Shown in pieces: positions 1-64,000 of a stretch of DNA of 64,000 bases. The stretch is taken from NCBI GenBank assembly GCA_035649175.1, contig DASRKB010000102.1, forward strand, positions 4,300-68,299, written 5' to 3'. This DNA comes from Burkholderiales bacterium (GTDB taxonomy: Bacteria; Pseudomonadota; Gammaproteobacteria; Burkholderiales; SG8-39). The position numbers and the translations under genes are program-made. Position 1 is the first letter of the stretch. Each line of letters starts with the position of its first letter. The notes under the pieces were generated by a model that was given only the letters and a program-made list of their open reading frames with translations, did no database searches and was not told the origin of the DNA.

Positions 1-537
1 CACTACGGCCAGCATGAGGGTCGCGACGACATAGTAGTTTTGGATCGGGGTGAGAAGCAGGCGCCGCAGACCTGAGATGCCGAGTTCACCGCCCGAGAAC
101 CCGGGGAAGGCGAAAAGCAGACCGAGCACGATGAGGGGGAACGCGAGCGTGGCGAGTGAAAGATACGAGCCGCGCAGCCTCAGGCAGAGGTACCCCACCA
201 GCCAGCCCACGAGCGTGGCCATCGCGGCCCCGGCCCATACCGTGAGCCAGGGCGACAGCCCAAGCTGCTGCGAGAGCAGGCCCGAGGTATAAGCTCCCGC
301 GCCGAAGAAGAGCGCATGCCCGAAGTTCACTTGGCCTGTGTAGCCGGCCAACATGTCCCAGCTCGCGGCGAAGATGGCGAAGATACACGTCATGGTGAGG
401 ATGCGGAGCGCATACGCGTCGTCATAGACGAGCGGCAGGCCGAGCACCGCGATCACCCACAGGAGCACGAGCGTGCGCGAAGGCAATACCAGGATCTCGT
501 TCCGGAGCTCGGCCCATGCTCGGCGGAGCAGATACAT
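1..537 (-). CDS. livM: Branched-chain amino acid ABC transporter permease, LivM type (N-terminal part; gene runs off the left edge)
   Basis: Own minus-strand translation from ATG 537..535: MYLLRRAWAELRNEILVLPSRTLVLLWVIAVLGLPLVYDDAYALRILTMTCIFAIFAASWDMLAGYTGQVNFGHALFFGAGAYTSG... Multi-TM. Start overlaps the livH stop (TGATG). Absent from the ORF track because no stop lies in the window. Confidence 0.85.
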   Translation of the reverse strand, partial: MYLLRRAWAELRNEILVLPSRTLVLLWVIAVLGLPLVYDDAYALRILTMTCIFAIFAASWDMLAGYTGQVNFGHALFFGAGAYTSGLLSQQLGLSPWLTVWAGAAMATLVGWLVGYLCLRLRGSYLSLATLAFPLIVLGLLFAFPGFSGGELGISGLRRLLLTPIQNYYVVATLMLAVV

Positions 538-1406
538 CAGCGTTCCTCCTCGAAGGCCACTCCGAATAGGCCCTCGGGACGCACGAGCAGCACGGCGACC
601 ATGATGGCAAGCGCCACCGCGCCTTTCAGGTACGCGCCGGCAGGCACGGCGAAGACGGTGATGGCCTCAACGTACCCGATGACCAGCGCGCCGATCAGGC
701 TCCCTTTCATGCTTCCCAGCCCTCCCAGCACGACGATGGCTAGCATGGTGACAAGAGGCGCGAGCCACATGAACGGATCTACCACGAACACGGGCGCGAC
801 CACCACCCCCGCGATGGCCGCGAGGGCAACCGAGATGGCCACGGTGGCCATCGCCACCCGGTGCACATCCATCCCCATGAGGTTGGCCACCTCCAGGTCA
901 TTCGCCGTGGCTCGGATCGCGAGCCCCAGACGGGTGCGGTAAAGCACCAGCCACACCGCCGCCAGCATTGCGGCCGCCACGACGAGTATGAGAAGACGCT
1001 GGTAAGGAATGCTTACGCCCAACACGCGCACGACGCCCTCGAGCGTCGACGGAATGCCCAGGTAGTGGCCACCGAAGAAGACCAGCATCAGCTCCTGGAA
1101 GATCAGGCCGAGCGCTATCGTGGCGATGAGAACCGCCGCCTCATGCTCGCGCACGGGCTCGATGACCAGCCGATAGCACAGCACCGAAAGAGCCGTCACC
1201 GCGAGAACCGAAAGCACCGCCGATGCCGCGAACCCCAGGCCCGTACGTGTGAGCAGCGCATAGAAGCAGTACGCCGCGAGCATGTAAAAGGCGGTGTGCG
1301 CGATATTGACGATGCGTGCAACGCCAAAGATGAGGGAAAACCCGATCGCGAGCAGCGCATAGACGCCGCTGTTGACCAGCCCGGTGATCAGGATGTCCTG
1401 CAGCAT
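537..1406 (-). CDS. livH: Branched-chain amino acid ABC transporter permease, LivH type
   Basis: 289-aa hydrophobic ORF. N-terminus MLQDILITGLVNSGVYALLAIGFSLIFG is typical of LivH/HAAT permeases. It sits between a Liv-type binding protein and livM. Confidence 0.9.
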   Translation of the reverse strand: MLQDILITGLVNSGVYALLAIGFSLIFGVARIVNIAHTAFYMLAAYCFYALLTRTGLGFAASAVLSVLAVTALSVLCYRLVIEPVREHEAAVLIATIALGLIFQELMLVFFGGHYLGIPSTLEGVVRVLGVSIPYQRLLILVVAAAMLAAVWLVLYRTRLGLAIRATANDLEVANLMGMDVHRVAMATVAISVALAAIAGVVVAPVFVVDPFMWLAPLVTMLAIVVLGGLGSMKGSLIGALVIGYVEAITVFAVPAGAYLKGAVALAIMVAVLLVRPEGLFGVAFEEER

Positions 1407-1428
1407 AAAAAAGCCCGCTTGCGCGGGC
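1407..1428 (-). terminator. Hairpin plus T-run between binding-protein gene and permease gene (attenuator or terminator)
   Basis: gcccgc(1413..1418)-ttgc-gcgggc(1423..1428). On the minus strand it is followed by TTTTTT running directly into the livH ATG. Confidence 0.5.
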
Positions 1429-1446
1429 CTTTTCCGAACCTGCCCT

Positions 1447-2658
1447 CTAGGGGAGCTTGAAGGCCTGCATGCCCTTTACCTGCGGCGGCCAGAACGCGAC
1501 CTTCTTCCCGTTCTGCCACTGGACGGCGATGCCGGTCGACTTTCCGATGCCCCACACCGGATCGTGTCCCTTGGTGAACTCGATGACACCGCCCGCGCCC
1601 ACGAAGCTCATCTTCTCCATGACAGGGATGAGCTTGTCTGGATCGGTGGTGCCGGCCTTCTCAATCGCTTCCTTTAGGAGCTGGATGGCGTCGTGAGTGC
1701 CGGCGGTGTAGATCGGCGGGCGGCCGAAGCGCGCCCTGAAGCCCTGCACAAAGGGGATCGTCTTGGGCGTCATCTCCACCTCGGCGTAGGTATCGAGCGT
1801 GGCTACGTAGTTAGCCTTGCCGGCGGCAGCCTGCCAGAACTCTTCCTTCTGCGCCTCGACGTTGATGCCGAAGGCGACCGCCTTCATGTTGCGCTCGCCC
1901 ATCTGCCGGCCTACCGTGATGCCTACCGGGCCGGAGAGCAGCGTGAAGATGATGTCCGCGCCGGCCCGGTCGATCGCCGCGAGCTCCGCGGTCACATCCG
2001 TGGCGAGAGCCGAAGGCTGCCAAGTGCCCACGACCTCCATCTGCATCTTCTGGAAGACAGGCGGCATCGCCTTGATGATCGGTTCGTTCCAGATCGCCTT
2101 CTCCGCGAGAATGGCGATCCTCGGGCTTGGCTTGTTCAGCTCCTTGCGGATCTGCCCAGCAACCGAGCCGAGCACGCCTACCAGCGTCCTGCCTAGGTCG
2201 GTGCTGTTCACCGGCGTAATGCGGAACCAGTACTTGAAGCGATCGTAATTCTGCTCCACGCGCTGGGCGAGCTGTGGATGCGCAGAGCCGGCCCCGAGGA
2301 AGATCTTCTTGTAGTCCGCCGCAACCTCCTGCATCGCGAGCACTGCCTCGGAGCGGAAACCGCCGACAAGGAAGTCCACCTTGTTGCGGGTAATGACCCG
2401 CTCGATCGCGTTGGTCGCATCCGTGATCGACTGATGCTCATTGGTGTCGGCGCGCACCAGCTCGATCTGCATCTTCTTGCCGCCGACATCGATCCCGCCG
2501 GCCTTGTTGATTGCGTCGCGCGCCATCTCCGCGCCGAACCAGTGATATTCCCCCTGCGGCTGCGACATCGGTCCGAGCACGCCGATCTTGATCGTTCCCT
2601 GCGCGCCCGCGAGCGGCGCGGCAAGTGCCAATGCGCAGGCGAGCAATGTACGAAGCAT
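1447..2658 (-). CDS. ABC transporter substrate-binding protein (Leu/Ile/Val-binding type I PBP family)
   Basis: ORF 1447..3297 trimmed to ATG 2658, which has GGAGG 6 nt upstream. Signal peptide MLRTLLACALALAAPLAGAQG, then TIKIGVLGPMS... The upstream 200+ codons are Arg/Gly/His-rich GC artefact. Confidence 0.9.
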   Translation of the reverse strand: MLRTLLACALALAAPLAGAQGTIKIGVLGPMSQPQGEYHWFGAEMARDAINKAGGIDVGGKKMQIELVRADTNEHQSITDATNAIERVITRNKVDFLVGGFRSEAVLAMQEVAADYKKIFLGAGSAHPQLAQRVEQNYDRFKYWFRITPVNSTDLGRTLVGVLGSVAGQIRKELNKPSPRIAILAEKAIWNEPIIKAMPPVFQKMQMEVVGTWQPSALATDVTAELAAIDRAGADIIFTLLSGPVGITVGRQMGERNMKAVAFGINVEAQKEEFWQAAAGKANYVATLDTYAEVEMTPKTIPFVQGFRARFGRPPIYTAGTHDAIQLLKEAIEKAGTTDPDKLIPVMEKMSFVGAGGVIEFTKGHDPVWGIGKSTGIAVQWQNGKKVAFWPPQVKGMQAFKLP

Positions 2659-2678
2659 TAAACCCCTCCTCTTTGGAA

Positions 2679-2684
2679 TACTAT
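2679..2684 (+). promoter_or_regulatory. -10-like hexamer TACTAT, 7 nt upstream of ATG 2692 (possible leaderless transcript)
   Basis: 33-nt divergent intergenic region. No Shine-Dalgarno between hexamer and ATG. Confidence 0.3.
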
Positions 2685-2691
2685 CGCGTCG

Positions 2692-3447
2692 ATGTTGCCA
2701 GCAAACCCGATCCACCTCAACCACAAGGTGCACGTGCTCACCCGGAAGGAGGAGCTCGATGGCATCCGCGTCGGCGGGAAGGTGGTGGTGGTGCTCGACA
2801 TCCTGTTCGCCACGACCACGATGGTGACCGCGCTCGCGCACGGCGCGCGCGAGATCCTGCCGGTGCTGGACGAGGCGGCGGCGCGCGCCCAAGCGAGTCA
2901 GTTTCCCGACAGCAATCCCTGCGTCCTCGCCGGAGAGCTCTATGCCGAGGTGCTGCCGGGGTTCGCGCACCCCGCCCCCCTCTCGCTGCTCGAGCACGGG
3001 GTGGACGGGAAAACGGTGGTGTATTCCACGACCAACGGCACGGTCGCGATGACGCAGGCCGCCGGGGCGGCTCGCGTGTACTGCGGCGCGCTGCTGAATG
3101 CCCGGGCGCTTGCCGCCCACATCGTCCGTCATCATCCCAGCGAAACGGTGCTCGTCGTCTGCTCCGGGTCGGGAAACAACTTCAATTTGGAGGACTTCTA
3201 CGGCGCCGGCTACTTCGTCGAGTGTTTCGCCGCCGAGCTCGGCGAGGCGGCGGATTTCTCGGACGCCGCAAAGGCGGCCCTGCTGCTGCAGCGCCACGCA
3301 AAGGCGCCTGAGGCGCTGCTCGAATGCCGCGTCGGGCGGATGATGGTAGCGAAAGGGTTGCGGCGCGAAGTCGAGTTCGCTTGCCGCAACGACGCGTTCC
3401 CAGTCATTCCCGCCCTGGAGGAAGGCCGGTTGCGGCTGGTGGCCTGA
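2692..3447 (+). CDS. 2-phosphosulfolactate phosphatase (ComB) family protein
   Basis: 251 aa. VVVVLDILFATTTMVTAL resembles the ComB-family D-x-x-R/F-A-T-T-T region. Length fits the family. Confidence 0.7.
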   Translation: MLPANPIHLNHKVHVLTRKEELDGIRVGGKVVVVLDILFATTTMVTALAHGAREILPVLDEAAARAQASQFPDSNPCVLAGELYAEVLPGFAHPAPLSLLEHGVDGKTVVYSTTNGTVAMTQAAGAARVYCGALLNARALAAHIVRHHPSETVLVVCSGSGNNFNLEDFYGAGYFVECFAAELGEAADFSDAAKAALLLQRHAKAPEALLECRVGRMMVAKGLRREVEFACRNDAFPVIPALEEGRLRLVA

Positions 3448-3454
3448 GCGCGCG

Positions 3455-4210
3455 CTAGGCCCGCTCCAGCTCCGCGCTTACGGCGAGGTGGTCGGACAGC
3501 ATGGACCAGGGCTTGCCCCGGTGCACCGTGGAGGCGGCGACCTTGAAGCCGCGCACGTAGATGCGGTCGAGCCGCAGGATCGGCATCACGCTCGGATAGG
3601 TCCGCGCCGCCCGGCCGAAGCGCGCCACGGAAACCTCGGTCATGCCGAGACGCCGCTCGAGGATCGACGATGCGCGGTGCCGCCAGTCGTTGAAGTCGCC
3701 GGCGACGATGATCGGCAAATTTCTCGAAGCCAGCTCTTCCAGGCGGCCGGAGATGGCCTCGAGCTGCCGGTTGCGGCCGCGCTCGTGCAGCGAGAGGTGC
3801 ACGCAAACGAGATGCAGATTGCGCCGCCATCCGGGGACCGCCACCACGCAGTGCAGCAGTCCCCGGCGCTCGAATCGATGATCCGAGACATCCTCGTTCT
3901 CCGAGTGCACGAAGGGGAAGCTCGACAGGATCGCGTTGCCGTGGTGCCCATGGTCGTACACGGCGTTGCGGGCATATACATGCTTCCATCGCTCGCCGGC
4001 GAGGAACTCGTGCTGCGGCTGCGGTGGGCAGGCGGCATAGCGCAGCGCGAAGCGCTGGTTGAGCCCCTGCACCTCCTGGAGGAAGACGAGATGGGGATCG
4101 AGGGCGCCGAGGCCTTCGCGCAGCTCGTGGATCACCATGCGGCGATTGAACTGCGACAACCCCTTGTGCATGTTGAGCGTGACGACGCGCAGCCGCCGGG
4201 TTCCCGCCAT
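3455..4210 (-). CDS. Endonuclease/exonuclease/phosphatase (EEP) family protein
   Basis: 251 aa. LRVVTLNMHKG...HLVFLQEVQG...IIVAGDFNDW...SDHLAV are EEP fold motifs. Starts 4 nt after the nudB stop. Confidence 0.85.
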   Translation of the reverse strand: MAGTRRLRVVTLNMHKGLSQFNRRMVIHELREGLGALDPHLVFLQEVQGLNQRFALRYAACPPQPQHEFLAGERWKHVYARNAVYDHGHHGNAILSSFPFVHSENEDVSDHRFERRGLLHCVVAVPGWRRNLHLVCVHLSLHERGRNRQLEAISGRLEELASRNLPIIVAGDFNDWRHRASSILERRLGMTEVSVARFGRAARTYPSVMPILRLDRIYVRGFKVAASTVHRGKPWSMLSDHLAVSAELERA

Positions 4211-4214
4211 CGAT

Positions 4215-4658
4215 TTAACTTATCACAGCGCGTTCACCGAGCATGACGATGGCGTCCCGATTGGACCACGAGAAGCAGCGCTGCGCGGCTTCCCGCCACG
4301 GCAGCCAGGCGAATGCCAGATGCTCGGAGGGCGCTATGCGCACCGGAGCGCGCGCCGGCAACGCCAGAGTAAAGAGATGCTCGACATTGTGGAGAACGCC
4401 TGGCGGAAAGCGGTGGCGCCATGCAGCGTAAATCTCGAAGCGGCTGGCGACCGGACGGCGCTCGAGCCGGCCCTGCGCGGCACGGATGCCAGTCTCCTCG
4501 AGCACCTCGCGCTCGGCGGCATGCTCGAGCGGCTCGTCGGGCCAATCGAGCGAACCCGTGACCGACTGCCAGTAGCCTGGGTGCGATGCGCGCTCAAGAA
4601 GCAGCACCTCCAGCGCTTCGGTATGCACGACAACCAGGACCGATACCGGATACTTCAC
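4215..4658 (-). CDS. nudB: Dihydroneopterin triphosphate diphosphatase (Nudix hydrolase NudB)
   Basis: ORF 4215..4826 trimmed to GTG 4658 (GTGA overlap with the barstar stop). Nudix box GSLDWPDEPLEHAAEREVLEETGI. About 147 aa. Position downstream of aspS is conserved. Confidence 0.8.
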   Translation of the reverse strand: MKYPVSVLVVVHTEALEVLLLERASHPGYWQSVTGSLDWPDEPLEHAAEREVLEETGIRAAQGRLERRPVASRFEIYAAWRHRFPPGVLHNVEHLFTLALPARAPVRIAPSEHLAFAWLPWREAAQRCFSWSNRDAIVMLGERAVIS

Positions 4659-4984
4659 AGCGGCGGCAGGTCGAGCTCGCCGCCGGGATCGACGAACACC
4701 GCCACGAACGACTCGCCGTTCTCCATCCAGAACTGCGCCACGGAGCGAAGCACGTCGATCAGGATGCCGAGCTCGTCCCCCTTGCGGAAGTTCTTCAGGA
4801 TCAGGCGGTGAGGCGGCGTGCGCCACGAGAGATCGCTCAGGCAGTCCTCAAGCGCATCCCAGTTGCCGCCGAACCAGCCGGGGAACTGCAAGGCGCGGGC
4901 GATGGCCTCCACGGGCTTCGCGCCGAGGTCGATCTGCACGCCTTCGGGCGCATGATCGGTGCGATAAACCCCCGAGACGGTCAT
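4655..4984 (-). CDS. Barstar-family ribonuclease inhibitor
   Basis: 109 aa. FPGWFGGNWDALEDCLSDL matches the barstar FP.YFG.N.DAL.DCL motif. ATGA overlap with the RNase stop. Confidence 0.85.
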   Translation of the reverse strand: MTVSGVYRTDHAPEGVQIDLGAKPVEAIARALQFPGWFGGNWDALEDCLSDLSWRTPPHRLILKNFRKGDELGILIDVLRSVAQFWMENGESFVAVFVDPGGELDLPPL

Positions 4985-5313
4985 CTGCGGATTCGCCTGA
5001 AGGACCGATAGTGGTCCTCGGTATAGTAGTACTCGCCGTCACGCCCGGCGACGATGCGCCGCGCGCCCCGGTCTCGGGCTCCGGGCGTCTTCACCGTGTA
5101 TTCCCGATAGTAGCCACGCACTCGCTTCGGCAGCAGGCCTTCCCGGTTGTAGAACACTCGGCCATCCTGCTTGTAGGGGAAAGGCCCACCGGCCTCGATG
5201 CTCGCCAGCGTCTCCAGCGCTTCAGGTGGGAGGTCGGCGAATCCCCATGCCGCGACACAAGCAAAGGCGAGAAGCGCGGCGAGCGCGCGCCCAAGCGCTT
5301 TGCGCGCGACCAT
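4981..5313 (-). CDS. Secreted guanyl-specific ribonuclease (barnase/RNase Sa/N1-T1 family)
   Basis: ORF 4981..5646 trimmed to ATG 5313 (TAATG overlap with the aspS stop). Signal peptide [26 protein letters not shown]. Motifs LPPEALETL, GGPFPYKQDG, YREYTV, RGARRIV, DHYRSF. Confidence 0.85.
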   Translation of the reverse strand: MVARKALGRALAALLAFACVAAWGFADLPPEALETLASIEAGGPFPYKQDGRVFYNREGLLPKRVRGYYREYTVKTPGARDRGARRIVAGRDGEYYYTEDHYRSFRRIRR

Positions 5314-7070
5314 TACGGCGCCCTGGGCGTCTCCCGCAGGCGCAGGCCCAGCTCGCGCAGCTGCCTCTCGTCGGCCGGACTCGGCGCCCGTACTAGCAGG
5401 TCCTGCGCACGCTGGGTTTTCGGGAAGGCGATCACGTCGCGAATGGACTCCGCGCCGGCCATCATCGCCGCGAGCCGGTCGAGGCCGAAAGCGATGCCGC
5501 CGTGCGGCGGCGCGCCGAACCGGAGGTTGTCGAGGAGGAACCCGAACTTGGCCTGCGCCTCGTCCTCGGAGATCCCAAGTGCCTTGAACACCTTTGCCTG
5601 TACCTCGGCGCGGTGGATGCGCACCGAGCCGCCGCCGAGCTCCCATCCGTTGAGCACCATGTCGTAGCCCTTGGAGAGCGCACGCCCCGGGTCAGATGCG
5701 AGCAGGTCTTCGTGGCCATCCTTCGGCGAGGTAAAGGGATGGTGCATCGCCATCCAGCGCTTCTCCTCCTCGTCCCACTCGAACATCGGGAAGTCGAGCA
5801 CCCAGAGCGGCTGCCAGCCCTTGCGCACCAGGCTCTTGTCATGGCCGATGCGCACGCGCAACGCGCCGAGGGCATCGTTGACCACCTTCGCCCTGTCGGC
5901 GCCGAAGAAGATCAGGTCCCCCGGCTTCGCAGCCGTCCTCTTCAGGACTTCATCGAGCGTTTCCCGGGAAAGAAACTTCACGATCGGGGACTGCAGGCCG
6001 TCGGGGTTGACCTTGATGTAGGCGAGGCCCTTGGCGCCGTAGTTGGCGACGAAGCCGCCATAGTCATCGATCTCCTTTCGGGTAAGCTCGGCGCTCGCCT
6101 TCAGCGCGGCGACCCTGCCGTCGGGCATCTCGGCCGCCTGGCGGAACACCTTGAAGTCGGTGGACTTCATGAGCTCGGTAAGCTCGGTGAGCTCCAGCGC
6201 GATCCGAAGGTCCGGCTTGTCGGTGCCGTAGCGCGCCATCGCCTCCGCGTAGGACAGGCGGGGAAAAGGATCGGGGAGCTCCTCGCCAAGGACATTGCGG
6301 AAAACAGTTCGAATCAGGCCTTCCATCAGGTCTTGGATCTCGCGCTCGCCCAAGAACGAGGTCTCGACGTCGATCTGGGTGAACTCCGGCTGCCGGTCAG
6401 CCCGCAGGTCCTCGTCGCGGAAGCACTTCACGATCTGGTAGTAGCGGTCGAAGCCCGCCACCATCAGGAGCTGCTTGAAGAGCTGGGGTGATTGCGGCAG
6501 GGCGAAAAACTCGCCGGGGTGCACCCGGCTCGGCACCAGGTAGTCGCGCGCGCCTTCCGGCGTGGAGCGGGTCAGCATCGGCGTCTCGATATCGATGAAC
6601 CCGTGCTCGTCGAGATACTGACGCACCGCCATGGCGATCCGGTAGCGCAGCCGCAGGTTCTTCTGCATCGGGGCGCGGCGCAGGTCGATCACGCGATGCT
6701 CCAGGCGCGTGTTCTCGTTGAGGTTCTCCTCGTCGAGCTGGAAGGGCGGCGGCGCCGAGGGATTGAGGACTTGTACCTCCTGCGCGAGCACCTCCACTTC
6801 CCCGGACGCAAGCTCCGCGTTGACCGTGCCTTCCGGGCGCCGGCGCACTTTGCCCGTCACGCGCAAGACGAACTCGGCGCGCACGCGCTCGGCGGCCTGG
6901 AATGCCTGCGCGTGGTCCGGGTCGCAGACCACCTGCGCGAGCCCCTCGCGATCGCGCAAGTCGATGAAGATCACCCCACCGTGGTCGCGGCGCCGGTGCG
7001 CCCACCCGGCCAGCGTCACGACGCGGCCGACGAGCGCCGCGCTGAGCTCCCCGCAATAGTGGGTGCGCAT
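5313..7070 (-). CDS. aspS: Aspartate--tRNA ligase
   Basis: 585 aa. MRTHYCGEL...[48 protein letters not shown]: class IIb synthetase motifs. Confidence 0.97.
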
Positions 7071-7667
7071 CTAGCGGGTGTCGGGCGGCGGGGCGACGCC
7101 CATGGAAATGATGTACTTCAGCGCCTGGTCGACGGTCATGTCGAGCTCGATGACTTCCTTGCGCGGCACGATGGCGAAGTAGCCGCTGGTCGGGTTGGGG
7201 GTAGTGGGCACGTATACGGATACGCAGTCGGGCGGCACGTGCTCGGCGACCCGTCCGCCCGGCGCGCCGGTCAGGAAGGCGATCGTCCAGACGCCCTCGC
7301 GCGGCCACTGTACGAGCAGCGCCTTGCGAAACGCCTGTCCGCTCGAGGAGAACAGCGTGTCCGAGATCTGCTTGACGCTGGAATAGATCGAGTTGACCAC
7401 CGGAATGCGGTGGAGGATGTCGTGCCAGACCTCCACCAGACGAGCGCCGAAGAAGTTCGTGGCAAATATCCCGGTCACGAGAACCACGACGACGGTGAGC
7501 AGCGCGCCCAGGCCGGGGATATGAACGCCGAGCAAGCTCTCGGTTCGGAGCGTGATCGGCAGCAGCAGCAGCGACTGATCCAGCAGGTCGAAGATGACCT
7601 TGAGCACCCAGATCGTGATGACCAGGGGTATCCAGATCAGCAGACCGGTAATGAAGTATTTTTTCAA
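7071..7667 (-). CDS. DUF502 domain-containing membrane protein
   Basis: 198 aa, TTG start. MKKYFITGLLIWIPLVITIWVL... Its stop abuts the aspS start. Confidence 0.8.
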   Translation of the reverse strand: MKKYFITGLLIWIPLVITIWVLKVIFDLLDQSLLLLPITLRTESLLGVHIPGLGALLTVVVVLVTGIFATNFFGARLVEVWHDILHRIPVVNSIYSSVKQISDTLFSSSGQAFRKALLVQWPREGVWTIAFLTGAPGGRVAEHVPPDCVSVYVPTTPNPTSGYFAIVPRKEVIELDMTVDQALKYIISMGVAPPPDTR

Positions 7668-7674
7668 GGTCTAG

Positions 7675-7703
7675 AAAGCAAAAGGCCCGGCATTCGCCGG
7701 GCC
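7675..7703 (-). terminator. Rho-independent terminator after the zinc-ribbon gene
   Basis: ggcccggc(7684..7691)-attc-gccgggcc(7696..7703). Minus strand reads hairpin + TTTTGCTTTCTA. Confidence 0.6.
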
Positions 7704-7722
7704 GGCCGCGCCGGTCGCCCGT

Positions 7723-8010
7723 TCAGTCTGCCGCCGCAGCGCTCTTCGGTTTCGCCTCGGGCTTGGCCTCGGTCTTGGTCTCGCCCTTCGCTTCGGTTTT
7801 TGCTTCGCCCTTCTTCTCGGCCGGCTTGCTGCCCTTGAAGTCGGTCGCATACCAGCCGCTGCCCTTCAACTGAAACCCCGCCGCGCTCAGGAGCTTCTGG
7901 AGCGCCGGCTTTCCACAAGCCGGGCACTCGGCAATGGCGGGGTCCGAGACCTTCTGCAGGAACTCGTCCTGATGGCCGCAGGCGGAGCACCGGTATTCGT
8001 AAATCGGCAT
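7723..8010 (-). CDS. FmdB-family zinc-ribbon protein with Lys/Glu/Ala-rich tail
   Basis: MPIYEYRCSACGH...CPACG (CxxC...CxxC). C-terminal KPAEKKGEAKTEAKGETKTEAKPEAKPK low-complexity tail. Confidence 0.85.
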   Translation of the reverse strand: MPIYEYRCSACGHQDEFLQKVSDPAIAECPACGKPALQKLLSAAGFQLKGSGWYATDFKGSKPAEKKGEAKTEAKGETKTEAKPEAKPKSAAAAD

Positions 8011-8042
8011 GGTCGTTTCGCGCGGCGGATTATATCCCTGAT

Positions 8043-8492
8043 TCAGAAAGGAATGTCGTCTTCCATGTCGTCGAACTTGCCGGCCGGCTTCTTCGCTGCG
8101 GCCTTCGGCTCCGCGGTGCGCGACTCCCCGGCCGCTTCGCGAGGCTCCCCGCTACCTTCCCGGCGGCCGAGCATCTGCATCACGTCGCCGCGGATCTCGG
8201 TGGAGTAGCGGTCCTGCCCCTCCTTGTCCTGCCACTTTCGCGTGCGAAGGCTGCCTTCGACATACACCTGCGAGCCTTTCTTCAGATACTCGCCGGCGAC
8301 GGTGGCGAGACGGCCGAAGAATGCGATGCGGTGCCACTCGGTAGCCTCCTTCATCTCGCCCGACTGCTTGTCCTTCCAGCGGTCGGTAGTCGCGACGCGG
8401 ATGTTGGTTACCGCCTCGCCGCTCGGCAGATACCGCGTCTCGGGGTCGGCGCCAAGGTTGCCCACGATGATCACTTTGTTCACAGAAGCCAT
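8043..8492 (-). CDS. ssb: Single-stranded DNA-binding protein
   Basis: [42 protein letters not shown]... OB fold, Gly/Pro-poor linker, acidic tip DDMEDDIPF. Confidence 0.97.
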
Positions 8493-8493
8493 G

Positions 8494-9843
8494 TCATATC
8501 TCCCCAGTCACCAGTTTGCGCACCCTTCCCTCGTCCCATTCGCCGGGCACGACCTTGAGCCGCGCGATGCGCTCCTGGGAGAGCACCTCTGCCTCCCGTA
8601 CGCCCTGCACGCCGGACAGCGCTTCACGCAACCCATCGAGATTCACTCCCGATGCGATGGTAAACGTCAGGCTCGACAAGTCGTTGACCGGCGAGCGCAG
8701 CGGTCGCATACCGGTAACCACCAGAAGCCAAAAACCCGATAGTAAGGCACACGCCATGAATACCTGGGCAGTCCCGAGGTGCTTTGCTACCCATCCCCCC
8801 AGCATCCCGCCGATGAACAGGCCGAGGGTCTGTGTGGTGTTGTACACGCCGATCGCCGCGCCCCGCACCTGCGCTGGAGCAAGCCGCGAGACAAGCGAGG
8901 GCAGCAGCGCCTCCAGGATGTTAAAGGCGGCGAAGAATGCCGCCAGCAGAACCGCAAATCCGACAAGGCCGCCCGGCCCGAGCGCGAGCGCGGCTTGCAC
9001 GCAAAGCAGCAGAGCCACCGATCCGAGCATCACCGGCTTGGGACGGTTGCGCCGGTCCGCGTAGAGGATCGGCGGCACCATAAGGGCGAATGAGACGAGC
9101 ACCACCGGCAGGTACAGCATCCAGTGGTCGGCGAGGCCCAGTCCCGCCGCGACAAGCAACGGCGGCACGACCACGAACATCGCCATCTGCACGAGATGCA
9201 GCACGAAGATGCCCAGGTTGAGGCGCGCGAGCTCCGCGTTGAAGAGGATGCTGCCGGCGCCCGCGGCGGGCTCAGGCGGACGCGGCGGCGCGTCGGGCAC
9301 GAGCGCCCTGACCACCGCGATGGCGCCGAGCGAAAGCCCGCCGGTCAGCGCGAACAATCCTCCCATGCCGATCCAGCGATAGAGCGCCGGCGCGGCGACC
9401 AGCGAAAGCGCGAACGTGAGGCCGATCGTGGCACCGATCATCGCCATTACCTTGGTGCGGTGCTGGTCGCGCGTCAGGTCGGCGGCGAGCGCTACCACGA
9501 CCGAGGAGATCGCCCCGGCGCCCTGCAGCGCGCGGCCCGCGATCGCCATCCAGATGTCGCTCGCCACGGCGGCGAGGAAGCTGCCGGCGGCAAAGACCAC
9601 CAGACCGACGTAGATCACGCGCTTGCGCCCCCAGCGGTCGGACGCCGCGCCGAACGGGATCTGCAGGATGGCCTGCGACAAGCCGTAAGCGCCGAGCGCG
9701 ATGCCCACGAGCGTTAGGTCCTCGCCGCCCGCGAGCTGCGGTGCGTGCACGGCGAACACAGGCAGGATGAGAAACAGCCCGAGCATGCGCAGGCCGAAGA
9801 CGCCCGCGAGGCTGATGCCTGCGCGCAGCTCGGTCGGATTCAT
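8494..9843 (-). CDS. MFS transporter with about 70-aa C-terminal soluble extension
   Basis: ORF 8494..9948 trimmed to ATG 9843 ([30 protein letters not shown]). 12 TM-like segments. DRWGRK loop motif. Only 1 nt separates its stop from the ssb start. Confidence 0.85.
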
Positions 9844-9914
9844 GGGGCGAGAGAACGTGGAGACGTGATCGCGAAGCGCGCTATAGTAGCAAGTTTGTCT
9901 TCTCGGGTCGGTCG

Positions 9915-12848
9915 ATGGACAGCATCCGCATTCGCGGTGCGCGGACACACAATCTGAAGAACCTGAGCGTTGAGCTCCCGCGCGATCGGCTCGTCGTAAT
10001 CACCGGCCTTTCCGGGTCAGGCAAGAGCTCGCTCGCGTTCGACACGCTCTACGCCGAAGGTCAGCGCCGCTACGTCGAGTCGCTGTCCACGTATGCGCGA
10101 CAGTTCCTCCAGCTCATGGACAAGCCCGAAGTCGACCTGATCGAAGGCCTCTCGCCTGCCATTGCCATCGAGCAGAAGGCCGCGAGCCACAATCCGCGCT
10201 CGACGGTCGGGACGGTGACGGAGATCCACGACTACCTGCGCCTCCTCTATGCGCGCGTCGGGACGCCATACTGTCCCGAGCACAAGCTTGCGCTCGAAGC
10301 GCACACGGTTAGCCAGATGGTCGACCAGGTGAGCGCGCTGCCCGAGGACACGCGGCTTGTGATCCTCGCGCCGATCGTCGCTGCGCGCAGGGGCGAGCAG
10401 GCGGATCTCCTGGAAGAGCTGCGCGCGCAGGGCTTCACGCGGGTTCGCATCGACGGACGCGTTCACGAGCTCGACGCCGCCCCGCGCCTGGCGAAGAACC
10501 TGAAGCACTCCGTGGATGTGGTGATCGACCGCTTGCGCGCCCGAGCCGAGACGCGACAACGCATCGCCGAGTCGCTCGAGACCGCTCTGCGCCACGCCGA
10601 CGGCAAGGCCGTCGTGCTCGAGGCGGACTCGGGGAGGGAGCACCTCTTCTCGGCGAAGTTCTCCTGCCCGGCGTGCGACTATGCCCTCCCCGAGCTCGAG
10701 CCGCGGCTTTTCTCGTTCAACAACCCGATGGGCGCGTGCCCGCGCTGCGACGGCCTGGGGTCGGTCGAGTTCTTCGACCCGAAGCGCATCGTTGCGCACC
10801 CCAACCTGTCCCTGGCCGCCGGCGCCGTCCGGGGCTGGGACCGGCGCAACCAGTTTTACTACGCCATGCTTTGCTCCCTTGCGCGGCACTACGGCTTCGA
10901 CGTCGAGCAGCCGTGGGAGATGCTCGACGATCGCGTCCAGCGCATCGTCCTCGAGGGCTCGGGCAAAGAGAAGGTCGCCTTCCACTACCTCTCCGAGCGC
11001 GGCCGGGCGACGGTGAAGGAACATCCCTTCGAAGGCGTGGTACCCAACCTCGAGCGGCGCTACCGCGAGACGGATTCCCTCGCCGTGCGCGAGGAGCTCG
11101 CCAAGTACATCAACACGCGAGCCTGCCCGGACTGCGGCGGCGCGCGCCTGCGCCGCGAGGCGCGCAACGTCTTCGTCGCGGGTAGAACACTCTTCGAGGT
11201 GTCCGCCTTGCCGCTGCGCACGACCCTGGAATTCTTCGGCGAGCTCAAGCTCGAGGGCGCGAAGGGAGCGGTGGCGGAGCGCATCGTACGGGAGATCGCG
11301 AACCGCTTGCAGTTCCTGGTCGACGTCGGCCTGGAGTACCTCGCGCTCGAGCGCTCCGCGGAATCGCTGTCCGGGGGGGAGTCGCAGCGCATCCGGCTTG
11401 CGAGCCAGATCGGCTCCGGGCTCACCGGCGTCATGTACGTCCTGGACGAGCCTTCCATCGGCCTGCACCCGCGCGACAACGCGCGGCTCATCGACACGCT
11501 GAAACGCCTGCGCGATCTCGGCAACTCGGTGATCGTCGTGGAGCACGACGAGGAGGCGATTCGCGCCGCCGACTACGTGCTCGACATGGGCCCGGGCGCC
11601 GGCGAAGCCGGCGGCCGCATCGTGGCGCAAGGTGCGCCGCAGGACATCGTCGCCAACCCCGCCTCTCTGACCGGCAGATATCTCAGCCGCCAGCTTTCGA
11701 TCGCCGTGCCGGCGCGGCGCGCGCGCGCCAAGGACACGATCGCGCTACGCGGCGCGTGCGGCAACAACCTGAAGAACGTCGATCTCGAGCTGCCGCTTGG
11801 CGTTCTCGTCTGCGTGACCGGGGTCTCGGGCTCCGGCAAGTCCACGCTCGTCAACGACACGCTCTACGCCGCCGCCGCGCGTTATCTTTACGGCGCGGCG
11901 GCAGAGCCGGCGGCGCACGAATCGATTACGGGTCTGGAGCGCATCGACAAGGTGGTGGCGGTCGACCAGAGCCCGATCGGCCGCACGCCTCGCTCCAATC
12001 CGGCGACCTACACGGGCCTCTTCACGCCGATCCGAGAGCTCTTCGCCGGCGTGCCGGAGGCACGCACGCGAGGCTACGACGCAGGGCGCTTCTCCTTCAA
12101 CGTCAAAGGCGGCCGCTGCGAAGCCTGCCAAGGAGACGGCGTGACCAAGGTAGAGATGCATTTCCTTCCGGACATCTATGTTCCCTGCGACGTCTGCCAC
12201 GGCAAGCGCTACAACCGCGAGACGCTGGAGATCCGCTACAAGGGCAGGAACATCCGCGAGGTGCTCGAGATGACCGTGGCAGACGCCGCCGCGTTCTTCT
12301 CGGCCGTTCCGGCGCTCGCGCGCAAGCTGCAGACGCTCATCGACGTCGGGCTGGGGTACGTGCGGCTCGGTCAGCCGGCCACCACGCTCTCCGGGGGGGA
12401 AGCGCAGCGCGTGAAGCTGTCGCTCGAGCTCTCGAAGCGCGACACCGGGCGCACGCTCTACATCCTGGACGAGCCCACGACCGGCCTGCACTTCCACGAC
12501 ATCAAGCTGCTGCTCGAGGTGCTGCATCGGCTGCGCGATGCCGGCAATACCCTCGTGGTGATCGAGCACAACCTGGATGTCCTCAAGACCGCCGACTGGA
12601 TCGTCGACATGGGCCCGGAGGGGGGTGACGGCGGCGGGCGCATCGTCGCGGCCGGCACGCCAGAGCAGGTCGCGCAAGTCCACGAAAGCCATACCGGCCG
12701 GGTCCTGGCCGAGGCCTTGACAAGAACGAACGATCGTTCTATTTTTACGCCCCATGGCACCAGCCACGGCGACCACGCGCAAAGGCGAGCAGACCCGGAC
12801 CGCCATTCTCGACGAGGCCCTGAGGGTCGCAAGCAAGCTCGGCCTTGA
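9915..12848 (+). CDS. uvrA: Excinuclease ABC subunit A
   Basis: 977 aa. [17 protein letters not shown]..., two Walker A boxes ([18 protein letters not shown]), two LSGGE signatures, zinc modules. TATAGT at 9882..9887 lies upstream. Confidence 0.97.
12717..12745 (+). promoter_or_regulatory. Sigma70-like promoter with embedded 12-bp palindromic operator for the TetR gene
   Basis: TTGACA (12717..12722), 17-nt spacer, TATTTT (12740..12745), then 8 nt to ATG 12754. The spacer holds the perfect palindrome GAACGATCGTTC (12728..12739). All of this lies inside the uvrA 3' coding tail. Confidence 0.5.
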
Positions 12849-13374
12849 AGGGCTGACCATCGGCGGCCTTGCGGACGCGACCGGCATGTCGAAGTCTGGG
12901 CTGTTCGCCCATTTCGGCTCGCGGGAGGACTTGCAACTCGCGGTGCTCGACCACGCCGCGCAGCGCTACGGCGAAACCGTGCTGGTGCCGGCGCTGAAGA
13001 TCGAGCGCGGCCTGCCCCGCCTGCGCGCCATGTTCGAGCACTGGCTGGACTGGACGCTCGCTTCGGGCCTTCCCGGCGGCTGCATCATGATCGCGGCGGC
13101 CGCGGAGTACGACGATCGACCCGGGCCGATCCGCGACGCGGTCATCGCCAACCAGCATCGCGGCAATGCGGTCACGCGCAAGGCCGTGCGTCTCGCCGTG
13201 GAGGAAGGCCACCTGAAGCCCGACACCGACCCGGAGCAGATCAGCTTCGAGCTGCTTGGAATCGTGCTAGCCAGTCACAACCACCGGCGCCTGCTCGGGG
13301 ACAAGGAAGCGCGCAAGCGGGCGCTGACCGCCTTCGACGAGCTGATCGCGCGCCACAGCATTCCCCCGAAGTAA
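12754..13374 (+). CDS. TetR/AcrR family transcriptional regulator
   Basis: 206 aa. N-terminal HTH: [45 protein letters not shown]. Confidence 0.9.
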
Positions 13375-13390
13375 ACGCCTGGAGCCCTAC

Positions 13391-14296
13391 ATGCCAAACG
13401 CGCTCTCCTTCCCCAAAATTAGCACGAACGTTCGGTTTGCGGCCTCCGCGCTCCTCGCTCCTGATCTCGCGAGCGCGTGGGCCGAGCGGCTTTTCCTGAC
13501 CCCGCCGCGCCCGGCGGACGCCGCTGCGAGCGCGTTCGATCTGATCGACGCTAGGAATGCGTACTTCGAGCACAAGGGACGCGCGATCGCGACGTGGACC
13601 TGGGGCGCGAAAACTGTCGATGCGCCGGCAGTCTTGCTCGCGCACGGCTGGGGCGGCCACGCCGCGCAAATGCGCGCCTTCGTCTTTCCACTGCTCTGCG
13701 CCGGCTACCGCGTTATCGCATTCGATCAGCCGGCGCATGGAGTCTCGGAAGGGAAGCTCTCGGGATTGCCGGATTTCGCGGAAGTGCTGGCGGAAGTTTC
13801 CGCCAGGGCGGGGCGGATCCATGGCGTCATCGCCCATTCGATGGGCGGCGCCGCCGCCGCGCTCGCCATCGCGCGCGGGCTGCCGGTGCGCCGCGCGGTA
13901 ATCATCGGTACCTCGATGGAAGTCGGCGCCTACGCGCGGCGCTTTGCGCGCTGGCACGGGATGCCCGAGCGCGTGCGCGAGGCGATGCAGGCGGCGATCG
14001 AGGAGCGTTTCGGCGTGCCCTTCTCCCAGCTCGACGTGGCGAAGCTCGCCCCGCGGCTCGCGCCCCCGGCGCTCGTGATCCACGACCGCGAAGACCGCAC
14101 GGTGCCGTGGGCGGAGGCAGCCCGCTTCGCCCGCGCCTGGCCGCACGCGCGCCTGCTCCTAACACGCGGGCTCGGGCACCGGCGCATCCTCGAGGACGGC
14201 GATGTCGCGCACGCGGCCGCGGACTTCATCGCCGGGCGCTCGTCGATCGCCAGCATCGCGGCGCCCGCGCTTCCCGACCCGGCGCCGCTGTACTGA
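13391..14296 (+). CDS. Alpha/beta hydrolase
   Basis: 301 aa. LLAHGWGGH oxyanion region, nucleophile elbow AHSMGG, late HDREDRTVP and GHRRIL. Confidence 0.85.
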   Translation: MPNALSFPKISTNVRFAASALLAPDLASAWAERLFLTPPRPADAAASAFDLIDARNAYFEHKGRAIATWTWGAKTVDAPAVLLAHGWGGHAAQMRAFVFPLLCAGYRVIAFDQPAHGVSEGKLSGLPDFAEVLAEVSARAGRIHGVIAHSMGGAAAALAIARGLPVRRAVIIGTSMEVGAYARRFARWHGMPERVREAMQAAIEERFGVPFSQLDVAKLAPRLAPPALVIHDREDRTVPWAEAARFARAWPHARLLLTRGLGHRRILEDGDVAHAAADFIAGRSSIASIAAPALPDPAPLY

Positions 14297-14784
14297 TGGA
14301 CAGGTCCTTGAGCGTTTCCTGGAGCGACCCGCGCATGCTGTCGGAGGCGGCGCGCGCCATGGCGGGGATCGAGTTTCTCCAGGCGATTCGGGACGGCCGG
14401 CTGCCATCGCCTCCGATCGCTCAACTCCTCGGCATGCGGCTCGCGGAAGTCGAGCGCGGGCATGCGGTCTTCGAGGTCGTCCCGGCCGAGCAGTACTACA
14501 ACCCGATCGGCGTGGTTCACGGCGGCCTCGCGCTTACCCTGCTCGACTCCGCCATGGCGTGCTCGATCCAAACCCATCTACCGGCCGGCACGGGATACAC
14601 GACCCTCGAGGTCAAGGTGAACTTCGTGCGAGCAATCACTTCCACCACGGGCAGGCTCCGCGCGATCGGAAAGATCGTTCACGCGGGCAACCGCGTCGCC
14701 ACCGCAGAGGGGCGCGTGGAAGATGCGGCCGGCAAGCTCTACGCGCACGGCACGACGACCTGCATGGTCTTGAGTGGCGGTTAG
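14296..14784 (+). CDS. PaaI-family (hotdog) thioesterase
   Basis: ORF 13594..14784 trimmed to ATG 14296 (TGATG junction with the hydrolase stop). NPIGVVHGGLALTLLDSAM motif. Confidence 0.85.
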   Translation: MDRSLSVSWSDPRMLSEAARAMAGIEFLQAIRDGRLPSPPIAQLLGMRLAEVERGHAVFEVVPAEQYYNPIGVVHGGLALTLLDSAMACSIQTHLPAGTGYTTLEVKVNFVRAITSTTGRLRAIGKIVHAGNRVATAEGRVEDAAGKLYAHGTTTCMVLSGG

Positions 14785-14868
14785 GGCGAGGATCCCGCGC
14801 TTTGACGCAGCGCGGGAAGCCGGCCAGAGCAGTTTACAGACGCCTGAGGTCGAGGTAACAATGACTCA

Positions 14869-15534
14869 ATGTCTTCAGGCCGGGTCTTCCGCTTCGCGCC
14901 CACACCTGAGCACCCGGTCAAGCATCTCTTCGTCTTCCTGCACGGCTGCGGCGCGACCGCGCAGTCGATGATCCCCATCGCCTTCAAGTTCCAGGCGCGC
15001 TTCCCGAGCGCGGCGCTCGTGGTGCCCAGCGGCTTCAACCCGGAGGCGCGCGGCGGCGCAGCCCAGGACTGGTACCCCACGCGCGGCCTGAACTGCGACA
15101 ACCACCGCGAGCGCGTGGCCGCGGTGTTGCCTGACGTGGAGGACCTGGTGCGCCGCGAGCAGACGAGCCTGCGCGTACCCGCCAACCGCACGGTGCTGAT
15201 CGGCTTCTCACAGGGCGGCACCGTCGCGCTCGAGGCGGTGAAGTCGCCCGGCCTCGCCGGCGCGGTCGTCGCCTTCTCCGCGCGCTATGCGCGGCTGCCG
15301 GGACGCGAAGCCCGCATCCAGTCGCGCATCCACCTGGTCCACGGCGAGTTCGATTCCGTCGTGTCCCGCGTCTACGCCGAGCGTGCAGCGCGTGTTCTTT
15401 CGGGCCTGCATGTGCCGGTCACGCTCGACATCGTCGAGGATCTCGGCCACGCGCTTTCGCACCGCGCAATCAGCTTGGGTTCGCTGCGCCTGCTGCAGGG
15501 AATCTACGAGGGCCGGCGCGCCACGCTGCACTGA
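14869..15534 (+). CDS. Phospholipase/carboxylesterase family alpha/beta hydrolase
   Basis: 221 aa. VFLHGCGA, GFSQGG nucleophile elbow, HGEFDSVV, GHAL. Confidence 0.8.
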   Translation: MSSGRVFRFAPTPEHPVKHLFVFLHGCGATAQSMIPIAFKFQARFPSAALVVPSGFNPEARGGAAQDWYPTRGLNCDNHRERVAAVLPDVEDLVRREQTSLRVPANRTVLIGFSQGGTVALEAVKSPGLAGAVVAFSARYARLPGREARIQSRIHLVHGEFDSVVSRVYAERAARVLSGLHVPVTLDIVEDLGHALSHRAISLGSLRLLQGIYEGRRATLH

Positions 15535-15566
15535 ACCTGAAGCAAGGAAAGCGTGCCCTTGCGGCG

Positions 15567-16547
15567 CTAGTTACCGGCGGCTAGCGCCTTCAGCATCTCC
15601 ATGACCGCCTTGATCTGCACGCCCTCCTGCGTGTGGTAGGCGTCCCCGGTGTAGCCCCACCAGTCCCAGCAGGCGCGCGGGTTGAAGGCGAGCGGGCTCC
15701 AGCTCGCCCGCGCTTGGGGATACAGCACGAGCAGGCGGTTCGTATCGGCCCAACGGTTGTATCCCGCCTCGCGCGCGAAGCGCTCCCCGACCTCGCCCGC
15801 GCTCTGGCGGCAGCCATGGAAAGCGACATGCACGCGGCAACGTTCCTTCTCGCAAGCCCGCGGCACGTACAGGAAACCGCTCTCGCCCATCCTCGCCTCC
15901 GTCCCGTAGGGGCGCTGGTCGAACGCGAGCAGGCGCCCGCCCGGCTTCGCGGCAGGGTCCTTCACAACAGCGCCCAGTACGTGCTTGAGCAGCGCGCCCG
16001 CGGCGTCGTAGTCGCAGTCGTTGAGGTAAGGCTCGCGCGTCGCTGCACACTCTTCGTTGCCCGCCTCCTCCGTCGGCATCGCGTGCCCGGCCGACGTATT
16101 GTCGATGAGCACCGCCTTCACGCGGTAGAGCGCGTAGTACTCGCGCAGCCCCTGCACCACCGCGGCATACACAGTGCGGTCGCGCATGCCGTGGAAGAGC
16201 CACACGCGTGCCGCGGCGAGGTTGCCCGTCGGATCGATGCGCCCCTTGCGCGCCGCCCCGTCGGTCGCTTCCTTCAGCATCCGCGGCGAAGGCAGCGGCG
16301 TCCACGGGCCGGGTTGCATGCAGTTGTAGTAGGCGGCCCAAAGGTTGCCCTGCGCGCAGTAGTAGGGTCCGCCGGCGACGACGCCAACGCCTTTGACGAG
16401 CGAGGAGTGAGCGACGTGCAGCTGCACCGCCATGTACCCGCCCGCCGAGAGCCCGGAGGCCGTCAGTCCCCTAAGATCGGCTTGCAGCGCGGGCAGCGGG
16501 TCCGCGCCAAGGGCGGGGAGACAGACGAAAAGAAGAAGAAACCTCAG
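15567..16547 (-). CDS. PHB-depolymerase-family esterase, type-2 order (lipase box near N-terminus); start codon non-canonical or unresolved
   Basis: The track ORF starts at ATG 16433. The in-frame upstream codons read [39 protein letters not shown], i.e. a signal peptide plus the G-L-S-A-G lipase box. C-terminal HVAFHGCRQS...NPRACWDWWGY is the oxyanion region. CTG 16547..16545 is the only start-like codon there. Confidence 0.7.
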   Translation of the reverse strand: MRFLLLFVCLPALGADPLPALQADLRGLTASGLSAGGYMAVQLHVAHSSLVKGVGVVAGGPYYCAQGNLWAAYYNCMQPGPWTPLPSPRMLKEATDGAARKGRIDPTGNLAAARVWLFHGMRDRTVYAAVVQGLREYYALYRVKAVLIDNTSAGHAMPTEEAGNEECAATREPYLNDCDYDAAGALLKHVLGAVVKDPAAKPGGRLLAFDQRPYGTEARMGESGFLYVPRACEKERCRVHVAFHGCRQSAGEVGERFAREAGYNRWADTNRLLVLYPQARASWSPLAFNPRACWDWWGYTGDAYHTQEGVQIKAVMEMLKALAAGN

Positions 16548-18511
16548 CTCGCGAGTTCCTGAAGATCCCTGAAGAGCTCGAGCGCCTCGGGATTGGCAAG
16601 CGCGTCGGTGTTGGCGATCGGCATGCCGTGCACCGCCGAGCGCACTGCGAGCTCCACCACCTTGCCGTTCTTGGTGCGCGGAATGTCCGGCACCTGCACG
16701 ATCTTCGCCGGCACGTGACGCGGCGAGGCGTGCTCCCGGATCTCGGCGCAGATGCGCTCCTGCAAGGCGTCATCGAGCGCCCGGTCGCCCTTCATCTTGA
16801 CGAAGAGCACCACGCGCGTGTCGGTGGGCTTGTCCGGCGGCCAGAGCTGCCCGATCGCGACTGCCTCCTCGACCTCGTCGATGCGCTCGACCACCCGATA
16901 GATCTCCGCGGTGCCGATGCGCACGCCGCCGGGGTTGAGCGTGGCGTCGGAGCGACCATACACGACCATCGTGCCGCGCTCGGTGAGCTCGCTCCAGTCG
17001 CCATGGCACCAGATGTTCGGGAACTTCTCGAAGTACGCGGCGTGGTAGCGCTCGTCGCCGCGGTCGTTCCAGAAGCCCAGCGGCATGGATGGGAACGGCC
17101 GAGTGCACACCAGCTCACCTTTCTCGCCGATTACCGGCTCGCCGTCCTCGTCGAACACTTCCACCGCCATCCCGAGCGACCGGCACTGCATTTCGCCGCG
17201 GTAGACCGGCAGCACCGCATTGGCGTCGGCGAAGGCCGCCATGATGTCCGTGCCGCCGGAGATCGACGAAAGGCAGACGTCCTTCTTGATCGCGTCATAG
17301 ACGTAGTCGTAGGTCTCGGGGGCGAGCGGCGAGCCCGTCGAGAGCAGCATGCGCATTCCTGGCAGGTCGTAGTGCTCTCGCGGCCGCACGCCGCGCTTGG
17401 CGATCGCGTCCAGGAACTTTGCCGAGGTGCCGAAATGCGTGATGCGCTCGCGCTGCGCGTACTCGAAGAGGATCCGGCCCTCTTTCGCAAAGGGCGAGCC
17501 GTCGTAGAGCATCACGCTCGCCTCGGCCATGAGCGCGCCGAAAAGCAGGTTCCACACCACCCAGTTGGTCGTGCAGTAGTAGAAGAAGCGGTCGCCGGGC
17601 CGGAGGTCGAACTGCAGCTTGTACATCTTGAGGCCCTGCAGCAGCGTGCCGCCGGCGCCGTGCACGATGCACTTGGGCTTGCCGGTGGTTCCGGAAGTGA
17701 ACAGGATGTACGCGGGGTGGTTGAACGGCAGCTGCGCGAACGCGATGTCCGTCGACTGGTAGCGGCGCAGCCACTCGTCCAGGCGAACCGCCTTGGGGAT
17801 GTCGGAGACGTCGAGCTCCGCGTCAAGGTAGGGCACGACCACGACCTTGCGAACGCTGGGCAGACGCTCGACGATCTCGCGCACCCGCTCCAGCGAGTCG
17901 TGATCCTCCCCGTTGTAACGGTAGCCATCGGCGCAAAACAGCACCTTCGGCTCGATCTGGCCGAAGCGATCCACGACGCCCTCGACGCCGAAGTCCGGCG
18001 AGCATGACGACCAGACCATGCCCTGAGAAAGGGCGGCGAGCGCGAACAGGCCCGCCTCGGGAATGTTCGGGATGAAGGCGGCCACGCGATCGCCCGAGCG
18101 CAGCCCAAGCGCAGCAAGCGCCTGTACCGCGCGCGACACGTCGCTCGTCAGGTCGGAGTAGGAGACGCGGCGCTGGAAGCCGCGCTCGTTCCAGAGCACG
18201 AAGGCGTCGCCGCGATCGCCGCGGCGCATCATGTTCTCCGCGATGTTCAGGCGCGCCTCGGGAAACCACTTCGCGCCGGGCATCTTGTCGCCGTCGACGA
18301 GCACCGTGGAGCCCTTGCGAGAGGCGATCACGCCGCAGTGGTCCCAGACGTCGGACCAGAACGCCTCGGGCTCGTCGATCGACCACTGGTAGAACTCGGA
18401 ATAGCTGTTGAGGTCGACGTGCCGCTTTCGCACGACCTGGCGCGCGAATTGCGTCAGCTGCGCCTGCTCGATCGCTTCCTCCGACGGGGACCACAGCGGT
18501 TTCATGGGCAT
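16544..18511 (-). CDS. Acetoacetate--CoA ligase (acetoacetyl-CoA synthetase)
   Basis: 655 aa. [26 protein letters not shown]...[15 protein letters not shown]-terminus typical of acetoacetyl-CoA synthetases. AMP-binding motif [10 protein letters not shown]. Confidence 0.9.
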
Positions 18512-18531
18512 TTCGCTAGGATTGGGCGCTG

Positions 18532-18539
18532 ATTATAGT
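18532..18539. promoter_or_regulatory. Overlapping face-to-face -10 elements in a 26-nt divergent intergenic region
   Basis: ATTATAGT reads TATAGT on the + strand (putA side) and TATAAT on the - strand, 20 nt before ATG 18511 of the synthetase gene. Confidence 0.3.
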
Positions 18540-21459
18540 GAACCGCGAGTTGCGTTCCGCAGTTTCGAGCCTGCACCGCGCCGACGAGTCCGGCGCGGTC
18601 GAGCGCCTGCGCCTGCTGCAGCCTTCGCCCGAGGCATCCAAGCGCATCCATCTGAAAGCGCTGCGGCTCGCCGAGGCCGTGCGCTCAGCGCCGTCCGGGG
18701 CGCTTTCCGCCGAGTCGTTCCTGCGTCATTACGGCCTTTCCACGCGCGAGGGCGTGGCGCTGATGTGCGTGGCCGAGGCGCTGCTGCGCATACCGGACGC
18801 CGACACCGCCGACGCGCTGCTAAGAGACAAGCTGTCGTCGATCGAATGGAGCGCCGCCAGCGCGAGCGACTGGGCGCTGATGCTCACGGGTACCATCGGC
18901 CGATGGCATGAGGAGCCCGCCCTGCTGAAAAGGGTGGTGGCGCGGCTCGGCGAGCCCGTCGTCCGGGCTGCGGTACGCCAGGCGATGCGAATCCTCGCTG
19001 GCCAGTTCGTGCTCGCTGAGACAATCGGCCAGGCGCTCGAGCGCGCCGCCGTGCGCGCGCCCTACCGCTTTTCGTTCGACATGCTCGGCGAGGGCGCCCG
19101 CACCGCCGCGGATGCCGAGGCCTATTTCGCCGAGTACCTCAAGGCGATCGAGGCGGTGTCGCCGCCACATGCCGTGTCAGTCAAGCTTTCCGCGCTGCAC
19201 CCGCGCTTCGAGGAAGCAAAGCGGGCCCGGGTGCTCGAGGAGCTGCTGCCGCGGCTGCGGTCGCTCGCACGAGCGGCGGCGGACCGCAACGTCGGCCTGA
19301 CGATCGATGCCGAGGAGTCGGAGCGCCTCGAGCTCACCCTCGACCTCTATGAGGCCGCGCTGTCCGCCGACGCCACGCTCGGCCTCGCGGTCCAGGCCTA
19401 TCAGAAGCGCGCCGTGGCGGTGTGCGACTGGCTCATCGGGCTCGGTCGCTCAATGCGGCGTCGGCTGCCGGTCCGGCTCGTGAAAGGCGCGTACTGGGAC
19501 GGCGAGGTGAAGCGCGCGCAGCAGCTCGGCATGCCGGACTACCCGGTCTTCACGCGCAAGGCGGCGACCGACATTTCCTACGTCGCTTGCGCGACGAAGC
19601 TGCTAGCCGCCCCGGGCGCGGTTTCTCCGGCGTTCGCCACGCACAACTGCAGGACGGTAGCGACGATCCTCGAGCTCGCGGCAGACGCCGAGTTCGAGTT
19701 TCAGAAACTGCACGGCATGGGCGACGCGCTCTACAGCGCCCTGCTGGCCGAGCGCAACGTCCCGGTGCGCGTCTACGCGCCGGTCGGCAACTTCAGCGAG
19801 CTGCTGCCCTACCTCGTGCGCCGGCTGCTCGAGAACGGCGCGAATACCTCCTTCGTGCACCAGATCGCGGATCCGGGGGTGCCCTTGGACGCGCTGGTCG
19901 CCGATCCGGCGGAGGCGCTGCCCCGACCGTATGCGCCGGCCCCGCGGATTCCGCCGCCGCGCAATCTCTATCCCGACCGGCTGAACTCGCTCGGCCTGGA
20001 CCTCTCCCGGCGCGACATTCTCGATTCGATTCATCAAGCGATCGTCTCGGCCGAACCGATACCCTCAGTCACCCATACAGAACCCGCGGAGCGGGATGCG
20101 GCGATCAGCCGCGCCGCGGCCGCCTTCGCGTCATGGTCGCGCATGCCGCCCGCCGAGCGCGCCATCCACCTCGAGCGCGCGGCCGACGCTGTCGAGACGC
20201 ACATGCTAGAGCTCGTCTCGCTCATCGTGCGCGAGGGCAAGCGTACCTACGCCGATGCCGTATCCGAGGTACGCGAGGCGGCGGACTTCTGCCGCTACTA
20301 CGCGCTGCAGGCGCGCAAGAGCGCCCTGCCGCTCGAGCTGCCCGGGCCGGCAGGCGAGACGAACGAGCTGCACCTGCACGCCCGCGGCGTCTTCGCCTGC
20401 ATCAGCCCATGGAATTTTCCCCTCGCGATCTTCACCGGCCAGGTCGCCGCCGCGCTGGCGGCGGGCAATACGGTGGTGGCCAAGCCGGCCGAGCAGACGC
20501 CCGCCACCGCGCTTCGCGCAGGTTCGCTGCTTCGCGAGAGCGGCATCCCCGCCGATGCAATCCAGTGCGCGATCGGCGATGGCGAGACGGTGGGCGCACC
20601 GCTCGTCGCGGACCCGCGCATCGCGGGCGTGGCCTTTACCGGCTCCATCGACACGGCGCGGCGCATTAACCAGGCACTCGCGCGCCGCGAGGGACCCATC
20701 ATCTCTTTCATTGCCGAGACTGGCGGCGTGAACGCGATGATCGCCGACTCCTCGGCCCTTCCGGAGCAGCTGGTGGACGACGTCGTCGCCTCCGCCTTCC
20801 AGAGCGCCGGGCAGCGCTGCTCGGCGCAGCGCATTCTCTTCCTGGATGAAGGCACCGCGCCGCGTGTCATGGCGCTCATCGCCGGAGCGCTCGGCGAACT
20901 GAAGGTCGGCGACGCCGCCGAGCCCGACACCGACGTCGGGCCGGTGATCGACGAGCCGGCCTGGAGAGCCTTGTCGGCACATATCGAGAGGATGAACCGG
21001 GTCGCACGGAGAATCGGGGAAGCCGCGACACCGCCCGCCATCCCAGGACTCCATTTCATCGCTCCAGTCGCTTTCGAGCTCGCGCTCGAGCAGCTTCCTC
21101 GCGTCGAGATCTTCGGACCGGTGCTGCACGTGTGCCGCTACAGGCGCTCGGACCTGCCGGGCGTCCTCGCCTGGCTGCGCGATACGGGCTACGGGCTGAC
21201 CCTCGGCATCCACAGCCGCATCCAGGGCTTCGTCGAGGCAGTGCTCGCGGGCGCGCGGGTGGGCAACATCTACGTGAACCGCAGCATGATCGGCGCCGTG
21301 GTGGGCGTGCAGCCCTTCGGCGGAGAGGGGCTCTCCGGCACCGGGCCGAAGGCCGGCGGCCCCCATTACCTGCCGCGGTTCGCGACCGAGCGAACCCTGA
21401 CGGTCAATACAGCCGCCATCGGCGGTGTGACCGAGCTACTGAGTCGCGATCGAAGCTAG
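18538..21459 (+). CDS. putA: Bifunctional proline dehydrogenase / L-glutamate gamma-semialdehyde dehydrogenase (PutA, short form without obvious N-terminal DNA-binding domain)
   Basis: 973 aa, GTG start (uncertain). ...REGVALMCVAEALLRIPD..., PRODH barrel motifs, then ALDH motifs FTGS, EAGG-like ETGGVNA and catalytic Cys GQRCSA. Confidence 0.92.
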   Translation: MNRELRSAVSSLHRADESGAVERLRLLQPSPEASKRIHLKALRLAEAVRSAPSGALSAESFLRHYGLSTREGVALMCVAEALLRIPDADTADALLRDKLSSIEWSAASASDWALMLTGTIGRWHEEPALLKRVVARLGEPVVRAAVRQAMRILAGQFVLAETIGQALERAAVRAPYRFSFDMLGEGARTAADAEAYFAEYLKAIEAVSPPHAVSVKLSALHPRFEEAKRARVLEELLPRLRSLARAAADRNVGLTIDAEESERLELTLDLYEAALSADATLGLAVQAYQKRAVAVCDWLIGLGRSMRRRLPVRLVKGAYWDGEVKRAQQLGMPDYPVFTRKAATDISYVACATKLLAAPGAVSPAFATHNCRTVATILELAADAEFEFQKLHGMGDALYSALLAERNVPVRVYAPVGNFSELLPYLVRRLLENGANTSFVHQIADPGVPLDALVADPAEALPRPYAPAPRIPPPRNLYPDRLNSLGLDLSRRDILDSIHQAIVSAEPIPSVTHTEPAERDAAISRAAAAFASWSRMPPAERAIHLERAADAVETHMLELVSLIVREGKRTYADAVSEVREAADFCRYYALQARKSALPLELPGPAGETNELHLHARGVFACISPWNFPLAIFTGQVAAALAAGNTVVAKPAEQTPATALRAGSLLRESGIPADAIQCAIGDGETVGAPLVADPRIAGVAFTGSIDTARRINQALARREGPIISFIAETGGVNAMIADSSALPEQLVDDVVASAFQSAGQRCSAQRILFLDEGTAPRVMALIAGALGELKVGDAAEPDTDVGPVIDEPAWRALSAHIERMNRVARRIGEAATPPAIPGLHFIAPVAFELALEQLPRVEIFGPVLHVCRYRRSDLPGVLAWLRDTGYGLTLGIHSRIQGFVEAVLAGARVGNIYVNRSMIGAVVGVQPFGGEGLSGTGPKAGGPHYLPRFATERTLTVNTAAIGGVTELLSRDRS

Positions 21460-21959
21460 ATCTTGCGGGAATCGTAAGCCCAGTGCAGCAGTGCCTGGCG
21501 CTGGCGCGGACGGCAGAGCAGGCTGCCTTTCCTGCAGTGCTTCTTCAGCTGGACGACATGGCGGCGCACCGCGCGCCAGCGGGCGATCTGCCGCGCATCG
21601 TCCGCATGGCGCCGGCCCATGTAGTAACGGCAGTACCATTGGAACCAGCCGCGCGGGTCGTCGGGATGCATCCAGCCTTTCTCGCGCCAGACCGAAAGCG
21701 GCTGGGAAGCGCGCACGCCGAAGAAGTTGAGCTTTGCGTCGTACCGCTTCGGGGAGAGCTTGGCGCCCTTGAACCACGATGCGGGAAACTCCCGGCGGCA
21801 GTCGGTCATGTACTTGCCGCCGAACACGCCGAGCGCGAACATCTCTTTGGGCGTGAGCTCCGGCCGGAACTGCGGAGAGAAGTGACTGCCGGGAGGCTCG
21901 GTGCGAAAGTACCGGTATCCCTTCTGCATCCGGTCCCGGACCGTGATCCGACGCCTCAT
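21456..21959 (-). CDS. Conserved hypothetical protein (Trp/Arg-rich, 167 aa)
   Basis: ATGA overlap with the aspA stop. Coding-like composition. Motif PDDPRGWFQWYCRYYMGRRHADDARQIARW. I cannot assign a named family from memory. Confidence 0.6.
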   Translation of the reverse strand: MRRRITVRDRMQKGYRYFRTEPPGSHFSPQFRPELTPKEMFALGVFGGKYMTDCRREFPASWFKGAKLSPKRYDAKLNFFGVRASQPLSVWREKGWMHPDDPRGWFQWYCRYYMGRRHADDARQIARWRAVRRHVVQLKKHCRKGSLLCRPRQRQALLHWAYDSRKI

Positions 21960-23380
21960 TCCCGCGGCTTCTGCACCGACCAGTAGTGCGGCCGGGTCAG
22001 CATCTCGGGCTTGAGCAGCTTCTCGAGCTGGTCCTTGTCGATCAGACCTTTCGCGAGCACGAGGTCGTACACCCTCTCACCCGTCGCCAGCGCCTCCTGG
22101 GCGATCGCGGTGGACTGCGCGTATCCGAGGAAAGGCGTGAGCGCCGTGACGAGCGCGGTGGACTCCTCGAGCAGGCGCGCGGCGCGCTCGCGATTGGCAA
22201 CAATGCCCTTCACGCAGCGATCCGCGAGCGTGCGACAACCCGCGGTGAGGTGCTGGAGGCTCTCGAACAGGCTATGGGCGATGATGGGCTCGAACGCGTT
22301 GAGCTGGAGCTGGCCCGCCTCCGCCGCCATGGTGACCGTCATGTCGTTTCCGATCACCTCGAAGGCGATCTGGTTCACGACCTCGGGGATCACCGGGTTC
22401 ACCTTGCCCGGCATGATGGAGCTGCCGGCCTGCACGGCAGGGAGCGCGATCTCCCCGATGCCCGCGCGCGGGCCGCTTGAGAGCAGCCGCAGGTCGTTGC
22501 AGGTCTTGGAGAGCTTCACGGCGATGCGCTTGAGCACGCCCGAGAGCTGCACGAAGGCGCCAGCGTCCTGCGTGGCCTCCACGAGGTTGGGCGATACCAT
22601 GAGCGAGATGCCCGAGATTTCCGAAAGCCGGCGGGTGACCAAAGGCGCGTAGTCCGGGTGCGCGTTGATGCCGGTGCCGATGGCCGTCGCGCCAAGGTTG
22701 ATCTCGTGGATCAGCTCGCGCGCCTCGGCAAGGCGCTGCTCGTCCTCGCCCAGCATGACCGCGTAGGCGGAGAACTCCTGGCCAAGCGTCATCGGCACCG
22801 CGTCCTGGAGTTGCGTGCGGCCGACCTTCAGCACGCCGCCGAACTCCGCCGCTTTCCCCTGGAAAGCTTCTCGCAGGTTCGCCATTTCTCCGAGAAGCCG
22901 CGCGATCGCGAAGTGCAGCGCGACCTTGATTGCGGTGGGGTAGACATCGTTCGTGCTCTGCGAGAGATTCACGTGGTCCAGGGGATGCAGCTGCTGGTAC
23001 TCGCCGCGGGCATGACCCAGAAGTTCGAGCGCCCGGTTGCAGATCACCTCGTTGGCGTTCATGTTCGTGGAGGTGCCGGCGCCGCCCTGGATTACGTCGA
23101 CCACGAACTCGGCGGCGAGCTTGCCCTCGCGCACCTCCTCGCAGGCGAGCCGGATCGCCATGGCCCGCCCGTCATCGAGCAAGCCGAGCTCGCTGTTCGC
23201 GATCGCGGCCGCCTGCTTGACGCAGGCGAGCGCGCGCACCAGGTCCGGGTAGGTCGAGATCGGCATCCCGGTGATCGCGAAGTTCTCCAGCGCGCGCAGC
23301 GTATGGATGCCATAGTAGGCGCTGGCCGGGACGCCCCGGTCGCCCAGGAGGTCGTGCTCGATGCGCACGGGCTGCGTCAT
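21956..23380 (-). CDS. aspA: Aspartate ammonia-lyase
   Basis: 474 aa. [28 protein letters not shown], signature [11 protein letters not shown], class II fumarase/aspartase family. Confidence 0.92.
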
Positions 23381-23386
23381 GGGGTC

Positions 23387-23402
23387 ATTCTGGCACTATC
23401 AT
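23387..23402. promoter_or_regulatory. Back-to-back -10-like hexamers in a 29-nt divergent intergenic region
   Basis: + strand: TATCAT (23397..23402), 7 nt before ATG 23410. - strand: CAGAAT (rc of 23387..23392), 6 nt before ATG 23380. No SD on either side. Confidence 0.3.
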
Positions 23403-23409
23403 CGGAGTC

Positions 23410-24252
23410 ATGGAGGAGCTCGATTTCAGCAGGCCGGCAGAGAGGCCGCAGCCGGTCAATCTCGCCGCCGCGCTGAATTTTTTCCGCACCGCCGGTGTGG
23501 CCGAGAACGTGGACCTGGGAACCAACATCTTCGTCGAGGACGAGAAGAGCCGCCTCTTCTCCCGCAGGGCCCGCAAGATGTATCTCCTGATGGAGGGCGA
23601 AGTGAACCTGATTGCGGCGAACAAGCTCATCGCCGTGCTGAAGCCGGGCGAGATCTTTGGCGAGATGGCGGCGATCAGCGACTCTCCACGCGCCGCCACT
23701 GCGGTCGCGAAAACCCCGTGCCGGCTCATCTCGATGGACGAGAAGGGCTTCCGCGCTGCGCTGAAGGCCAAGCCCGATTTCGCGCTCACGCTGCTCGGCA
23801 TGATGATCAATCGCCTGCGCGGCATGCTTGCGCGCGCCAAGGATTCCGGCTCGCTTGGCGAGGCGAAGAAGGAGTCCCGCGTTTTCGACAAGAGACTGCT
23901 CGCGGCGCTCGCCAAGGGCCTCGGGCCGACCAACATCGCCCGATACGAGAAAGGCCGGACCATCATGACCGAAGGTCAGGCCGGCGCCATGATGTACGTC
24001 GTGCAGGAAGGCCGGGTGGCGGTGTCCATCCGGGGCCGCGTGGTGGAGCGCGTGGGCGTCGGCGGGGCGTTCGGAGAAATGGCGCTGGTGGACCAGTCCC
24101 CGCGCGCCGCCACCGCCATTGCCGAAACCGCCAGCATTCTCCTCACCCTGAACCGGGCGGTGTTCCTGCAGCTCGTGAAGACGCAGCCCGAGTTCGGGGT
24201 GGCGCTCCTCGCCGCGACCGCCGAGCGCGTGCGTTTCGTGGCTTCCCGCTGA
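23410..24252 (+). CDS. Tandem cyclic-nucleotide-binding (CAP_ED) domain protein without output domain
   Basis: 280 aa. Two phosphate-binding cassettes: [21 protein letters not shown] and [21 protein letters not shown] (PKA-like FGE...PRAAT). No HTH or enzymatic domain is visible. Confidence 0.85.
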
Positions 24253-24263
24253 CCGGAGACCCC

Positions 24264-24992
24264 ATGATCTCGATCCGCGACATCAGCAAGTGGTACGGCA
24301 GCTTCCAGGTGCTGGGCGACTGCTCGACCGAGGTAGCCAAGGGGGAGGTCGTGGTGGTATGCGGCCCGTCGGGCAGCGGCAAGTCGACACTGATCAAGTG
24401 CGTGAACGGGCTGGAGCCCTTCCAGAAGGGCGAGATCGTGGTCGACGGCATCCCGGTCGGCGATCCCAAGACCAACCTGCCCAAGCTGCGCTCGCGGGTC
24501 GGCATGGTGTTCCAGCACTTCGAGCTCTTCCCGCACATGAGCGTCACCGAGAACCTGACGCTCGGCCAGACCAAGGTGCTCAAGCGCAGCAGGGAAGCGG
24601 CGGTCGAGAAAGCGCAGAAGCTGCTCCAGCGCGTCGGGCTGTTCGACCAAAGGGACAAGTACCCGGGACAGCTCTCCGGCGGGCAGCAGCAGCGCGTGGC
24701 GATCGCGCGCGCGCTGTCGATGGACCCGATCGCCATGCTCTTCGACGAGCCGACCTCCGCTCTCGACCCCGAGATGATCAACGAGGTGCTCGACGTGATG
24801 GTCGAGCTCGCCCAGGAAGGCATGACCATGATGGTGGTGACCCACGAGATGGGCTTCGCACGCAAGGTCGCGCACCGCGTCATCTTCATGGACCAAGGGC
24901 GCATCGTCGAGGACGCGGCCAAGGAAGACTTCTTCGGCAAGCCGCGCTCGGACCGCGCGCAGCAGTTCCTCTCCAAGATCCTGCACCACTAG
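24264..24992 (+). CDS. Polar amino acid ABC transporter ATP-binding protein (GlnQ/GltL-like), no cognate permease in window
   Basis: 242 aa. Walker [25 protein letters not shown], Walker [13 protein letters not shown]-loop VTHEM. GGAG lies 5 nt upstream. Starts 11 nt after the CAP_ED gene. Confidence 0.93.
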
Positions 24993-25013
24993 AGATCGGG
25001 GTCAGACCCCGAT

Positions 25014-25598
25014 CTACTTCTTCAGCACCGAATCCGGGAGCTTGTATTCCGGGTAGCGCATGCGGAACGCCTCGAGCATCCTGTCAGCCTCCTCGTGCCG
25101 ACCCAGCCTGCGCAGTTCGGCGATGCGCTCGAGCACCTTCTCCGGCGGCTCCTCAGCGAGCTGCTTCGCAAGCATGCTGGCGGACGGCGCCTCGAGCGCG
25201 CGCCCGGCAGGGGCGGCATCCCGTGCGGCCGGTGCGGCCGGTGGGAGCTCTCGCTTCGGGCGCGCAGCGGCATCCCGGCGCGATTCATCCGCTTGCTTCT
25301 CCTCCCTGCCGAGCTCCTGAGCGGGATGCGGTGCCCGCATGAGCATCGCGGACTCGGGGTCCGGTCGCTCCTCCATTTGCATGTGCCAGGTAACGGCGAC
25401 GGAGAGCATGATGACCGCGGCCGCCGCCAGGGGGAAGTACCAGCGCCGCCGGCCAGCCGGTGGCACGAGCGGCGCGGGAGGCGCATCGGTGGCGCGCCGC
25501 GAGGCGGCGAGGATCGCCTCATCGAGCGCACGCGGCGGCTCTTGCGCGCCGAGCCCGCGGTAGCGGCGCGACACCTGAGGATCGCGCTCATCAGCCAT
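25014..25598 (-). CDS. Putative single-pass anti-sigma factor
   Basis: ORF trimmed to ATG 25598 (8-nt overlap with the sigma gene end). Short cytoplasmic N-terminus, one TM (WYFPLAAAAVIMLSVAVTW), Ala/Pro-rich periplasmic part. Called by position downstream of the ECF sigma gene. Confidence 0.6.
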   Translation of the reverse strand: MADERDPQVSRRYRGLGAQEPPRALDEAILAASRRATDAPPAPLVPPAGRRRWYFPLAAAAVIMLSVAVTWHMQMEERPDPESAMLMRAPHPAQELGREEKQADESRRDAAARPKRELPPAAPAARDAAPAGRALEAPSASMLAKQLAEEPPEKVLERIAELRRLGRHEEADRMLEAFRMRYPEYKLPDSVLKK

Positions 25599-26172
25599 CG
25601 TCAACCGCCTTCCTGAGCTTCGCCACCGCATAGCGTAGGCGGCTCTTCGCCGCCTCCACGGCCATGCCGGTTGCCCCGGCGATCTCCTCGACACTCATGC
25701 CGGCCTCTTCATGCATCAGAAAAGCCTCGCGCTGCGCCGGCGGCAGCGCCTCCAGCGCGCTTGCGAAGCGCTGCAGGTCCTGCCGGGCTTGCACCTGCCG
25801 CTGCGGGTCCGGATTGTTGCCTTCGACCTCCGCGCTGTCCACGTCCACCAGGGAAAGCCCCTTGCGACGCCAGTGGTCGACCAGCCGGTTGTGGGCGATC
25901 GAATAGAGCCAGGTGGTGAAGCGGGCCTTGGGCGCATAGCGCCGGCGCGCCTCGATGACGCGCATCCATACGTCCTGGTATAGCTCCTCCGCCAGGCCGC
26001 GCTCCTTCACGCTGCGCAGCACGAAACGATAAAGGCGGACCCGGTGGCGGCCATAGAGCGCCTCGAAGGCGCGGGCGTCGCCGTCACGATAGGCGAGCAT
26101 CAACTCTTCGTCGGCGCCGTCCACGGCGCGCAGTCTACCGCCACCGGCCAGCGCGGCAAGAATCGCTCCCAC
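25591..26172 (-). CDS. ECF-type RNA polymerase sigma factor (sigma-70 family)
   Basis: EELMLAYRDGDARAFEALYGRHRVRLYRF...WLYSIAHNRLVDHWRRK (region 2) and EEIAGATGMAVEAAKSRLRYA (region 4). The exact start is uncertain. Confidence 0.88.
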   Translation of the reverse strand: MGAILAALAGGGRLRAVDGADEELMLAYRDGDARAFEALYGRHRVRLYRFVLRSVKERGLAEELYQDVWMRVIEARRRYAPKARFTTWLYSIAHNRLVDHWRRKGLSLVDVDSAEVEGNNPDPQRQVQARQDLQRFASALEALPPAQREAFLMHEEAGMSVEEIAGATGMAVEAAKSRLRYAVAKLRKAVDDG

Positions 26173-26267
26173 GAAAGGTGAAACGCAGCGCGCCCCGGAA
26201 AGGGTCGAGATGATGTTTTCGATTGCGAGCGCGTAGAATGCGCGGCTTTCGCTCCAGCAGCAGGTTC

Positions 26268-26660
26268 ATGAAAAACGGCAAAGCATTCCCCATCCCGGTC
26301 AAAGTGAAGTATTCCTGCGAGAAGTGCCCCGCTTACTGCTGCAGCTATCCCGAGATCGAGGTCACGGCTCGCGACATCGAGCGCCTGGCGAAGTACTTCG
26401 GCCTGGCCCCTCGCCAGGCCGAAGAGCGGTTCACGAAGCTCGACCCCAAGGAGAAAGTGCGCTTGCTACGGCACCAGAAGGACCGGATCTTCGGTTCGGT
26501 GTGCGCCCTGCTCGACCAGAAGACCCGGCGCTGCAGTGTCTACGACGCTCGCCCGGCAGTGTGCCGCGCGTATCCCGACAGCAATCGCTGCGGGTACTAC
26601 GAGTTCCTTAAGTTCGAGCGCGCCCACCAGGACGATCCCAAGTTCATCGCCTTGACTTAA
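26268..26660 (+). CDS. YkgJ-family cysteine-cluster protein (UPF0153)
   Basis: Trimmed to ATG 26268. CEKCPAYCCSY...CALLD...RRCSVYDARPAVCRAYP pattern. TAGAAT at 26234..26239 lies upstream. Confidence 0.8.
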   Translation: MKNGKAFPIPVKVKYSCEKCPAYCCSYPEIEVTARDIERLAKYFGLAPRQAEERFTKLDPKEKVRLLRHQKDRIFGSVCALLDQKTRRCSVYDARPAVCRAYPDSNRCGYYEFLKFERAHQDDPKFIALT

Positions 26661-28329
26661 GCGCCTTCTCGCGGATCGCGGAAAGCGTCGTCGTCGGTGT
26701 GATGGCGTCCGGATCGATCCTGAGCTCGATCAGCGCCGGCTTGGCGCTCGCCCGCGCCCGCTCGAACGCCGCTGCGAAGTCCTCCGTGCGCTCCACCGTC
26801 TCACCGTGCCCGCCGAAGGCGCGCGCGTACGCGACGAAGTCGGGGTTCCTGAGGCTGGTGCCGTAGACCCGTCCGGGGTATTCGCGTTCCTGGTGCATCC
26901 GGATGGTGCCGTACAGGCCGTTGTTCACGACGAGCGCAACAAAGGCCGCGCCGTATTGCACCGCCGTGGCAAGCTCCTGGCCGTTCATCAGGAAGTCGCC
27001 GTCGCCGCATACCGCGAGCACGGGGCGCTCTGGATGCGCGAGCTTGGCCGCCACCGCCGCCGGGAATCCGTAACCCATCGAGCCGTTGCCGGGCCCGAGC
27101 TGCGTGCGAAAGCCCTTATAGCGGAAATGCCGGTGCAGCCACCCGGCGAAGTTGCCCGCGCCGCCGGCAACGATGGTGTTCTCGGGGAGGTTATCCGAGA
27201 GCCAGCGAATGATCTCGCCGTAGTGCAGCTTCCCCGGCATCGGCTGGGGCTTCGTCCAGTCCAGGTAGTTTTCCCGGAGCATCCGCGTTTGCGTCTCCCA
27301 GGAGGGATTCTTGTTCAGGATGACGCCCTCGAGCGCGCGCACGAACTGCGGATAGCCTGAATTGATGGCGAGCGCGGGACGGTACACGCTGCCGAGCTCC
27401 TCGGCGCCCGCGTGGACGTGCACGAGCGCCTGACTGGGCACGGGCGAGTCGACCAGCGTGTATGCGCTCGTCGTCATCTCGCCAAGACGCGCACCGATGA
27501 CGAGCAGCACGTCGGCTTCGCGCACGCCCTGCGCGAGCTTGGGGTTGATGCCGATGCCCACGTCACCGGCATAGCACGGGCTGCGGTTGTCAAAGAGGTC
27601 CTGGCAGCGAAACGCCGTGCCAACGGGCAGCGCGGCGCCCTCGACCCACCGCTGCAGCCTGCGGGTCGCCTCGCCGTCCCAGCCGCCACCGCCCAGCAGC
27701 ACGAAGGGTCTCTCGGACTTTTCCAGAAGAGTCTGGAGCTCGTGAATGTCCGAAGGGGCGGGCGCCGGCCTGACGCGATGCGCTTTGGGCACGTCGGCCA
27801 CCGCCGCCTCGGCGAAGAGTGTGTCTTCCGGAAGGGCGAGGACCACCGGCCCCGGGCGGCCGGCCATCGCCGTGTGGAAGGCGCGGCTCACGTATTCAGG
27901 GATGCGCTCGACGCGGTCGATCTGCGCGACCCACTTCGCCATCCGACCGTACATGCGGCGGTAGTCGATCTCCTGGAAAGCCTCGCGGTCGGCGAACTCG
28001 TTGGGCACTTGCCCGATGAAGACCACCATCGGCGTGGAGTCCTGGAAGGCGGTGTGCACGCCGATGGCGCCATTGGTGGCCCCCGGCCCCCGCGTAACGA
28101 AAAGCACGCCGGGCTCGCCGGTCAGCTTGCCGCTCGCTTCCGCCATGTAGGAGGCGCCGCCCTCCTGGCGGCACACGATGAACCGCATCGCGTCCTGCAC
28201 TTCGTGCAGCCCGTCGAGCACCGGCAGGTAGCTCTCACCCGGGACGCCGAACGCAACCTTCACGCCCTGGGCGAGGAGCGCGTCGACGAGGATCTTCCCG
28301 CCGTGGCGGGTCTTCAGGTCGCTCCTCAT
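26644..28329 (-). CDS. Thiamine pyrophosphate-binding enzyme (acetolactate synthase-like)
   Basis: ORF 26644..28968 trimmed to ATG 28329 (ATGA overlap with the upstream esterase stop). GGKILVDALLAQGVKVAFGVPGES, and TPP motif GDGDFLMNGQELATAV...NN. Confidence 0.88.
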   Translation of the reverse strand: MRSDLKTRHGGKILVDALLAQGVKVAFGVPGESYLPVLDGLHEVQDAMRFIVCRQEGGASYMAEASGKLTGEPGVLFVTRGPGATNGAIGVHTAFQDSTPMVVFIGQVPNEFADREAFQEIDYRRMYGRMAKWVAQIDRVERIPEYVSRAFHTAMAGRPGPVVLALPEDTLFAEAAVADVPKAHRVRPAPAPSDIHELQTLLEKSERPFVLLGGGGWDGEATRRLQRWVEGAALPVGTAFRCQDLFDNRSPCYAGDVGIGINPKLAQGVREADVLLVIGARLGEMTTSAYTLVDSPVPSQALVHVHAGAEELGSVYRPALAINSGYPQFVRALEGVILNKNPSWETQTRMLRENYLDWTKPQPMPGKLHYGEIIRWLSDNLPENTIVAGGAGNFAGWLHRHFRYKGFRTQLGPGNGSMGYGFPAAVAAKLAHPERPVLAVCGDGDFLMNGQELATAVQYGAAFVALVVNNGLYGTIRMHQEREYPGRVYGTSLRNPDFVAYARAFGGHGETVERTEDFAAAFERARASAKPALIELRIDPDAITPTTTLSAIREKALKSRR

Positions 28330-29249
28330 GTCTCGACCTGAGCGAATGCGTCCCGCAGCCGGGCGCAGCACTCCGCCACGGCGGCATTCGCGGTATCGAC
28401 GACGCCGCCGAAAAGGATGAAGCCATGCACCATGTCGGAATACTCGCGGTAATCGACCCGTACGCCCGCGCTCATGAGCTTGTCGGCGTACGCATGGCCT
28501 TCGTCGAGGAGCGGGTCGAGACCTGCGGTGACGATATAGGCGGGCGCGACGCCGCGGTGGTCCGCGGCGAGCAGGGGCGAGGCGCGCCAGTCGGTCCAGT
28601 GCGCTCGGTCTGGCAAATAGGCGCCCCGGAAGAAGTCGATCGCCTCGCGCGTCAGCAGATAGCCCTCGCCATTGCGCCTGTGCGAATCGAACTCGCAGCG
28701 CTGATCGGTGGCGGGATAGATGAGGAGCTGGTAGGCGAGGTCGTGCTTCCTGAGCTCGAGCGCCACCACGGCGGCGAGGTTGCCGCCGGCGCTGTCGCCG
28801 CCCACCGCGATGCGCTTGGGATCGATCTTCAAGAGGCCGGGATTGGAGGCGACGTAGCGGGTCGCCACGAGGGCGTCCTCCACCGCCGCCGGGAACGGAT
28901 TCTCCGGCGCGAGCCGGTAGTCCACCGAAAACACCGCGCAGCTCGCCCCGGCGGCGAGCTGGCGGCACAGCACGTCGTGCGTGTCCAGGTCGCCGATGGT
29001 CCAGCCGCCGCCGTGGAAGAAGACCAGGGCGGGCAGCACATCGCCTGAGGGCCGGTACACGCGCACGGCGATCCGATTGTCGATAACCAGTAGCTTCACG
29101 TCGGCCAGCGCGGGGGCCTGAGGCGCCAAGGCCGCGCGCGTGTCGTGATAGATGCGCCGCGCCACGAAGGCCGGCACCGTGTGATACGGCGGCAGCGGCG
29201 AGCGCGCCACGCGCTCGAGAAGGGCCTTCACTTGCGGATGGATTGTCAT
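28326..29249 (-). CDS. Alpha/beta hydrolase, hormone-sensitive-lipase-like esterase
   Basis: 307 aa. HGGGW oxyanion motif, GDSAGG nucleophile elbow, late DPL...H. Confidence 0.88.
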   Translation of the reverse strand: MTIHPQVKALLERVARSPLPPYHTVPAFVARRIYHDTRAALAPQAPALADVKLLVIDNRIAVRVYRPSGDVLPALVFFHGGGWTIGDLDTHDVLCRQLAAGASCAVFSVDYRLAPENPFPAAVEDALVATRYVASNPGLLKIDPKRIAVGGDSAGGNLAAVVALELRKHDLAYQLLIYPATDQRCEFDSHRRNGEGYLLTREAIDFFRGAYLPDRAHWTDWRASPLLAADHRGVAPAYIVTAGLDPLLDEGHAYADKLMSAGVRVDYREYSDMVHGFILFGGVVDTANAAVAECCARLRDAFAQVET

Positions 29250-29276
29250 GTGGGCGGCCGACGGAAGGTCCGTTCG

Positions 29277-29284
29277 ATTATAGT
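29277..29284. promoter_or_regulatory. Overlapping bidirectional -10 elements (ATTATAGT)
   Basis: + strand: TATAGT (29279..29284), 9 nt before ATG 29294. - strand: TATAAT, 27 nt before ATG 29249. This is the same octamer as at 18532..18539. Confidence 0.3.
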
Positions 29285-29293
29285 ATCCGGGCG

Positions 29294-29764
29294 ATGGACG
29301 ACATCAACACGCTGCGGCGCATTCTCGGGGAGAACCGCGTCATTGCGGTCGTCGGGCTCTCGGCGGACTGGTATCGGCCGAGCTATTTCGCCGCCAAGTA
29401 CATGCAGGAGCACGGCTACCGCATCATCCCGGTCAATCCCAAGTACGCGGAGATTCTGGGCGAGAAGTGCTATCGCTCCCTGCGCGACGTTCCGGAGAAG
29501 GTTCAGCTCGTCGACGTGTTCCGCAAGACGCAGGATGTACCGCCGATCGCGGAGGACGCGATCGCGATCGGCGCGAGGGTGCTCTGGCAGCAGCTCGGAG
29601 TGAAGAGCGAGGCGGCGGCGGCCCGGGCGCGCGCCGCCGGTCTGGAAACGGTCATGGATCGGTGCGTGAAGATCGAGCACGGCCGGCTGTTCGGGGGACT
29701 CAACTGGGTGGGGGTCAACACCCGCGTCATCTCGGCGAAACGACCCCGCTGGCTCGCTTACTGA
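29294..29764 (+). CDS. CoA-binding domain protein (YccU-like)
   Basis: Trimmed to ATG 29294. RVIAVVGLSADWYRPSYFAAKYMQEHGYRIIPVNP motif. Confidence 0.85.
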   Translation: MDDINTLRRILGENRVIAVVGLSADWYRPSYFAAKYMQEHGYRIIPVNPKYAEILGEKCYRSLRDVPEKVQLVDVFRKTQDVPPIAEDAIAIGARVLWQQLGVKSEAAAARARAAGLETVMDRCVKIEHGRLFGGLNWVGVNTRVISAKRPRWLAY

Positions 29765-29767
29765 GGT

Positions 29768-30592
29768 ATGCTTTCCGTCATGGGGAGGACAGTCCGGCTG
29801 TTCGAGGGGCGGTTCGGGCGCCTGGTGCTTATCGAGCTCGGCGCTCATGAGTCGGTCCAGGCCCAGAACGATCCGGCGATCGTGCTGCAGCAGGGCGACG
29901 CGGAGGTCGTGTTCCTCAACCCGGGAGAGCTTTACATTGCCCTCGACACTCGCCGCGTCGTGGTGTTCCACGCGGCCGGATCCTGGCTGGGCGAGAGCTT
30001 CCCGGCGGTCTTCGGACAGGAGGATCGCCGCCCCTTTCCCCAGAGCCGCGAAACAATCACGCCGCGCATCCGCCAGCTCGCCGAAACGCTCGCCATCGAG
30101 GTGCTGAACGACCGGTTCCTCTCGCCCGAGCGCCTCGAGTTCATCTTGCAGGAGCTCCTGCTCTCGATCGTCGAGACCTACCTCGCGCCGCGCAAGGCCT
30201 CCACGCTCTGGGAGGGATCGCGCTTTGAGGACACGCGCATCCGCGAGGCGATCGCGCTGCTGCGCGCGCATCCGAACAAGGACCTCAACATGAACGACCT
30301 CGCCAGCAAGGTCGGCCTGTCGCGCTCGCGCTTCTACGATCTTTTCCAGATCTGCACCGGCTTTTCGCCGCGGGCCTATCTCGACATGCTGTGCGTCCAG
30401 ACCGCGATCTCGCGCCTGTCCTCCACGCGGCAGACGATCGCCGACGTGGCGGCCGAGCTTGGTTTCTCCGCGCAGAGCAACTTCACGCGCTTCTTCCTGA
30501 ACCAGGTGGGGGTGCCGCCGTCCAAGTACCGCCGCGCTGCGGCGGGCGAGCAGGCCGACGAGCCGGAGAGCGATCCGGGCGACCGCGACTAG
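29768..30592 (+). CDS. AraC family transcriptional regulator
   Basis: 274 aa. C-terminal double HTH: MNDLASKVGLSRSRFYDLFQ...IADVAAELGFSAQSNFTRFF. Confidence 0.88.
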   Translation: MLSVMGRTVRLFEGRFGRLVLIELGAHESVQAQNDPAIVLQQGDAEVVFLNPGELYIALDTRRVVVFHAAGSWLGESFPAVFGQEDRRPFPQSRETITPRIRQLAETLAIEVLNDRFLSPERLEFILQELLLSIVETYLAPRKASTLWEGSRFEDTRIREAIALLRAHPNKDLNMNDLASKVGLSRSRFYDLFQICTGFSPRAYLDMLCVQTAISRLSSTRQTIADVAAELGFSAQSNFTRFFLNQVGVPPSKYRRAAAGEQADEPESDPGDRD

Positions 30593-30595
30593 TCG

Positions 30596-31900
30596 ATGGC
30601 CGACCGAAAGTTCGGCATTGAGACGCTCTGCCTGCATGCGGGGCAGATCCCCGATGCTGCCACCGGCGCCCGCGCGGCGCCGATCTACCAGACGACCTCG
30701 TTCGTGTTCGACTCCGCGGAGCACGCGGCGAGCCTGTTCAACCTCCAGACCTTCGGCAACGTCTACTCGCGCATCTCGAACCCCACCGTGGCGGTGCTCG
30801 AGGAGCGCATGGCGGCCGTGGAGGGCGGCCGCTCGGCGCTCGCTACTGCGACCGGGCAGGCCGCGGAAGCGACCGCCATCCTGACGCTGTGCAGCGCCGG
30901 CGATCACATCGTCTCGGCCTCGACGCTTTACGGCGGCACGCATACCCTGCTGCACGTTAATCTGCGCAAGCTCGGCATCGAGACGACCTTTGTCCATCCT
31001 GACAATCCGGAGGACCTGCGAAAGGCCATCCGGCCGAATACCAAGCTCGTGTTCGCCGAGACGCTCGGGAATCCACTCATCAATGTGATCGACATCGAAG
31101 CGCTGGCGAAGATCGCCCACGACGCGCAGATTCCGCTCGTCCTCGACAACACGGTGCCCTCGCCTTACCTCTGCCGCCCGATCGAGTGGGGTGCGGACAT
31201 CGTGGTGCACTCCGCGACCAAGTACATCGGCGGCCACGGCACCACGATGGGCGGGGTGATCGTCGAGGCGGGGAAGTTCGACTGGGGCAACGGCAAGTTC
31301 CCCGAGTTCACCTCGCCCTCCCCGGGCTACCACGGCGTCATCTTCCACGAGACCTTCGGCGACTTCGGCTACACCATGAAGGCGCGCATGGAGATCATGC
31401 GCACCTTCGGCCCTGCGCTCTCGCCCATGAACGCTTGGCTGCTGCTGCAGGGCCTCGAGTCCCTGCATGTGCGCATGGAGCGCCATTGCGCCAATGCGCT
31501 CGCGGTCGCGAAGTTCCTCAAGGACCATCCGCGCGTCGCATGGGTAAACTACCCCGGGCTGCCCGACAGCAGATACTTTTCCTTGTCCCAGAAGTATTTT
31601 CCGAAAGGCGCGTCGGGCTTGCTGAACTTCGGCATCAAGGGAGAAACTCCACGGGCGGCGGCTCAGGCCGGCGAGCGGTTCATCGAGGCAGCGCAGTTCA
31701 TGAGCCACCTGGCGAACATCGGCGACGCCAAGACCCTCGTCATCCATCCCGCCTCGACCACGCACCGGCAGATGAGCGAGGCCGACCAGCTCAAGGCCGG
31801 GGTGACGCCCGACATGATCCGCGTCTCGGTCGGCATCGAGACCCTCGACGACATCCTTTGGGACATCGACCAAGCACTGAACGAGGCGGGGAAAGCATGA
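30596..31900 (+). CDS. metY: O-acetylhomoserine aminocarboxypropyltransferase / sulfhydrylase
   Basis: 434 aa. FGIETLCLHAGQ...AAPIYQTTSFVF..., PLP lysine region HSATKYIGGHG. Confidence 0.92.
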   Translation: MADRKFGIETLCLHAGQIPDAATGARAAPIYQTTSFVFDSAEHAASLFNLQTFGNVYSRISNPTVAVLEERMAAVEGGRSALATATGQAAEATAILTLCSAGDHIVSASTLYGGTHTLLHVNLRKLGIETTFVHPDNPEDLRKAIRPNTKLVFAETLGNPLINVIDIEALAKIAHDAQIPLVLDNTVPSPYLCRPIEWGADIVVHSATKYIGGHGTTMGGVIVEAGKFDWGNGKFPEFTSPSPGYHGVIFHETFGDFGYTMKARMEIMRTFGPALSPMNAWLLLQGLESLHVRMERHCANALAVAKFLKDHPRVAWVNYPGLPDSRYFSLSQKYFPKGASGLLNFGIKGETPRAAAQAGERFIEAAQFMSHLANIGDAKTLVIHPASTTHRQMSEADQLKAGVTPDMIRVSVGIETLDDILWDIDQALNEAGKA

Positions 31901-32952
31901 TCAGCTATCAGGTCGTCGAGCATGGCAAGCCGCTGCAGAAGGTGGTCTTGGAGAAGCCGAAACCGAAGGGCACGGAGGTGCTGGTGCGCGTCACGCGCTC
32001 CGGCGTTTGCCACTCGGATCTGCACATCTGGGAGGGGTTCTTCGACTGGGGCGGCGGCAAGCGCTTTTACGTAAAGGAGCGCGGCTGCGTGCCGCCCTTC
32101 ACGCTGGGACACGAGCCCTTCGGCGTCGTCGAGGCGGTAGGTCCCCGCGCGAAGGGAGTGCGGGTCGGCCAGAAACGCATCATCTATCCCTGGATCGGCT
32201 GCGGCAAGTGCACCGTGTGCAAGGCCGGCCAGGACAACTACTGCGTCTCGGGGTCGCGCTACCTCGGCGTCAACGTCGCCGGCGCGTACTCGACCCATGT
32301 GCTCGTGCCGGATGCGAAGTACCTGGTAGACGCCGCGGGCGTCGAGGAGTCCTTCGCGGCCACGCTCGCCTGCTCTGCGCTCACCGCCTACAGCGCGGCC
32401 TCGAAGCTGCCGACGCTCGGCGCGAAGGACCGCGTGGCGGTGATCGGGTGCGGCGGCGTGGGGCTTTCGGGCGTCTCCGTGCTGCGGGCACGAGGCGCCA
32501 AGCGCATCATCGCCTGCGACATCGATCCCGCAAAGCTCGCGGTTGCGGCGAAGCTCGGGGCGCATGACACGGTGAATACGCGCGCGCCGGATGCAGCAGC
32601 GCGCCTGAGCGGGATTGCCGGGGTCATCGACTTCGTGGGTGCCCCCGCCACTGCCGCGCTCGGGCTGGGCGCTCTGCGCAAAGGCGGACGCTACGTCCTG
32701 GTTGGCCTCTACGGCGGCGAGCTCGTCCATCCACTGCCGCCGTTCGCGCAACGCGCCATCGGCATCGTCGGCTCGTATGTCGGCAATCTCCAGGAACTGA
32801 AGGAAGTGGTAGGGCTCGCGAAGCGCAAGAAGCTCAAGCCCCAGCCGATCGAGACGCGCGCCGCCGAGCGCGCCAACGCAGCGCTCGAGGACTTGAAGGC
32901 CGGGCGCGTCTTCGGTCGCGTGGTGCTCGACTTCGAGAGCCTCGCCGCTTGA
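31897..32952 (+). CDS. Zinc-dependent alcohol dehydrogenase (MDR family)
   Basis: Trimmed to ATG 31897 (ATGA overlap with the metY stop). GVCHSDLH, GHEPFG, structural Zn CGKCTVCKAGQDNYC, Rossmann VIGCGGVG. Confidence 0.88.
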   Translation: MISYQVVEHGKPLQKVVLEKPKPKGTEVLVRVTRSGVCHSDLHIWEGFFDWGGGKRFYVKERGCVPPFTLGHEPFGVVEAVGPRAKGVRVGQKRIIYPWIGCGKCTVCKAGQDNYCVSGSRYLGVNVAGAYSTHVLVPDAKYLVDAAGVEESFAATLACSALTAYSAASKLPTLGAKDRVAVIGCGGVGLSGVSVLRARGAKRIIACDIDPAKLAVAAKLGAHDTVNTRAPDAAARLSGIAGVIDFVGAPATAALGLGALRKGGRYVLVGLYGGELVHPLPPFAQRAIGIVGSYVGNLQELKEVVGLAKRKKLKPQPIETRAAERANAALEDLKAGRVFGRVVLDFESLAA

Positions 32953-32967
32953 GCGACGCCCCGCCCG

Positions 32968-33009
32968 CTAGTTGAGCTTGTAGGATACGAGCTCGAGATC
33001 GTAGTCCGG
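32968..33009. repeat. 42-bp perfect direct repeat, copy 1
   Basis: ctagttgagcttgtaggatacgagctcgagatcgtagtccgg, identical to 36182..36223. Confidence 0.97.
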
Positions 33010-33171
33010 ACCCCAGGGGTTGCCGCTCAGGGTGCGCAGGCTGGACTTGAACAGGCGCTTGGGCGAGTCGGCGTACCAAAACCTGCCGCGGCGCTGAGTA
33101 TGGAATCCGCCCCGCGAGGCGGTCAGCTGGACATCGATGTCGTCCCAGCGCATGCCGGGCTTCGTGGCCAT
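32968..33171 (-). pseudogene. 67-codon remnant (or stand-alone small ORF) homologous to the extreme C-terminus of the caspase-like protein
   Basis: ...QRRGRFWYADSPKRLFKSSLRTLSGNPWGPDYDLELVSYKLN aligns with ...QRRATFWYAEAAKRLVKSTMRTYSQGGQAPDYDLELVSYKLN of ORF 36182..37849. An in-frame TGA lies 3 codons upstream of its ATG. Confidence 0.55.
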
Positions 33172-33400
33172 GATCCCTTCTCACGAGGGCGGGTACGCCA
33201 CTTCCGTCAGCGGCAGTTCTTCTGGTCTTCTGGTCGCGCCCCCTTGCTCACATGATATGAGGATATTTTCCGCGTGCCTATTCGGTTCCGGATGCGAAAG
33301 CAGGCGCAGCGGCTTCTAGTGGGTACCCTATACCAACGGTGCACAGGGGGCGGGGTGGTACTCTCGCGTCGACCGGGTCGGCGTCGTCCAGGGGGATAGC

Positions 33401-35164
33401 GTGCAGACAAGAACGAAGATCGCAGCCGTAATAATCATTGCGGCAGCCACGGTCTTTTTCGAAACTGTCGATCTTTCTGCATCGCCGCAGTACCGTCTCC
33501 TCGATGCACAGTTCGCCTTGCTGAGAACCTGGGTTCCACGCCCCGCAGCGCGGGAAGTGGTGATAGTCGGCATTGATGAGGAGACCACACGCAGCATCGC
33601 CGAGCCGATTACGCTCTGGCATAGCCACCTCGCCAAGTTCTTCTTCGCCATGGCACAGGCAAGGCCTGCGGTCGTGGGCGTGGACATCGTCCTGCCAGAC
33701 CGCAGCTTCGACGCAGTCGTGCCAGGCATTGACAAGGTGCTGCTTGCAGGATTGCTCGAGGCGCGACGCAGCCATCCGGTGGTGCTTGGTCTCACCGTCG
33801 ACTTCTCAGGAAATCGACGCCCTATACATGCGCCGTTTCTGGCGGTAGCGGGACCGGCCGGGGCCGGGTACGTACTCATGCCGGTCGACCACGACGGACA
33901 CGTCAGGCGCTTCGATGAAAGGCTAGGCGCGAACCGCGAACGAGTACCGACATTGGCAGGGCAGATGGCGCGGCATCTGCAAGTGGAGCCAGGGGCGGGC
34001 CTCATTGATTTTTGGCGCGGCTCGCCCTTCGATTACATTCCGTTTCACCAGCTCGCGCAATGGTCCGATAGCGGAGACCACCGCGCGCTCCAGCAGGCAT
34101 TTCGCGACAAGCCGGTGCTGCTCGGAACCGTATGGAGGTACGAGGATCGAACGCGCGTCCCCACCAAGCTTGCCGCATGGGACAGCGCGGCGCTCGATGT
34201 GCCTGGCGTGGTCCTTCATGCCCAGGCGTTACGCACGATCCTCGGCAACGGTCTGGTGCGGGACGTTCCGCACGGCGTCACCCTCGCGTTGACCGCGGCA
34301 AGCGCGCTGCTTTGGCTTGTCTCAGCCAGCACGTTGGCCGTTCTCGCGGTCTTCATCGTCATGTCAGCGATGCTTCTCGCGGTTTCGACCTGGCTCCTCG
34401 CCAATGGATGGTTCCTGCCGACCGCGGCCCCCGCTCTCGGCGCTGCGCTCGCCCTCGCCGGACGCAATGTCGCGGACACGCTGCAGAAGCTGCGCGAGCG
34501 GCGGCGGCTCCGCAGTTCATTCTCGGGCTATGTCAGCCCGGCGGTCATGGAGGAGATCCTTGCCGGGCGCGTGCAGCCGGACCTCGGCGGCGAGAACCAC
34601 TTCGTATGCATCATGTTCTCGGACATTCGCGGCTATACCACTCGCAGCGAACAGATGGCGCCGCAGCAGGTGATTCGCTTTCTCAACTGTTATTTCGAAG
34701 AGGTCGTGACACTCATCCATGCGCGGGGCGGGAGCGTCGTGAGCTTCATGGGAGACGGCATCATGGCGGTATTCGGTGCGCCGAAACAGCTCGAGAATCC
34801 CTGCCAGAGCGCATTCGACGCCGCGCGCGACATGCTTGAGCATGTTGCCGGACTGAACGAGCAGCTCGAGGCGAAAGCAGCGATAGAGATCGGCGTCGGA
34901 CTCCACGCCGGAGAGGCAGTGATTGGCCACGTCGGGTCTTCCGCCCGTCACGACTATACGGCCATTGGGGACGCAACCAACGTCGCCTCTCGCCTGGAAG
35001 GACTTACCAAGGAAGCCGGCTATTGTATCGTCTTATCGAGAGCGGTAGTCGAGCAACTGCGGGAGCCTGCCGAACTCGAGTTCCTTGGACCCACGGCGAT
35101 CAAGGGCCATACCCCTGTTGAAGTTTTCGGCTATAAGAGCATTAGGGCCCGCGCCGGCATTTGA
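33401..35164 (+). CDS. CHASE2 sensor domain-containing class III adenylate/guanylate cyclase
   Basis: 587 aa, GTG start with GGGGGA upstream. N-terminal TM (IAAVIIIAAATVFF). About 280-aa CHASE2-like ectodomain (VVIVGIDEET...VGVDIVLPD...). 3 TM (residues about 293-350). Cyclase motifs FSDIRGYT, GDGIMAVFGAP, IGDATNVASRLE. Confidence 0.9.
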   Translation: MQTRTKIAAVIIIAAATVFFETVDLSASPQYRLLDAQFALLRTWVPRPAAREVVIVGIDEETTRSIAEPITLWHSHLAKFFFAMAQARPAVVGVDIVLPDRSFDAVVPGIDKVLLAGLLEARRSHPVVLGLTVDFSGNRRPIHAPFLAVAGPAGAGYVLMPVDHDGHVRRFDERLGANRERVPTLAGQMARHLQVEPGAGLIDFWRGSPFDYIPFHQLAQWSDSGDHRALQQAFRDKPVLLGTVWRYEDRTRVPTKLAAWDSAALDVPGVVLHAQALRTILGNGLVRDVPHGVTLALTAASALLWLVSASTLAVLAVFIVMSAMLLAVSTWLLANGWFLPTAAPALGAALALAGRNVADTLQKLRERRRLRSSFSGYVSPAVMEEILAGRVQPDLGGENHFVCIMFSDIRGYTTRSEQMAPQQVIRFLNCYFEEVVTLIHARGGSVVSFMGDGIMAVFGAPKQLENPCQSAFDAARDMLEHVAGLNEQLEAKAAIEIGVGLHAGEAVIGHVGSSARHDYTAIGDATNVASRLEGLTKEAGYCIVLSRAVVEQLREPAELEFLGPTAIKGHTPVEVFGYKSIRARAGI

Positions 35165-35238
35165 TTTTCTGGCGCTACACTGGAGCGGCGCCCATGCTTG
35201 CGCCGTGCTGGTCTTCCACCAAATGGGGAGTGGAGGAA

Positions 35239-36093
35239 GTGACGCTGTCGCTGCCGCCCTTGTGCACCGTTCTGGTTTGGGCATTGACTGTGCTCGCGTT
35301 GCCCGCAATGGCGAGCAGTGTGGCGATCGTGACGGACCTTTCCGGCAAAGCGACCGCCGAAGGCATGAACGTCGCCATTCTTTTTGAGATACGGGAGGAC
35401 GCCCGTGTTGAAGTAACCGACGGGACGCGAATGGTTGCGGTTTATTTCTCGTCTGGTGAGGAATACACCTTCACGGGTCCGGCACAGATCCACTTTCGCC
35501 CCGGTGAGCCGCAAGTATTGAGCGGCCCAAAAGCAGAGAAGCGCTCCAATCCGCTCGCCAGGAGCGGAAGAAACGTCGCGATCAAACCAATCGGCGTCGC
35601 CCAAGCGGGTTTCGTCATGCGCAGTTGGCGCAATACCGCGCGGGTCAAGCTGCTAAGTCCATCCGGCACCCTGACGCTCGAGCATAGCCCCGAATTCCGC
35701 TGGACCGAGGTAGAGTCGGCCCTGAGATACCACTTCGAGCTTACCGACGACACCGGGGAGCCCCTCTACGAAGCCAACGTGGCGGCATCCTCGCTGCGCT
35801 TGCCCGCTTCGTTGCGCTTGCGAGAAGGCGCGCGATACACCTGGCAAGTGTCGACGCGGTTGTCCAACGGACGGCGCTATGTAGGCGCCAGCGATTTCAG
35901 CGTCGCGTCACCCGAGCTTCGTTCGGAGGCGGAAGCTCTGCGGCCCGTTGCCACCGCACCGGTATCCGCGCAAGTCACATTCGCGTTGTGGCTGGAGCAG
36001 ATGGAATTGAAGGACGAAGCGCGCAAGTACTGGAAGGCAGTGGCGAGCGAGCGGCCGCGCGACGAGCGGCTGAAGACGCTCAGTGTGGATTAA
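35239..36093 (+). CDS. Secreted FecR-like / DUF928-like protein (start uncertain: 35161, 35194, 35230 or 35239)
   Basis: Signal peptide MTLSLPPLCTVLVWALTVLALPAMA. The N-half looks FecR-like (VAIVTDLSGKATAEG...VEVTDGTRMVAVYFSSGEEYTF). The C-half resembles DUF928 (SPEFRWTEV..YHFELTDDTGEPLYEA..LREGARYTWQV). Assigned by eye only. Confidence 0.55.
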   Translation: MTLSLPPLCTVLVWALTVLALPAMASSVAIVTDLSGKATAEGMNVAILFEIREDARVEVTDGTRMVAVYFSSGEEYTFTGPAQIHFRPGEPQVLSGPKAEKRSNPLARSGRNVAIKPIGVAQAGFVMRSWRNTARVKLLSPSGTLTLEHSPEFRWTEVESALRYHFELTDDTGEPLYEANVAASSLRLPASLRLREGARYTWQVSTRLSNGRRYVGASDFSVASPELRSEAEALRPVATAPVSAQVTFALWLEQMELKDEARKYWKAVASERPRDERLKTLSVD

Positions 36094-36181
36094 GGAGTTT
36101 CGGCCGTTGAACTGCAGAGGAAGATCGACGCGCCGGGCAGGATGATTTGAATCAGGCCCCCCTCGCACATAAGCGCGCGCT

Positions 36182-36223
36182 CTAGTTGAGCTTGTAGGAT
36201 ACGAGCTCGAGATCGTAGTCCGG
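36182..36223. repeat. 42-bp perfect direct repeat, copy 2
   Basis: Identical to 32968..33009. Encodes PDYDLELVSYKLN* of the caspase-like gene. Confidence 0.97.
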
Positions 36224-37849
36224 CGCCTGCCCGCCCTGCGAATAGGTGCGCATCGTGGACTTCACCAGCCGCTTCGCGGCCTCAGCGTACCAGAAGGTTG
36301 CACGGCGTTGCACGAAGTCGCTGGGGCGGGTCGGGCTACCGACAGTGAAGTTGATCTCGACCTTCACCGCATCGAAAGTCCCAGCAGGCGTCGTAACGTT
36401 TTCCTGGCCGACAACGCGCGCGGTGTACGCACACGTCGGCTGGCGGAAACAGAAATAGTCGTTGCGCACATGGATGTCGTCCCACTGGGCAGCCGGCCCT
36501 ACCGCGTCGAGGATGTGCAAATAGGGCGAAAACATCCACACGTCCTGGAGGATGTTCAGGTCGGCCCCGGCGCCGTACGCGCGCTGAACCGAGCCGAAGA
36601 GGTTGTCCTCGTCGAGGATGCCGTCCTTCGAGACACCGACCACGTGCACGTCGACGGTACGGCTTTCGCGCGTAAGTATGTCCTTGTACGCGTATTGCCA
36701 GCGGTCGCCGGCCTTGGGAAAGCGCGGGTCGAGCACTTCGGCGGCGACCGGCGTAGGCGCTACGGAAGCCATCTGGGTCGATTGCTGCAGCGGATCGTTT
36801 CGATCCCCGAGCGGATCGCCGGAGGGTGCCGGCAGCTCGGGGGCCGGTGCCGCGGCCACAGGCAACGCGCCGGGCGGCTTGGCGCCTAGCGCTTCGGCGC
36901 GCCGGCGCATCTCTTCCTCCAGCTCGGCGCGCTGCTTGGCCAGCATTTCGCGGATCGTCTCCTGCATCTTGCGCTGCTCGGCGGCGAGCTTCTGCTGCTC
37001 GAGGCGCACCGCGTCGGCTACCGCCCTCTGCACCGCCGCCTGCTGCACCGCTTGGGCGCTACCAGGATCCGGGGCGACGAAGAAGAAGTCGCCTCGGAGC
37101 GAGCTGGATTCCCACGGAATCTGGCGCTCGCGCGTCTCCCGGCCCACGCCGATGCGCACGTCCTTGAAAAGCTGCTCGATGGGCAGGCCGGGACGCCCCA
37201 TGTTGGCGAGCAGGTGCTTGGTGTAGATGCCGTTGTCGCCGTCGCCGTCGGCGGCCACGGAACCCGGGGCGGTGGCGAAGGCAACCAGTGTCCCCGAGGG
37301 CGCGTCCATCTGCGCCAGACCCTGCTGCGCGGAGCGGAAGCTGCGCGCGAAGGGGTTGTTGCGGCAGGCGTCCAGGATGACGAGGTTGAGCGAGTTCTTG
37401 ACGCTGTCGAGCTTGGCGAGCACGGTGTTCGCGTCGACCGACTCGTCCTCGACCTCGTTCTCGCGCTGGATGTCCGCTCCTACCGGGATGAGGTAGTTAC
37501 GCCCACGGATCTGCATGCCGTGGCCGGCGAAGTAAAAAAGCGCCACGCCCCCTTCGGCCAGCTCGTCGCCCCACTCGCGGATCGCCGCGCGCATGGTCGA
37601 GCGCTTGGCGTTCTCCAGCAGGCGCACGCGGAAGCCGGTTTGCTCGAGCGCCTGCGCCATCGCGCGCGCGTCGTTCACCGGGTTGCGCAGCGGCGCGTCG
37701 CTGTAGGCGCCGTTACCAATCACCAGCGCCGTGCGCCTCTCACCGTCGGGCGCGTTCTTCGGCTCGATGCGCAGCGAGCGCTCCTGCGCAACCGCCGCCG
37801 CGCACCAGAGCACCAGGAGCATGCCCCACCCCAGCAACCGCGATCGCAT
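36182..37849 (-). CDS. Secreted caspase-like cysteine protease (peptidase C14) with coiled-coil and unassigned C-terminal domain
   Basis: 555 aa. Signal peptide MRSRLLGWGMLLVLWCAAAVAQE. ALVIGNGAYS, FYFAGHGMQ (His110, codon 37522..37520), LVILDACRNNP (Cys162, codon 37366..37364). Residues about 255-320 are Q/A/E/R-rich coiled coil. Confidence 0.88.
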   Translation of the reverse strand: MRSRLLGWGMLLVLWCAAAVAQERSLRIEPKNAPDGERRTALVIGNGAYSDAPLRNPVNDARAMAQALEQTGFRVRLLENAKRSTMRAAIREWGDELAEGGVALFYFAGHGMQIRGRNYLIPVGADIQRENEVEDESVDANTVLAKLDSVKNSLNLVILDACRNNPFARSFRSAQQGLAQMDAPSGTLVAFATAPGSVAADGDGDNGIYTKHLLANMGRPGLPIEQLFKDVRIGVGRETRERQIPWESSSLRGDFFFVAPDPGSAQAVQQAAVQRAVADAVRLEQQKLAAEQRKMQETIREMLAKQRAELEEEMRRRAEALGAKPPGALPVAAAPAPELPAPSGDPLGDRNDPLQQSTQMASVAPTPVAAEVLDPRFPKAGDRWQYAYKDILTRESRTVDVHVVGVSKDGILDEDNLFGSVQRAYGAGADLNILQDVWMFSPYLHILDAVGPAAQWDDIHVRNDYFCFRQPTCAYTARVVGQENVTTPAGTFDAVKVEINFTVGSPTRPSDFVQRRATFWYAEAAKRLVKSTMRTYSQGGQAPDYDLELVSYKLN

Positions 37850-37858
37850 TCTGTCGAA

Positions 37859-37879
37859 AGTTTACCCGCCTTTTAGAAT
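37859..37879. promoter_or_regulatory. Back-to-back -10-like hexamers in the 37-nt caspase/GGT divergent region
   Basis: + strand: TAGAAT (37874..37879), 7 nt before ATG 37887. - strand: TAAACT (rc of 37859..37864), 9 nt before ATG 37849. No SD on either side. Confidence 0.3.
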
Positions 37880-37886
37880 AGCGACG

Positions 37887-39473
37887 ATGATCCCTTTCTC
37901 CTTCGCGAATCCTTACCCCTGGCCGCGCAAGCCGCTGCTCGCGCCGAACGTCGTGTCCACCTCGCAGCCGCTCGCCGCGCAAGCCGGACTGCAGATGCTC
38001 GCGGCGGGCGGCACCGCGGTCGACGCGATCCTCGCGACCGCCATCACGCTGACGCTGGTCGAGCCGGTGTCGAACGGCATCGGCTCGGATGCCTACGCGA
38101 TCGTATGGGACGGGACGCGCCTGCATGGTCTGAACGCATCTGGCCGCTCGCCCGCGCTCTGGACGCCTGACTACTTCGCCGGCCAGAAAGCCATGCCCAT
38201 GCGAGGGTGGAATACGGTTAGCGTGCCGGGCTGCGTCTCGGCGTGGGTCGAGCTCCATGCCCGCTTCGGCAAGCTGCCGTTCGAGCGCCTTTTCGAGGCC
38301 GCAATCGGCTATGGGCGCGAAGGCTTTCTCGTCTCGCCGACCATCGCCGGGCAGTGGGCCGCGCAGGTGTCGGAACTCAAGTCGCAGCCGGGCTTCGCCG
38401 ATGCCTTTATGCCGGAGGGACGCGCGCCCAAACCGGGGGAACGCTTCCGCTTCCCGGCGCATGCTGCGGCGCTGCAGACGATCTGCGAGTCGAAAGGAAA
38501 GGCCTTCTACGCAGGCGAGCTCGCCGAGCGCCTCGAGGCGGCGGCGAAGCGCGACGGCGGTGCGCTGCGCGCCTCCGACATGGCGACGCACCGCGCCGAC
38601 TGGGTCCAACCGCTCGAAATCGCCTACCGCGGCTACACGCTGCACGAGCTTCCGCCGAATGGCCAGGGCATTGTGGCGCTGATGGCGCTCGGGATGCTGG
38701 AGCGCTTCGACCTGCGCTCGCATCCGGTGGATGGCCCGGACAGCCTGCACCTGCAGATCGAGGCGATGAAGCTCGCCTTCGCCGACGCGCGACGCTGGGT
38801 CGCCGACCTCGATTACATGAAGGAGGTCACGCCGCAGTCGCTTCTCGATCCCTCGTACCTCCGGGAAAGATCCAAGCTCATCGACCTCGAGCGGGCGCAG
38901 GACTTCGGCCACGGCACGCCACCGCGGAGCGGCACGGTCTACCTCGCCGCAGCGGACGCCTCCGGCATGATGGTCTCCTTCATCCAGTCGAACTTCATGG
39001 GCTTCGGCTCGGGCGTGGTGGTCGACGGTATTTCGCTGCAGAACCGCGGCGGCACCTTTGTCCTGACCGAGGGGCATCCCAACCGGGTTGGGCCGAGGAA
39101 GCGGCCGTACCAGACGATCATCCCTGCCTTCGTCACGAAGGACGGGAAGCCCGTCATGAGCTTCGGGGTGATGGGCGGCACGATGCAGCCCCAGGGCCAC
39201 GCGCAGGTCATGGTGCGCATCGCCGATTACGGTCAGAGCCCGCAAGCGGCGTGCGACGGGCCCCGCTTCCGCATCGTGCAGGGCATGGAGGTGAGCGTCG
39301 AGACGGCGATGCCCCCGGCGACGGTCGAGGCGCTGCGCAGCCGAGGGCACAGGATCGTCTCGATGCCCGACGACTACAACCAGTTCGGCTGCGCCCAGCT
39401 CATCTGGAAGCTCGACGGCGGCTATTACGCGGCCAGTGACCCGAGAAGGGACGGGCAGGCCGTGGGGTTCTGA
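37887..39473 (+). CDS. Gamma-glutamyltransferase family protein (no signal peptide)
   Basis: Trimmed to ATG 37887. VSTSQPLAAQAGLQMLAAGGTAVDA..., autoprocessing region SGTVYLAAAD (Thr nucleophile), C-terminal GVMGGTMQPQGH. Confidence 0.9.
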   Translation: MIPFSFANPYPWPRKPLLAPNVVSTSQPLAAQAGLQMLAAGGTAVDAILATAITLTLVEPVSNGIGSDAYAIVWDGTRLHGLNASGRSPALWTPDYFAGQKAMPMRGWNTVSVPGCVSAWVELHARFGKLPFERLFEAAIGYGREGFLVSPTIAGQWAAQVSELKSQPGFADAFMPEGRAPKPGERFRFPAHAAALQTICESKGKAFYAGELAERLEAAAKRDGGALRASDMATHRADWVQPLEIAYRGYTLHELPPNGQGIVALMALGMLERFDLRSHPVDGPDSLHLQIEAMKLAFADARRWVADLDYMKEVTPQSLLDPSYLRERSKLIDLERAQDFGHGTPPRSGTVYLAAADASGMMVSFIQSNFMGFGSGVVVDGISLQNRGGTFVLTEGHPNRVGPRKRPYQTIIPAFVTKDGKPVMSFGVMGGTMQPQGHAQVMVRIADYGQSPQAACDGPRFRIVQGMEVSVETAMPPATVEALRSRGHRIVSMPDDYNQFGCAQLIWKLDGGYYAASDPRRDGQAVGF

Positions 39474-39475
39474 GA

Positions 39476-40096
39476 GTGCTGAAGATCTGGGGCCGCACGA
39501 ACTCGGTGAACGTGAAGAAGGCGTTGTGGGCGGCGGCGGAGCTCGGCCTCGAGTACGAGCGCGTCGACGCCGGCATGCAGTTCGGCGTGACGAGGACCCC
39601 GGAGTACATCAGCATGAACCCGAACTCGCTCGTGCCGACGATCGAGGACGACGGCTTCGTCCTCTGGGAGTCGCACTCGATCGTGCGCTACCTCGCGGCG
39701 AAGCACGGCGCCGGGACGCTGTGGCCCACCGACCTGCGCCAGCGCGCCGACGCCGAGCGCTGGATGGACTGGGCCTTCACGCTGCAGGGGGCGATGCGCG
39801 ACGTTTTCTGGGGCCTCATCCGCACGCCGCCGGAGAAGCGCGACGGGAAAGCGATCGAGGCCGGGGCGAGACGCAGCAGGGAGCTGCTGCAGGCCGTGCT
39901 CGAGAAGAATCTGGAAAAGCGGCCCTACGTGACAGGCGGGTCGTTCACCATGGGGGACATTCCCGTCGGATGCGAGGTGCAGCGCTGGATGCGAGTGCCG
40001 ATCGAGCGCCCGCGGCTGCCGGCGGTGGAGGCGTGGTTCGAGCGTCTACGCGCCCGGCCGGCGTTTCTCGAGCTCGTCGACGTCCCGCTGACCTAG
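39476..40096 (+). CDS. Glutathione S-transferase
   Basis: 206 aa, GTG start 2 nt after the GGT stop. NPNSLVPTIEDDGFVLWESHSIVRYL motif. Confidence 0.88.
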   Translation: MLKIWGRTNSVNVKKALWAAAELGLEYERVDAGMQFGVTRTPEYISMNPNSLVPTIEDDGFVLWESHSIVRYLAAKHGAGTLWPTDLRQRADAERWMDWAFTLQGAMRDVFWGLIRTPPEKRDGKAIEAGARRSRELLQAVLEKNLEKRPYVTGGSFTMGDIPVGCEVQRWMRVPIERPRLPAVEAWFERLRARPAFLELVDVPLT

Positions 40097-41074
40097 CGCG
40101 AGGCTGCGCCCCGCCTTGTCCATGGCGGCGAGCGCGCGAACCTTCTCGTAGAAGCGGCCGAGGTCGCCCTGCTCCGCCGCGAGCAAGCGCTCGAAGGCGG
40201 GCACCAGGTCGCTATAGAGCGCGATGGAAACGAGGAATGCGTTGTTCGGCTCGGCCGGGATGATCGCACCGTACTCCGCACGCAGGCGGTCGAACTCCTC
40301 GCGCTTCGCCTGGACCAGCACCTCACGGGTAAGGCCGGCCGCGTAGACCTCGGCGAGCCGGTCACGGGCCTCCTTCACGCGCGCGGCGAAACGTTGCTTT
40401 CTCGCCTGTGCGGCGCGGAAGGACTCGAGCTCCGCGGCGCGCCCCTCGGCTTCGAGCCAGCGCTTCACGCCGGCCTCCTCGACGACCACCGCGAAGGACT
40501 CGTTGAACGTGGTGTCGTTCTTCGCGTAGGCGATCTGGTGTGCGAGCTCATGAAACACGAGCCGCGCGAGCTGCGTGTCAGGGTAGCCGATGAAGGTCGA
40601 GAGCAGCGGGTCGTTGAACCAGCCGAGCGTCGAGTACGCGGGCACGCCGCCCACGTGCACGTCGTAGCCCTGGCTGCGCAGCCTCTCCGCGTGGCGCCGC
40701 GCGTCCTTCTCGTCGTAGAACCCGCGGTAGGCGACGCAGCCCGTGAACGGGAAGCATTCCTGCCTCGCCTCGACGGAGAACTCGGCCGCGGCGAAGACAT
40801 TCCACACCACGTAGGGGCGATCGAGGTGAGCGTAGCTGTTGTAGCTCCCGTTGTCTGGGAGGGCGAGGTTGCGCGAAGCGAACGCGCGGATGCGCTGCGC
40901 GAGCTCGAGGCGGCCGCGCAGGTCCGCCGGCGTACGCGGATCGGCCAGCCATTCGTCGAGGGGCCGCGCCGCGTTCACGACCTTGAGATGGCCGCCGATC
41001 GCCTGCGAGTAGTACGAGAACGTCTCGCAGCCGGCGAGCAGCGTCGCGAGCGCGAGCATGAGCAGCCGCTTCAA
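40046..41074 (-). CDS. Predicted aminopeptidase lipoprotein (zinc HExxH type)
   Basis: 342 aa, TTG start. Lipobox LLAGC. FHELAHQ metal motif. The 3' end overlaps the GST 3' end by 51 nt (convergent). Confidence 0.72.
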   Translation of the reverse strand: MKRLLMLALATLLAGCETFSYYSQAIGGHLKVVNAARPLDEWLADPRTPADLRGRLELAQRIRAFASRNLALPDNGSYNSYAHLDRPYVVWNVFAAAEFSVEARQECFPFTGCVAYRGFYDEKDARRHAERLRSQGYDVHVGGVPAYSTLGWFNDPLLSTFIGYPDTQLARLVFHELAHQIAYAKNDTTFNESFAVVVEEAGVKRWLEAEGRAAELESFRAAQARKQRFAARVKEARDRLAEVYAAGLTREVLVQAKREEFDRLRAEYGAIIPAEPNNAFLVSIALYSDLVPAFERLLAAEQGDLGRFYEKVRALAAMDKAGRSLALGQRDVDELEKRRPGA

Positions 41075-41685
41075 TCGAACCTTCCTTGCTCGAAAAACCG
41101 CGTCGCGAGACGAGCGACCCGCGAGGATAGAACCAGCATGCTGTGGCCCTCGGGCACCAGCACGCGCTGCGTCATCCCCTGCACCTCGGTCTCTGCGACG
41201 CGCACCACGCCGTCATTTTCCCCCGGCAGCGCCCCGAGCGCGCGCCCAAGGCCGAAAGGCAGCGTCCCCGCGATGATTCCAAGCGGCTCCGGCCGCGGCC
41301 AGCGCGCCTCGCACTCCGACCAGCGCGCGCACGAGGCCCCGAGCATCCAGCGTCCCAACGCGTGCCGGCCGAGCCGGCGCCCGGCAAGGCAGCCGCGCAC
41401 CGGCGCACCAAGAAAGACCACCGAGGCCGCGCGCAGTTCACGATGACGGCACAGCGCTTCCAGAATGAGCACGCCCCCGAGGCTGTGCCCGACGAAGTGG
41501 GCGCTGCGCCCGCCCAGCCGCTCGCGCACGAACGCCGCAAGCGAAGCGACGTTCGCCTCCAGCGCGTCCCTTCCCCGGTAGACGAACACCACCGGTGCCC
41601 AACCCGCCCTCGCGAGGCGGCCACGCAGCACGGCCATGGCGACGCTGGGCATCCACAGCCCCGGCACCAGGACCACGTCGCGCAT
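41071..41685 (-). CDS. Alpha/beta hydrolase (lipase-like)
   Basis: 204 aa. VVLVPGLWMP, nucleophile elbow GHSLGG, DGVV, EGHSML. Confidence 0.75.
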   Translation of the reverse strand: MRDVVLVPGLWMPSVAMAVLRGRLARAGWAPVVFVYRGRDALEANVASLAAFVRERLGGRSAHFVGHSLGGVLILEALCRHRELRAASVVFLGAPVRGCLAGRRLGRHALGRWMLGASCARWSECEARWPRPEPLGIIAGTLPFGLGRALGALPGENDGVVRVAETEVQGMTQRVLVPEGHSMLVLSSRVARLATRFFEQGRFD

Positions 41686-42098
41686 CAGCCGCCCTGCGAC
41701 GCCCGCGCGAATATGGCGCTCGCCCGCACGATGCGCCTGCCGGCGGCGAGAAGATAGCAGTTCGCGAAGGCGAGCCGCCCGCCGGCGTGCTGGATCTCGA
41801 CGGCCGACTCGATCCAGTCTCCGACCCGGGCGGGACTGGCGTAGTCGACGGCGAGGTGCACCGTGAAGAAGTTGCCGGAAAGCTTCTCGCTCTCAGCGAG
41901 CAGCGCATAGCCGAGCGCGAGATCGGCCAGGGTCGCGAGCAGCCCCCCGTGGCACACGCCCCGCGAGTTGGTGTGCTTCTCCTCCACGCGCAGCCCGATC
42001 GAGACGCCGGTCGCGTCGCGACGCTGGTAGAGCGGGCCCACCAGCGCGTTGAACGGGCTCAGGCCCTTCATGGCGCGGAAGCCCTCCGGAGCGTTCAC
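41685..42098 (-). CDS. PaaI-family thioesterase
   Basis: Hotdog motif SRGVCHGGLLATLADLALG. Start taken as GTG 42098 (GTGA overlap with the lyase stop, GGAGAGGAAG upstream). Alternative start ATG 42071. Confidence 0.8.
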   Translation of the reverse strand: MNAPEGFRAMKGLSPFNALVGPLYQRRDATGVSIGLRVEEKHTNSRGVCHGGLLATLADLALGYALLAESEKLSGNFFTVHLAVDYASPARVGDWIESAVEIQHAGGRLAFANCYLLAAGRRIVRASAIFARASQGG

Positions 42099-42973
42099 TT
42101 CCTCTCCACGAGGTCGAGCATCGCCTGCGCGCGGTAAGCCACCGGGTAGTCGACCATCAGGCCGTCGACCTGCACCGCTGCCTCGCCTCGCGCCTCGGCC
42201 TCGCGGAACGCGGCCACGATGCGCCGTGCCCGCGCCAGCTCCTCGTCGCTCGGAAGATAAGCGGCGTTCACCGGGGCAATCTGGTCCGGATGCACGCACA
42301 GCCGGCCTTGGAACCCGGTGCGGCGGCTGCGTTCCAGCGCGCGCCGGAAGGCCTCCACCTCCTTGAAGTGAAACCAGGGGCTGTCAATCGGATTCTCCAT
42401 CCCCGCGGCCCGCGAGGCGAGAACCACGCGCTCGCGGGCGCCGGCGAGCTCGGGCTCATCGAGCGTGGGCGAGAGCCCTAGGTCGTTGGAGTAGTCGGCC
42501 GCGCCGAACGCGACCCGCTTGACGCGCCAGGGACCGCGATAGGGGCGCAGGCTGCGCGCCTGCAGGACGCGGTCGATGCGCTGCAGTCCGGCCGCAGTCT
42601 CGATGATGGGCATGAGATCGAGCGACCCTTCGTCGATGCCGCGCTCGCGCTCAAGCGCCGCAAGTAGCCAGTCGATGGCGTGCAGGTCGGCCGCGCTCTC
42701 GACCTTGGGCAGAAGCACGCCCGCGATGCCGGGCCGCACGGTCTCGAGGAGGTCGCCGTAGCAGAACGGTGTTGCCGGCGCGTTCACGCGCACATACACC
42801 CGAGCGCGGCCCTTCCGGCCGAGCGCCGCCGCGACGTCCTTGCGCGCGGACACCTTGTCGGAAAGCGCAACCGAGTCCTCGAGGTCGAGGATCACCGCGT
42901 CGGCATCCAGGGTGAAGGCCTTTTCCACCCGGCGCGCCACGTTTCCCGGCGCAAAGAGGAAGGATCGGTTCAA
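42095..42973 (-). CDS. HpcH/HpaI aldolase / citrate lyase beta-subunit-like (CitE family) acyl-CoA lyase
   Basis: ORF 42095..43495 trimmed to TTG 42973 (AGGAGG 6 nt upstream). NRSFLFAPGN...DAVILDLEDSV...LLPKVESA...MPIIETA motifs. Confidence 0.85.
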   Translation of the reverse strand: MNRSFLFAPGNVARRVEKAFTLDADAVILDLEDSVALSDKVSARKDVAAALGRKGRARVYVRVNAPATPFCYGDLLETVRPGIAGVLLPKVESAADLHAIDWLLAALERERGIDEGSLDLMPIIETAAGLQRIDRVLQARSLRPYRGPWRVKRVAFGAADYSNDLGLSPTLDEPELAGARERVVLASRAAGMENPIDSPWFHFKEVEAFRRALERSRRTGFQGRLCVHPDQIAPVNAAYLPSDEELARARRIVAAFREAEARGEAAVQVDGLMVDYPVAYRAQAMLDLVERK

Positions 42974-42983
42974 ATGCAGCCTC

Positions 42984-44159
42984 CTATTCGATGTATTTGC
43001 GCTCTTCCCAGGCGGGATAGGGCTGCGACGCGGCCTCGCGAAGCGCGGGCGGCCAGACCACGGTCGGACGGCCGAACAGGATCTGCGAGACGGCGGCCTT
43101 GAGCGCCACCTGCTCCCCGGTTTTCGGATCGACCTTGTAGGCGCCGACCACCGTGTCGACCTCGAGGCTCGCGAGCGCTTCGCGAAGCTTCTCCTGCTCG
43201 AGCGTCCCCGCGCGGCGCACTGCTGCACCGAGGATCGTCCCTGCGGCGTAGCCGCGGGCGGCAGCATCGTCCGGCCGCTTGCCCCAGCGGGTAGCGAACG
43301 ACTGTGCGAAGGCCTCGTTCCCCGGAGTCGCGAGCCACGGCTCGTACTCGAGCGCGCCAAGGCTGAACTCGGCGTACTGTCCCAGAGCTTCGACAAAGGG
43401 CGGCTCGTCGGAAGCGCTCGAGAAGAAGAGCTTCGGGGCGTAGCCCGTCGACTTGAATGTCCGCACCATCCCGATCGCCTCGCGTGCCTCGCCAAAGGCG
43501 ATCCACGCCTCCGCCCCCTCGGCGCGGGCCGCCGCGATCTGCTGCGCGAAGTCGACCGTGCCGGGGGCGTAGGCGCGAACCGGCGGCTTGCCGAAGCCCT
43601 GCGCGCTCGCGAGCTCGGCGGCCGCCTCCGCCATGTCGAGTGAACGGGGATCGTCGCGTGCGAGGAGAAACAGCCGCTCGAGCCGCTGGGCTTTGACCAG
43701 GTCGAGCACGCCCGCCCCGTAGGCGGCGTACGGTACGCCGGCCTGAAAGAGATACCGGGGCGCGCGCTGGTGCACGGTTCGCGCCGGGCCCGCCCCGTTG
43801 AGCATCACGCGCCCCGCCCGCTCCGCGACCGCAGCCCCCATGAGCGTCGCCGCCGAGCCATAGGGTCCGACCAGCAGGTCGACCTTCTCCTCAACCAGCA
43901 TCTCGTACTCTCGCCCAGCGCGAATTGCCTGCGAGCCGTCGTCGCGCAGCCGCAGCTCGACCGGTCGGCCGAGCAGCCCGCCTGCCGCATTGACCTCGGC
44001 CTCCCAGAGCATCAGCCCTTGGCGGTAGCCTTCAGCGAGCCGGGCATGGGAGCCGCTCTGCGATACCACCGCGCCCACGGTGATCGGCTGAGCGAGGGCC
44101 GCGCCACTCGTAAGGGCGGCCGCGACGAGCGCCGCCCTAGTACTGATCCACTTTGTCAT
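42984..44159 (-). CDS. ABC transporter substrate-binding protein (type I PBP, Leu/Ile/Val-binding-like), orphan
   Basis: 391 aa. Signal peptide MTKWISTRAALVAAALTSGAALAQP. ITVGAVVSQSG...GGLLGRPVEL. Confidence 0.85.
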   Translation of the reverse strand: MTKWISTRAALVAAALTSGAALAQPITVGAVVSQSGSHARLAEGYRQGLMLWEAEVNAAGGLLGRPVELRLRDDGSQAIRAGREYEMLVEEKVDLLVGPYGSAATLMGAAVAERAGRVMLNGAGPARTVHQRAPRYLFQAGVPYAAYGAGVLDLVKAQRLERLFLLARDDPRSLDMAEAAAELASAQGFGKPPVRAYAPGTVDFAQQIAAARAEGAEAWIAFGEAREAIGMVRTFKSTGYAPKLFFSSASDEPPFVEALGQYAEFSLGALEYEPWLATPGNEAFAQSFATRWGKRPDDAAARGYAAGTILGAAVRRAGTLEQEKLREALASLEVDTVVGAYKVDPKTGEQVALKAAVSQILFGRPTVVWPPALREAASQPYPAWEERKYIE

Positions 44160-44658
44160 CGACCGCGTGGCCGCGCATCGGGATCAGCATCGAGCGCTCA
44201 AAGGTCATGAATACCGTGCCGTCGGCCTTCTTGCCGGTGGTGCGTACCGTCACGATGCCGTGGTGCTTGCGCGAGTTGGATTCGCGCTTGGCGATCACCT
44301 CCGACTCGGCGTAGATCGTGTCGCCGGCGAACACCGGCGCGGTGAGGCGGATCTTGTCCCACCCGAGGTTGGCGACCGTCTTCTGGCTCACGTCGGAGAC
44401 GCTCATGCCGGTGACGATGGAAAGGGTCAGCGCGGAATTCATGAGAGGGCGCTTGAACTCGGTGCCCGCGGCGTACACCGCGTCGAAGTGCAGCGGATGC
44501 TGGTTCATGGTAAGGAGCGTGAACCAGGTGTTGTCCGTCTCGGTAAGGGTGCGTCCGGGCCGGTGCTCATACACCTCGCCGAGCTCGAAGTCCTCGTAAT
44601 GCCGGCCCGCCGACTCGCGGTAACGCCGCGGGCCCACTTCCTTTGCTCTTACGACCAT
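44137..44658 (-). CDS. MaoC-family dehydratase (single hotdog)
   Basis: 173 aa. DNTWFTLLTMNQHPLHFD, and the hydratase 2-like motif. Confidence 0.88.
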   Translation of the reverse strand: MVVRAKEVGPRRYRESAGRHYEDFELGEVYEHRPGRTLTETDNTWFTLLTMNQHPLHFDAVYAAGTEFKRPLMNSALTLSIVTGMSVSDVSQKTVANLGWDKIRLTAPVFAGDTIYAESEVIAKRESNSRKHHGIVTVRTTGKKADGTVFMTFERSMLIPMRGHAVDDKVDQY

Positions 44659-44662
44659 GTGT

Positions 44663-44668
44663 GAGAAT
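44663..44668 (+). promoter_or_regulatory. Extended -10-like element TGTGAGAAT, 7 nt upstream of GTG 44676
   Basis: Lies just outside the divergent MaoC start (44658). No SD precedes any candidate start of the FAD-oxidase gene. Confidence 0.25.
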
Positions 44669-44675
44669 CCGTTCC

Positions 44676-46055
44676 GTGGAAGATTTGAAGGAGATCCTGG
44701 GCAAGATTGTAGGGAGGTCGAACCTCCTCACCTCGCCCGAGGATACCGCAGCCTACCTGACCGACTGGCGAAGGCAGTACGCCGGCCCCGCGGAGTGCGT
44801 GGTGCGGCCCTCCAGCACCGCGGAGGTATCGCGCGTCGTGGCCGCCTGCGCGCAGGCGGGTGTAGCCATCGTGCCCCAGGGCGGCAACACCGGGCTCTGC
44901 GGGGGATCGGTGCCCACCGGTGTGCGGCGCGAGGTGCTGCTCTCGCTCAGCCGCCTCAACCGCATCCGCGAGGTGGACGCGCTCAACGACACGCTCACCG
45001 CCGAAGCAGGATGCGTTCTCTCGGCGGTGCAACGTGCGGCCGAAGACGCCGGGCGGCTCTTCGCCCTGTCGCTCGCGGCAGAAGGCAGCTGCCAGATCGG
45101 GGGCAATCTCTCCACCAACGCCGGCGGCGTGAACGTGCTGCGCTATGGCAGCGCCCGTGATCAGGTGCTCGGCTTGGAGGTGGTCCTGCCCGACGGGCGG
45201 GTGTGGAGCGGCTTGCGGGGCCTGCGAAAGGACAATACGGGCTACGACCTGAAGCAGCTTTTCCTGGGCGCGGAAGGCACGCTCGGCGTCATCACGGCTG
45301 CGGTGCTGCGGCTTCACCCCTTGCCGACGGCGAGCGCGACTGCTTGGGCCGGCCTTGCCACGCCGCGCTCTGCCGTGGAGCTGCTCGCCAGCCTGCATGC
45401 GCGGCTCGGCGAGCGTATCAGCGCGTTCGAGCTCGTCTCGCGGGAATGCCTGCGCGCGGTCCTCGACTGGGCCAAGGACCTCCGGGATCCGCTCACCGCG
45501 GCTTATCCCTGGTACGTCCTGCTCGAGGCTTCCGACAGCGGCTCGTCCGATTCGCTGCGTACGCGCCTGGAGGAGGCGCTCGCGGCGGAAGCGGGTCGCG
45601 GCACGCTGAGCGATGCGGCAATCGCGCAGAGCGCGGAGCAGGCGCGCTCGCTCTGGCGCATTCGCGAGTCGATTCCCGAGGCGCAGTTCGCCAACGTGAA
45701 GCACGACGTCTCGGTGCCGGTTTCCCGCGTGCCGGCCCTGCTCGAGGCGCTCGGCGAGAGGATCGGGCAGGCCTTTCCCGACGCCCCGCGCTATGCCTTC
45801 GGCCATGTCGGCGACGGCAACATCCACTACAACGTGGGAGGCGCTGATCTGATCCGCCGGCGGCAAGAAGTGAACCGCATCGTTTACGACGCCGTATCCG
45901 CGCTTGGCGGCTCGATTTCCGCGGAGCACGGCTTGGGGCAGCTCAAGCGCGAGGAGATTCGAAAGCACAAGGATGCCATCGAGCTCGAGCTGATGCGCGC
46001 GCTGAAGGGCGCCCTCGACCCCCAGGGCCTCATGAACCCGGGCAAGGTGCTTTAG
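44676..46055 (+). CDS. FAD-linked oxidase (GlcD / D-2-hydroxyacid dehydrogenase-like)
   Basis: Maximal ORF starts at TTG 44643; GTG 44661 and 44676 are alternatives. VVRPSSTAEVSRVVAACAQAGVAIVPQGGNTGLCGGSVP. C-terminal GSISAEHGLGQLK. Confidence 0.85.
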   Translation: MEDLKEILGKIVGRSNLLTSPEDTAAYLTDWRRQYAGPAECVVRPSSTAEVSRVVAACAQAGVAIVPQGGNTGLCGGSVPTGVRREVLLSLSRLNRIREVDALNDTLTAEAGCVLSAVQRAAEDAGRLFALSLAAEGSCQIGGNLSTNAGGVNVLRYGSARDQVLGLEVVLPDGRVWSGLRGLRKDNTGYDLKQLFLGAEGTLGVITAAVLRLHPLPTASATAWAGLATPRSAVELLASLHARLGERISAFELVSRECLRAVLDWAKDLRDPLTAAYPWYVLLEASDSGSSDSLRTRLEEALAAEAGRGTLSDAAIAQSAEQARSLWRIRESIPEAQFANVKHDVSVPVSRVPALLEALGERIGQAFPDAPRYAFGHVGDGNIHYNVGGADLIRRRQEVNRIVYDAVSALGGSISAEHGLGQLKREEIRKHKDAIELELMRALKGALDPQGLMNPGKVL

Positions 46056-46816
46056 CGCGTCAGAAAGAGGGCCTGCCGCCGGCCGTCGGGCGCGACGAGC
46101 TCGCCGCTCATCCGGGTGCCCTCAACGCGGCCGCTGAAGCGTCCCTCCCGCGAGCGCCACGAGATCTCGTGCCCCGAGAGCCGGGCGTCCTCGGCGCCCG
46201 ATACGTCGATCTGCTGATAGTTCTGCTCGATGCGCACCTCGCGTCCGTCGACGCGCCAGGTCCCGCGTACCTCGGCCGGCACGATCCACAGAAAGAGCCG
46301 GCTTTCGGGGCCCTGGCCGGGATGCGGCTGGGCGATGCGCATGACCTCCGTACGGTCGGGCTTCCACCCCGCCATGGCGAAGCCATGGGCGACGATGCGC
46401 GTGCCAGGCCGCAGCTCGGAGATGAAGCGCGGTTCGAGCTTGCCAATCAGCCCCGGAAGCAGGTAGAGGGTCACGACGCTCGCCGGGGAGATATCGGCGA
46501 GCAGCACGTCGCCCTGCACGAACGAAACCCGATCGCTCACGCCGGCAAGGCGGGCGTTGCGGCGGGATTCCTCGACCAGCGGTGGGCTGAGCTCAATCCC
46601 GATGCCGCGGGCGCCGAACTTGCGCGCGGCAGCGATGACGATGCGGCCGTCCCCGGAGCCGAGGTCCATCACCACGTCATCGGCGCGCGTGCCCGCGAGC
46701 TCGAGCATCCGCTCGACCACCGCGTCCGGGGTGGTGATGAACGGCGGGCGCAGGTCCGCGTCGTCGGCGCTTGCCTGGCACGCGACGAGAAGCAGGGGGA
46801 GCAGCGCCGCCCTCAC
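46052..46816 (-). CDS. Class I SAM-dependent methyltransferase fold protein with lipoprotein signal peptide
   Basis: ORF 46052..47245 trimmed to GTG 46816 (GTGA overlap with the TlpA stop). MRAALLPLLLVAC lipobox. Motif I VVMDLGSGDGRI. Post-I GIGIELS. Confidence 0.72.
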   Translation of the reverse strand: MRAALLPLLLVACQASADDADLRPPFITTPDAVVERMLELAGTRADDVVMDLGSGDGRIVIAAARKFGARGIGIELSPPLVEESRRNARLAGVSDRVSFVQGDVLLADISPASVVTLYLLPGLIGKLEPRFISELRPGTRIVAHGFAMAGWKPDRTEVMRIAQPHPGQGPESRLFLWIVPAEVRGTWRVDGREVRIEQNYQQIDVSGAEDARLSGHEISWRSREGRFSGRVEGTRMSGELVAPDGRRQALFLTR

Positions 46817-47280
46817 GGCATGAGCGCCGCGATCTTTTGTTGCGCCTCGGGACTCGCCCAGTCGAGCGCGCCCACGTGGCGGATGCGCAGCTCGCCCTCG
46901 GGCCCGAGCACGTAGGTCGCCGGCAGGATGCGCGCCCCCCAGGCCTTGGTCAGGCTGCCGTCGCGGTCGAGCAGCACCGTGAACTTGTGCGGCATCGTTT
47001 TCAGGTAATCGCCGGCCACCCTGCCGCCCTCGGCGACGTTCACGGCGAGCACCACGAAGGGCCGGCCTTCCAGCGCCTGGCGCAGCCGCTCCAGGCTGGG
47101 CATCTCCTCCCGGCATGGACCGCACCAGGTCGCCCAAAAGTTCACCATCACCACCTTGCCACGGTAGTCCGCGAGACGGTGCACGCGACCGTCCAGGTCT
47201 TCGAGCTCGAGCTTCGGCGGCCCGGCGATGGCGCCGGCGACCCAAAAGGCGAGCAGCGCGAGGAGCCAGCGTGCGCGCAT
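46813..47280 (-). CDS. TlpA-family periplasmic thiol:disulfide oxidoreductase
   Basis: 155 aa. Signal peptide. WATWCGPC active site. Confidence 0.88.
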   Translation of the reverse strand: MRARWLLALLAFWVAGAIAGPPKLELEDLDGRVHRLADYRGKVVMVNFWATWCGPCREEMPSLERLRQALEGRPFVVLAVNVAEGGRVAGDYLKTMPHKFTVLLDRDGSLTKAWGARILPATYVLGPEGELRIRHVGALDWASPEAQQKIAALMP

Positions 47281-48365
47281 CAGGCTTTGAGCTCGCGAAC
47301 GGTGATGACGTACTTGAACGAGTCGGGATCGAGCTGGTCGAGGCGATCGCCGCCGGTCTCGGCGTTCGGGTACATCAGGTAGGGCAGCTGCGGACCGCGC
47401 GAACCCGGCAGCGAGATGTCGTGGCCCATGTTGTAGGCCAGCCAGTTCATCTCCCAGCTTCCGAACAGGCGCTTGCGCGCCGCCTCGACCTTGCCGTCAT
47501 CCATGGGGAGGTTGCCGGGCGGCTCCTCCAGCACCACCTTACGCACGTCGGCGGGATCGACGGGTACCCAGCCGAAGCCCGGCGCGAAGAACTCTGCGCG
47601 GCAATGCTGGGCCTTGCTGATGACCGGCGACCCTGTTCCAAGGCTCTTGTAGCCGTGGGCCGAGGGCGCGACCCGGATGCCGTACACGTCGCGCGCCGGC
47701 ACGCCCGCGGCGCGCGCCAGGCCGACGAAAAGGGCGTTCAGGTCGCCGCACTTGCCGCCGAGGTTCCTGGTCTCGAGCATGGCCTTGATGTCGCCCCAGC
47801 CGCAGCCGCGCACCTTCGGATCGCGGAAGCTGTTGTCGACCACCCACTCGTAGATCGCGCGTGCCTTGCCGACATCGCCGCGGTTTCCCTTGACGATGTC
47901 TTCGGCGGTCTCGCGCACGATGCCGTCGGTCGGGATGAGCTCGGTCGGCGCGGTGAAGAACTTGCGCTCGGCGGCGCTCAGCGCCGCGCCGCCGGCCGGG
48001 CCCGAGAGGTCCACGCTGCGGTCGCGTACCGGCGTCGAGAACCGGCTCGAGAGCTCGAGATAGGGAGCACTCTCTGACGCGGACCACTCGACGTAGAGCA
48101 TCTCCACGCCGTACTTCGGGTCGCGCATCAGCTCGGCGCGCGCCGCGTTACCGTGCCAGGCATTGCCCTGCCCGCGGTGCCAGTCGAGGGATCCGGACAT
48201 CGGCAGCGGGATCCACGCGCGCGAAAGGCCGGCGGGTCGCTGGATGTCGAGGCGCGTGGTGATCTCGAAACTGCGCCATCCGCTCCGGCCGTGGGCGATG
48301 CGCCAGGGGAGCGAGACGACAGCCGCGGAAGCAGCGGAGGATGTAAGAAACGCTCTGCGGTCCAT
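47280..48365 (-). CDS. Transglutaminase-like domain protein with Tat signal
   Basis: 361 aa. MDRRAFLTSSAASAAVV (twin-Arg). Core GKCGDLNALFVGLARAAGVPAR...HCRAEFF...GWVPVDP (Cys-His-Asp). AGGAG upstream. Confidence 0.85.
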   Translation of the reverse strand: MDRRAFLTSSAASAAVVSLPWRIAHGRSGWRSFEITTRLDIQRPAGLSRAWIPLPMSGSLDWHRGQGNAWHGNAARAELMRDPKYGVEMLYVEWSASESAPYLELSSRFSTPVRDRSVDLSGPAGGAALSAAERKFFTAPTELIPTDGIVRETAEDIVKGNRGDVGKARAIYEWVVDNSFRDPKVRGCGWGDIKAMLETRNLGGKCGDLNALFVGLARAAGVPARDVYGIRVAPSAHGYKSLGTGSPVISKAQHCRAEFFAPGFGWVPVDPADVRKVVLEEPPGNLPMDDGKVEAARKRLFGSWEMNWLAYNMGHDISLPGSRGPQLPYLMYPNAETGGDRLDQLDPDSFKYVITVRELKA

Positions 48366-48537
48366 GAGTACTCCTGACTTGAACTAAAGGAAAATGCGGC
48401 AGGGTGCCGAGCGGGGCGTGGACGGGCCGTCAACTCTAACGGCTCGACCGCCGAAAGAAAACCCGAGACGCTTCATGGTCTCGCGGAATATCGCCCCGCG
48501 TTCCGCTGTGTTGGGCAGGGTGTCGGCCGGCCGAATC

Positions 48538-48543
48538 TATAAT
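48538..48543 (+). promoter_or_regulatory. TATAAT hexamer 9 nt upstream of ATG 48553 (possible leaderless transcript)
   Basis: Consensus -10. No SD between it and the ATG. No convincing -35 was seen. Confidence 0.3.
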
Positions 48544-48552
48544 GCCCCCGGC

Positions 48553-49389
48553 ATGTACAAGACCTGGCTGGAGGTCGCCCTTAACGGGGCATGGGGCAAG
48601 GGTCTCCAGCCGCAGATCCCCATGCGGGTCGACGACATCGTCGCCCAGGGGGTCGCGTGCGCGGCCGAGGGCGCGGCGATCGTGCACGTGCATGCCTACG
48701 ATGCGGAAAGCGGGCGTCAGCACGACGACGCCGACACCTACGCGCGCATCATCGAGGGAATCCGCAGCCGCGCCGACTGCATCGTCTACCCGACGATACC
48801 GGTGGGCGGCGACACCATGTCGGCCGAGCAGCGCTTTCGAGCGATCGAGGCGCTCGCGCGCCGCGGCCTGCTCGAGTGGGCGGTGGTCGATCCGGGCTCG
48901 GTGAATCTCGACAGCTTCGTCTACGTCAACCCCGACGAGCATGTGCGCCACGGGCTCGGGCTCGCCGCGCAGCACCGCTTCCATCCAGGCTACGCGATCT
49001 ACGAGCCGGGGTTCGTGCGCCTGGGCGCCCTGCGCGCCCGCGAGGCCGGCCCGGTGCCGCAGCCGATCTACCGCTTCATGTTCTCGGAGGGTTTGCCCTT
49101 CGGCTTCCCCCCCGCGCTCTACGCGCTCGAGGCCTACCTGCGGCTCCTCGGGGACAGCGCCCCCGGGGCGCCGTGGATGGTTGCTGGCCTTTCGGTCGAC
49201 GTCCTGCCGCTCGTGCGGGCGGCGATCGAGCGAGGCGGACATGTACGGGTCGGCCTCGAGGATGCGCCGCTCGGCTCGGCGCGCTCGAACGTCGAGTGGA
49301 CCATCGCGGCCCGCCGCGCCATCGAGGAGGCGGGAGGCCGGCTCGCGTCATCCGCGGAGGTGCGTCGCGCGTTGAATCCTGCGCGATGA
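48553..49389 (+). CDS. 3-keto-5-aminohexanoate cleavage enzyme family (BKACE/DUF849) protein
   Basis: ORF 48394..49389 trimmed to ATG 48553. LEVALNGAWGK...IVHVHAYD...RVGLED motifs. Confidence 0.82.
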   Translation: MYKTWLEVALNGAWGKGLQPQIPMRVDDIVAQGVACAAEGAAIVHVHAYDAESGRQHDDADTYARIIEGIRSRADCIVYPTIPVGGDTMSAEQRFRAIEALARRGLLEWAVVDPGSVNLDSFVYVNPDEHVRHGLGLAAQHRFHPGYAIYEPGFVRLGALRAREAGPVPQPIYRFMFSEGLPFGFPPALYALEAYLRLLGDSAPGAPWMVAGLSVDVLPLVRAAIERGGHVRVGLEDAPLGSARSNVEWTIAARRAIEEAGGRLASSAEVRRALNPAR

Positions 49390-49961
49390 GCGTTGACGAC
49401 GAGTTCATGTCGGCCCTGCCGTCCGGCGACCTGTGGGTCTTCGGCTACGGCTCGCTCATCTGGTCGCCCTGCTTTCCCTACAAGGCGAGGAAGCTCGGCC
49501 GGATCCACGGCTACCACCGGGCCCTTTGCATCCTTTCGACCCGCTATCGCGGCACGCGGCAGCGGCCCGGGCTGGTGGTCGGCCTTTGCCCCGGGGGCTC
49601 GTGCTGGGGCATGGCGTATCGAATCGATGTGGCGCACGTGCGGCGCGCGCTGAACAGGCTCTGGAGCCGGGAGATGATCCGGCGCGTCTACCGCCCACGA
49701 CTCGTTCCCGTGCGGCTGGCGGCGCGGCAGACCGTGCGCGGGCTCGCGTTCGTCGCCGATACGGCGCACCCCGCCTGCGTACGAGAGCTGGACCTGCACG
49801 GCCGCGCGAAGCTCGTCGCGCAAGGCATAGGCCAGCGCGGCGCCTGCGTGGACTATATCCGCCATACGCTCGACCACATGCACGAGCTCGGCGTGCGGGA
49901 CCCGCATCTCGAGCGCGTGCTCCACGCCGCGCTCGAGCTACGCCAGGCGGGTGAGCGCTGA
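49386..49961 (+). CDS. chaC: ChaC-family gamma-glutamylcyclotransferase
   Basis: Trimmed to ATG 49386 (ATGA overlap with the BKACE stop). LWVFGYGSLIW motif, later RPGLVVGL...G.AYRI. Confidence 0.85.
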   Translation: MSVDDEFMSALPSGDLWVFGYGSLIWSPCFPYKARKLGRIHGYHRALCILSTRYRGTRQRPGLVVGLCPGGSCWGMAYRIDVAHVRRALNRLWSREMIRRVYRPRLVPVRLAARQTVRGLAFVADTAHPACVRELDLHGRAKLVAQGIGQRGACVDYIRHTLDHMHELGVRDPHLERVLHAALELRQAGER

Positions 49962-51062
49962 TCGCATCCGTTCCAGAGCCTGCGCGAGACGTGCGCGCTG
50001 AGTCGCGAAGTTGAGGCGCACGAAGCGGGGCTCGCCAAACTGGCTGCCCGGCGACAGGGCGACGCCCGCTTCGAGAAAGAGCCGGTGCGGGTCCTTACCC
50101 TCCAGTCTGGAGCAGTCGATCCAAGCGAGATAGGTCGCTTCCGGGCGCGCGATCGGTAGCGGCTTCAGCGCGTCGAGCACCATCTCTCGGTTGGCGCGCA
50201 GGTACTCGTTCTGCGCGGCAAGCCAGTCGTCGCCCTCGCGATACGCCGCCAGCGTGGCGACATAGCCGAACACCGATGGCGAAGGCAACGCGTGCGCCCG
50301 CACGTCCGCCGAGAACGCCTCGCGCATCCCCGCGTCCTCGATCACCGCCCACGCGCATCCGGCGGCCGGAAAGTTGTACGCCTTGGTGGCCGACATCAGG
50401 GTCACCGAGCGCCGCGATACCTCCGGGCCGAGCGAGGCGATCGGGACGTGGCGGACTCCGGGTTCGAGCACCAGGTCGCAGTGGATCTCGTCCGAGACGA
50501 TCGTCATGCCGCGCGTAAGGCCGGCGAGCTGCTCGAGCTCGCCCCGGCGGAACACCGTGCCGCCGGGATTCTGCGGGTTGCAGAGGAAGAGCGTCGTGGA
50601 CCCCGTCGACCGGTGGACCACGTCGAGGTCGAGCACCCACCTGCCGGAGTCGAGCACGAGCGGCACCTCGTCGTGCGCCCGCGGCGCGAGCTCCAGCGCG
50701 CGCTTGAAGTGGTGATACACGGGCCTGGGTACGAGCGCATGGCCATCGGGCGGCACGAGCTTGCGCGCGGCGAGGTGCAGGCCAGGTACTACGCCAGGCA
50801 GAAACACGATCCATGAGGCATCGATCGTCCAGCCGTAGCGGGTGCGGCAGCGCGCCACGATGGCCTCGCGCAGGGCCTCCGGCGGCGCGGTGTAGCCCAG
50901 GACGCCGTGCCCCAGCCGCTCTTGCAGCGCACGGAGCACCGCCGGCGCGGCACGGAAGTCGGTATCGGCGACCCACAGCGGGATGACCTCAGGACCGTAG
51001 CGGTCCCAGCGCGTGCTCCAGGTCCCCGCCCTTTCCACCGGCGCGTCGAAGTCGAAAGGCAT
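49938..51062 (-). CDS. PatB/MalY-family C-S lyase (class I/II aminotransferase fold)
   Basis: MPFDFDAPVERAGTWSTRWDRY...WVADTDF...SDEIH...SATKAYNF (PLP Lys). Track start TTG 51068; ATG 51062 preferred. Confidence 0.88.
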   Translation of the reverse strand: MPFDFDAPVERAGTWSTRWDRYGPEVIPLWVADTDFRAAPAVLRALQERLGHGVLGYTAPPEALREAIVARCRTRYGWTIDASWIVFLPGVVPGLHLAARKLVPPDGHALVPRPVYHHFKRALELAPRAHDEVPLVLDSGRWVLDLDVVHRSTGSTTLFLCNPQNPGGTVFRRGELEQLAGLTRGMTIVSDEIHCDLVLEPGVRHVPIASLGPEVSRRSVTLMSATKAYNFPAAGCAWAVIEDAGMREAFSADVRAHALPSPSVFGYVATLAAYREGDDWLAAQNEYLRANREMVLDALKPLPIARPEATYLAWIDCSRLEGKDPHRLFLEAGVALSPGSQFGEPRFVRLNFATQRARLAQALERMRSALTRLA

Positions 51063-51066
51063 CGTC

Positions 51067-51094
51067 AAAAATAACGCCGGGCAGCGCCCGGCGT
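51067..51094 (-). terminator. Rho-independent terminator after dctM
   Basis: acgccgggc(51074..51082)-agc-gcccggcgt(51086..51094). Minus strand continues TATTTTTG. Confidence 0.6.
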
Positions 51095-51110
51095 CGAGTG
51101 GTGGCGGTTG

Positions 51111-52655
51111 TTATTTCTTGGTGTTCGACAGCTCGTCTTCCTCCAGGCTGTCTCCCGCGCTCTCCTCCTCCTCTTGCTCCGTGCCGGCCTCCTGGGCATC
51201 CTCGAGCGCCTCGCGCAGCTGCGCGCCGTAGCCCCCATCGGGCTGGTAATCCTCGAGGGAAGCGCCGCCTTCGACCTCCTCGGTGACGACCGCGCGGGCG
51301 ATCTCCTGCAGCTTTTCCGGCAGCCAGGTCGCGATCGCCGGGAACATCACGATCAGCGCGATGGCGATCACCTGCAGTCCCATGAACTCGAACATGCCCT
51401 TGTAGATGGTGAGCAGCGACCATTCCTTCACCACCTGCTTGAGGTAATAGGCCGACATCGCCACGGGCGGTGAGAGGTATGCCGTCTGCAGCGTCACGGC
51501 GACGATCGTGCCGAACCAGACCATCAGCATGTCGGGCGCGATCCCGAGCGACGCGGAGAGCGGCTGCTGAAGCCCGACCATCACCGGGTAGAAGATCGGC
51601 AGGAACACGAGGATCACCGCCGGCCACTCGAAGGGCCAGCCCAGCAGGAAGACCATCACCAGCACCATGACCAGCATCAGCACCGCGGGGAAGGGCAGCG
51701 CGAGCAGGGACTCCGTGATCCAGTTCGCGCTGCCCATGCGGGCAAACACCGCGCCGAAGATGTTCGAGGTGACCGCCAGCAGAAGCACCATGGCGGAGGT
51801 CGCGGTCGAGCTGAGCACCGCGCGCTTGAGTCCCGCGTAGGTCAACCTGCGGTAGGCCGTCGCCAGGATCAGCGCGCCCAGCGAGCCGATGCCGGCGGCT
51901 TCGGTCGGCGTCGCGAGACCTGCGAGGATCGAGCCCAGCGTCGCGGCGATGAGGCCCAAGAGCGGCACCACGCCAATCAAGACCTCCTTGATCATCAGCG
52001 GCAGGCTCGATACGCGCTCCTCCTTGGGCACCGGAGGTCCAAGGGCCGGGTTGAGCGTGCTGCGCCCGAGCAGGTAGATGAAGTAGATGCTGGCGAGGAG
52101 GAAGCCCGGGCCCATCGCCGCCGCGTAGAGGTCGGCAACCGAAACGCCCAGCACCGGCCCCATGACGATCAGCATGACCGAGGGCGGGATGAGGATGCCG
52201 AGCGTGCCACCGGCGGTGATCGCACCGGCGGCAAGCCTGCCGTCGTAGCCGGTCTTGATCATGATCGGTGCCGCCATGATGCCGAGCACCGTCACCGCCG
52301 CGCCGACGATGCCGGTCGCCATGGCGAACACTGCGGAAGTCACTATCACCACCAGGAAGAGGGCCCCGCGCACCTGCGCGAGCAGCATGCGGAAGGCGCT
52401 GAAAAGCCGCTCCATCAACCCCGCCTGCTCGGTGATGAAGCCCATGAAGATGAAGAGGGGCACCGCCGCGAGCAGCGACTCCTTCATCATGCCGATGGTC
52501 TGGAAGTACGCCAGGCTGAAGACCGTGTCGCCGAGCGCGAAGTAGCCGAAGGTGAGCGCGAGGAACAGCAGCGTGAACGAGATCGGGAAGCCGATGAAGA
52601 TGGCGAAGATCATCACCACCAGCATCACCATCCCCACGAGCGTGATGCCGGTCAT
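51111..52655 (-). CDS. dctM: TRAP transporter large permease (DctM) with acidic C-terminal extension
   Basis: ORF 51111..53123 trimmed to ATG 52655 (ATGA overlap with the dctQ stop). Highly hydrophobic. About 70-aa tail ...EEVEGGASLEDYQPDGG...EQEEEESAGDSLEEDELSNTKK. Confidence 0.9.
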   Translation of the reverse strand: MTGITLVGMVMLVVMIFAIFIGFPISFTLLFLALTFGYFALGDTVFSLAYFQTIGMMKESLLAAVPLFIFMGFITEQAGLMERLFSAFRMLLAQVRGALFLVVIVTSAVFAMATGIVGAAVTVLGIMAAPIMIKTGYDGRLAAGAITAGGTLGILIPPSVMLIVMGPVLGVSVADLYAAAMGPGFLLASIYFIYLLGRSTLNPALGPPVPKEERVSSLPLMIKEVLIGVVPLLGLIAATLGSILAGLATPTEAAGIGSLGALILATAYRRLTYAGLKRAVLSSTATSAMVLLLAVTSNIFGAVFARMGSANWITESLLALPFPAVLMLVMVLVMVFLLGWPFEWPAVILVFLPIFYPVMVGLQQPLSASLGIAPDMLMVWFGTIVAVTLQTAYLSPPVAMSAYYLKQVVKEWSLLTIYKGMFEFMGLQVIAIALIVMFPAIATWLPEKLQEIARAVVTEEVEGGASLEDYQPDGGYGAQLREALEDAQEAGTEQEEEESAGDSLEEDELSNTKK

Positions 52656-53203
52656 ACCTCCATCTTCTCCTTGTGCTCGAGCTCGATGCCGGTGCGCGCG
52701 GCGTAGACGCTCTTGATCGTCTCGGATATCCCCTGGATGAGCAGCAGCAGGCAGGCGAGCGGCACCACCATCTTGAAGGGCCACAGGATCGGCCGCCACG
52801 GGGTCTGCTCCGAGAGCTCGTTGATGGTGTACGCGTACCAGCCCTCTTCCCAGCTGACGATGAGGAAGATGAAGATCGACGGAAAGAAGAAGACGATGTA
52901 TGCGGTGCTGTCGATGACGCCCTTGGTGCGGATCGTCCACTTCTCGAAGAAGAAGTCGGTGCGGATGTGCGCGCCCTTGTGCAGGGCGTACGCGCAGCCG
53001 AGCATGAAGATCGCGCCGTACAGCATGTAGGTGAGGTCGAACGACCAGATGGTCGGGGCGTTGAAGCCGTAACGGGCGAACACCTCCCAAGCGACCACGG
53101 CGACCAGCGGGATATGCAGCCACGCCACCCAGGTGCCGGTGGTGTCGGTGAACTTGTCGATCACGCGGACGGTCTTGACCAGCCCCGCGGACGGCTCAGC
53201 CAT
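52652..53203 (-). CDS. dctQ: TRAP transporter small permease (DctQ)
   Basis: 183 aa, 4 TM-like segments, directly upstream of dctM. Confidence 0.85.
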   Translation of the reverse strand: MAEPSAGLVKTVRVIDKFTDTTGTWVAWLHIPLVAVVAWEVFARYGFNAPTIWSFDLTYMLYGAIFMLGCAYALHKGAHIRTDFFFEKWTIRTKGVIDSTAYIVFFFPSIFIFLIVSWEEGWYAYTINELSEQTPWRPILWPFKMVVPLACLLLLIQGISETIKSVYAARTGIELEHKEKMEV

Positions 53204-53218
53204 GTCGCGCTACCCCCG

Positions 53219-53251
53219 AATAGCAAACGGGGGCGGTCTTCGCCGCCCCCG
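53219..53251 (-). terminator. Hairpin between binding-protein gene and dctQ (attenuator candidate)
   Basis: cgggggcgg(53228..53236)-tcttcg-ccgcccccg(53243..53251), then TTTGCTATT on the minus strand. Confidence 0.45.
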
Positions 53252-53266
53252 TCCGGGAAACACCTG

Positions 53267-54388
53267 CTATTTCTTCTTGGCGGCGGACTTTGCCGCCGGC
53301 TTGCCTTCCGGCCAATAGTAGTTCGCCGCGAACGAGTACGGCGGGAACATGAAGCGCTTCGCCGGCACCACGTAGGACGCATAGCTGCGCTGCGACTCGA
53401 GCGTCTTCTTGAAGAAGGGGCTCTTCGCCGCCTCCTCGGCCGCGACCTTGTCCCAGGTCTTCAGGAACTCGATCAGGATGTCGGGCGGGGTGCGCAGGAT
53501 GCGCACGCCGTGCTTCTCCTGCAGCTCCTTCAGGGCGTCGGCGTTCTGGCGCTGCCACTTGGCCCACCACACGACGAAGGTTTCCGAGGCCACCGACTTC
53601 ATCAGTTCCTGGTGCTCGGGCTTCATCGCCTTCCACACGTCCATGTTCATCAGCACTTCGCCGATGGTCACGTTCTCGTGCATTCCCGGGGTGTAGTGGT
53701 ACTTCCAGACGTTGGCGAAGCCCAGGCGCAGGTCTTCGACGCCGCCGACCCACTCGGCGCAGTCGATCACGCCGCGCTGCGCGGCGGGGATGATCTCGCC
53801 GCCGGGCATGTTGACCGTCGTCATGCCCATCCGCTGCCAGATCTCCGCGGCCATTCCCGTCTGGCGGCACTTCATGCCCTTGAAGTCCGCGAGGTTCTTC
53901 ACCGGCCGCTTGAACCAGCCAAACGCCTGCGGGCCCGAGGGCAGGATCGGGATCCATTGCACGTTCAGCTTGAGCTCTTTCTGGAAGAACTCGTTGCACA
54001 GCTCGATGCCGCCGCCGTGGTGCATCCAGCCCAGCGCATCGATCATGTCCATGCCGAAGGTGCCGCCGGGGCCGCCGGTGCACAGGATGGCGGCCTTGTT
54101 CTTGCCGACCCAGTAGCCCGACCAGGCGTGCGCGCCATCGAGCACCTTCTTGTGCGTGGCGTCGAGCACCTCGAACGCCGGCACGACCTGGCCGGCCGGC
54201 ATCGCGTCGATCTTCAGCTGACCGCCGGAAACCTTGTGGACGCGATCGACGAAATAGGTAAAGTTCTCGTAGAGCGTCAGGCTCGCAGGCCAGGTGGCCT
54301 GCATCTTCAGGCTCGTCTGTGCCTGCGCGCCTGCGGACAATGCCGCGATGGCCGCAGCAGCGACGGCCGAACGAACGAAATGCCTCAT
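53267..54388 (-). CDS. TRAP transporter substrate-binding protein (DctP-type, mannitol/chloroaromatic COG4663-like), copy 1
   Basis: 373 aa. Signal peptide. LKMQATWPASLTLYENF...NMPGGEIIPAAQRGVIDCAEWVGG. Confidence 0.9.
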   Translation of the reverse strand: MRHFVRSAVAAAAIAALSAGAQAQTSLKMQATWPASLTLYENFTYFVDRVHKVSGGQLKIDAMPAGQVVPAFEVLDATHKKVLDGAHAWSGYWVGKNKAAILCTGGPGGTFGMDMIDALGWMHHGGGIELCNEFFQKELKLNVQWIPILPSGPQAFGWFKRPVKNLADFKGMKCRQTGMAAEIWQRMGMTTVNMPGGEIIPAAQRGVIDCAEWVGGVEDLRLGFANVWKYHYTPGMHENVTIGEVLMNMDVWKAMKPEHQELMKSVASETFVVWWAKWQRQNADALKELQEKHGVRILRTPPDILIEFLKTWDKVAAEEAAKSPFFKKTLESQRSYASYVVPAKRFMFPPYSFAANYYWPEGKPAAKSAAKKK

Positions 54389-54459
54389 TGACCCTCCTCC
54401 TCAAAAGTGGTTTTGCAAGGCGAAGGCCAGCCTACACGCTGCCCCCAACCCGGTCAACT

Positions 54460-54490
54460 TAACGAAAGAGGGCGGCCGCGGCCGCCCTCT
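54460..54490 (-). terminator. Hairpin after the second binding-protein gene
   Basis: agagggcggc(54467..54476)-cgcg-gccgccctct(54481..54490), followed by TTCGTT on the minus strand. Confidence 0.5.
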
Positions 54491-54509
54491 TCCCGATGCT
54501 TGCTCCCGG

Positions 54510-55628
54510 CTACTTTGCCTTCTTCCCCGCCGGCTTCGACGGCTGCTCCGGGAAGTAGTAGTTCGCGGCGAACGAGTACGGCGGGAACATGAAGCGCTTC
54601 GCCGGCACGACCTTTGCCGCGTACGCGCGCTGCGAGTCGAGCACCTTCTTGAAGAACGCGCTCTTTGCCGACTCCTCCGCCGCGATCTTGTCCCAGGTCT
54701 TGAGGAACTCGATCAGGACCGCCGGCGGTGTGCGCAGCATCTGCACGCCGTGTTTCGTGCGCATCTCGTCGATCGCGTCGGCGTTCTGCTTCTGCCAGCG
54801 GATACCCCAGCGCACGAAGGTGTCGAAGGTCGCCACGCGCACCGATTCCTGCTGCTGCGGCGTGAAGCCGGCCCAGACGTCCGTGTTGATGATCAGCTCG
54901 AGCATGGAGTTCGACTCGTGCATGCCGGGGGTGTAGTGGTATTTCCAAACCCCGGGAAGGCCCAGCCGGAGGTCCTCGATCCCGCCTACCCACTCGGCGC
55001 AGTCGATCACGCCGCGCTGGGCGGAAGGGATGATCTCGCCGCCCGGCATGTTGACGGTCTGCATGCCCATGCGCTGGTAGATCTCGGCGACGATGCCGGT
55101 CTGGCGGCACTTCATGCCTTTGAAATCGGCGAGGTTCTTGATCGGGCGCTTGAACCAGCCCATGGCCTGCGGGCTCGAGCCGCCGATGGGGAAGCCGATG
55201 ATGTTGAGCTTGAGCTGGTCGCGGTAGAACTCCTGATAGAGCTCGTTGCCGCCGCCTTCATGCAGCCATCCCAGGAAGTCGAAGTGGTCCATGCCGAAGG
55301 GACCGGCGGGCGTCGCCGAGAAGAGCGTCGCCGTCTTGCTCTTTCCGACCCAGTAGTAAGCGACGCCGTGGCCGCCGTCGAGCACTTTCTTGTGCGTGGC
55401 ATCGAGGATCTCGAAGGCCGGAACGACCTGCCCGGCGGCCATCGCCTCGATCTTGACCTGACCGCTCGTCAGCTTGTCGACGCGCTCGGCGAACATGCGG
55501 AAGTTATCCTGCAGCGTGAGGCTCGCCGGCCAGGTCGATTGCATCTTGAGGTTCTTGGTCTGCGCAGCCGCGGGAAACGCGACGAGCGCGGCAGCCGCGA
55601 ACGCAGTAAGCGACAATGCTCGTTTCAT
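54510..55628 (-). CDS. TRAP transporter substrate-binding protein, copy 2 (tandem paralogue)
   Basis: 372 aa. Collinear with copy 1 (LKMQSTWPASLTLQDNF...NMPGGEIIPSAQRGVIDCAEWVGG). Shares near-identical DNA stretches, e.g. gaacgagtacggcgggaacatgaagcgcttcgccggcac. Confidence 0.9.
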   Translation of the reverse strand: MKRALSLTAFAAAALVAFPAAAQTKNLKMQSTWPASLTLQDNFRMFAERVDKLTSGQVKIEAMAAGQVVPAFEILDATHKKVLDGGHGVAYYWVGKSKTATLFSATPAGPFGMDHFDFLGWLHEGGGNELYQEFYRDQLKLNIIGFPIGGSSPQAMGWFKRPIKNLADFKGMKCRQTGIVAEIYQRMGMQTVNMPGGEIIPSAQRGVIDCAEWVGGIEDLRLGLPGVWKYHYTPGMHESNSMLELIINTDVWAGFTPQQQESVRVATFDTFVRWGIRWQKQNADAIDEMRTKHGVQMLRTPPAVLIEFLKTWDKIAAEESAKSAFFKKVLDSQRAYAAKVVPAKRFMFPPYSFAANYYFPEQPSKPAGKKAK

Positions 55629-55681
55629 GGCTCCTCCTCCTGAGGGATGAGGATGTTAGGAGCCCATACGGGGGAGTGTCA

Positions 55682-56878
55682 ATGAAGATCACCAGCCTCG
55701 AGACCCTGCGGCTCGGCGAGTTCCCCAACCTCGTATGGGTGCGAGTGCACACCGATGGTGCCCTGGCGGGGGTGGGGGAGACCTGCTTCGCCGCCGCGAG
55801 CGTCGAGAGCTACCTCCACGAGTTCGTCGCGCCGCGCGTCCTCGGCCGCGATCCGCTCGAGATCGAGCGCCTCAGCCGTGGCCTGACCGGGTATCTCGGC
55901 TGGCGGGGATCCGGCGTGGAGACGCGCGCCGTCTCGGCTTTCGACATCGCCCTCTGGGACCTCTTCGGGAAGGTATGCGGGCAGCCCCTCTACCAGGTGC
56001 TGGGCGGGGCGAGCCGCGAAGCGATTCGCACTTACAACACCTGCGCCGGGTACCGCTATATCCGGGATGCCCGGCAGCAGACGAGCGCGAACTGGGGCCT
56101 CGAGGGCAAGGGCGGGCCCTACGAGGACCTCGAGGCCTTCCTGCACCGGGCCGACGAGCTCGCGCACTCGCTACTCGAGCAGGGCATCGACGCGATGAAG
56201 ATCTGGCCGTTCGACACCTGCGCGGAAGGCAGCGAAGGGCTGCACATTTCCGGTGCGGACCTCGACCGCGCCCTCGAGCCGTTCCGGCGCATCCGCCGGG
56301 CGGTCGGCAACCGGATGGACATCATGGTGGAGTTCCATTCGCTCTGGCGCCTGCCGGCGGCGCAGCGCATCGCGCGCGCGCTCGCCGAGTTCGATACCTA
56401 CTGGCATGAAGACCCGATCCGCATGGACAGCCTCGCGCTGCTCAGGCAGTACGCCGAGGCCTCGCGCGCCCCGGTGTGCGCCTCGGAGATCCTCGCCGGC
56501 CGCTGGAGCTTCAAAGACCTGCTGGAAACCGGGGCGGTCGGGTTCGTGATGTTCGATCTCGCCTGGTGCGGCGGCATCAGCGAGGCAAGGCGCATCGCCG
56601 CGCTCGCCGATGCCTGGCAGCTTCCGGTCGCGCCGCACGACTGCACGGGACCGCTGGTCTTCCTCGCCTCGCTGCACTTCGCGATCCACGCGCCGAACGC
56701 GCTGGTGCAGGAATCGGTGCGCGCGTTCTACACGGGCTGGTACCGTGAGCTCGTGACGCACGTTCCCCAGCCGCAGAAGGGATCGTTCGCAAAACCGCCA
56801 GGCCCGGGTCTGGGTGCGGAGCTGTTGCCGGAACTCTGGGAACGCAAGGACGCGCTCGTGCGCGTCAGTCCAGCCTGA
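55682..56878 (+). CDS. Enolase-superfamily enzyme (mandelate racemase/muconate lactonizing, sugar-acid dehydratase-like)
   Basis: Trimmed to ATG 55682 (GGGGGAG upstream). MKITSLETLRLGEFPNLVWVRVHTDGALAGVGET, DIALWDL, metal ligands in MVEFHS / WHEDP. Confidence 0.88.
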   Translation: MKITSLETLRLGEFPNLVWVRVHTDGALAGVGETCFAAASVESYLHEFVAPRVLGRDPLEIERLSRGLTGYLGWRGSGVETRAVSAFDIALWDLFGKVCGQPLYQVLGGASREAIRTYNTCAGYRYIRDARQQTSANWGLEGKGGPYEDLEAFLHRADELAHSLLEQGIDAMKIWPFDTCAEGSEGLHISGADLDRALEPFRRIRRAVGNRMDIMVEFHSLWRLPAAQRIARALAEFDTYWHEDPIRMDSLALLRQYAEASRAPVCASEILAGRWSFKDLLETGAVGFVMFDLAWCGGISEARRIAALADAWQLPVAPHDCTGPLVFLASLHFAIHAPNALVQESVRAFYTGWYRELVTHVPQPQKGSFAKPPGPGLGAELLPELWERKDALVRVSPA

Positions 56879-57647
56879 CTACGATTCCCTGCAGGTCCCT
56901 CGCCGGAGCCTCATAGCGCTCGAGCACGAGCGGATCATGACCCGGAATGACGTGGCCGGGAGACTCGGCCAGCGCGCGCAGCTTCCGGTAGCCCTCCACC
57001 ATGTCGGCCACCGACCACACGATCGGGAATGGCCGCACTTCTTCCATGTTGGCGTAGAAGTGGCTCGCATCGGAAGCGAGCACCAGCCAGCCGCGGCGCG
57101 TCGCGACGCGCACCGCCTGCAGCCCCATCGTATGCCCGCCGATCAGGTGCAGCGAGACCCCGGGAAAGATCTCCGCGTCGCCCGCATGGAAGCGCACGCG
57201 GTTCTCGTACACCCTGCGCACCATGCCGACCACGTCTTCTACCTCGAAAGCGCCGCGGAAGCACGCGTGACACATGTACGGCCCCGTCGCGTAGCGCATC
57301 TCGAGCTCCTGCAGGTGAAGCGTCGCCGTCGGGAAGAGATCGAAGTTGCCGACGTGGTCGTAGTGCAGGTGCGTGATCACCACATCCTTCACGGTGGAGG
57401 CGTCGCACCCGAGCAGGCGCAGCCCTGCCGTAGGGCACCGGATGTGCTCGCGCGCGCGCTTCGCCGCCATCGCGGCCGAGAAACCCGTGTCCACCACGAT
57501 CTCGCGGCCTTCGCCGCGGATCAGCCAGACGAAGTAGTCGAGCGGCATCGGCCCGTCGTGAGGATCGCCGCCGATGAAATTCTCGGCGGCGCGCCGCGCG
57601 TGGTGCGCATACTTGATCGCGTACACCTCGTACCGGGGCTCGCTCAT
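56865..57647 (-). CDS. MBL-fold metallo-hydrolase (N-acyl homoserine lactonase-like family)
   Basis: ORF 56865..58214 trimmed to ATG 57647 (ATGA overlap with the tyrS stop). [10 protein letters not shown] zinc motif. 260 aa. Confidence 0.85.
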
Positions 57648-58843
57648 GAGATCCGTATCCTCGCGGCCTTGCGCTTGCCGACCTGCAGGACGAACGATTG
57701 GCCCGCCTTGAAGCGCACCGACTTGTCCAACACCCGCGCGCCGTCGATCTTCACCCCGCCCTGATCGATCAAGCGCTGCGCTTCCGAGACGCTCGGAGCA
57801 AGCCCGGCCTGCTTGATGACCTGGGTGACGCTTGCCCCGCCATCCCCGCCCGCCACGGTGAGCTCGGCCAGGTCTTCGGGGAGCTGGCCGTGCCGGTGAC
57901 GCGCCTCGAAGGCTTCTTCGGCGCGCGCGGCTGCGTCCAGGGTATGGAAGCGAGCGACGATCTCCTTCGCAAACCTCGCCTTGATGTCGCGAGGATTGCG
58001 CCCGGACGACACCTCCTCCCTCCATTTGCCGATCGACGCGGCAGATTCGAAGGACAGTAGCTCGATGTAACGCCACATCAGCGGATCGGAGATCGACATG
58101 AGCTTGCCGAACATCTCGCCCGGCGGCTCGCTGATGCCGACGTAGTTGCCGAGCGACTTGGACATCTTTTCTCGCCCGTCGAGTCCCTCCAGAAGCGGCA
58201 TGGTCAGAATGCACTGCGGCTCCTGTCCGTATTGCTTCTGCAGCTCGCGGCCGACCAGCAGGTTGAACTTCTGATCGGTGCCACCAAGCTCGACGTCCGC
58301 CTTCATCGCGACCGAGTCGTAGCCCTGCATCAGAGGATAGAGCAGCTCATGAACTGAAATGGGCTCACCATTCTTGTATCTCTTGTTGAAGTCGTCGCGC
58401 TCGAGCAGCCTGGCAACCGTGTAGCGAGACGCGAGGCGGATCATGCCCTCGGCGCCGAGCTTGTCGGACCATTCCGAGTTGAACAGGATCTGCGTGCGCT
58501 CGGGGTCGAGGATCCTGAACACCTGATCCTGGTAGGTCTTCGCGTTGCGCAGGATTTCCTCGCGGGTCAGGGGCGGCCGGGTCTGGTTGCGCCCGGTCGG
58601 GTCGCCGATCATTCCGGTGAAGTCCCCGATCAGGAACTGCACCTGATGGCCGAGCTCCTGGAAGTGGCGCAGCTTGTTGATGACCACCGTATGCCCGAGA
58701 TGCAGGTCCGGCGCGGTCGGATCCAGACCGAGCTTCACGCGCAGCTTGCGGCCGCTCGCGAGCTTCTTCGCGAGCTCCTCCTCGACGATCAGCTCGTGCG
58801 CGCCCCGACGGATGGTCTGAATGGCCTGCTCGATGGACGACAT
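57644..58843 (-). CDS. tyrS: Tyrosine--tRNA ligase (type 2)
   Basis: 399 aa. HLGH (HIGH) motif, KMSKS, C-terminal S4-like domain. Confidence 0.96.
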
Positions 58844-58917
58844 GTGCGATTTGCGCCGCGCGTCTTCTTTGCTAGACTGCGCAGGCTTCTGAATAACAAA
58901 GGGATTCTAGCCGATCC

Positions 58918-60165
58918 ATGGGAGTCGCTGGTTCACTCGGACGCATCGGCGTGGTCATCGCCGTCCTGGGCGTCTCTGGCGCGGTCGCGGCGTTCGCCAC
59001 GATGGCGCCCGCACCCGGCGCGGACCCGCGGCTGTCGCAGAGCGCCTTCGTGGAGGCGCTGCCCATCGACACGGAAGATGCGCTGCTCCCGGCGCCGGCC
59101 TCCTACATCCGTGAAGAGCAGCTTCAGCGCGGCGACACCATCCCGGTCTTCCTGAGCCGGCTGGGCATCGCCGACGAGCACCTAGGTCGCCTCGCGCGGC
59201 TACCCGTCCTGAAGGGCCTGCGGCCCGGCACTCACGTAAGCGCGGTCGTGAGCGCCGAGGGCATGCCGCTTTCCGTCAGCTTCCTCAACGGCCGCGACGC
59301 CCTGGTGGAGATCACCCCCGACGGGCGCGCCGCCGAGCGGCGCGCGGACTTCGAGACGCGCGCGGTCATGAGATCGAGCGTGATCCGCTCGTCGCTTTTC
59401 GCCGCCGCCGACGACGCGGGAATCCCCGACAACGTGGCCATGCAGCTCGCGGATGTCTTCAGCGGCGATGTCGACTTCCACCGCGACCTGCGCAAGGATG
59501 ACCGCTTCACTGTGGTGTACGAGATGCACACGCTCCTCGGCCGGCCGGTGCGCGCGGGCCGCGTCCTGGCCGCCGAGTTCGTCAACCAGGGCAAGACCTA
59601 CCGCGCGGTGCACTATGGCTCGAGCTATTACGCGCCCGACGGCAAGAACATGCGCAAGGCATTCTTGCGGGCGCCGCTGGAGTTCTCCCGCGTGAGTTCA
59701 GGCTTCGGCATGCGCCGGCATCCGATCGCCCGCAAATGGCGCCGGCACGAGGGCATCGACTACGCCGCCCCCACGGGCACGCGCGTGCGCGCCGTCGGCA
59801 ACGGGGTCGTGGAGTTCGCCGGCATCAAGGGCGGATATGGCAAGGTGGTGATCCTGCGTCACCAGGGACAGTATTCGACCCTCTATGCGCACCTCAGCCG
59901 CTTCGCGAGCGGATTGCGGCGCGGCGAGCGGGTAGAGCAGAACGACACCATCGGCTTCGTCGGCCAGACCGGCTGGGCGACCGGTCCGCACCTGCATTAC
60001 GAGTTTCACGTCGCCGGCAAGGCGCGCAATCCCTTCAGCATCGCCATGCCGGCCGCCAATCCCGTACCGACGCGCGAGCTGCCGGCGTTCCTGGCGCATG
60101 CCGAGCCGCTCGTCGCCCAGCTCGACCTGCTCTCCAACCGCACGACCCTCGCGCGGGCCGAGTAG
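58918..60165 (+). CDS. M23-family peptidoglycan DD-metalloendopeptidase
   Basis: 415 aa. N-terminal TM. HEGIDYAAPTGTRVRA...YAHLS...GWATGPHLHYE motifs. Confidence 0.9.
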   Translation: MGVAGSLGRIGVVIAVLGVSGAVAAFATMAPAPGADPRLSQSAFVEALPIDTEDALLPAPASYIREEQLQRGDTIPVFLSRLGIADEHLGRLARLPVLKGLRPGTHVSAVVSAEGMPLSVSFLNGRDALVEITPDGRAAERRADFETRAVMRSSVIRSSLFAAADDAGIPDNVAMQLADVFSGDVDFHRDLRKDDRFTVVYEMHTLLGRPVRAGRVLAAEFVNQGKTYRAVHYGSSYYAPDGKNMRKAFLRAPLEFSRVSSGFGMRRHPIARKWRRHEGIDYAAPTGTRVRAVGNGVVEFAGIKGGYGKVVILRHQGQYSTLYAHLSRFASGLRRGERVEQNDTIGFVGQTGWATGPHLHYEFHVAGKARNPFSIAMPAANPVPTRELPAFLAHAEPLVAQLDLLSNRTTLARAE

Positions 60166-60170
60166 AAAGC

Positions 60171-60195
60171 AAAACGCCCGGGCTTGCCCCGGGCG
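60171..60195 (-). terminator. Rho-independent terminator after erpA
   Basis: cgcccggg(60175..60182)-cttgc-cccgggcg(60188..60195). Minus strand continues TTTTGCTTTCTA. Lies between convergent genes. Confidence 0.65.
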
Positions 60196-60216
60196 TCGCA
60201 TGCGGCGGCGTGGCTT

Positions 60217-60567
60217 CTAGACGGAGAACGACGACCCGCAGCCGCAGGTGCTCTGGGCGTTCGGGTTCTTGATGACGAACTGGGCGCCTTCCAGTCCTTC
60301 CTGGTAGTCGATCTCGGCCCCAGTCAGGTATTGGTAGCTCATCGGGTCGATGAGCAGCGTCACGCCGTTCTTCTGCAACACCGCGTCGTCATCGTTCTGC
60401 ACCTCGTCGAAGGTGAAGCCGTACTGGAATCCGGAGCAACCGCCGCCCGTGACGAATACGCGCAGCTTCAGCTCAGAATTGCCCTCCTCGTCGATCAGCT
60501 GCTTGACCTTGTCTGCGGCGCTGTCGCTGAAGACCAGCGGCGAGGGCATTTCGGTGACGGCGTTCAT
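60217..60567 (-). CDS. erpA: Iron-sulfur cluster insertion protein ErpA
   Basis: 116 aa. [17 protein letters not shown]...C-terminal CGCGSSFSV. Confidence 0.93.
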
Positions 60568-60591
60568 ATATCCCTGGCTCCTGTGCGTGAA

Positions 60592-60987
60592 TTATGAGGC
60601 GAGCTTAAGCTCGACCCCCTTGACCTCTGCTGCACCATGATGCACCAACCGCCCTTCGACGACCGCGCCCTGATGCATCTCGATGCTCTTGTAGTACACG
60701 TCTCCTTTGACCCGCGATCCCGCCTGTAGTTCGAGGCTCTCGGTCGCGTGCACCGGCCCGTGGATCGTGCCGTTGACGACGATGTGGGCGGCTTGCACTT
60801 CGCCGTCGATGCGGGCATCGGAGGAGACGACCAGCGTTCCAGGCTGGTCCGGGAGAGCGGCGATATTGCCGCGCACCATGCCCTCCACGCGCAGTCCGCC
60901 GCTGAAGATCACGTTGCCTTCGATGCGCGTCGTCGCTCCGATCAGGCTGTCGATCCGGTTCTGGGGCTTGCTCATCTTGTTGAACAT
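60592..60987 (-). CDS. Bactofilin (polymer-forming cytoskeletal protein, DUF583)
   Basis: 131 aa. Repetitive beta-helix pattern IEGNVIFSGGLRVEGMVRGNI...IDGEVQAAHIVVNGTIHG...VKGDVYYKSIEMHQGAVVEG. Confidence 0.88.
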   Translation of the reverse strand: MFNKMSKPQNRIDSLIGATTRIEGNVIFSGGLRVEGMVRGNIAALPDQPGTLVVSSDARIDGEVQAAHIVVNGTIHGPVHATESLELQAGSRVKGDVYYKSIEMHQGAVVEGRLVHHGAAEVKGVELKLAS

Positions 60988-61014
60988 CGCGTCTTCTCCC
61001 TTGCGCTTGTGCCC

Positions 61015-61779
61015 TCAAAGGCTCACGCTGTGCGTGGCGCGCGGCTGGGTGGACCCAGTCTCGTAAATCCGCACCTGCACGCTCTCGACCTTTGCCTTCG
61101 GGTTGACCCGGAAGGTGCCTTCCACCCGCCGGAAGTACTTGAATGCCAACCGGAAAGCCCCCGCGTCGGCGTCCGCCGGCTCGGGGAAGCTCATCATAGC
61201 ACTCCGGTCGCCCTCCGTCAGATTGACCACGAGCTCCAGCCTGCCGTTGAAATCGCGCTGTCGCCGCGCGCTGGGCGTCACCAGGAGCAGCCGGTAGCGG
61301 TACTCCCCGGGAAGAAGTTCGGGTTCGACCTCGAAGCGATAGATGGACAGCGTGCTCGCTTGGCGTGTGTCCGACGAAACCATGCTCTCGAAGGTGGCCA
61401 GCTCCTCACGCACGCGGGCGTTCTCCTGCTCGAGCGAGCGGATCTGCTGGGCGAGCTTCTGCTGCGCAGCGCGCTCGATGGCGACGCGGCTGTCCACGGC
61501 GCCCGCCACCGCGCGCAGGCTCTCGAGCTCCGCGCGCGCGCTCTGCAGCTCGCTCTGCAGAGCGGTCAGCTCCTGCGCGAGTTCGCTGCGGTCGAAGCCG
61601 GCGTAGCGGCGGCCGGCGTCGTAGAACCATGCGGCGGACACCGCGGCGACGCCAAGAACGACCGCGACGCCGGTCCAGCGCCAATACCACGGCACGTGCG
61701 AATGCACTTTGACGCGCGGGGCCGCGATGCCGAAGCGCCTGCGGAGGTTCCAGAAACTCCCGCTCAGATCGCGCTTCAA
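61015..61779 (-). CDS. Membrane-anchored coiled-coil protein (hypothetical; I recall this position being annotated DUF6776, unverified)
   Basis: 254 aa. One TM ([18 protein letters not shown]), coiled coil ([19 protein letters not shown]...), beta-rich C-terminus. Overlaps the argC stop (4 nt). Confidence 0.6.
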
Positions 61780-62816
61780 GGCACCACCGGCACGTGCTCA
61801 AGACCCGTGGTCTCGGGCAGGCCGAACATGAGGTTCATGTTCTGCACCGCCTGTCCCGCCGCGCCCTTCACCAGGTTGTCGATGACGGAGAGCACCACCA
61901 GCGTGTCGCCTCGGCCGGCGCTTTCCGGCGGCCGGTGGATGGCGATGCGGCAGATGTTGGCTGCGCGCACCGAGCGCGTGTCCGGCAGGCTGCCCGCCGG
62001 CATCACGTCGACGAACGGCTCGTGCGCATAGCGCTTCTCGAAAAGGCCTTGAAAATCGATTTCGCGCGTCACCCTGGCGTACAAGGTTGCATGAATTCCG
62101 CGGATGAGCGGTGTTAAATGCGGCACGAACACCAGTCCGACCTCGCGCTTTGCGACTTGCGCCAGGCCCTGGCGGATCTCGGGCCAGTGCCGATGGCCGG
62201 CCACGTTGTATGCCGCAAAGTTGTCGGAGGCCTCGGAGAACGTCAGGTGCAGCTCGGCCTTGCGGCCCGCGCCGCTCACCCCAGACTTTGCGTCGGCGAC
62301 GAGGTGCTCCACATCCACAACGCCCGCCTCGACGAGCGGCAGGAAGCCGAGCTGCGTTGCGGTCGGGTAGCAGCCGGGGTTCGCCACCAGGCGCGCGCCG
62401 CGGATCTGCGCGCGATTGACCTCGGGGAGCCCGTAGACCGCTTCGGCGACGAGCTCAGGCGCCGCATGCTTCGCCTTGTACCAGCGCTCCCACTCGGCGA
62501 TGTTCTTCAGCCGGAAATCCGCGGAAAGGTCGATGACCCGCGCCCCCGCGTCGAGCAGCGCGCGTGCCTCCCCCATCGCCACCCCGTTCGGGGTGGCAAA
62601 GAAGACCATGTCGCAACCGCGCATCGAAGGTACGCCAGGCTGCGTGAACGGGAGGTCGACCCGGCCGCGCAGGCTCGGGAACATGGCGGCGACGGGGCTG
62701 CCCGCCTCCTTGCGCGAGGTGATTGCCTTCAGCTCCACGTCGCGATGCTGTACGAGCAGACGAAGGAGCTCTACGCCCGTGTACCCCGTGCCTCCGACGA
62801 TGCCGACTCTGATCAT
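61776..62816 (-). CDS. argC: N-acetyl-gamma-glutamyl-phosphate reductase
   Basis: 346 aa. [21 protein letters not shown], active site NPGCYPT. Confidence 0.95.
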
Positions 62817-62823
62817 GGAAATG

Positions 62824-62847
62824 AAAAAGCCGCCCGGAGGCGGCTTT
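62824..62847 (-). terminator. Hairpin plus T-run after rpsI
   Basis: gccgcc-cgga-ggcggc core (62829..62844). Minus strand continues TTTTTCAT. Confidence 0.55.
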
Positions 62848-62867
62848 CGGTTCGCGGAATCATGCGT

Positions 62868-63260
62868 TCAGCGTTTCGAATACTGCTTGCGCCGCCTCGC
62901 CTTGTGCAGGCCAACCTTCTTTCGCTCCACTTCTCGCGCGTCGCGCGTCACCAGGCCGGCGGCGCTGAGCGCGCCCTTCAGGCCTGCATCATACTCGATC
63001 AGCGCACGCGCGATGCCGTGGCGCACCGCCCCCGCCTGGCCGCTCTCGCCGCCGCCGTAGACGTTCACCATGATGTCGAAGCTCGAGGTGCCTTTGACGA
63101 GCTCGAGGGGCTGGCGCACCACCATGCGGCCGGTCTCCCGGCCGAAGAAATCATCCACCGGCTTGCCGTTCACGCTGATCGCGCCCTTACCGGGCTTGAG
63201 GAACACGCGCGCCACCGCGCTCTTGCGCCTTCCGGTTCCGTAGTAATAGTCACCGACCAT
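62868..63260 (-). CDS. rpsI: 30S ribosomal protein S9
   Basis: Trimmed to ATG 63260. [16 protein letters not shown]...[19 protein letters not shown]...[17 protein letters not shown]. Confidence 0.97.
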
Positions 63261-63688
63261 CAGAGCTCCACAGGTTGAGGTTGCTGGGCCGCATGAGGAT
63301 GCGTTGCGCCCGCATACACCTTGAGCTTTCTCAGCATCGCATAGCCGAGCGGGCCCTTGGGCAGCATGCCCTTGACGGCGTGCTGGATCGCGCGCTCCGG
63401 GCGCGTGGCCCGAAGCTTCGTGAAGCTGGTCTGCCGCAGGCCGCCGGGATGCCCGGTGTGGCGGATGTAAGTCTTGTCCTGCGCCTTGCGGCCGGTGACG
63501 CGCACCTTCGCCGCATTCACCACGATGACGAAATCGCCGGTGTCGACGTGCGGCGTGTACTCCGGCTTGTGCTTGCCGCGCAGGCGCGAGGCGATCTGCG
63601 AGGCGAGGCGCCCGAGCACCTTGTCCTGGGCGTCGACCAGCAGCCACCTCTGCTCGACTTGACCCGCCTTTGCGGTATAGGTTGTCAT
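63260..63688 (-). CDS. rplM: 50S ribosomal protein L13
   Basis: Trimmed to ATG 63688. [59 protein letters not shown]. Confidence 0.97.
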
Positions 63689-63749
63689 TGGAACGAAGAC
63701 GCGGGGGAACGCGAGAAAGCCGCGGATTTTACACGAAAAGGACGCGCGG

Positions 63750-64000
63750 ATGGAATGCAGGGTGAGCTGGACCGGCGAGGGCATGACCTTCCTTGCCGAG
63801 ACGGGGAGCAACCACGTCGTGGCGATGGACGGGGCCCCGGAAGGCGGGGGGCGCAACCTCGCCCCGCGCCCAATGGAGATGGTGCTGGCCGGCTCGGGCG
63901 GCTGCACCGCCTACGATGTGGTGGTGATTCTGAAGAAAAGCGGCCAGGCCGTCAGCGGCTGCGAGCTGAAGCTGACCGCGGAGCGCGCCTTGACTGATCC
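63750..64000 (+). CDS. OsmC-family protein (partial; runs off the right edge)
   Basis: Own translation: [88 protein letters not shown] lies 8 nt upstream. Not in the track because no stop is present. Confidence 0.8.

Follow-up and report, generated by a model that had tools for sequence, protein, structure and literature searches.

A diverged betaproteobacterial mtx-type locus brings together a secreted MtxA-like protein, a CHASE2-gated nucleotide cyclase and an exported caspase-like protease

The locus described here, part of a 64,000-nucleotide window of Burkholderiales DNA, is a distant and strongly diverged betaproteobacterial version of the mtx-type module that had previously gone unrecognised. 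The mtx cluster was already known but uncharacterised, and the window locus is a new form of it. Tentatively, we favour reading it as a module for protein sensing in the periplasm: the protease may act on or dock at the MtxA-like protein and so switch cyclase output. The three open reading frames proposed in the initial annotation were all recovered, with the following features:

32968..33171, minus strand: remnant of a second C14-DUF3108 gene, 67 codons, C-terminal end only (47% identity to caspase residues 486-555, E 2e-18)
32968..33009: left copy of a 42-bp repeat, last 13 codons and stop of the remnant
33172..33400: intergenic region 5' of the cyclase gene, locally AT-richer
33401..35164, plus strand: CHASE2-gated class III nucleotide cyclase, 587 aa (TM1, periplasmic CHASE2, three TM, cytoplasmic cyclase)
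33446..34339, plus strand: CHASE2 ectodomain, residues 16-313 (Pfam CHASE2, E 1.7e-25)
34601..35128, plus strand: cyclase catalytic domain, residues 401-576 (Pfam Guanylate_cyc, E 1.3e-23)
35239..36093, plus strand: secreted MtxA-family protein (ORF3), 284 aa (AF2, Foldseek, profile match to 4Z29, hhalign)
35602..35622, plus strand: linker motif Q122-A-G-F-V-M-R128 of the MtxA-like protein, candidate protease cleavage or docking site
36182..37849, minus strand: exported C14 (orthocaspase/paracaspase-like) protease, 555 aa (signal peptide, caspase domain, coiled coil, Pro/Ala linker, DUF3108/YmcC-like β-barrel)
37082..37738, minus strand: Peptidase_C14 domain, residues 38-256 (Pfam, E 4e-41)
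36185..36703, minus strand: C-terminal DUF3108/YmcC-like open β-barrel, residues ~383-555 (Pfam DUF3108_like, AF2, Foldseek)
36182..36223: 42-bp repeat, right copy, covering the final 13 codons and stop of the caspase gene

Results

A remote MtxA homolog beside a CHASE2-gated cyclase

ORF3 consists of a signal peptide ending AMA/SS, which agrees with the secretion first proposed, an N-terminal β domain (27-103), a flexible linker (104-150), an FN3/Ig-like domain (150-222) and a helical TPR-like tail (225-283). The gene might alternatively begin at an in-frame ATG at 35194, which leaves its start ambiguous. The AF2 model (pLDDT 77.9) matched 4z29_B in Foldseek with a TM of 0.52, and 4Z29 was the sole significant match when the ORF3 profile was compared with PDB sequences (E 4.3e-7). 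The hhalign comparison of the ORF3 and MtxA families covered the full length (98.1%, E 8.6e-14, 275 columns). Judged by these sequence and model comparisons, ORF3 is a remote MtxA homolog. The Pfam models MtxA_N, MtxA_IG-like and MtxA_C fail to recognise the window protein.

The N-terminal half had initially been described as FecR-like and the C-terminal half as DUF928-like, and neither identity was retained. The FecR HMM matched neither the window protein nor any of 20 family members or four true MtxA proteins. DUF928 reached 16.9 bits, short of its cut-off of 26, with matches in 3/20 members, and the landmarks that had pointed to it are core motifs of the FN3/Ig-like sandwich.

Within the linker, M127 and R128 reach a conservation of 90% or more among 125 diverse members. 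The QAGFVMR motif aligns with 'AQRYTTVRR' of MtxA, directly before the first residue visible in the trypsin-treated MtxA crystal, and trypsin cleaves MtxA at this homologous linker (PMC4439547). Both remote families share the linker Arg motif, which the fusions have also kept.

Hydropathy analysis of the cyclase revealed a TM segment at residues 5-28 and a TM block at ~289-352 flanking CHASE2, which places the sensor in the periplasm and the catalytic domain in the cytoplasm. Together with the Pfam matches, this bears out the order of TM, CHASE2-like ectodomain, three TM and class III cyclase that had been suggested. The nearest solved structure is Cya2 (2W01, E 1e-26). Alignments to Cya2 and to the mtx-operon cyclases identified the metal-binding residues D408 and D452 and the transition-state residues N527 and R531. 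The residue pair that specifies the substrate, Ser448/Thr520, is non-canonical, the Ser being kept in 15/17 family members. The canonical Lys is absent from the first specificity position of the window enzyme, whose activity and product are predictions from sequence.

A protease with a predicted preference for basic residues

The signal peptide of the protease (ending AVA/QE), its C14 core, the coiled coil and the Pro/Ala linker were all found as first described. The catalytic dyad is intact, with His110 (37520-37522) in FAGHG and Cys162 (37364-37366) in LDACR, and is retained in 23 of the 24 full-length partner C14 genes. The closest solved structure for the caspase domain is MALT1, whose D365/D462/E500 align with the acidic S1 residues D60, D160 and D201. 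Because the S1 pocket is acidic as in MALT1, the window protease is predicted to cleave after Arg or Lys.

The C-terminal region, which the initial annotation could not place, is a DUF3108/YmcC-like β-barrel. It scored 26.9 bits with Pfam DUF3108_like (cut-off 27), and homologs carry PF11306/PF21347. The AF2 model of the barrel (pLDDT 89.1) matched 3fzx (E 2e-6), 4fvs and YmcC 2in5 in Foldseek and, more weakly, LolA and MucB/RseB. Cys467 and Cys473 of the barrel are conserved in 15/15 and 15/16 rows.

Genomic setting

As the initial annotation had noted, the cyclase and ORF3 genes are less GC-rich than their surroundings (GC 0.62; GC3 0.72-0.73 versus 0.87-0.94 for flanking genes). In close relatives the site is occupied by an MshE-type ATPase gene and the module is absent; the module is strain-variable and compositionally distinct. 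A Shine-Dalgarno-like AGGGGGA precedes the GTG start of the cyclase gene at 33401, and a consensus promoter scan of the intergenic region performed no better than on shuffled sequence. Within the window the caspase gene is convergent to the cyclase and MtxA-like genes and is therefore not co-transcribed with them.

The 42-bp direct repeat reported earlier is perfect and present in two copies. It was rejected as a mobile-element end or boundary and does not mark the block off as a mobile unit, since the left copy is the end of a paralogous caspase remnant. This 67-codon remnant is probably a pseudogene, and a full caspase gene lies in the upstream divergent position in relatives L095, L081 and L077. 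Just outside the repeat, identity drops to ~55-60%. The caspase termini of relatives share at most 26/42 nucleotides with it, so its identity stems from recent gene conversion or recombination rather than from selection.

Linkage and fusions among relatives

A census was made of 29 non-redundant relatives with at least 2.5 kb of flank on both sides. A CHASE2-cyclase gene is paired with the MtxA-like gene in 29/29 loci, and a caspase-fold protease of the C14 or TPR-CHAT type, again exported, is found in 24/29, a linkage far beyond chance. It persists while gene order, strand and protease type vary. A signal peptide is present in each of the partner proteases sampled, whose accessory domains are highly variable. 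Since five loci have no nearby protease, the core sensor cannot depend on proteolysis. A Crp regulator is encoded within 12/29 modules; the window's module contains no Crp gene.

In all five canonical mtxA operons sampled, MtxA is followed by a CHASE2-cyclase and an exported TPR-CHAT or WD40-C14 protein, and the triad also occurs in Alphaproteobacteria and Planctomycetia. Pairwise comparison of the CHASE2 domains of the window and mtx families detected no similarity, the two being too diverged. Clean in-frame fusions of two kinds were found. One kind joins an MtxA-like part to TPR-CHAT, with the junction exactly where stand-alone CHAT proteins have their mature N-terminus, and the other has the order CHASE2-cyclase–TM–MtxA-like. 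Census, fusions and partner signal peptides thus uphold the core idea of three functionally linked genes with extracytoplasmic sensory or catalytic parts feeding a nucleotide cyclase. The precedent first invoked, a cyanobacterial linkage, gives way to the mtx cluster of magnetotactic bacteria (PMC4439547, PMC5088516).

Discussion

In the mechanism that we propose, the obligate core would be the secreted MtxA-family protein and the CHASE2-gated class III cyclase, the former most likely serving the CHASE2 ectodomain as its partner in the periplasm, either as a co-receptor or as a tethered ligand. The exported Arg/Lys-type protease would cut, or be docked by, the MtxA-like protein, likeliest at its exposed, conserved basic linker (…VMR128…). 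The real input may be supplied by the variable accessory domain of the protease, a DUF3108/YmcC/LolA-class β-barrel in the window and a TPR array or WD40 propeller elsewhere. Cleavage or binding would then switch cyclase output, and Crp-type or other proteins that bind cNMP would read the result. The analyses show the domain identities, export signals and topology, together with the conserved linkage, the fusions and the MtxA homology. We infer the direction from protease to receptor, with proteolysis sensed and turned into cNMP, and likewise that the MtxA-like protein physically binds CHASE2, where it is cleaved and which nucleotide is made. The CHASE2 cyclases of S. meliloti, which answer a protein signal and act through the Crp-like Clr, set a precedent for the model (PMC13001267). 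Against it speak the lack of a phenotype on mtxA deletion in M. gryphiswaldense (PMC4439547), the 5/29 loci with no protease nearby, the convergent caspase gene and missing Crp gene of the module described here, the divergence of the CHASE2 domains between the two families and the absence of the canonical Lys from the cyclase.

The protease could instead be the output. The MtxA-like/CHASE2 pair would sense an unrelated periplasmic cue, and cNMP, through a Crp-type regulator, would control an exported protease acting on external substrates (nutrition, matrix remodelling, competition). The Crp genes inside 12/29 modules, the absence of the protease from 5/29, the separate convergent transcription unit of the window caspase and the variability of the accessory domains, as expected of effectors with different targets, are consistent with such an order. 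We nevertheless consider it unlikely, since the MtxA-like–TPR-CHAT fusions join the protease physically to the sensor partner, which is unexpected for a transcriptionally controlled effector, and the protease has been kept beside the sensor pair through many rearrangements.

The position of the MtxA-like part in that fusion, exactly where CHAT proteins have their signal peptide/pro-region, also suggests that it might inhibit, chaperone or anchor the protease in the periplasm, as a pro-domain in trans. CHASE2 would then respond to peptides that the protease frees from foreign or envelope proteins and not to MtxA itself. The Ig-like and TPR-like protein-binding folds of the C-terminal half of MtxA (PMC4439547; Foldseek) and the protein-type signal of the S. 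meliloti CHASE2 cyclases (PMC13001267) fit this arrangement. It appears quite unlikely to us, because the MtxA-like/CHASE2-cyclase pairing is universal even without a nearby protease and the CHASE2-cyclase–MtxA-like fusion likewise points to a direct relationship with the receptor.

An anti-phage or programmed-death system of the Pycsar/CBASS type, or a CHAT-based defence, is highly improbable. The cyclase matches PADLOC PycC models (best E 6.9e-25), but the 85.9 bits obtained hardly differ from its generic Pfam cyclase score of 84 bits. The caspase matches the generic PADLOC 'caspase' model, while the MtxA-like and TPR-CHAT proteins have no PADLOC match. The non-canonical Ser/Thr pair of the cyclase and the strain-variable, compositionally distinct module would suit a defence role; against this, the nearby cNMP readers are Crp transcription factors and not TM or TIR effectors, and all proteases of the module are exported. 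Known defence caspases and CHAT proteases work in the cytoplasm.

Fortuitous adjacency of a functionally unrelated caspase, which its opposite strand and the signs of rearrangement (remnant, repeat) might suggest, can be practically dismissed given the fusions and a caspase-fold protease beside the pair in 24/29 relatives and 5/5 canonical mtxA operons despite changes of order, strand and protease family.

Under the preferred sensing model, the MtxA-like protein and protease would supply a candidate answer, amenable to experiment, to the question of what CHASE2 receptors detect.

Comparison with known systems

The closest counterpart is the mtx cluster (MtxA/MGR_0208, PDB 4Z29; PMC4439547, PMC5088516). 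It shares the four-part secreted protein (signal peptide, N-terminal β domain, protease-accessible linker, Ig-like domain plus TPR-like tail) and a CHASE2 class III cyclase gene adjoining the mtxA-type gene. Its third gene is on record as encoding a Sel1/TPR protein; our analysis shows that this protein is exported and has a CHAT caspase-fold protease at its C-terminal end. The window protease is instead C14 with a DUF3108-like domain, its gene is convergent whereas the mtx protease gene is co-directional, and the cyclase has Ser where the mtx enzyme has Lys. The locus also lacks the MBL/cNMP-binding gene and comes from a non-magnetotactic Burkholderiales MAG. Deletion of mtxA in M. gryphiswaldense gave no phenotype (PMC4439547).

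Sinorhizobium meliloti CyaD1/CyaD2/CyaK–Clr–NsrA (PMC13001267, PMC5498481) likewise combines CHASE2 class III cyclases, an extracytoplasmic protein signal and a Crp-family regulator, the Crp-like Clr acting downstream (PMC13001267), and Crp genes recur inside the 12/29 modules of the window family. However, perception there involves the outer-membrane β-barrel NsrA, an MtxA-like partner or caspase-fold protease is unreported, and the window module is without a Crp gene. In CHASE2 histidine-kinase operons (Burkholderia 'BiofilmReg' operon, P. aeruginosa PA4035/4036 type; PMC5192318) a receptor is likewise encoded next to a dedicated accessory protein that is secreted into the periplasm. That partner is a LysM-FecR protein with a true FecR domain, the output is a histidine kinase and there is no protease, whereas the window partner gives no FecR signal.

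The regulated periplasmic proteolysis of envelope-stress signalling (RseB/MucB–RseA/MucA–DegS/AlgW) resembles the module only in how it works: in the periplasm, a lipid-sensing β-barrel of the LolA/RseB class, a class weakly matched by the window caspase barrel, controls site-specific cleavage relayed across the inner membrane. The protease there is a serine rather than a caspase-fold cysteine enzyme, the outcome is sigma factor release rather than cNMP synthesis, and the substrates are non-homologous. Finally, caspase–CHASE2 fusions and EACC2–caspase–CHASE2 proteins (PMC3501461, PMC2853523, PMC8195603) reflect an evolutionary association of the caspase fold with CHASE2; in them the caspase is cytoplasmic and forms the CHASE2 output, whereas the window protease is separate, exported and on the sensor's side of the membrane.

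An exported caspase beside a CHASE2-gated cyclase

The three open reading frames of the module, as delimited by the initial annotation, are all present, and a third protein of 284 aa (ORF3) separates the cyclase from the protease:

33401..35164, + strand: cyclase, 587 aa; TM helix, CHASE2, hydrophobic block (compatible with three TM helices), class III cyclase
35239..36093, + strand: MtxA-like protein (ORF3), 284 aa; alternative in-frame start ATG at 35194
36182..37849, − strand: caspase, 555 aa; signal peptide, C14 domain, coiled coil, Pro/Ala linker, C-terminal domain

The caspase matched PF00656 over the full model (1-233, residues 38-256) with 141.7 bits against a cut-off of 21.4 (E 4e-41). 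Both members of the C14 dyad that had been read from the sequence, His110 in FAGHG and Cys162 in LDACR, are retained and aligned to H415 and C464 of the paracaspase MALT1, whose solved structure is the nearest to the protease domain (E 1e-11). The signal peptide that had been proposed was recovered as a Sec-type peptide ending after AVA (AVA-QE). Residues D60, D160 and D201 aligned with D365, D462 and E500 of MALT1, which form the S1 pocket of that Arg-specific enzyme. An acidic S1 pocket confers Arg/Lys specificity on ortho-, meta- and paracaspases, whereas caspases cleave after Asp. From this match of acidic residues, we predict that the window's enzyme cuts after Arg or Lys, like ortho-, meta- and paracaspases.

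The C-terminal domain, left unplaced in the initial annotation, scored 26.9 bits against PF21347 (DUF3108_like; cut-off 27). Among its few homologs, several have precomputed PF11306/PF21347 (DUF3108) calls. Its AlphaFold (AF2) model (pLDDT 89.1) matched 3FZX (E 2e-6), 4FVS and YmcC (2IN5) in Foldseek, followed more weakly by LolA and MucB/RseB; by predicted fold, the domain is a DUF3108/YmcC-like β-barrel. Its conserved C467 and C473 would fit a disulfide in an exported protein.

For the cyclase, the CHASE2 and class III assignments both held (PF05226, 90.5 bits against 26.3, E 1.7e-25; PF00211, 84 bits, E 1.3e-23). Hydropathy analysis located the TM helix at residues 5-28 and the hydrophobic block at 289-352, a predicted topology that puts the sensor in the periplasm and the catalytic domain in the cytoplasm. 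Alignment to Cya2 revealed that the metal-binding D408 and D452 and the transition-state N527 and R531 are retained, and that the substrate-specifying pair is Ser448/Thr520. Canonical pairs are Lys/Asp or Lys/Thr for ATP, and Glu followed by Cys, Ser or Gly for GTP. No canonical pair was found in this cyclase, Ser448 being neither Lys (ATP) nor Glu (GTP), and 15 of 17 family members have Ser at this first position.

A remote MtxA homolog by profile and predicted fold

ORF3 is predicted to be secreted, with a signal peptide under either start codon. Its AlphaFold model (pLDDT 77.9) comprises the following parts:

N-terminus: signal peptide
27-103: N-terminal β domain
104-150: low-confidence linker
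150-222: FN3/Ig-like sandwich
225-283: four-helix tail

This four-part layout is that of MtxA, a secreted protein of 313 aa (PMC4439547). The Foldseek list for the ORF3 model consisted mostly of generic FN3 tandem matches, and 4z29, at rank 27, was picked out via the literature. Chain 4z29_B, the C-terminal half of MtxA, matched with probability 1.0 and a target-normalised TM of 0.52 over 157 columns (rmsd 4.8 Å) spanning the Ig-like domain and the helical tail; among the top 50 matches listed, it alone aligned over more than about 120 columns at low rmsd.

Profile comparisons pointed the same way. A profile of close ORF3 relatives (A1) retrieved nothing from PDB sequences even at E ≤ 10, and one built from 60 diverse family representatives (A3) retrieved MtxA alone, nearly end-to-end (E 4.3e-7). 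In hhalign, the ORF3-family alignment matched 30 true MtxA proteins at 98.1% (E 8.6e-14, 275 columns). The Pfam models MtxA_N (DUF7354), MtxA_IG-like and MtxA_C gave no match at E ≤ 1 in ORF3 or 20 relatives, against 83-143 bits per domain in true MtxA proteins. Taken with the structural model, these alignments identify ORF3 as an MtxA homolog lying outside Pfam's MtxA models, in a family of 2,519 clusters (50% identity) that match its profile at E ≤ 0.001.

The earlier reading of ORF3 as FecR-like in its N-half and DUF928-like in its C-half did not survive. FecR (PF04773) had no match in ORF3, in any of 20 family members at E ≤ 1, or in any of four true MtxA proteins at E ≤ 0.1; one UniRef name labels an MtxA homolog 'FecR protein domain-containing', a label that our FecR search did not reproduce. 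DUF928 (PF06051) scored 16.9 bits, below its cut-off of 26; the 3/20 members that matched were all sub-threshold, and the likeness is confined to the FN3/Ig-like sandwich. The family also includes four giants of 3,113-4,489 aa (P0156, P0164, P0241 and P0275) with 11-31 repeats of the MtxA Ig-like domain. The repeat regions of P0156, the only giant scanned, score as fn3, Big_10 and DUF928 (5.7e-13), which explains the DUF928 impression.

Linkage of the three gene families

To follow the neighbourhood of the ORF3 family, used as bait, 106 loci from genomes and metagenomes were collected and their domains mapped by tblastn; de-duplication left 98 loci (97 fetched plus the window). The titled genome records (L002-L023) are all uncultured Betaproteobacteria, except two bins labelled Streptomyces.

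Table. Gene families found at census loci, by extent of flanking sequence.
At least 2.5 kb on both sides (n = 29): CHASE2-cyclase 29; caspase-fold protease 24 (16 C14, 12 TPR-CHAT); Crp 12
At least 6 kb on both sides (n = 14): CHASE2-cyclase 14; caspase-fold protease 12; Crp 4

By a rough estimate, even at ten caspase-fold genes per 4-Mb genome, less than 5% of random genes would have one closer than 8 kb. The census revealed linkage far above chance, for both the cyclase (29/29) and the protease (24/29). Order, strand and copy number differ between loci, with linkage kept throughout: C14 genes lie upstream on the same strand, upstream divergent, downstream convergent, or duplicated, and TPR-CHAT genes lie mostly downstream (at L025, L029 and L102 they are upstream), those of L025 and L040 being on the opposite strand. 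Every partner protease examined carries a signal peptide, and 23 of 24 full-length C14 partners retain the catalytic motifs.

Individual loci hold further genes. Between the TPR-CHAT and MtxA-like genes of L025 lies a two-partner secretion pair (2289-7893; a 1267-aa TPS exoprotein and a ShlB/POTRA transporter). At locus L002 (3872-8014), two exported caspases lie in tandem but differ in their tails, one being C14–FGE-sulfatase and the other C14–PDZ–FGE-sulfatase; the 207-aa ORF between them corresponds to the MtxA-like C-terminal helical tail only.

The same arrangement was found around true MtxA. The published mtx cluster comprises mtxA together with a Sel1/TPR gene and a gene for an adenylate/guanylate cyclase (PMC5088516), and a conserved gene combining CHASE2 and adenylate cyclase comes after mtxA (PMC4439547). 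In Magnetospirillum sp. UT-4, Ca. Terasakiella magnetica and a third contig, the order is MtxA, CHASE2-cyclase, TPR-CHAT (CHAT E 1e-74 to 1e-79), and in two Planctomycetia MAGs it is MtxA, CHASE2-cyclase, WD40–Peptidase_C14; the proteases of all five canonical operons have signal peptides. In the window, likewise, the three genes are adjacent and all periplasm-facing parts have predicted export. The literature searched did not note the protease nature of the mtx TPR gene, nor did it describe caspase/CHAT, CHASE2-cyclase and MtxA/DUF928 proteins as a system.

The cyclases of the canonical mtx operons have the ordinary adenylate-cyclase pair Lys/Thr. Between the window and mtx-operon cyclases, BLASTP gave no pairwise match for the CHASE2 domains, and the catalytic domains alone aligned (34% identity). 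Two canonical operons end with a cytoplasmic protein of 757-759 aa (L111, 15783-18062; L112, 15801-18074) with a metallo-β-lactamase or Apyc1-like fold and a cNMP-binding domain, a candidate cNMP-regulated or cNMP-degrading enzyme. In the operons of the Planctomycetia MAGs, the WD40-caspase gene is followed by the gene for an exported 555-597-aa protein with no Pfam match (L109, 12341-14008; L113, 15966-17759).

Gene fusions and a conserved basic linker

The MtxA-like protein and TPR-CHAT are encoded in a single frame in the family representative P0137 and in two MAGs, L004 and L009, that are independent of each other. At the junction, the MtxA-like C-terminus is joined to …PPRGIHDILALLDQY…, the sequence with which mature stand-alone CHAT proteins begin; the MtxA-like part has thus neatly taken the place of the CHAT signal peptide. 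Another representative, P0199, reads CHASE2–cyclase–TM helix–MtxA-like ectodomain, an order that is topologically coherent. All these fusions speak for a scheme in which the three proteins would work close to one another on the periplasmic face of the membrane, and they lend indirect support to a possible physical and functional interaction among the three.

Within the low-confidence linker of ORF3, M127–R128 is at least 90% conserved among 125 diverse members. The motif aligned with AQRYTTVRR of MtxA, found in 118 of 120 MtxA proteins, and is retained in 4 of 5 fusions. The flexible linker of MtxA is cut by trypsin, and the crystal of the trypsin-treated protein begins a few residues past AQRYTTVRR (PMC4439547); by experiment, then, this homologous segment can be reached by a protease cutting after basic residues. 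Because the motif is conserved and its MtxA counterpart trypsin-accessible, we infer that the MtxA-like linker is a candidate cleavage or docking site for an Arg/Lys-type protease.

History of the locus

The perfect 42-bp repeat (32968-33009 and 36182-36223) is real. The left copy, which had been read as framing the block, falls at the end of a decayed caspase paralog and marks no element boundary:

32968..33171, − strand: caspase remnant, 67-codon ORF; 47% identity with the final 70 caspase residues

This ORF is the remnant of a second C14-DUF3108 gene; three census loci (L095, L081, L077) have an intact caspase gene at the same upstream-divergent position. Past the perfect 42 bp, the two copies are only about 55-60% identical at the DNA level, and the caspase's terminal peptide varies among relatives, which have no more than 26/42 nt in common (hit-anchored extraction of termini). 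Given this drop and variability, the tract reflects a recent gene conversion or a recombination junction. A mobile element was rejected, the block having no integrase or transposase and the left copy being a paralog's end, as was selection for the identity, the terminal peptide not being conserved in relatives.

The lower GC content noted initially was borne out, with GC3 of 0.72-0.73 in the cyclase and MtxA-like genes against 0.87-0.94 in flanking genes; the two halves of the caspase have 0.82 and 0.89. Three close relatives with near-identical genomes (γ-glutamyltranspeptidase, GGT, at least 90% identical) have the same gene order around the site, TPP enzyme through aminopeptidase, and lack the module (window 32953-37886); their slot between ADH and GGT is filled by a single MshEN/T2SSE (MshE-type) ATPase gene. 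At this site, then, the module (4.9 kb) is a replacement that varies between strains, probably gained by horizontal transfer.

Only 37 bp separate the start codons of the caspase (37849, minus) and γ-glutamyltranspeptidase (37887, plus), which means that each of the two promoters must reach into coding sequence. A promoter and terminator scan performed no better than on shuffled sequence. Elsewhere in the window, an ECF sigma factor gene (25591-26172, −) overlaps by ~100 bp a 226-aa ORF (25014-25694, −) with no Pfam match. The pair is kept in close relatives, and the ORF is possibly the anti-sigma factor of the adjoining sigma.

Proposed mechanism and alternatives

For this module, the analysis establishes the protein identities, export, topology, conserved linkage, fusions and MtxA homology, and on that basis a signalling chain can be proposed. 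We are most confident that the MtxA-like protein would be a dedicated periplasmic partner of the CHASE2 ectodomain, because of their obligate pairing, the fusion, and the analogy to the FecR-type partners of CHASE2 kinases (PMC5192318). With less confidence, the protease would act on, or be docked by, the MtxA-like protein at its basic linker. Third, the variable accessory domain of the protease may provide the input, being a DUF3108/YmcC-class barrel here and TPR, WD40 or PDZ elsewhere. Least confidently, the changed cyclase activity would be read by Crp-type or other cNMP-binding proteins. We place the chain as a whole just short of an even chance. A more specific version, in which MtxA-family proteins are protein ligands or co-receptors for a broad class of CHASE2 receptors, exported caspase-fold proteases gate those receptors by cutting the conserved Arg linker of MtxA, and the Lys→Ser change in the cyclase alters the nucleotide in the window's lineage, is rather doubtful.

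A 280-aa protein with two cNMP-binding domains (Pfam E 7e-36) and no DNA-binding domain is encoded 10 kb upstream of the cyclase (23410-24252, +). The window locus does not contain the Crp gene of its relatives, and it is possible that this protein reads the cyclase product.

Several observations weigh against the proposed chain: ΔmtxA had no phenotype (PMC4439547), a nearby protease is absent in 5/29 loci, and the window's caspase forms a separate, convergent transcription unit. The protease might instead be the output, under cNMP/Crp control, which we regard as unlikely. It is also quite unlikely that the MtxA-like protein inhibits or anchors the protease, with CHASE2 sensing released peptides.

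A defence or death system appears very improbable. Pycsar/CBASS-type defence combines a cytosolic cyclase with a cNMP-binding TM or TIR effector, whereas the cyclase here is membrane-bound behind CHASE2 and the nearby cNMP-binding proteins are Crp transcription factors; PADLOC matches were generic, and the partners had none. Mere chance adjacency of the caspase and the cyclase pair is barely credible.

If the more specific version, with gating by cleavage of the Arg linker, is true, the module would be a bacterial periplasmic 'protease-activated receptor' converting extracellular proteolysis into a cyclic-nucleotide signal. As read here, the module would also link bacterial caspase homologs to extracytoplasmic second-messenger signalling rather than cell death.

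Comparison with known systems

CHASE2 was described in 2003 and, to our knowledge, has since then been a sensor domain without a known ligand. The module offers concrete candidates for its binding partner and a cleavage site, making the old question of its signal directly testable. The CHASE2 cyclases of S. meliloti that work with Clr answer protein signals and act via Crp-type regulators, but neither an MtxA-like nor a caspase component is reported for that pathway (PMC13001267).

Among known systems, the mtx cluster of magnetotactic bacteria comes closest; it is itself functionally uncharacterised, and its MtxA has a crystal structure but no function (PMC4439547). The window differs from it in several respects: its MtxA homolog lies outside the Pfam models, its protease is C14-DUF3108 rather than TPR-CHAT, its cyclase has Ser, and its host is not magnetotactic. 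What we judge more interesting than the locus alone is that MtxA-like proteins, CHASE2-cyclases and exported caspase-fold proteases together form a cross-phylum module. Hundreds of relatives and the classical mtx cluster form this one module in Betaproteobacteria, Alphaproteobacteria and Planctomycetia, and its spread over these three groups therefore makes the 'magnetotaxis' label misleading.
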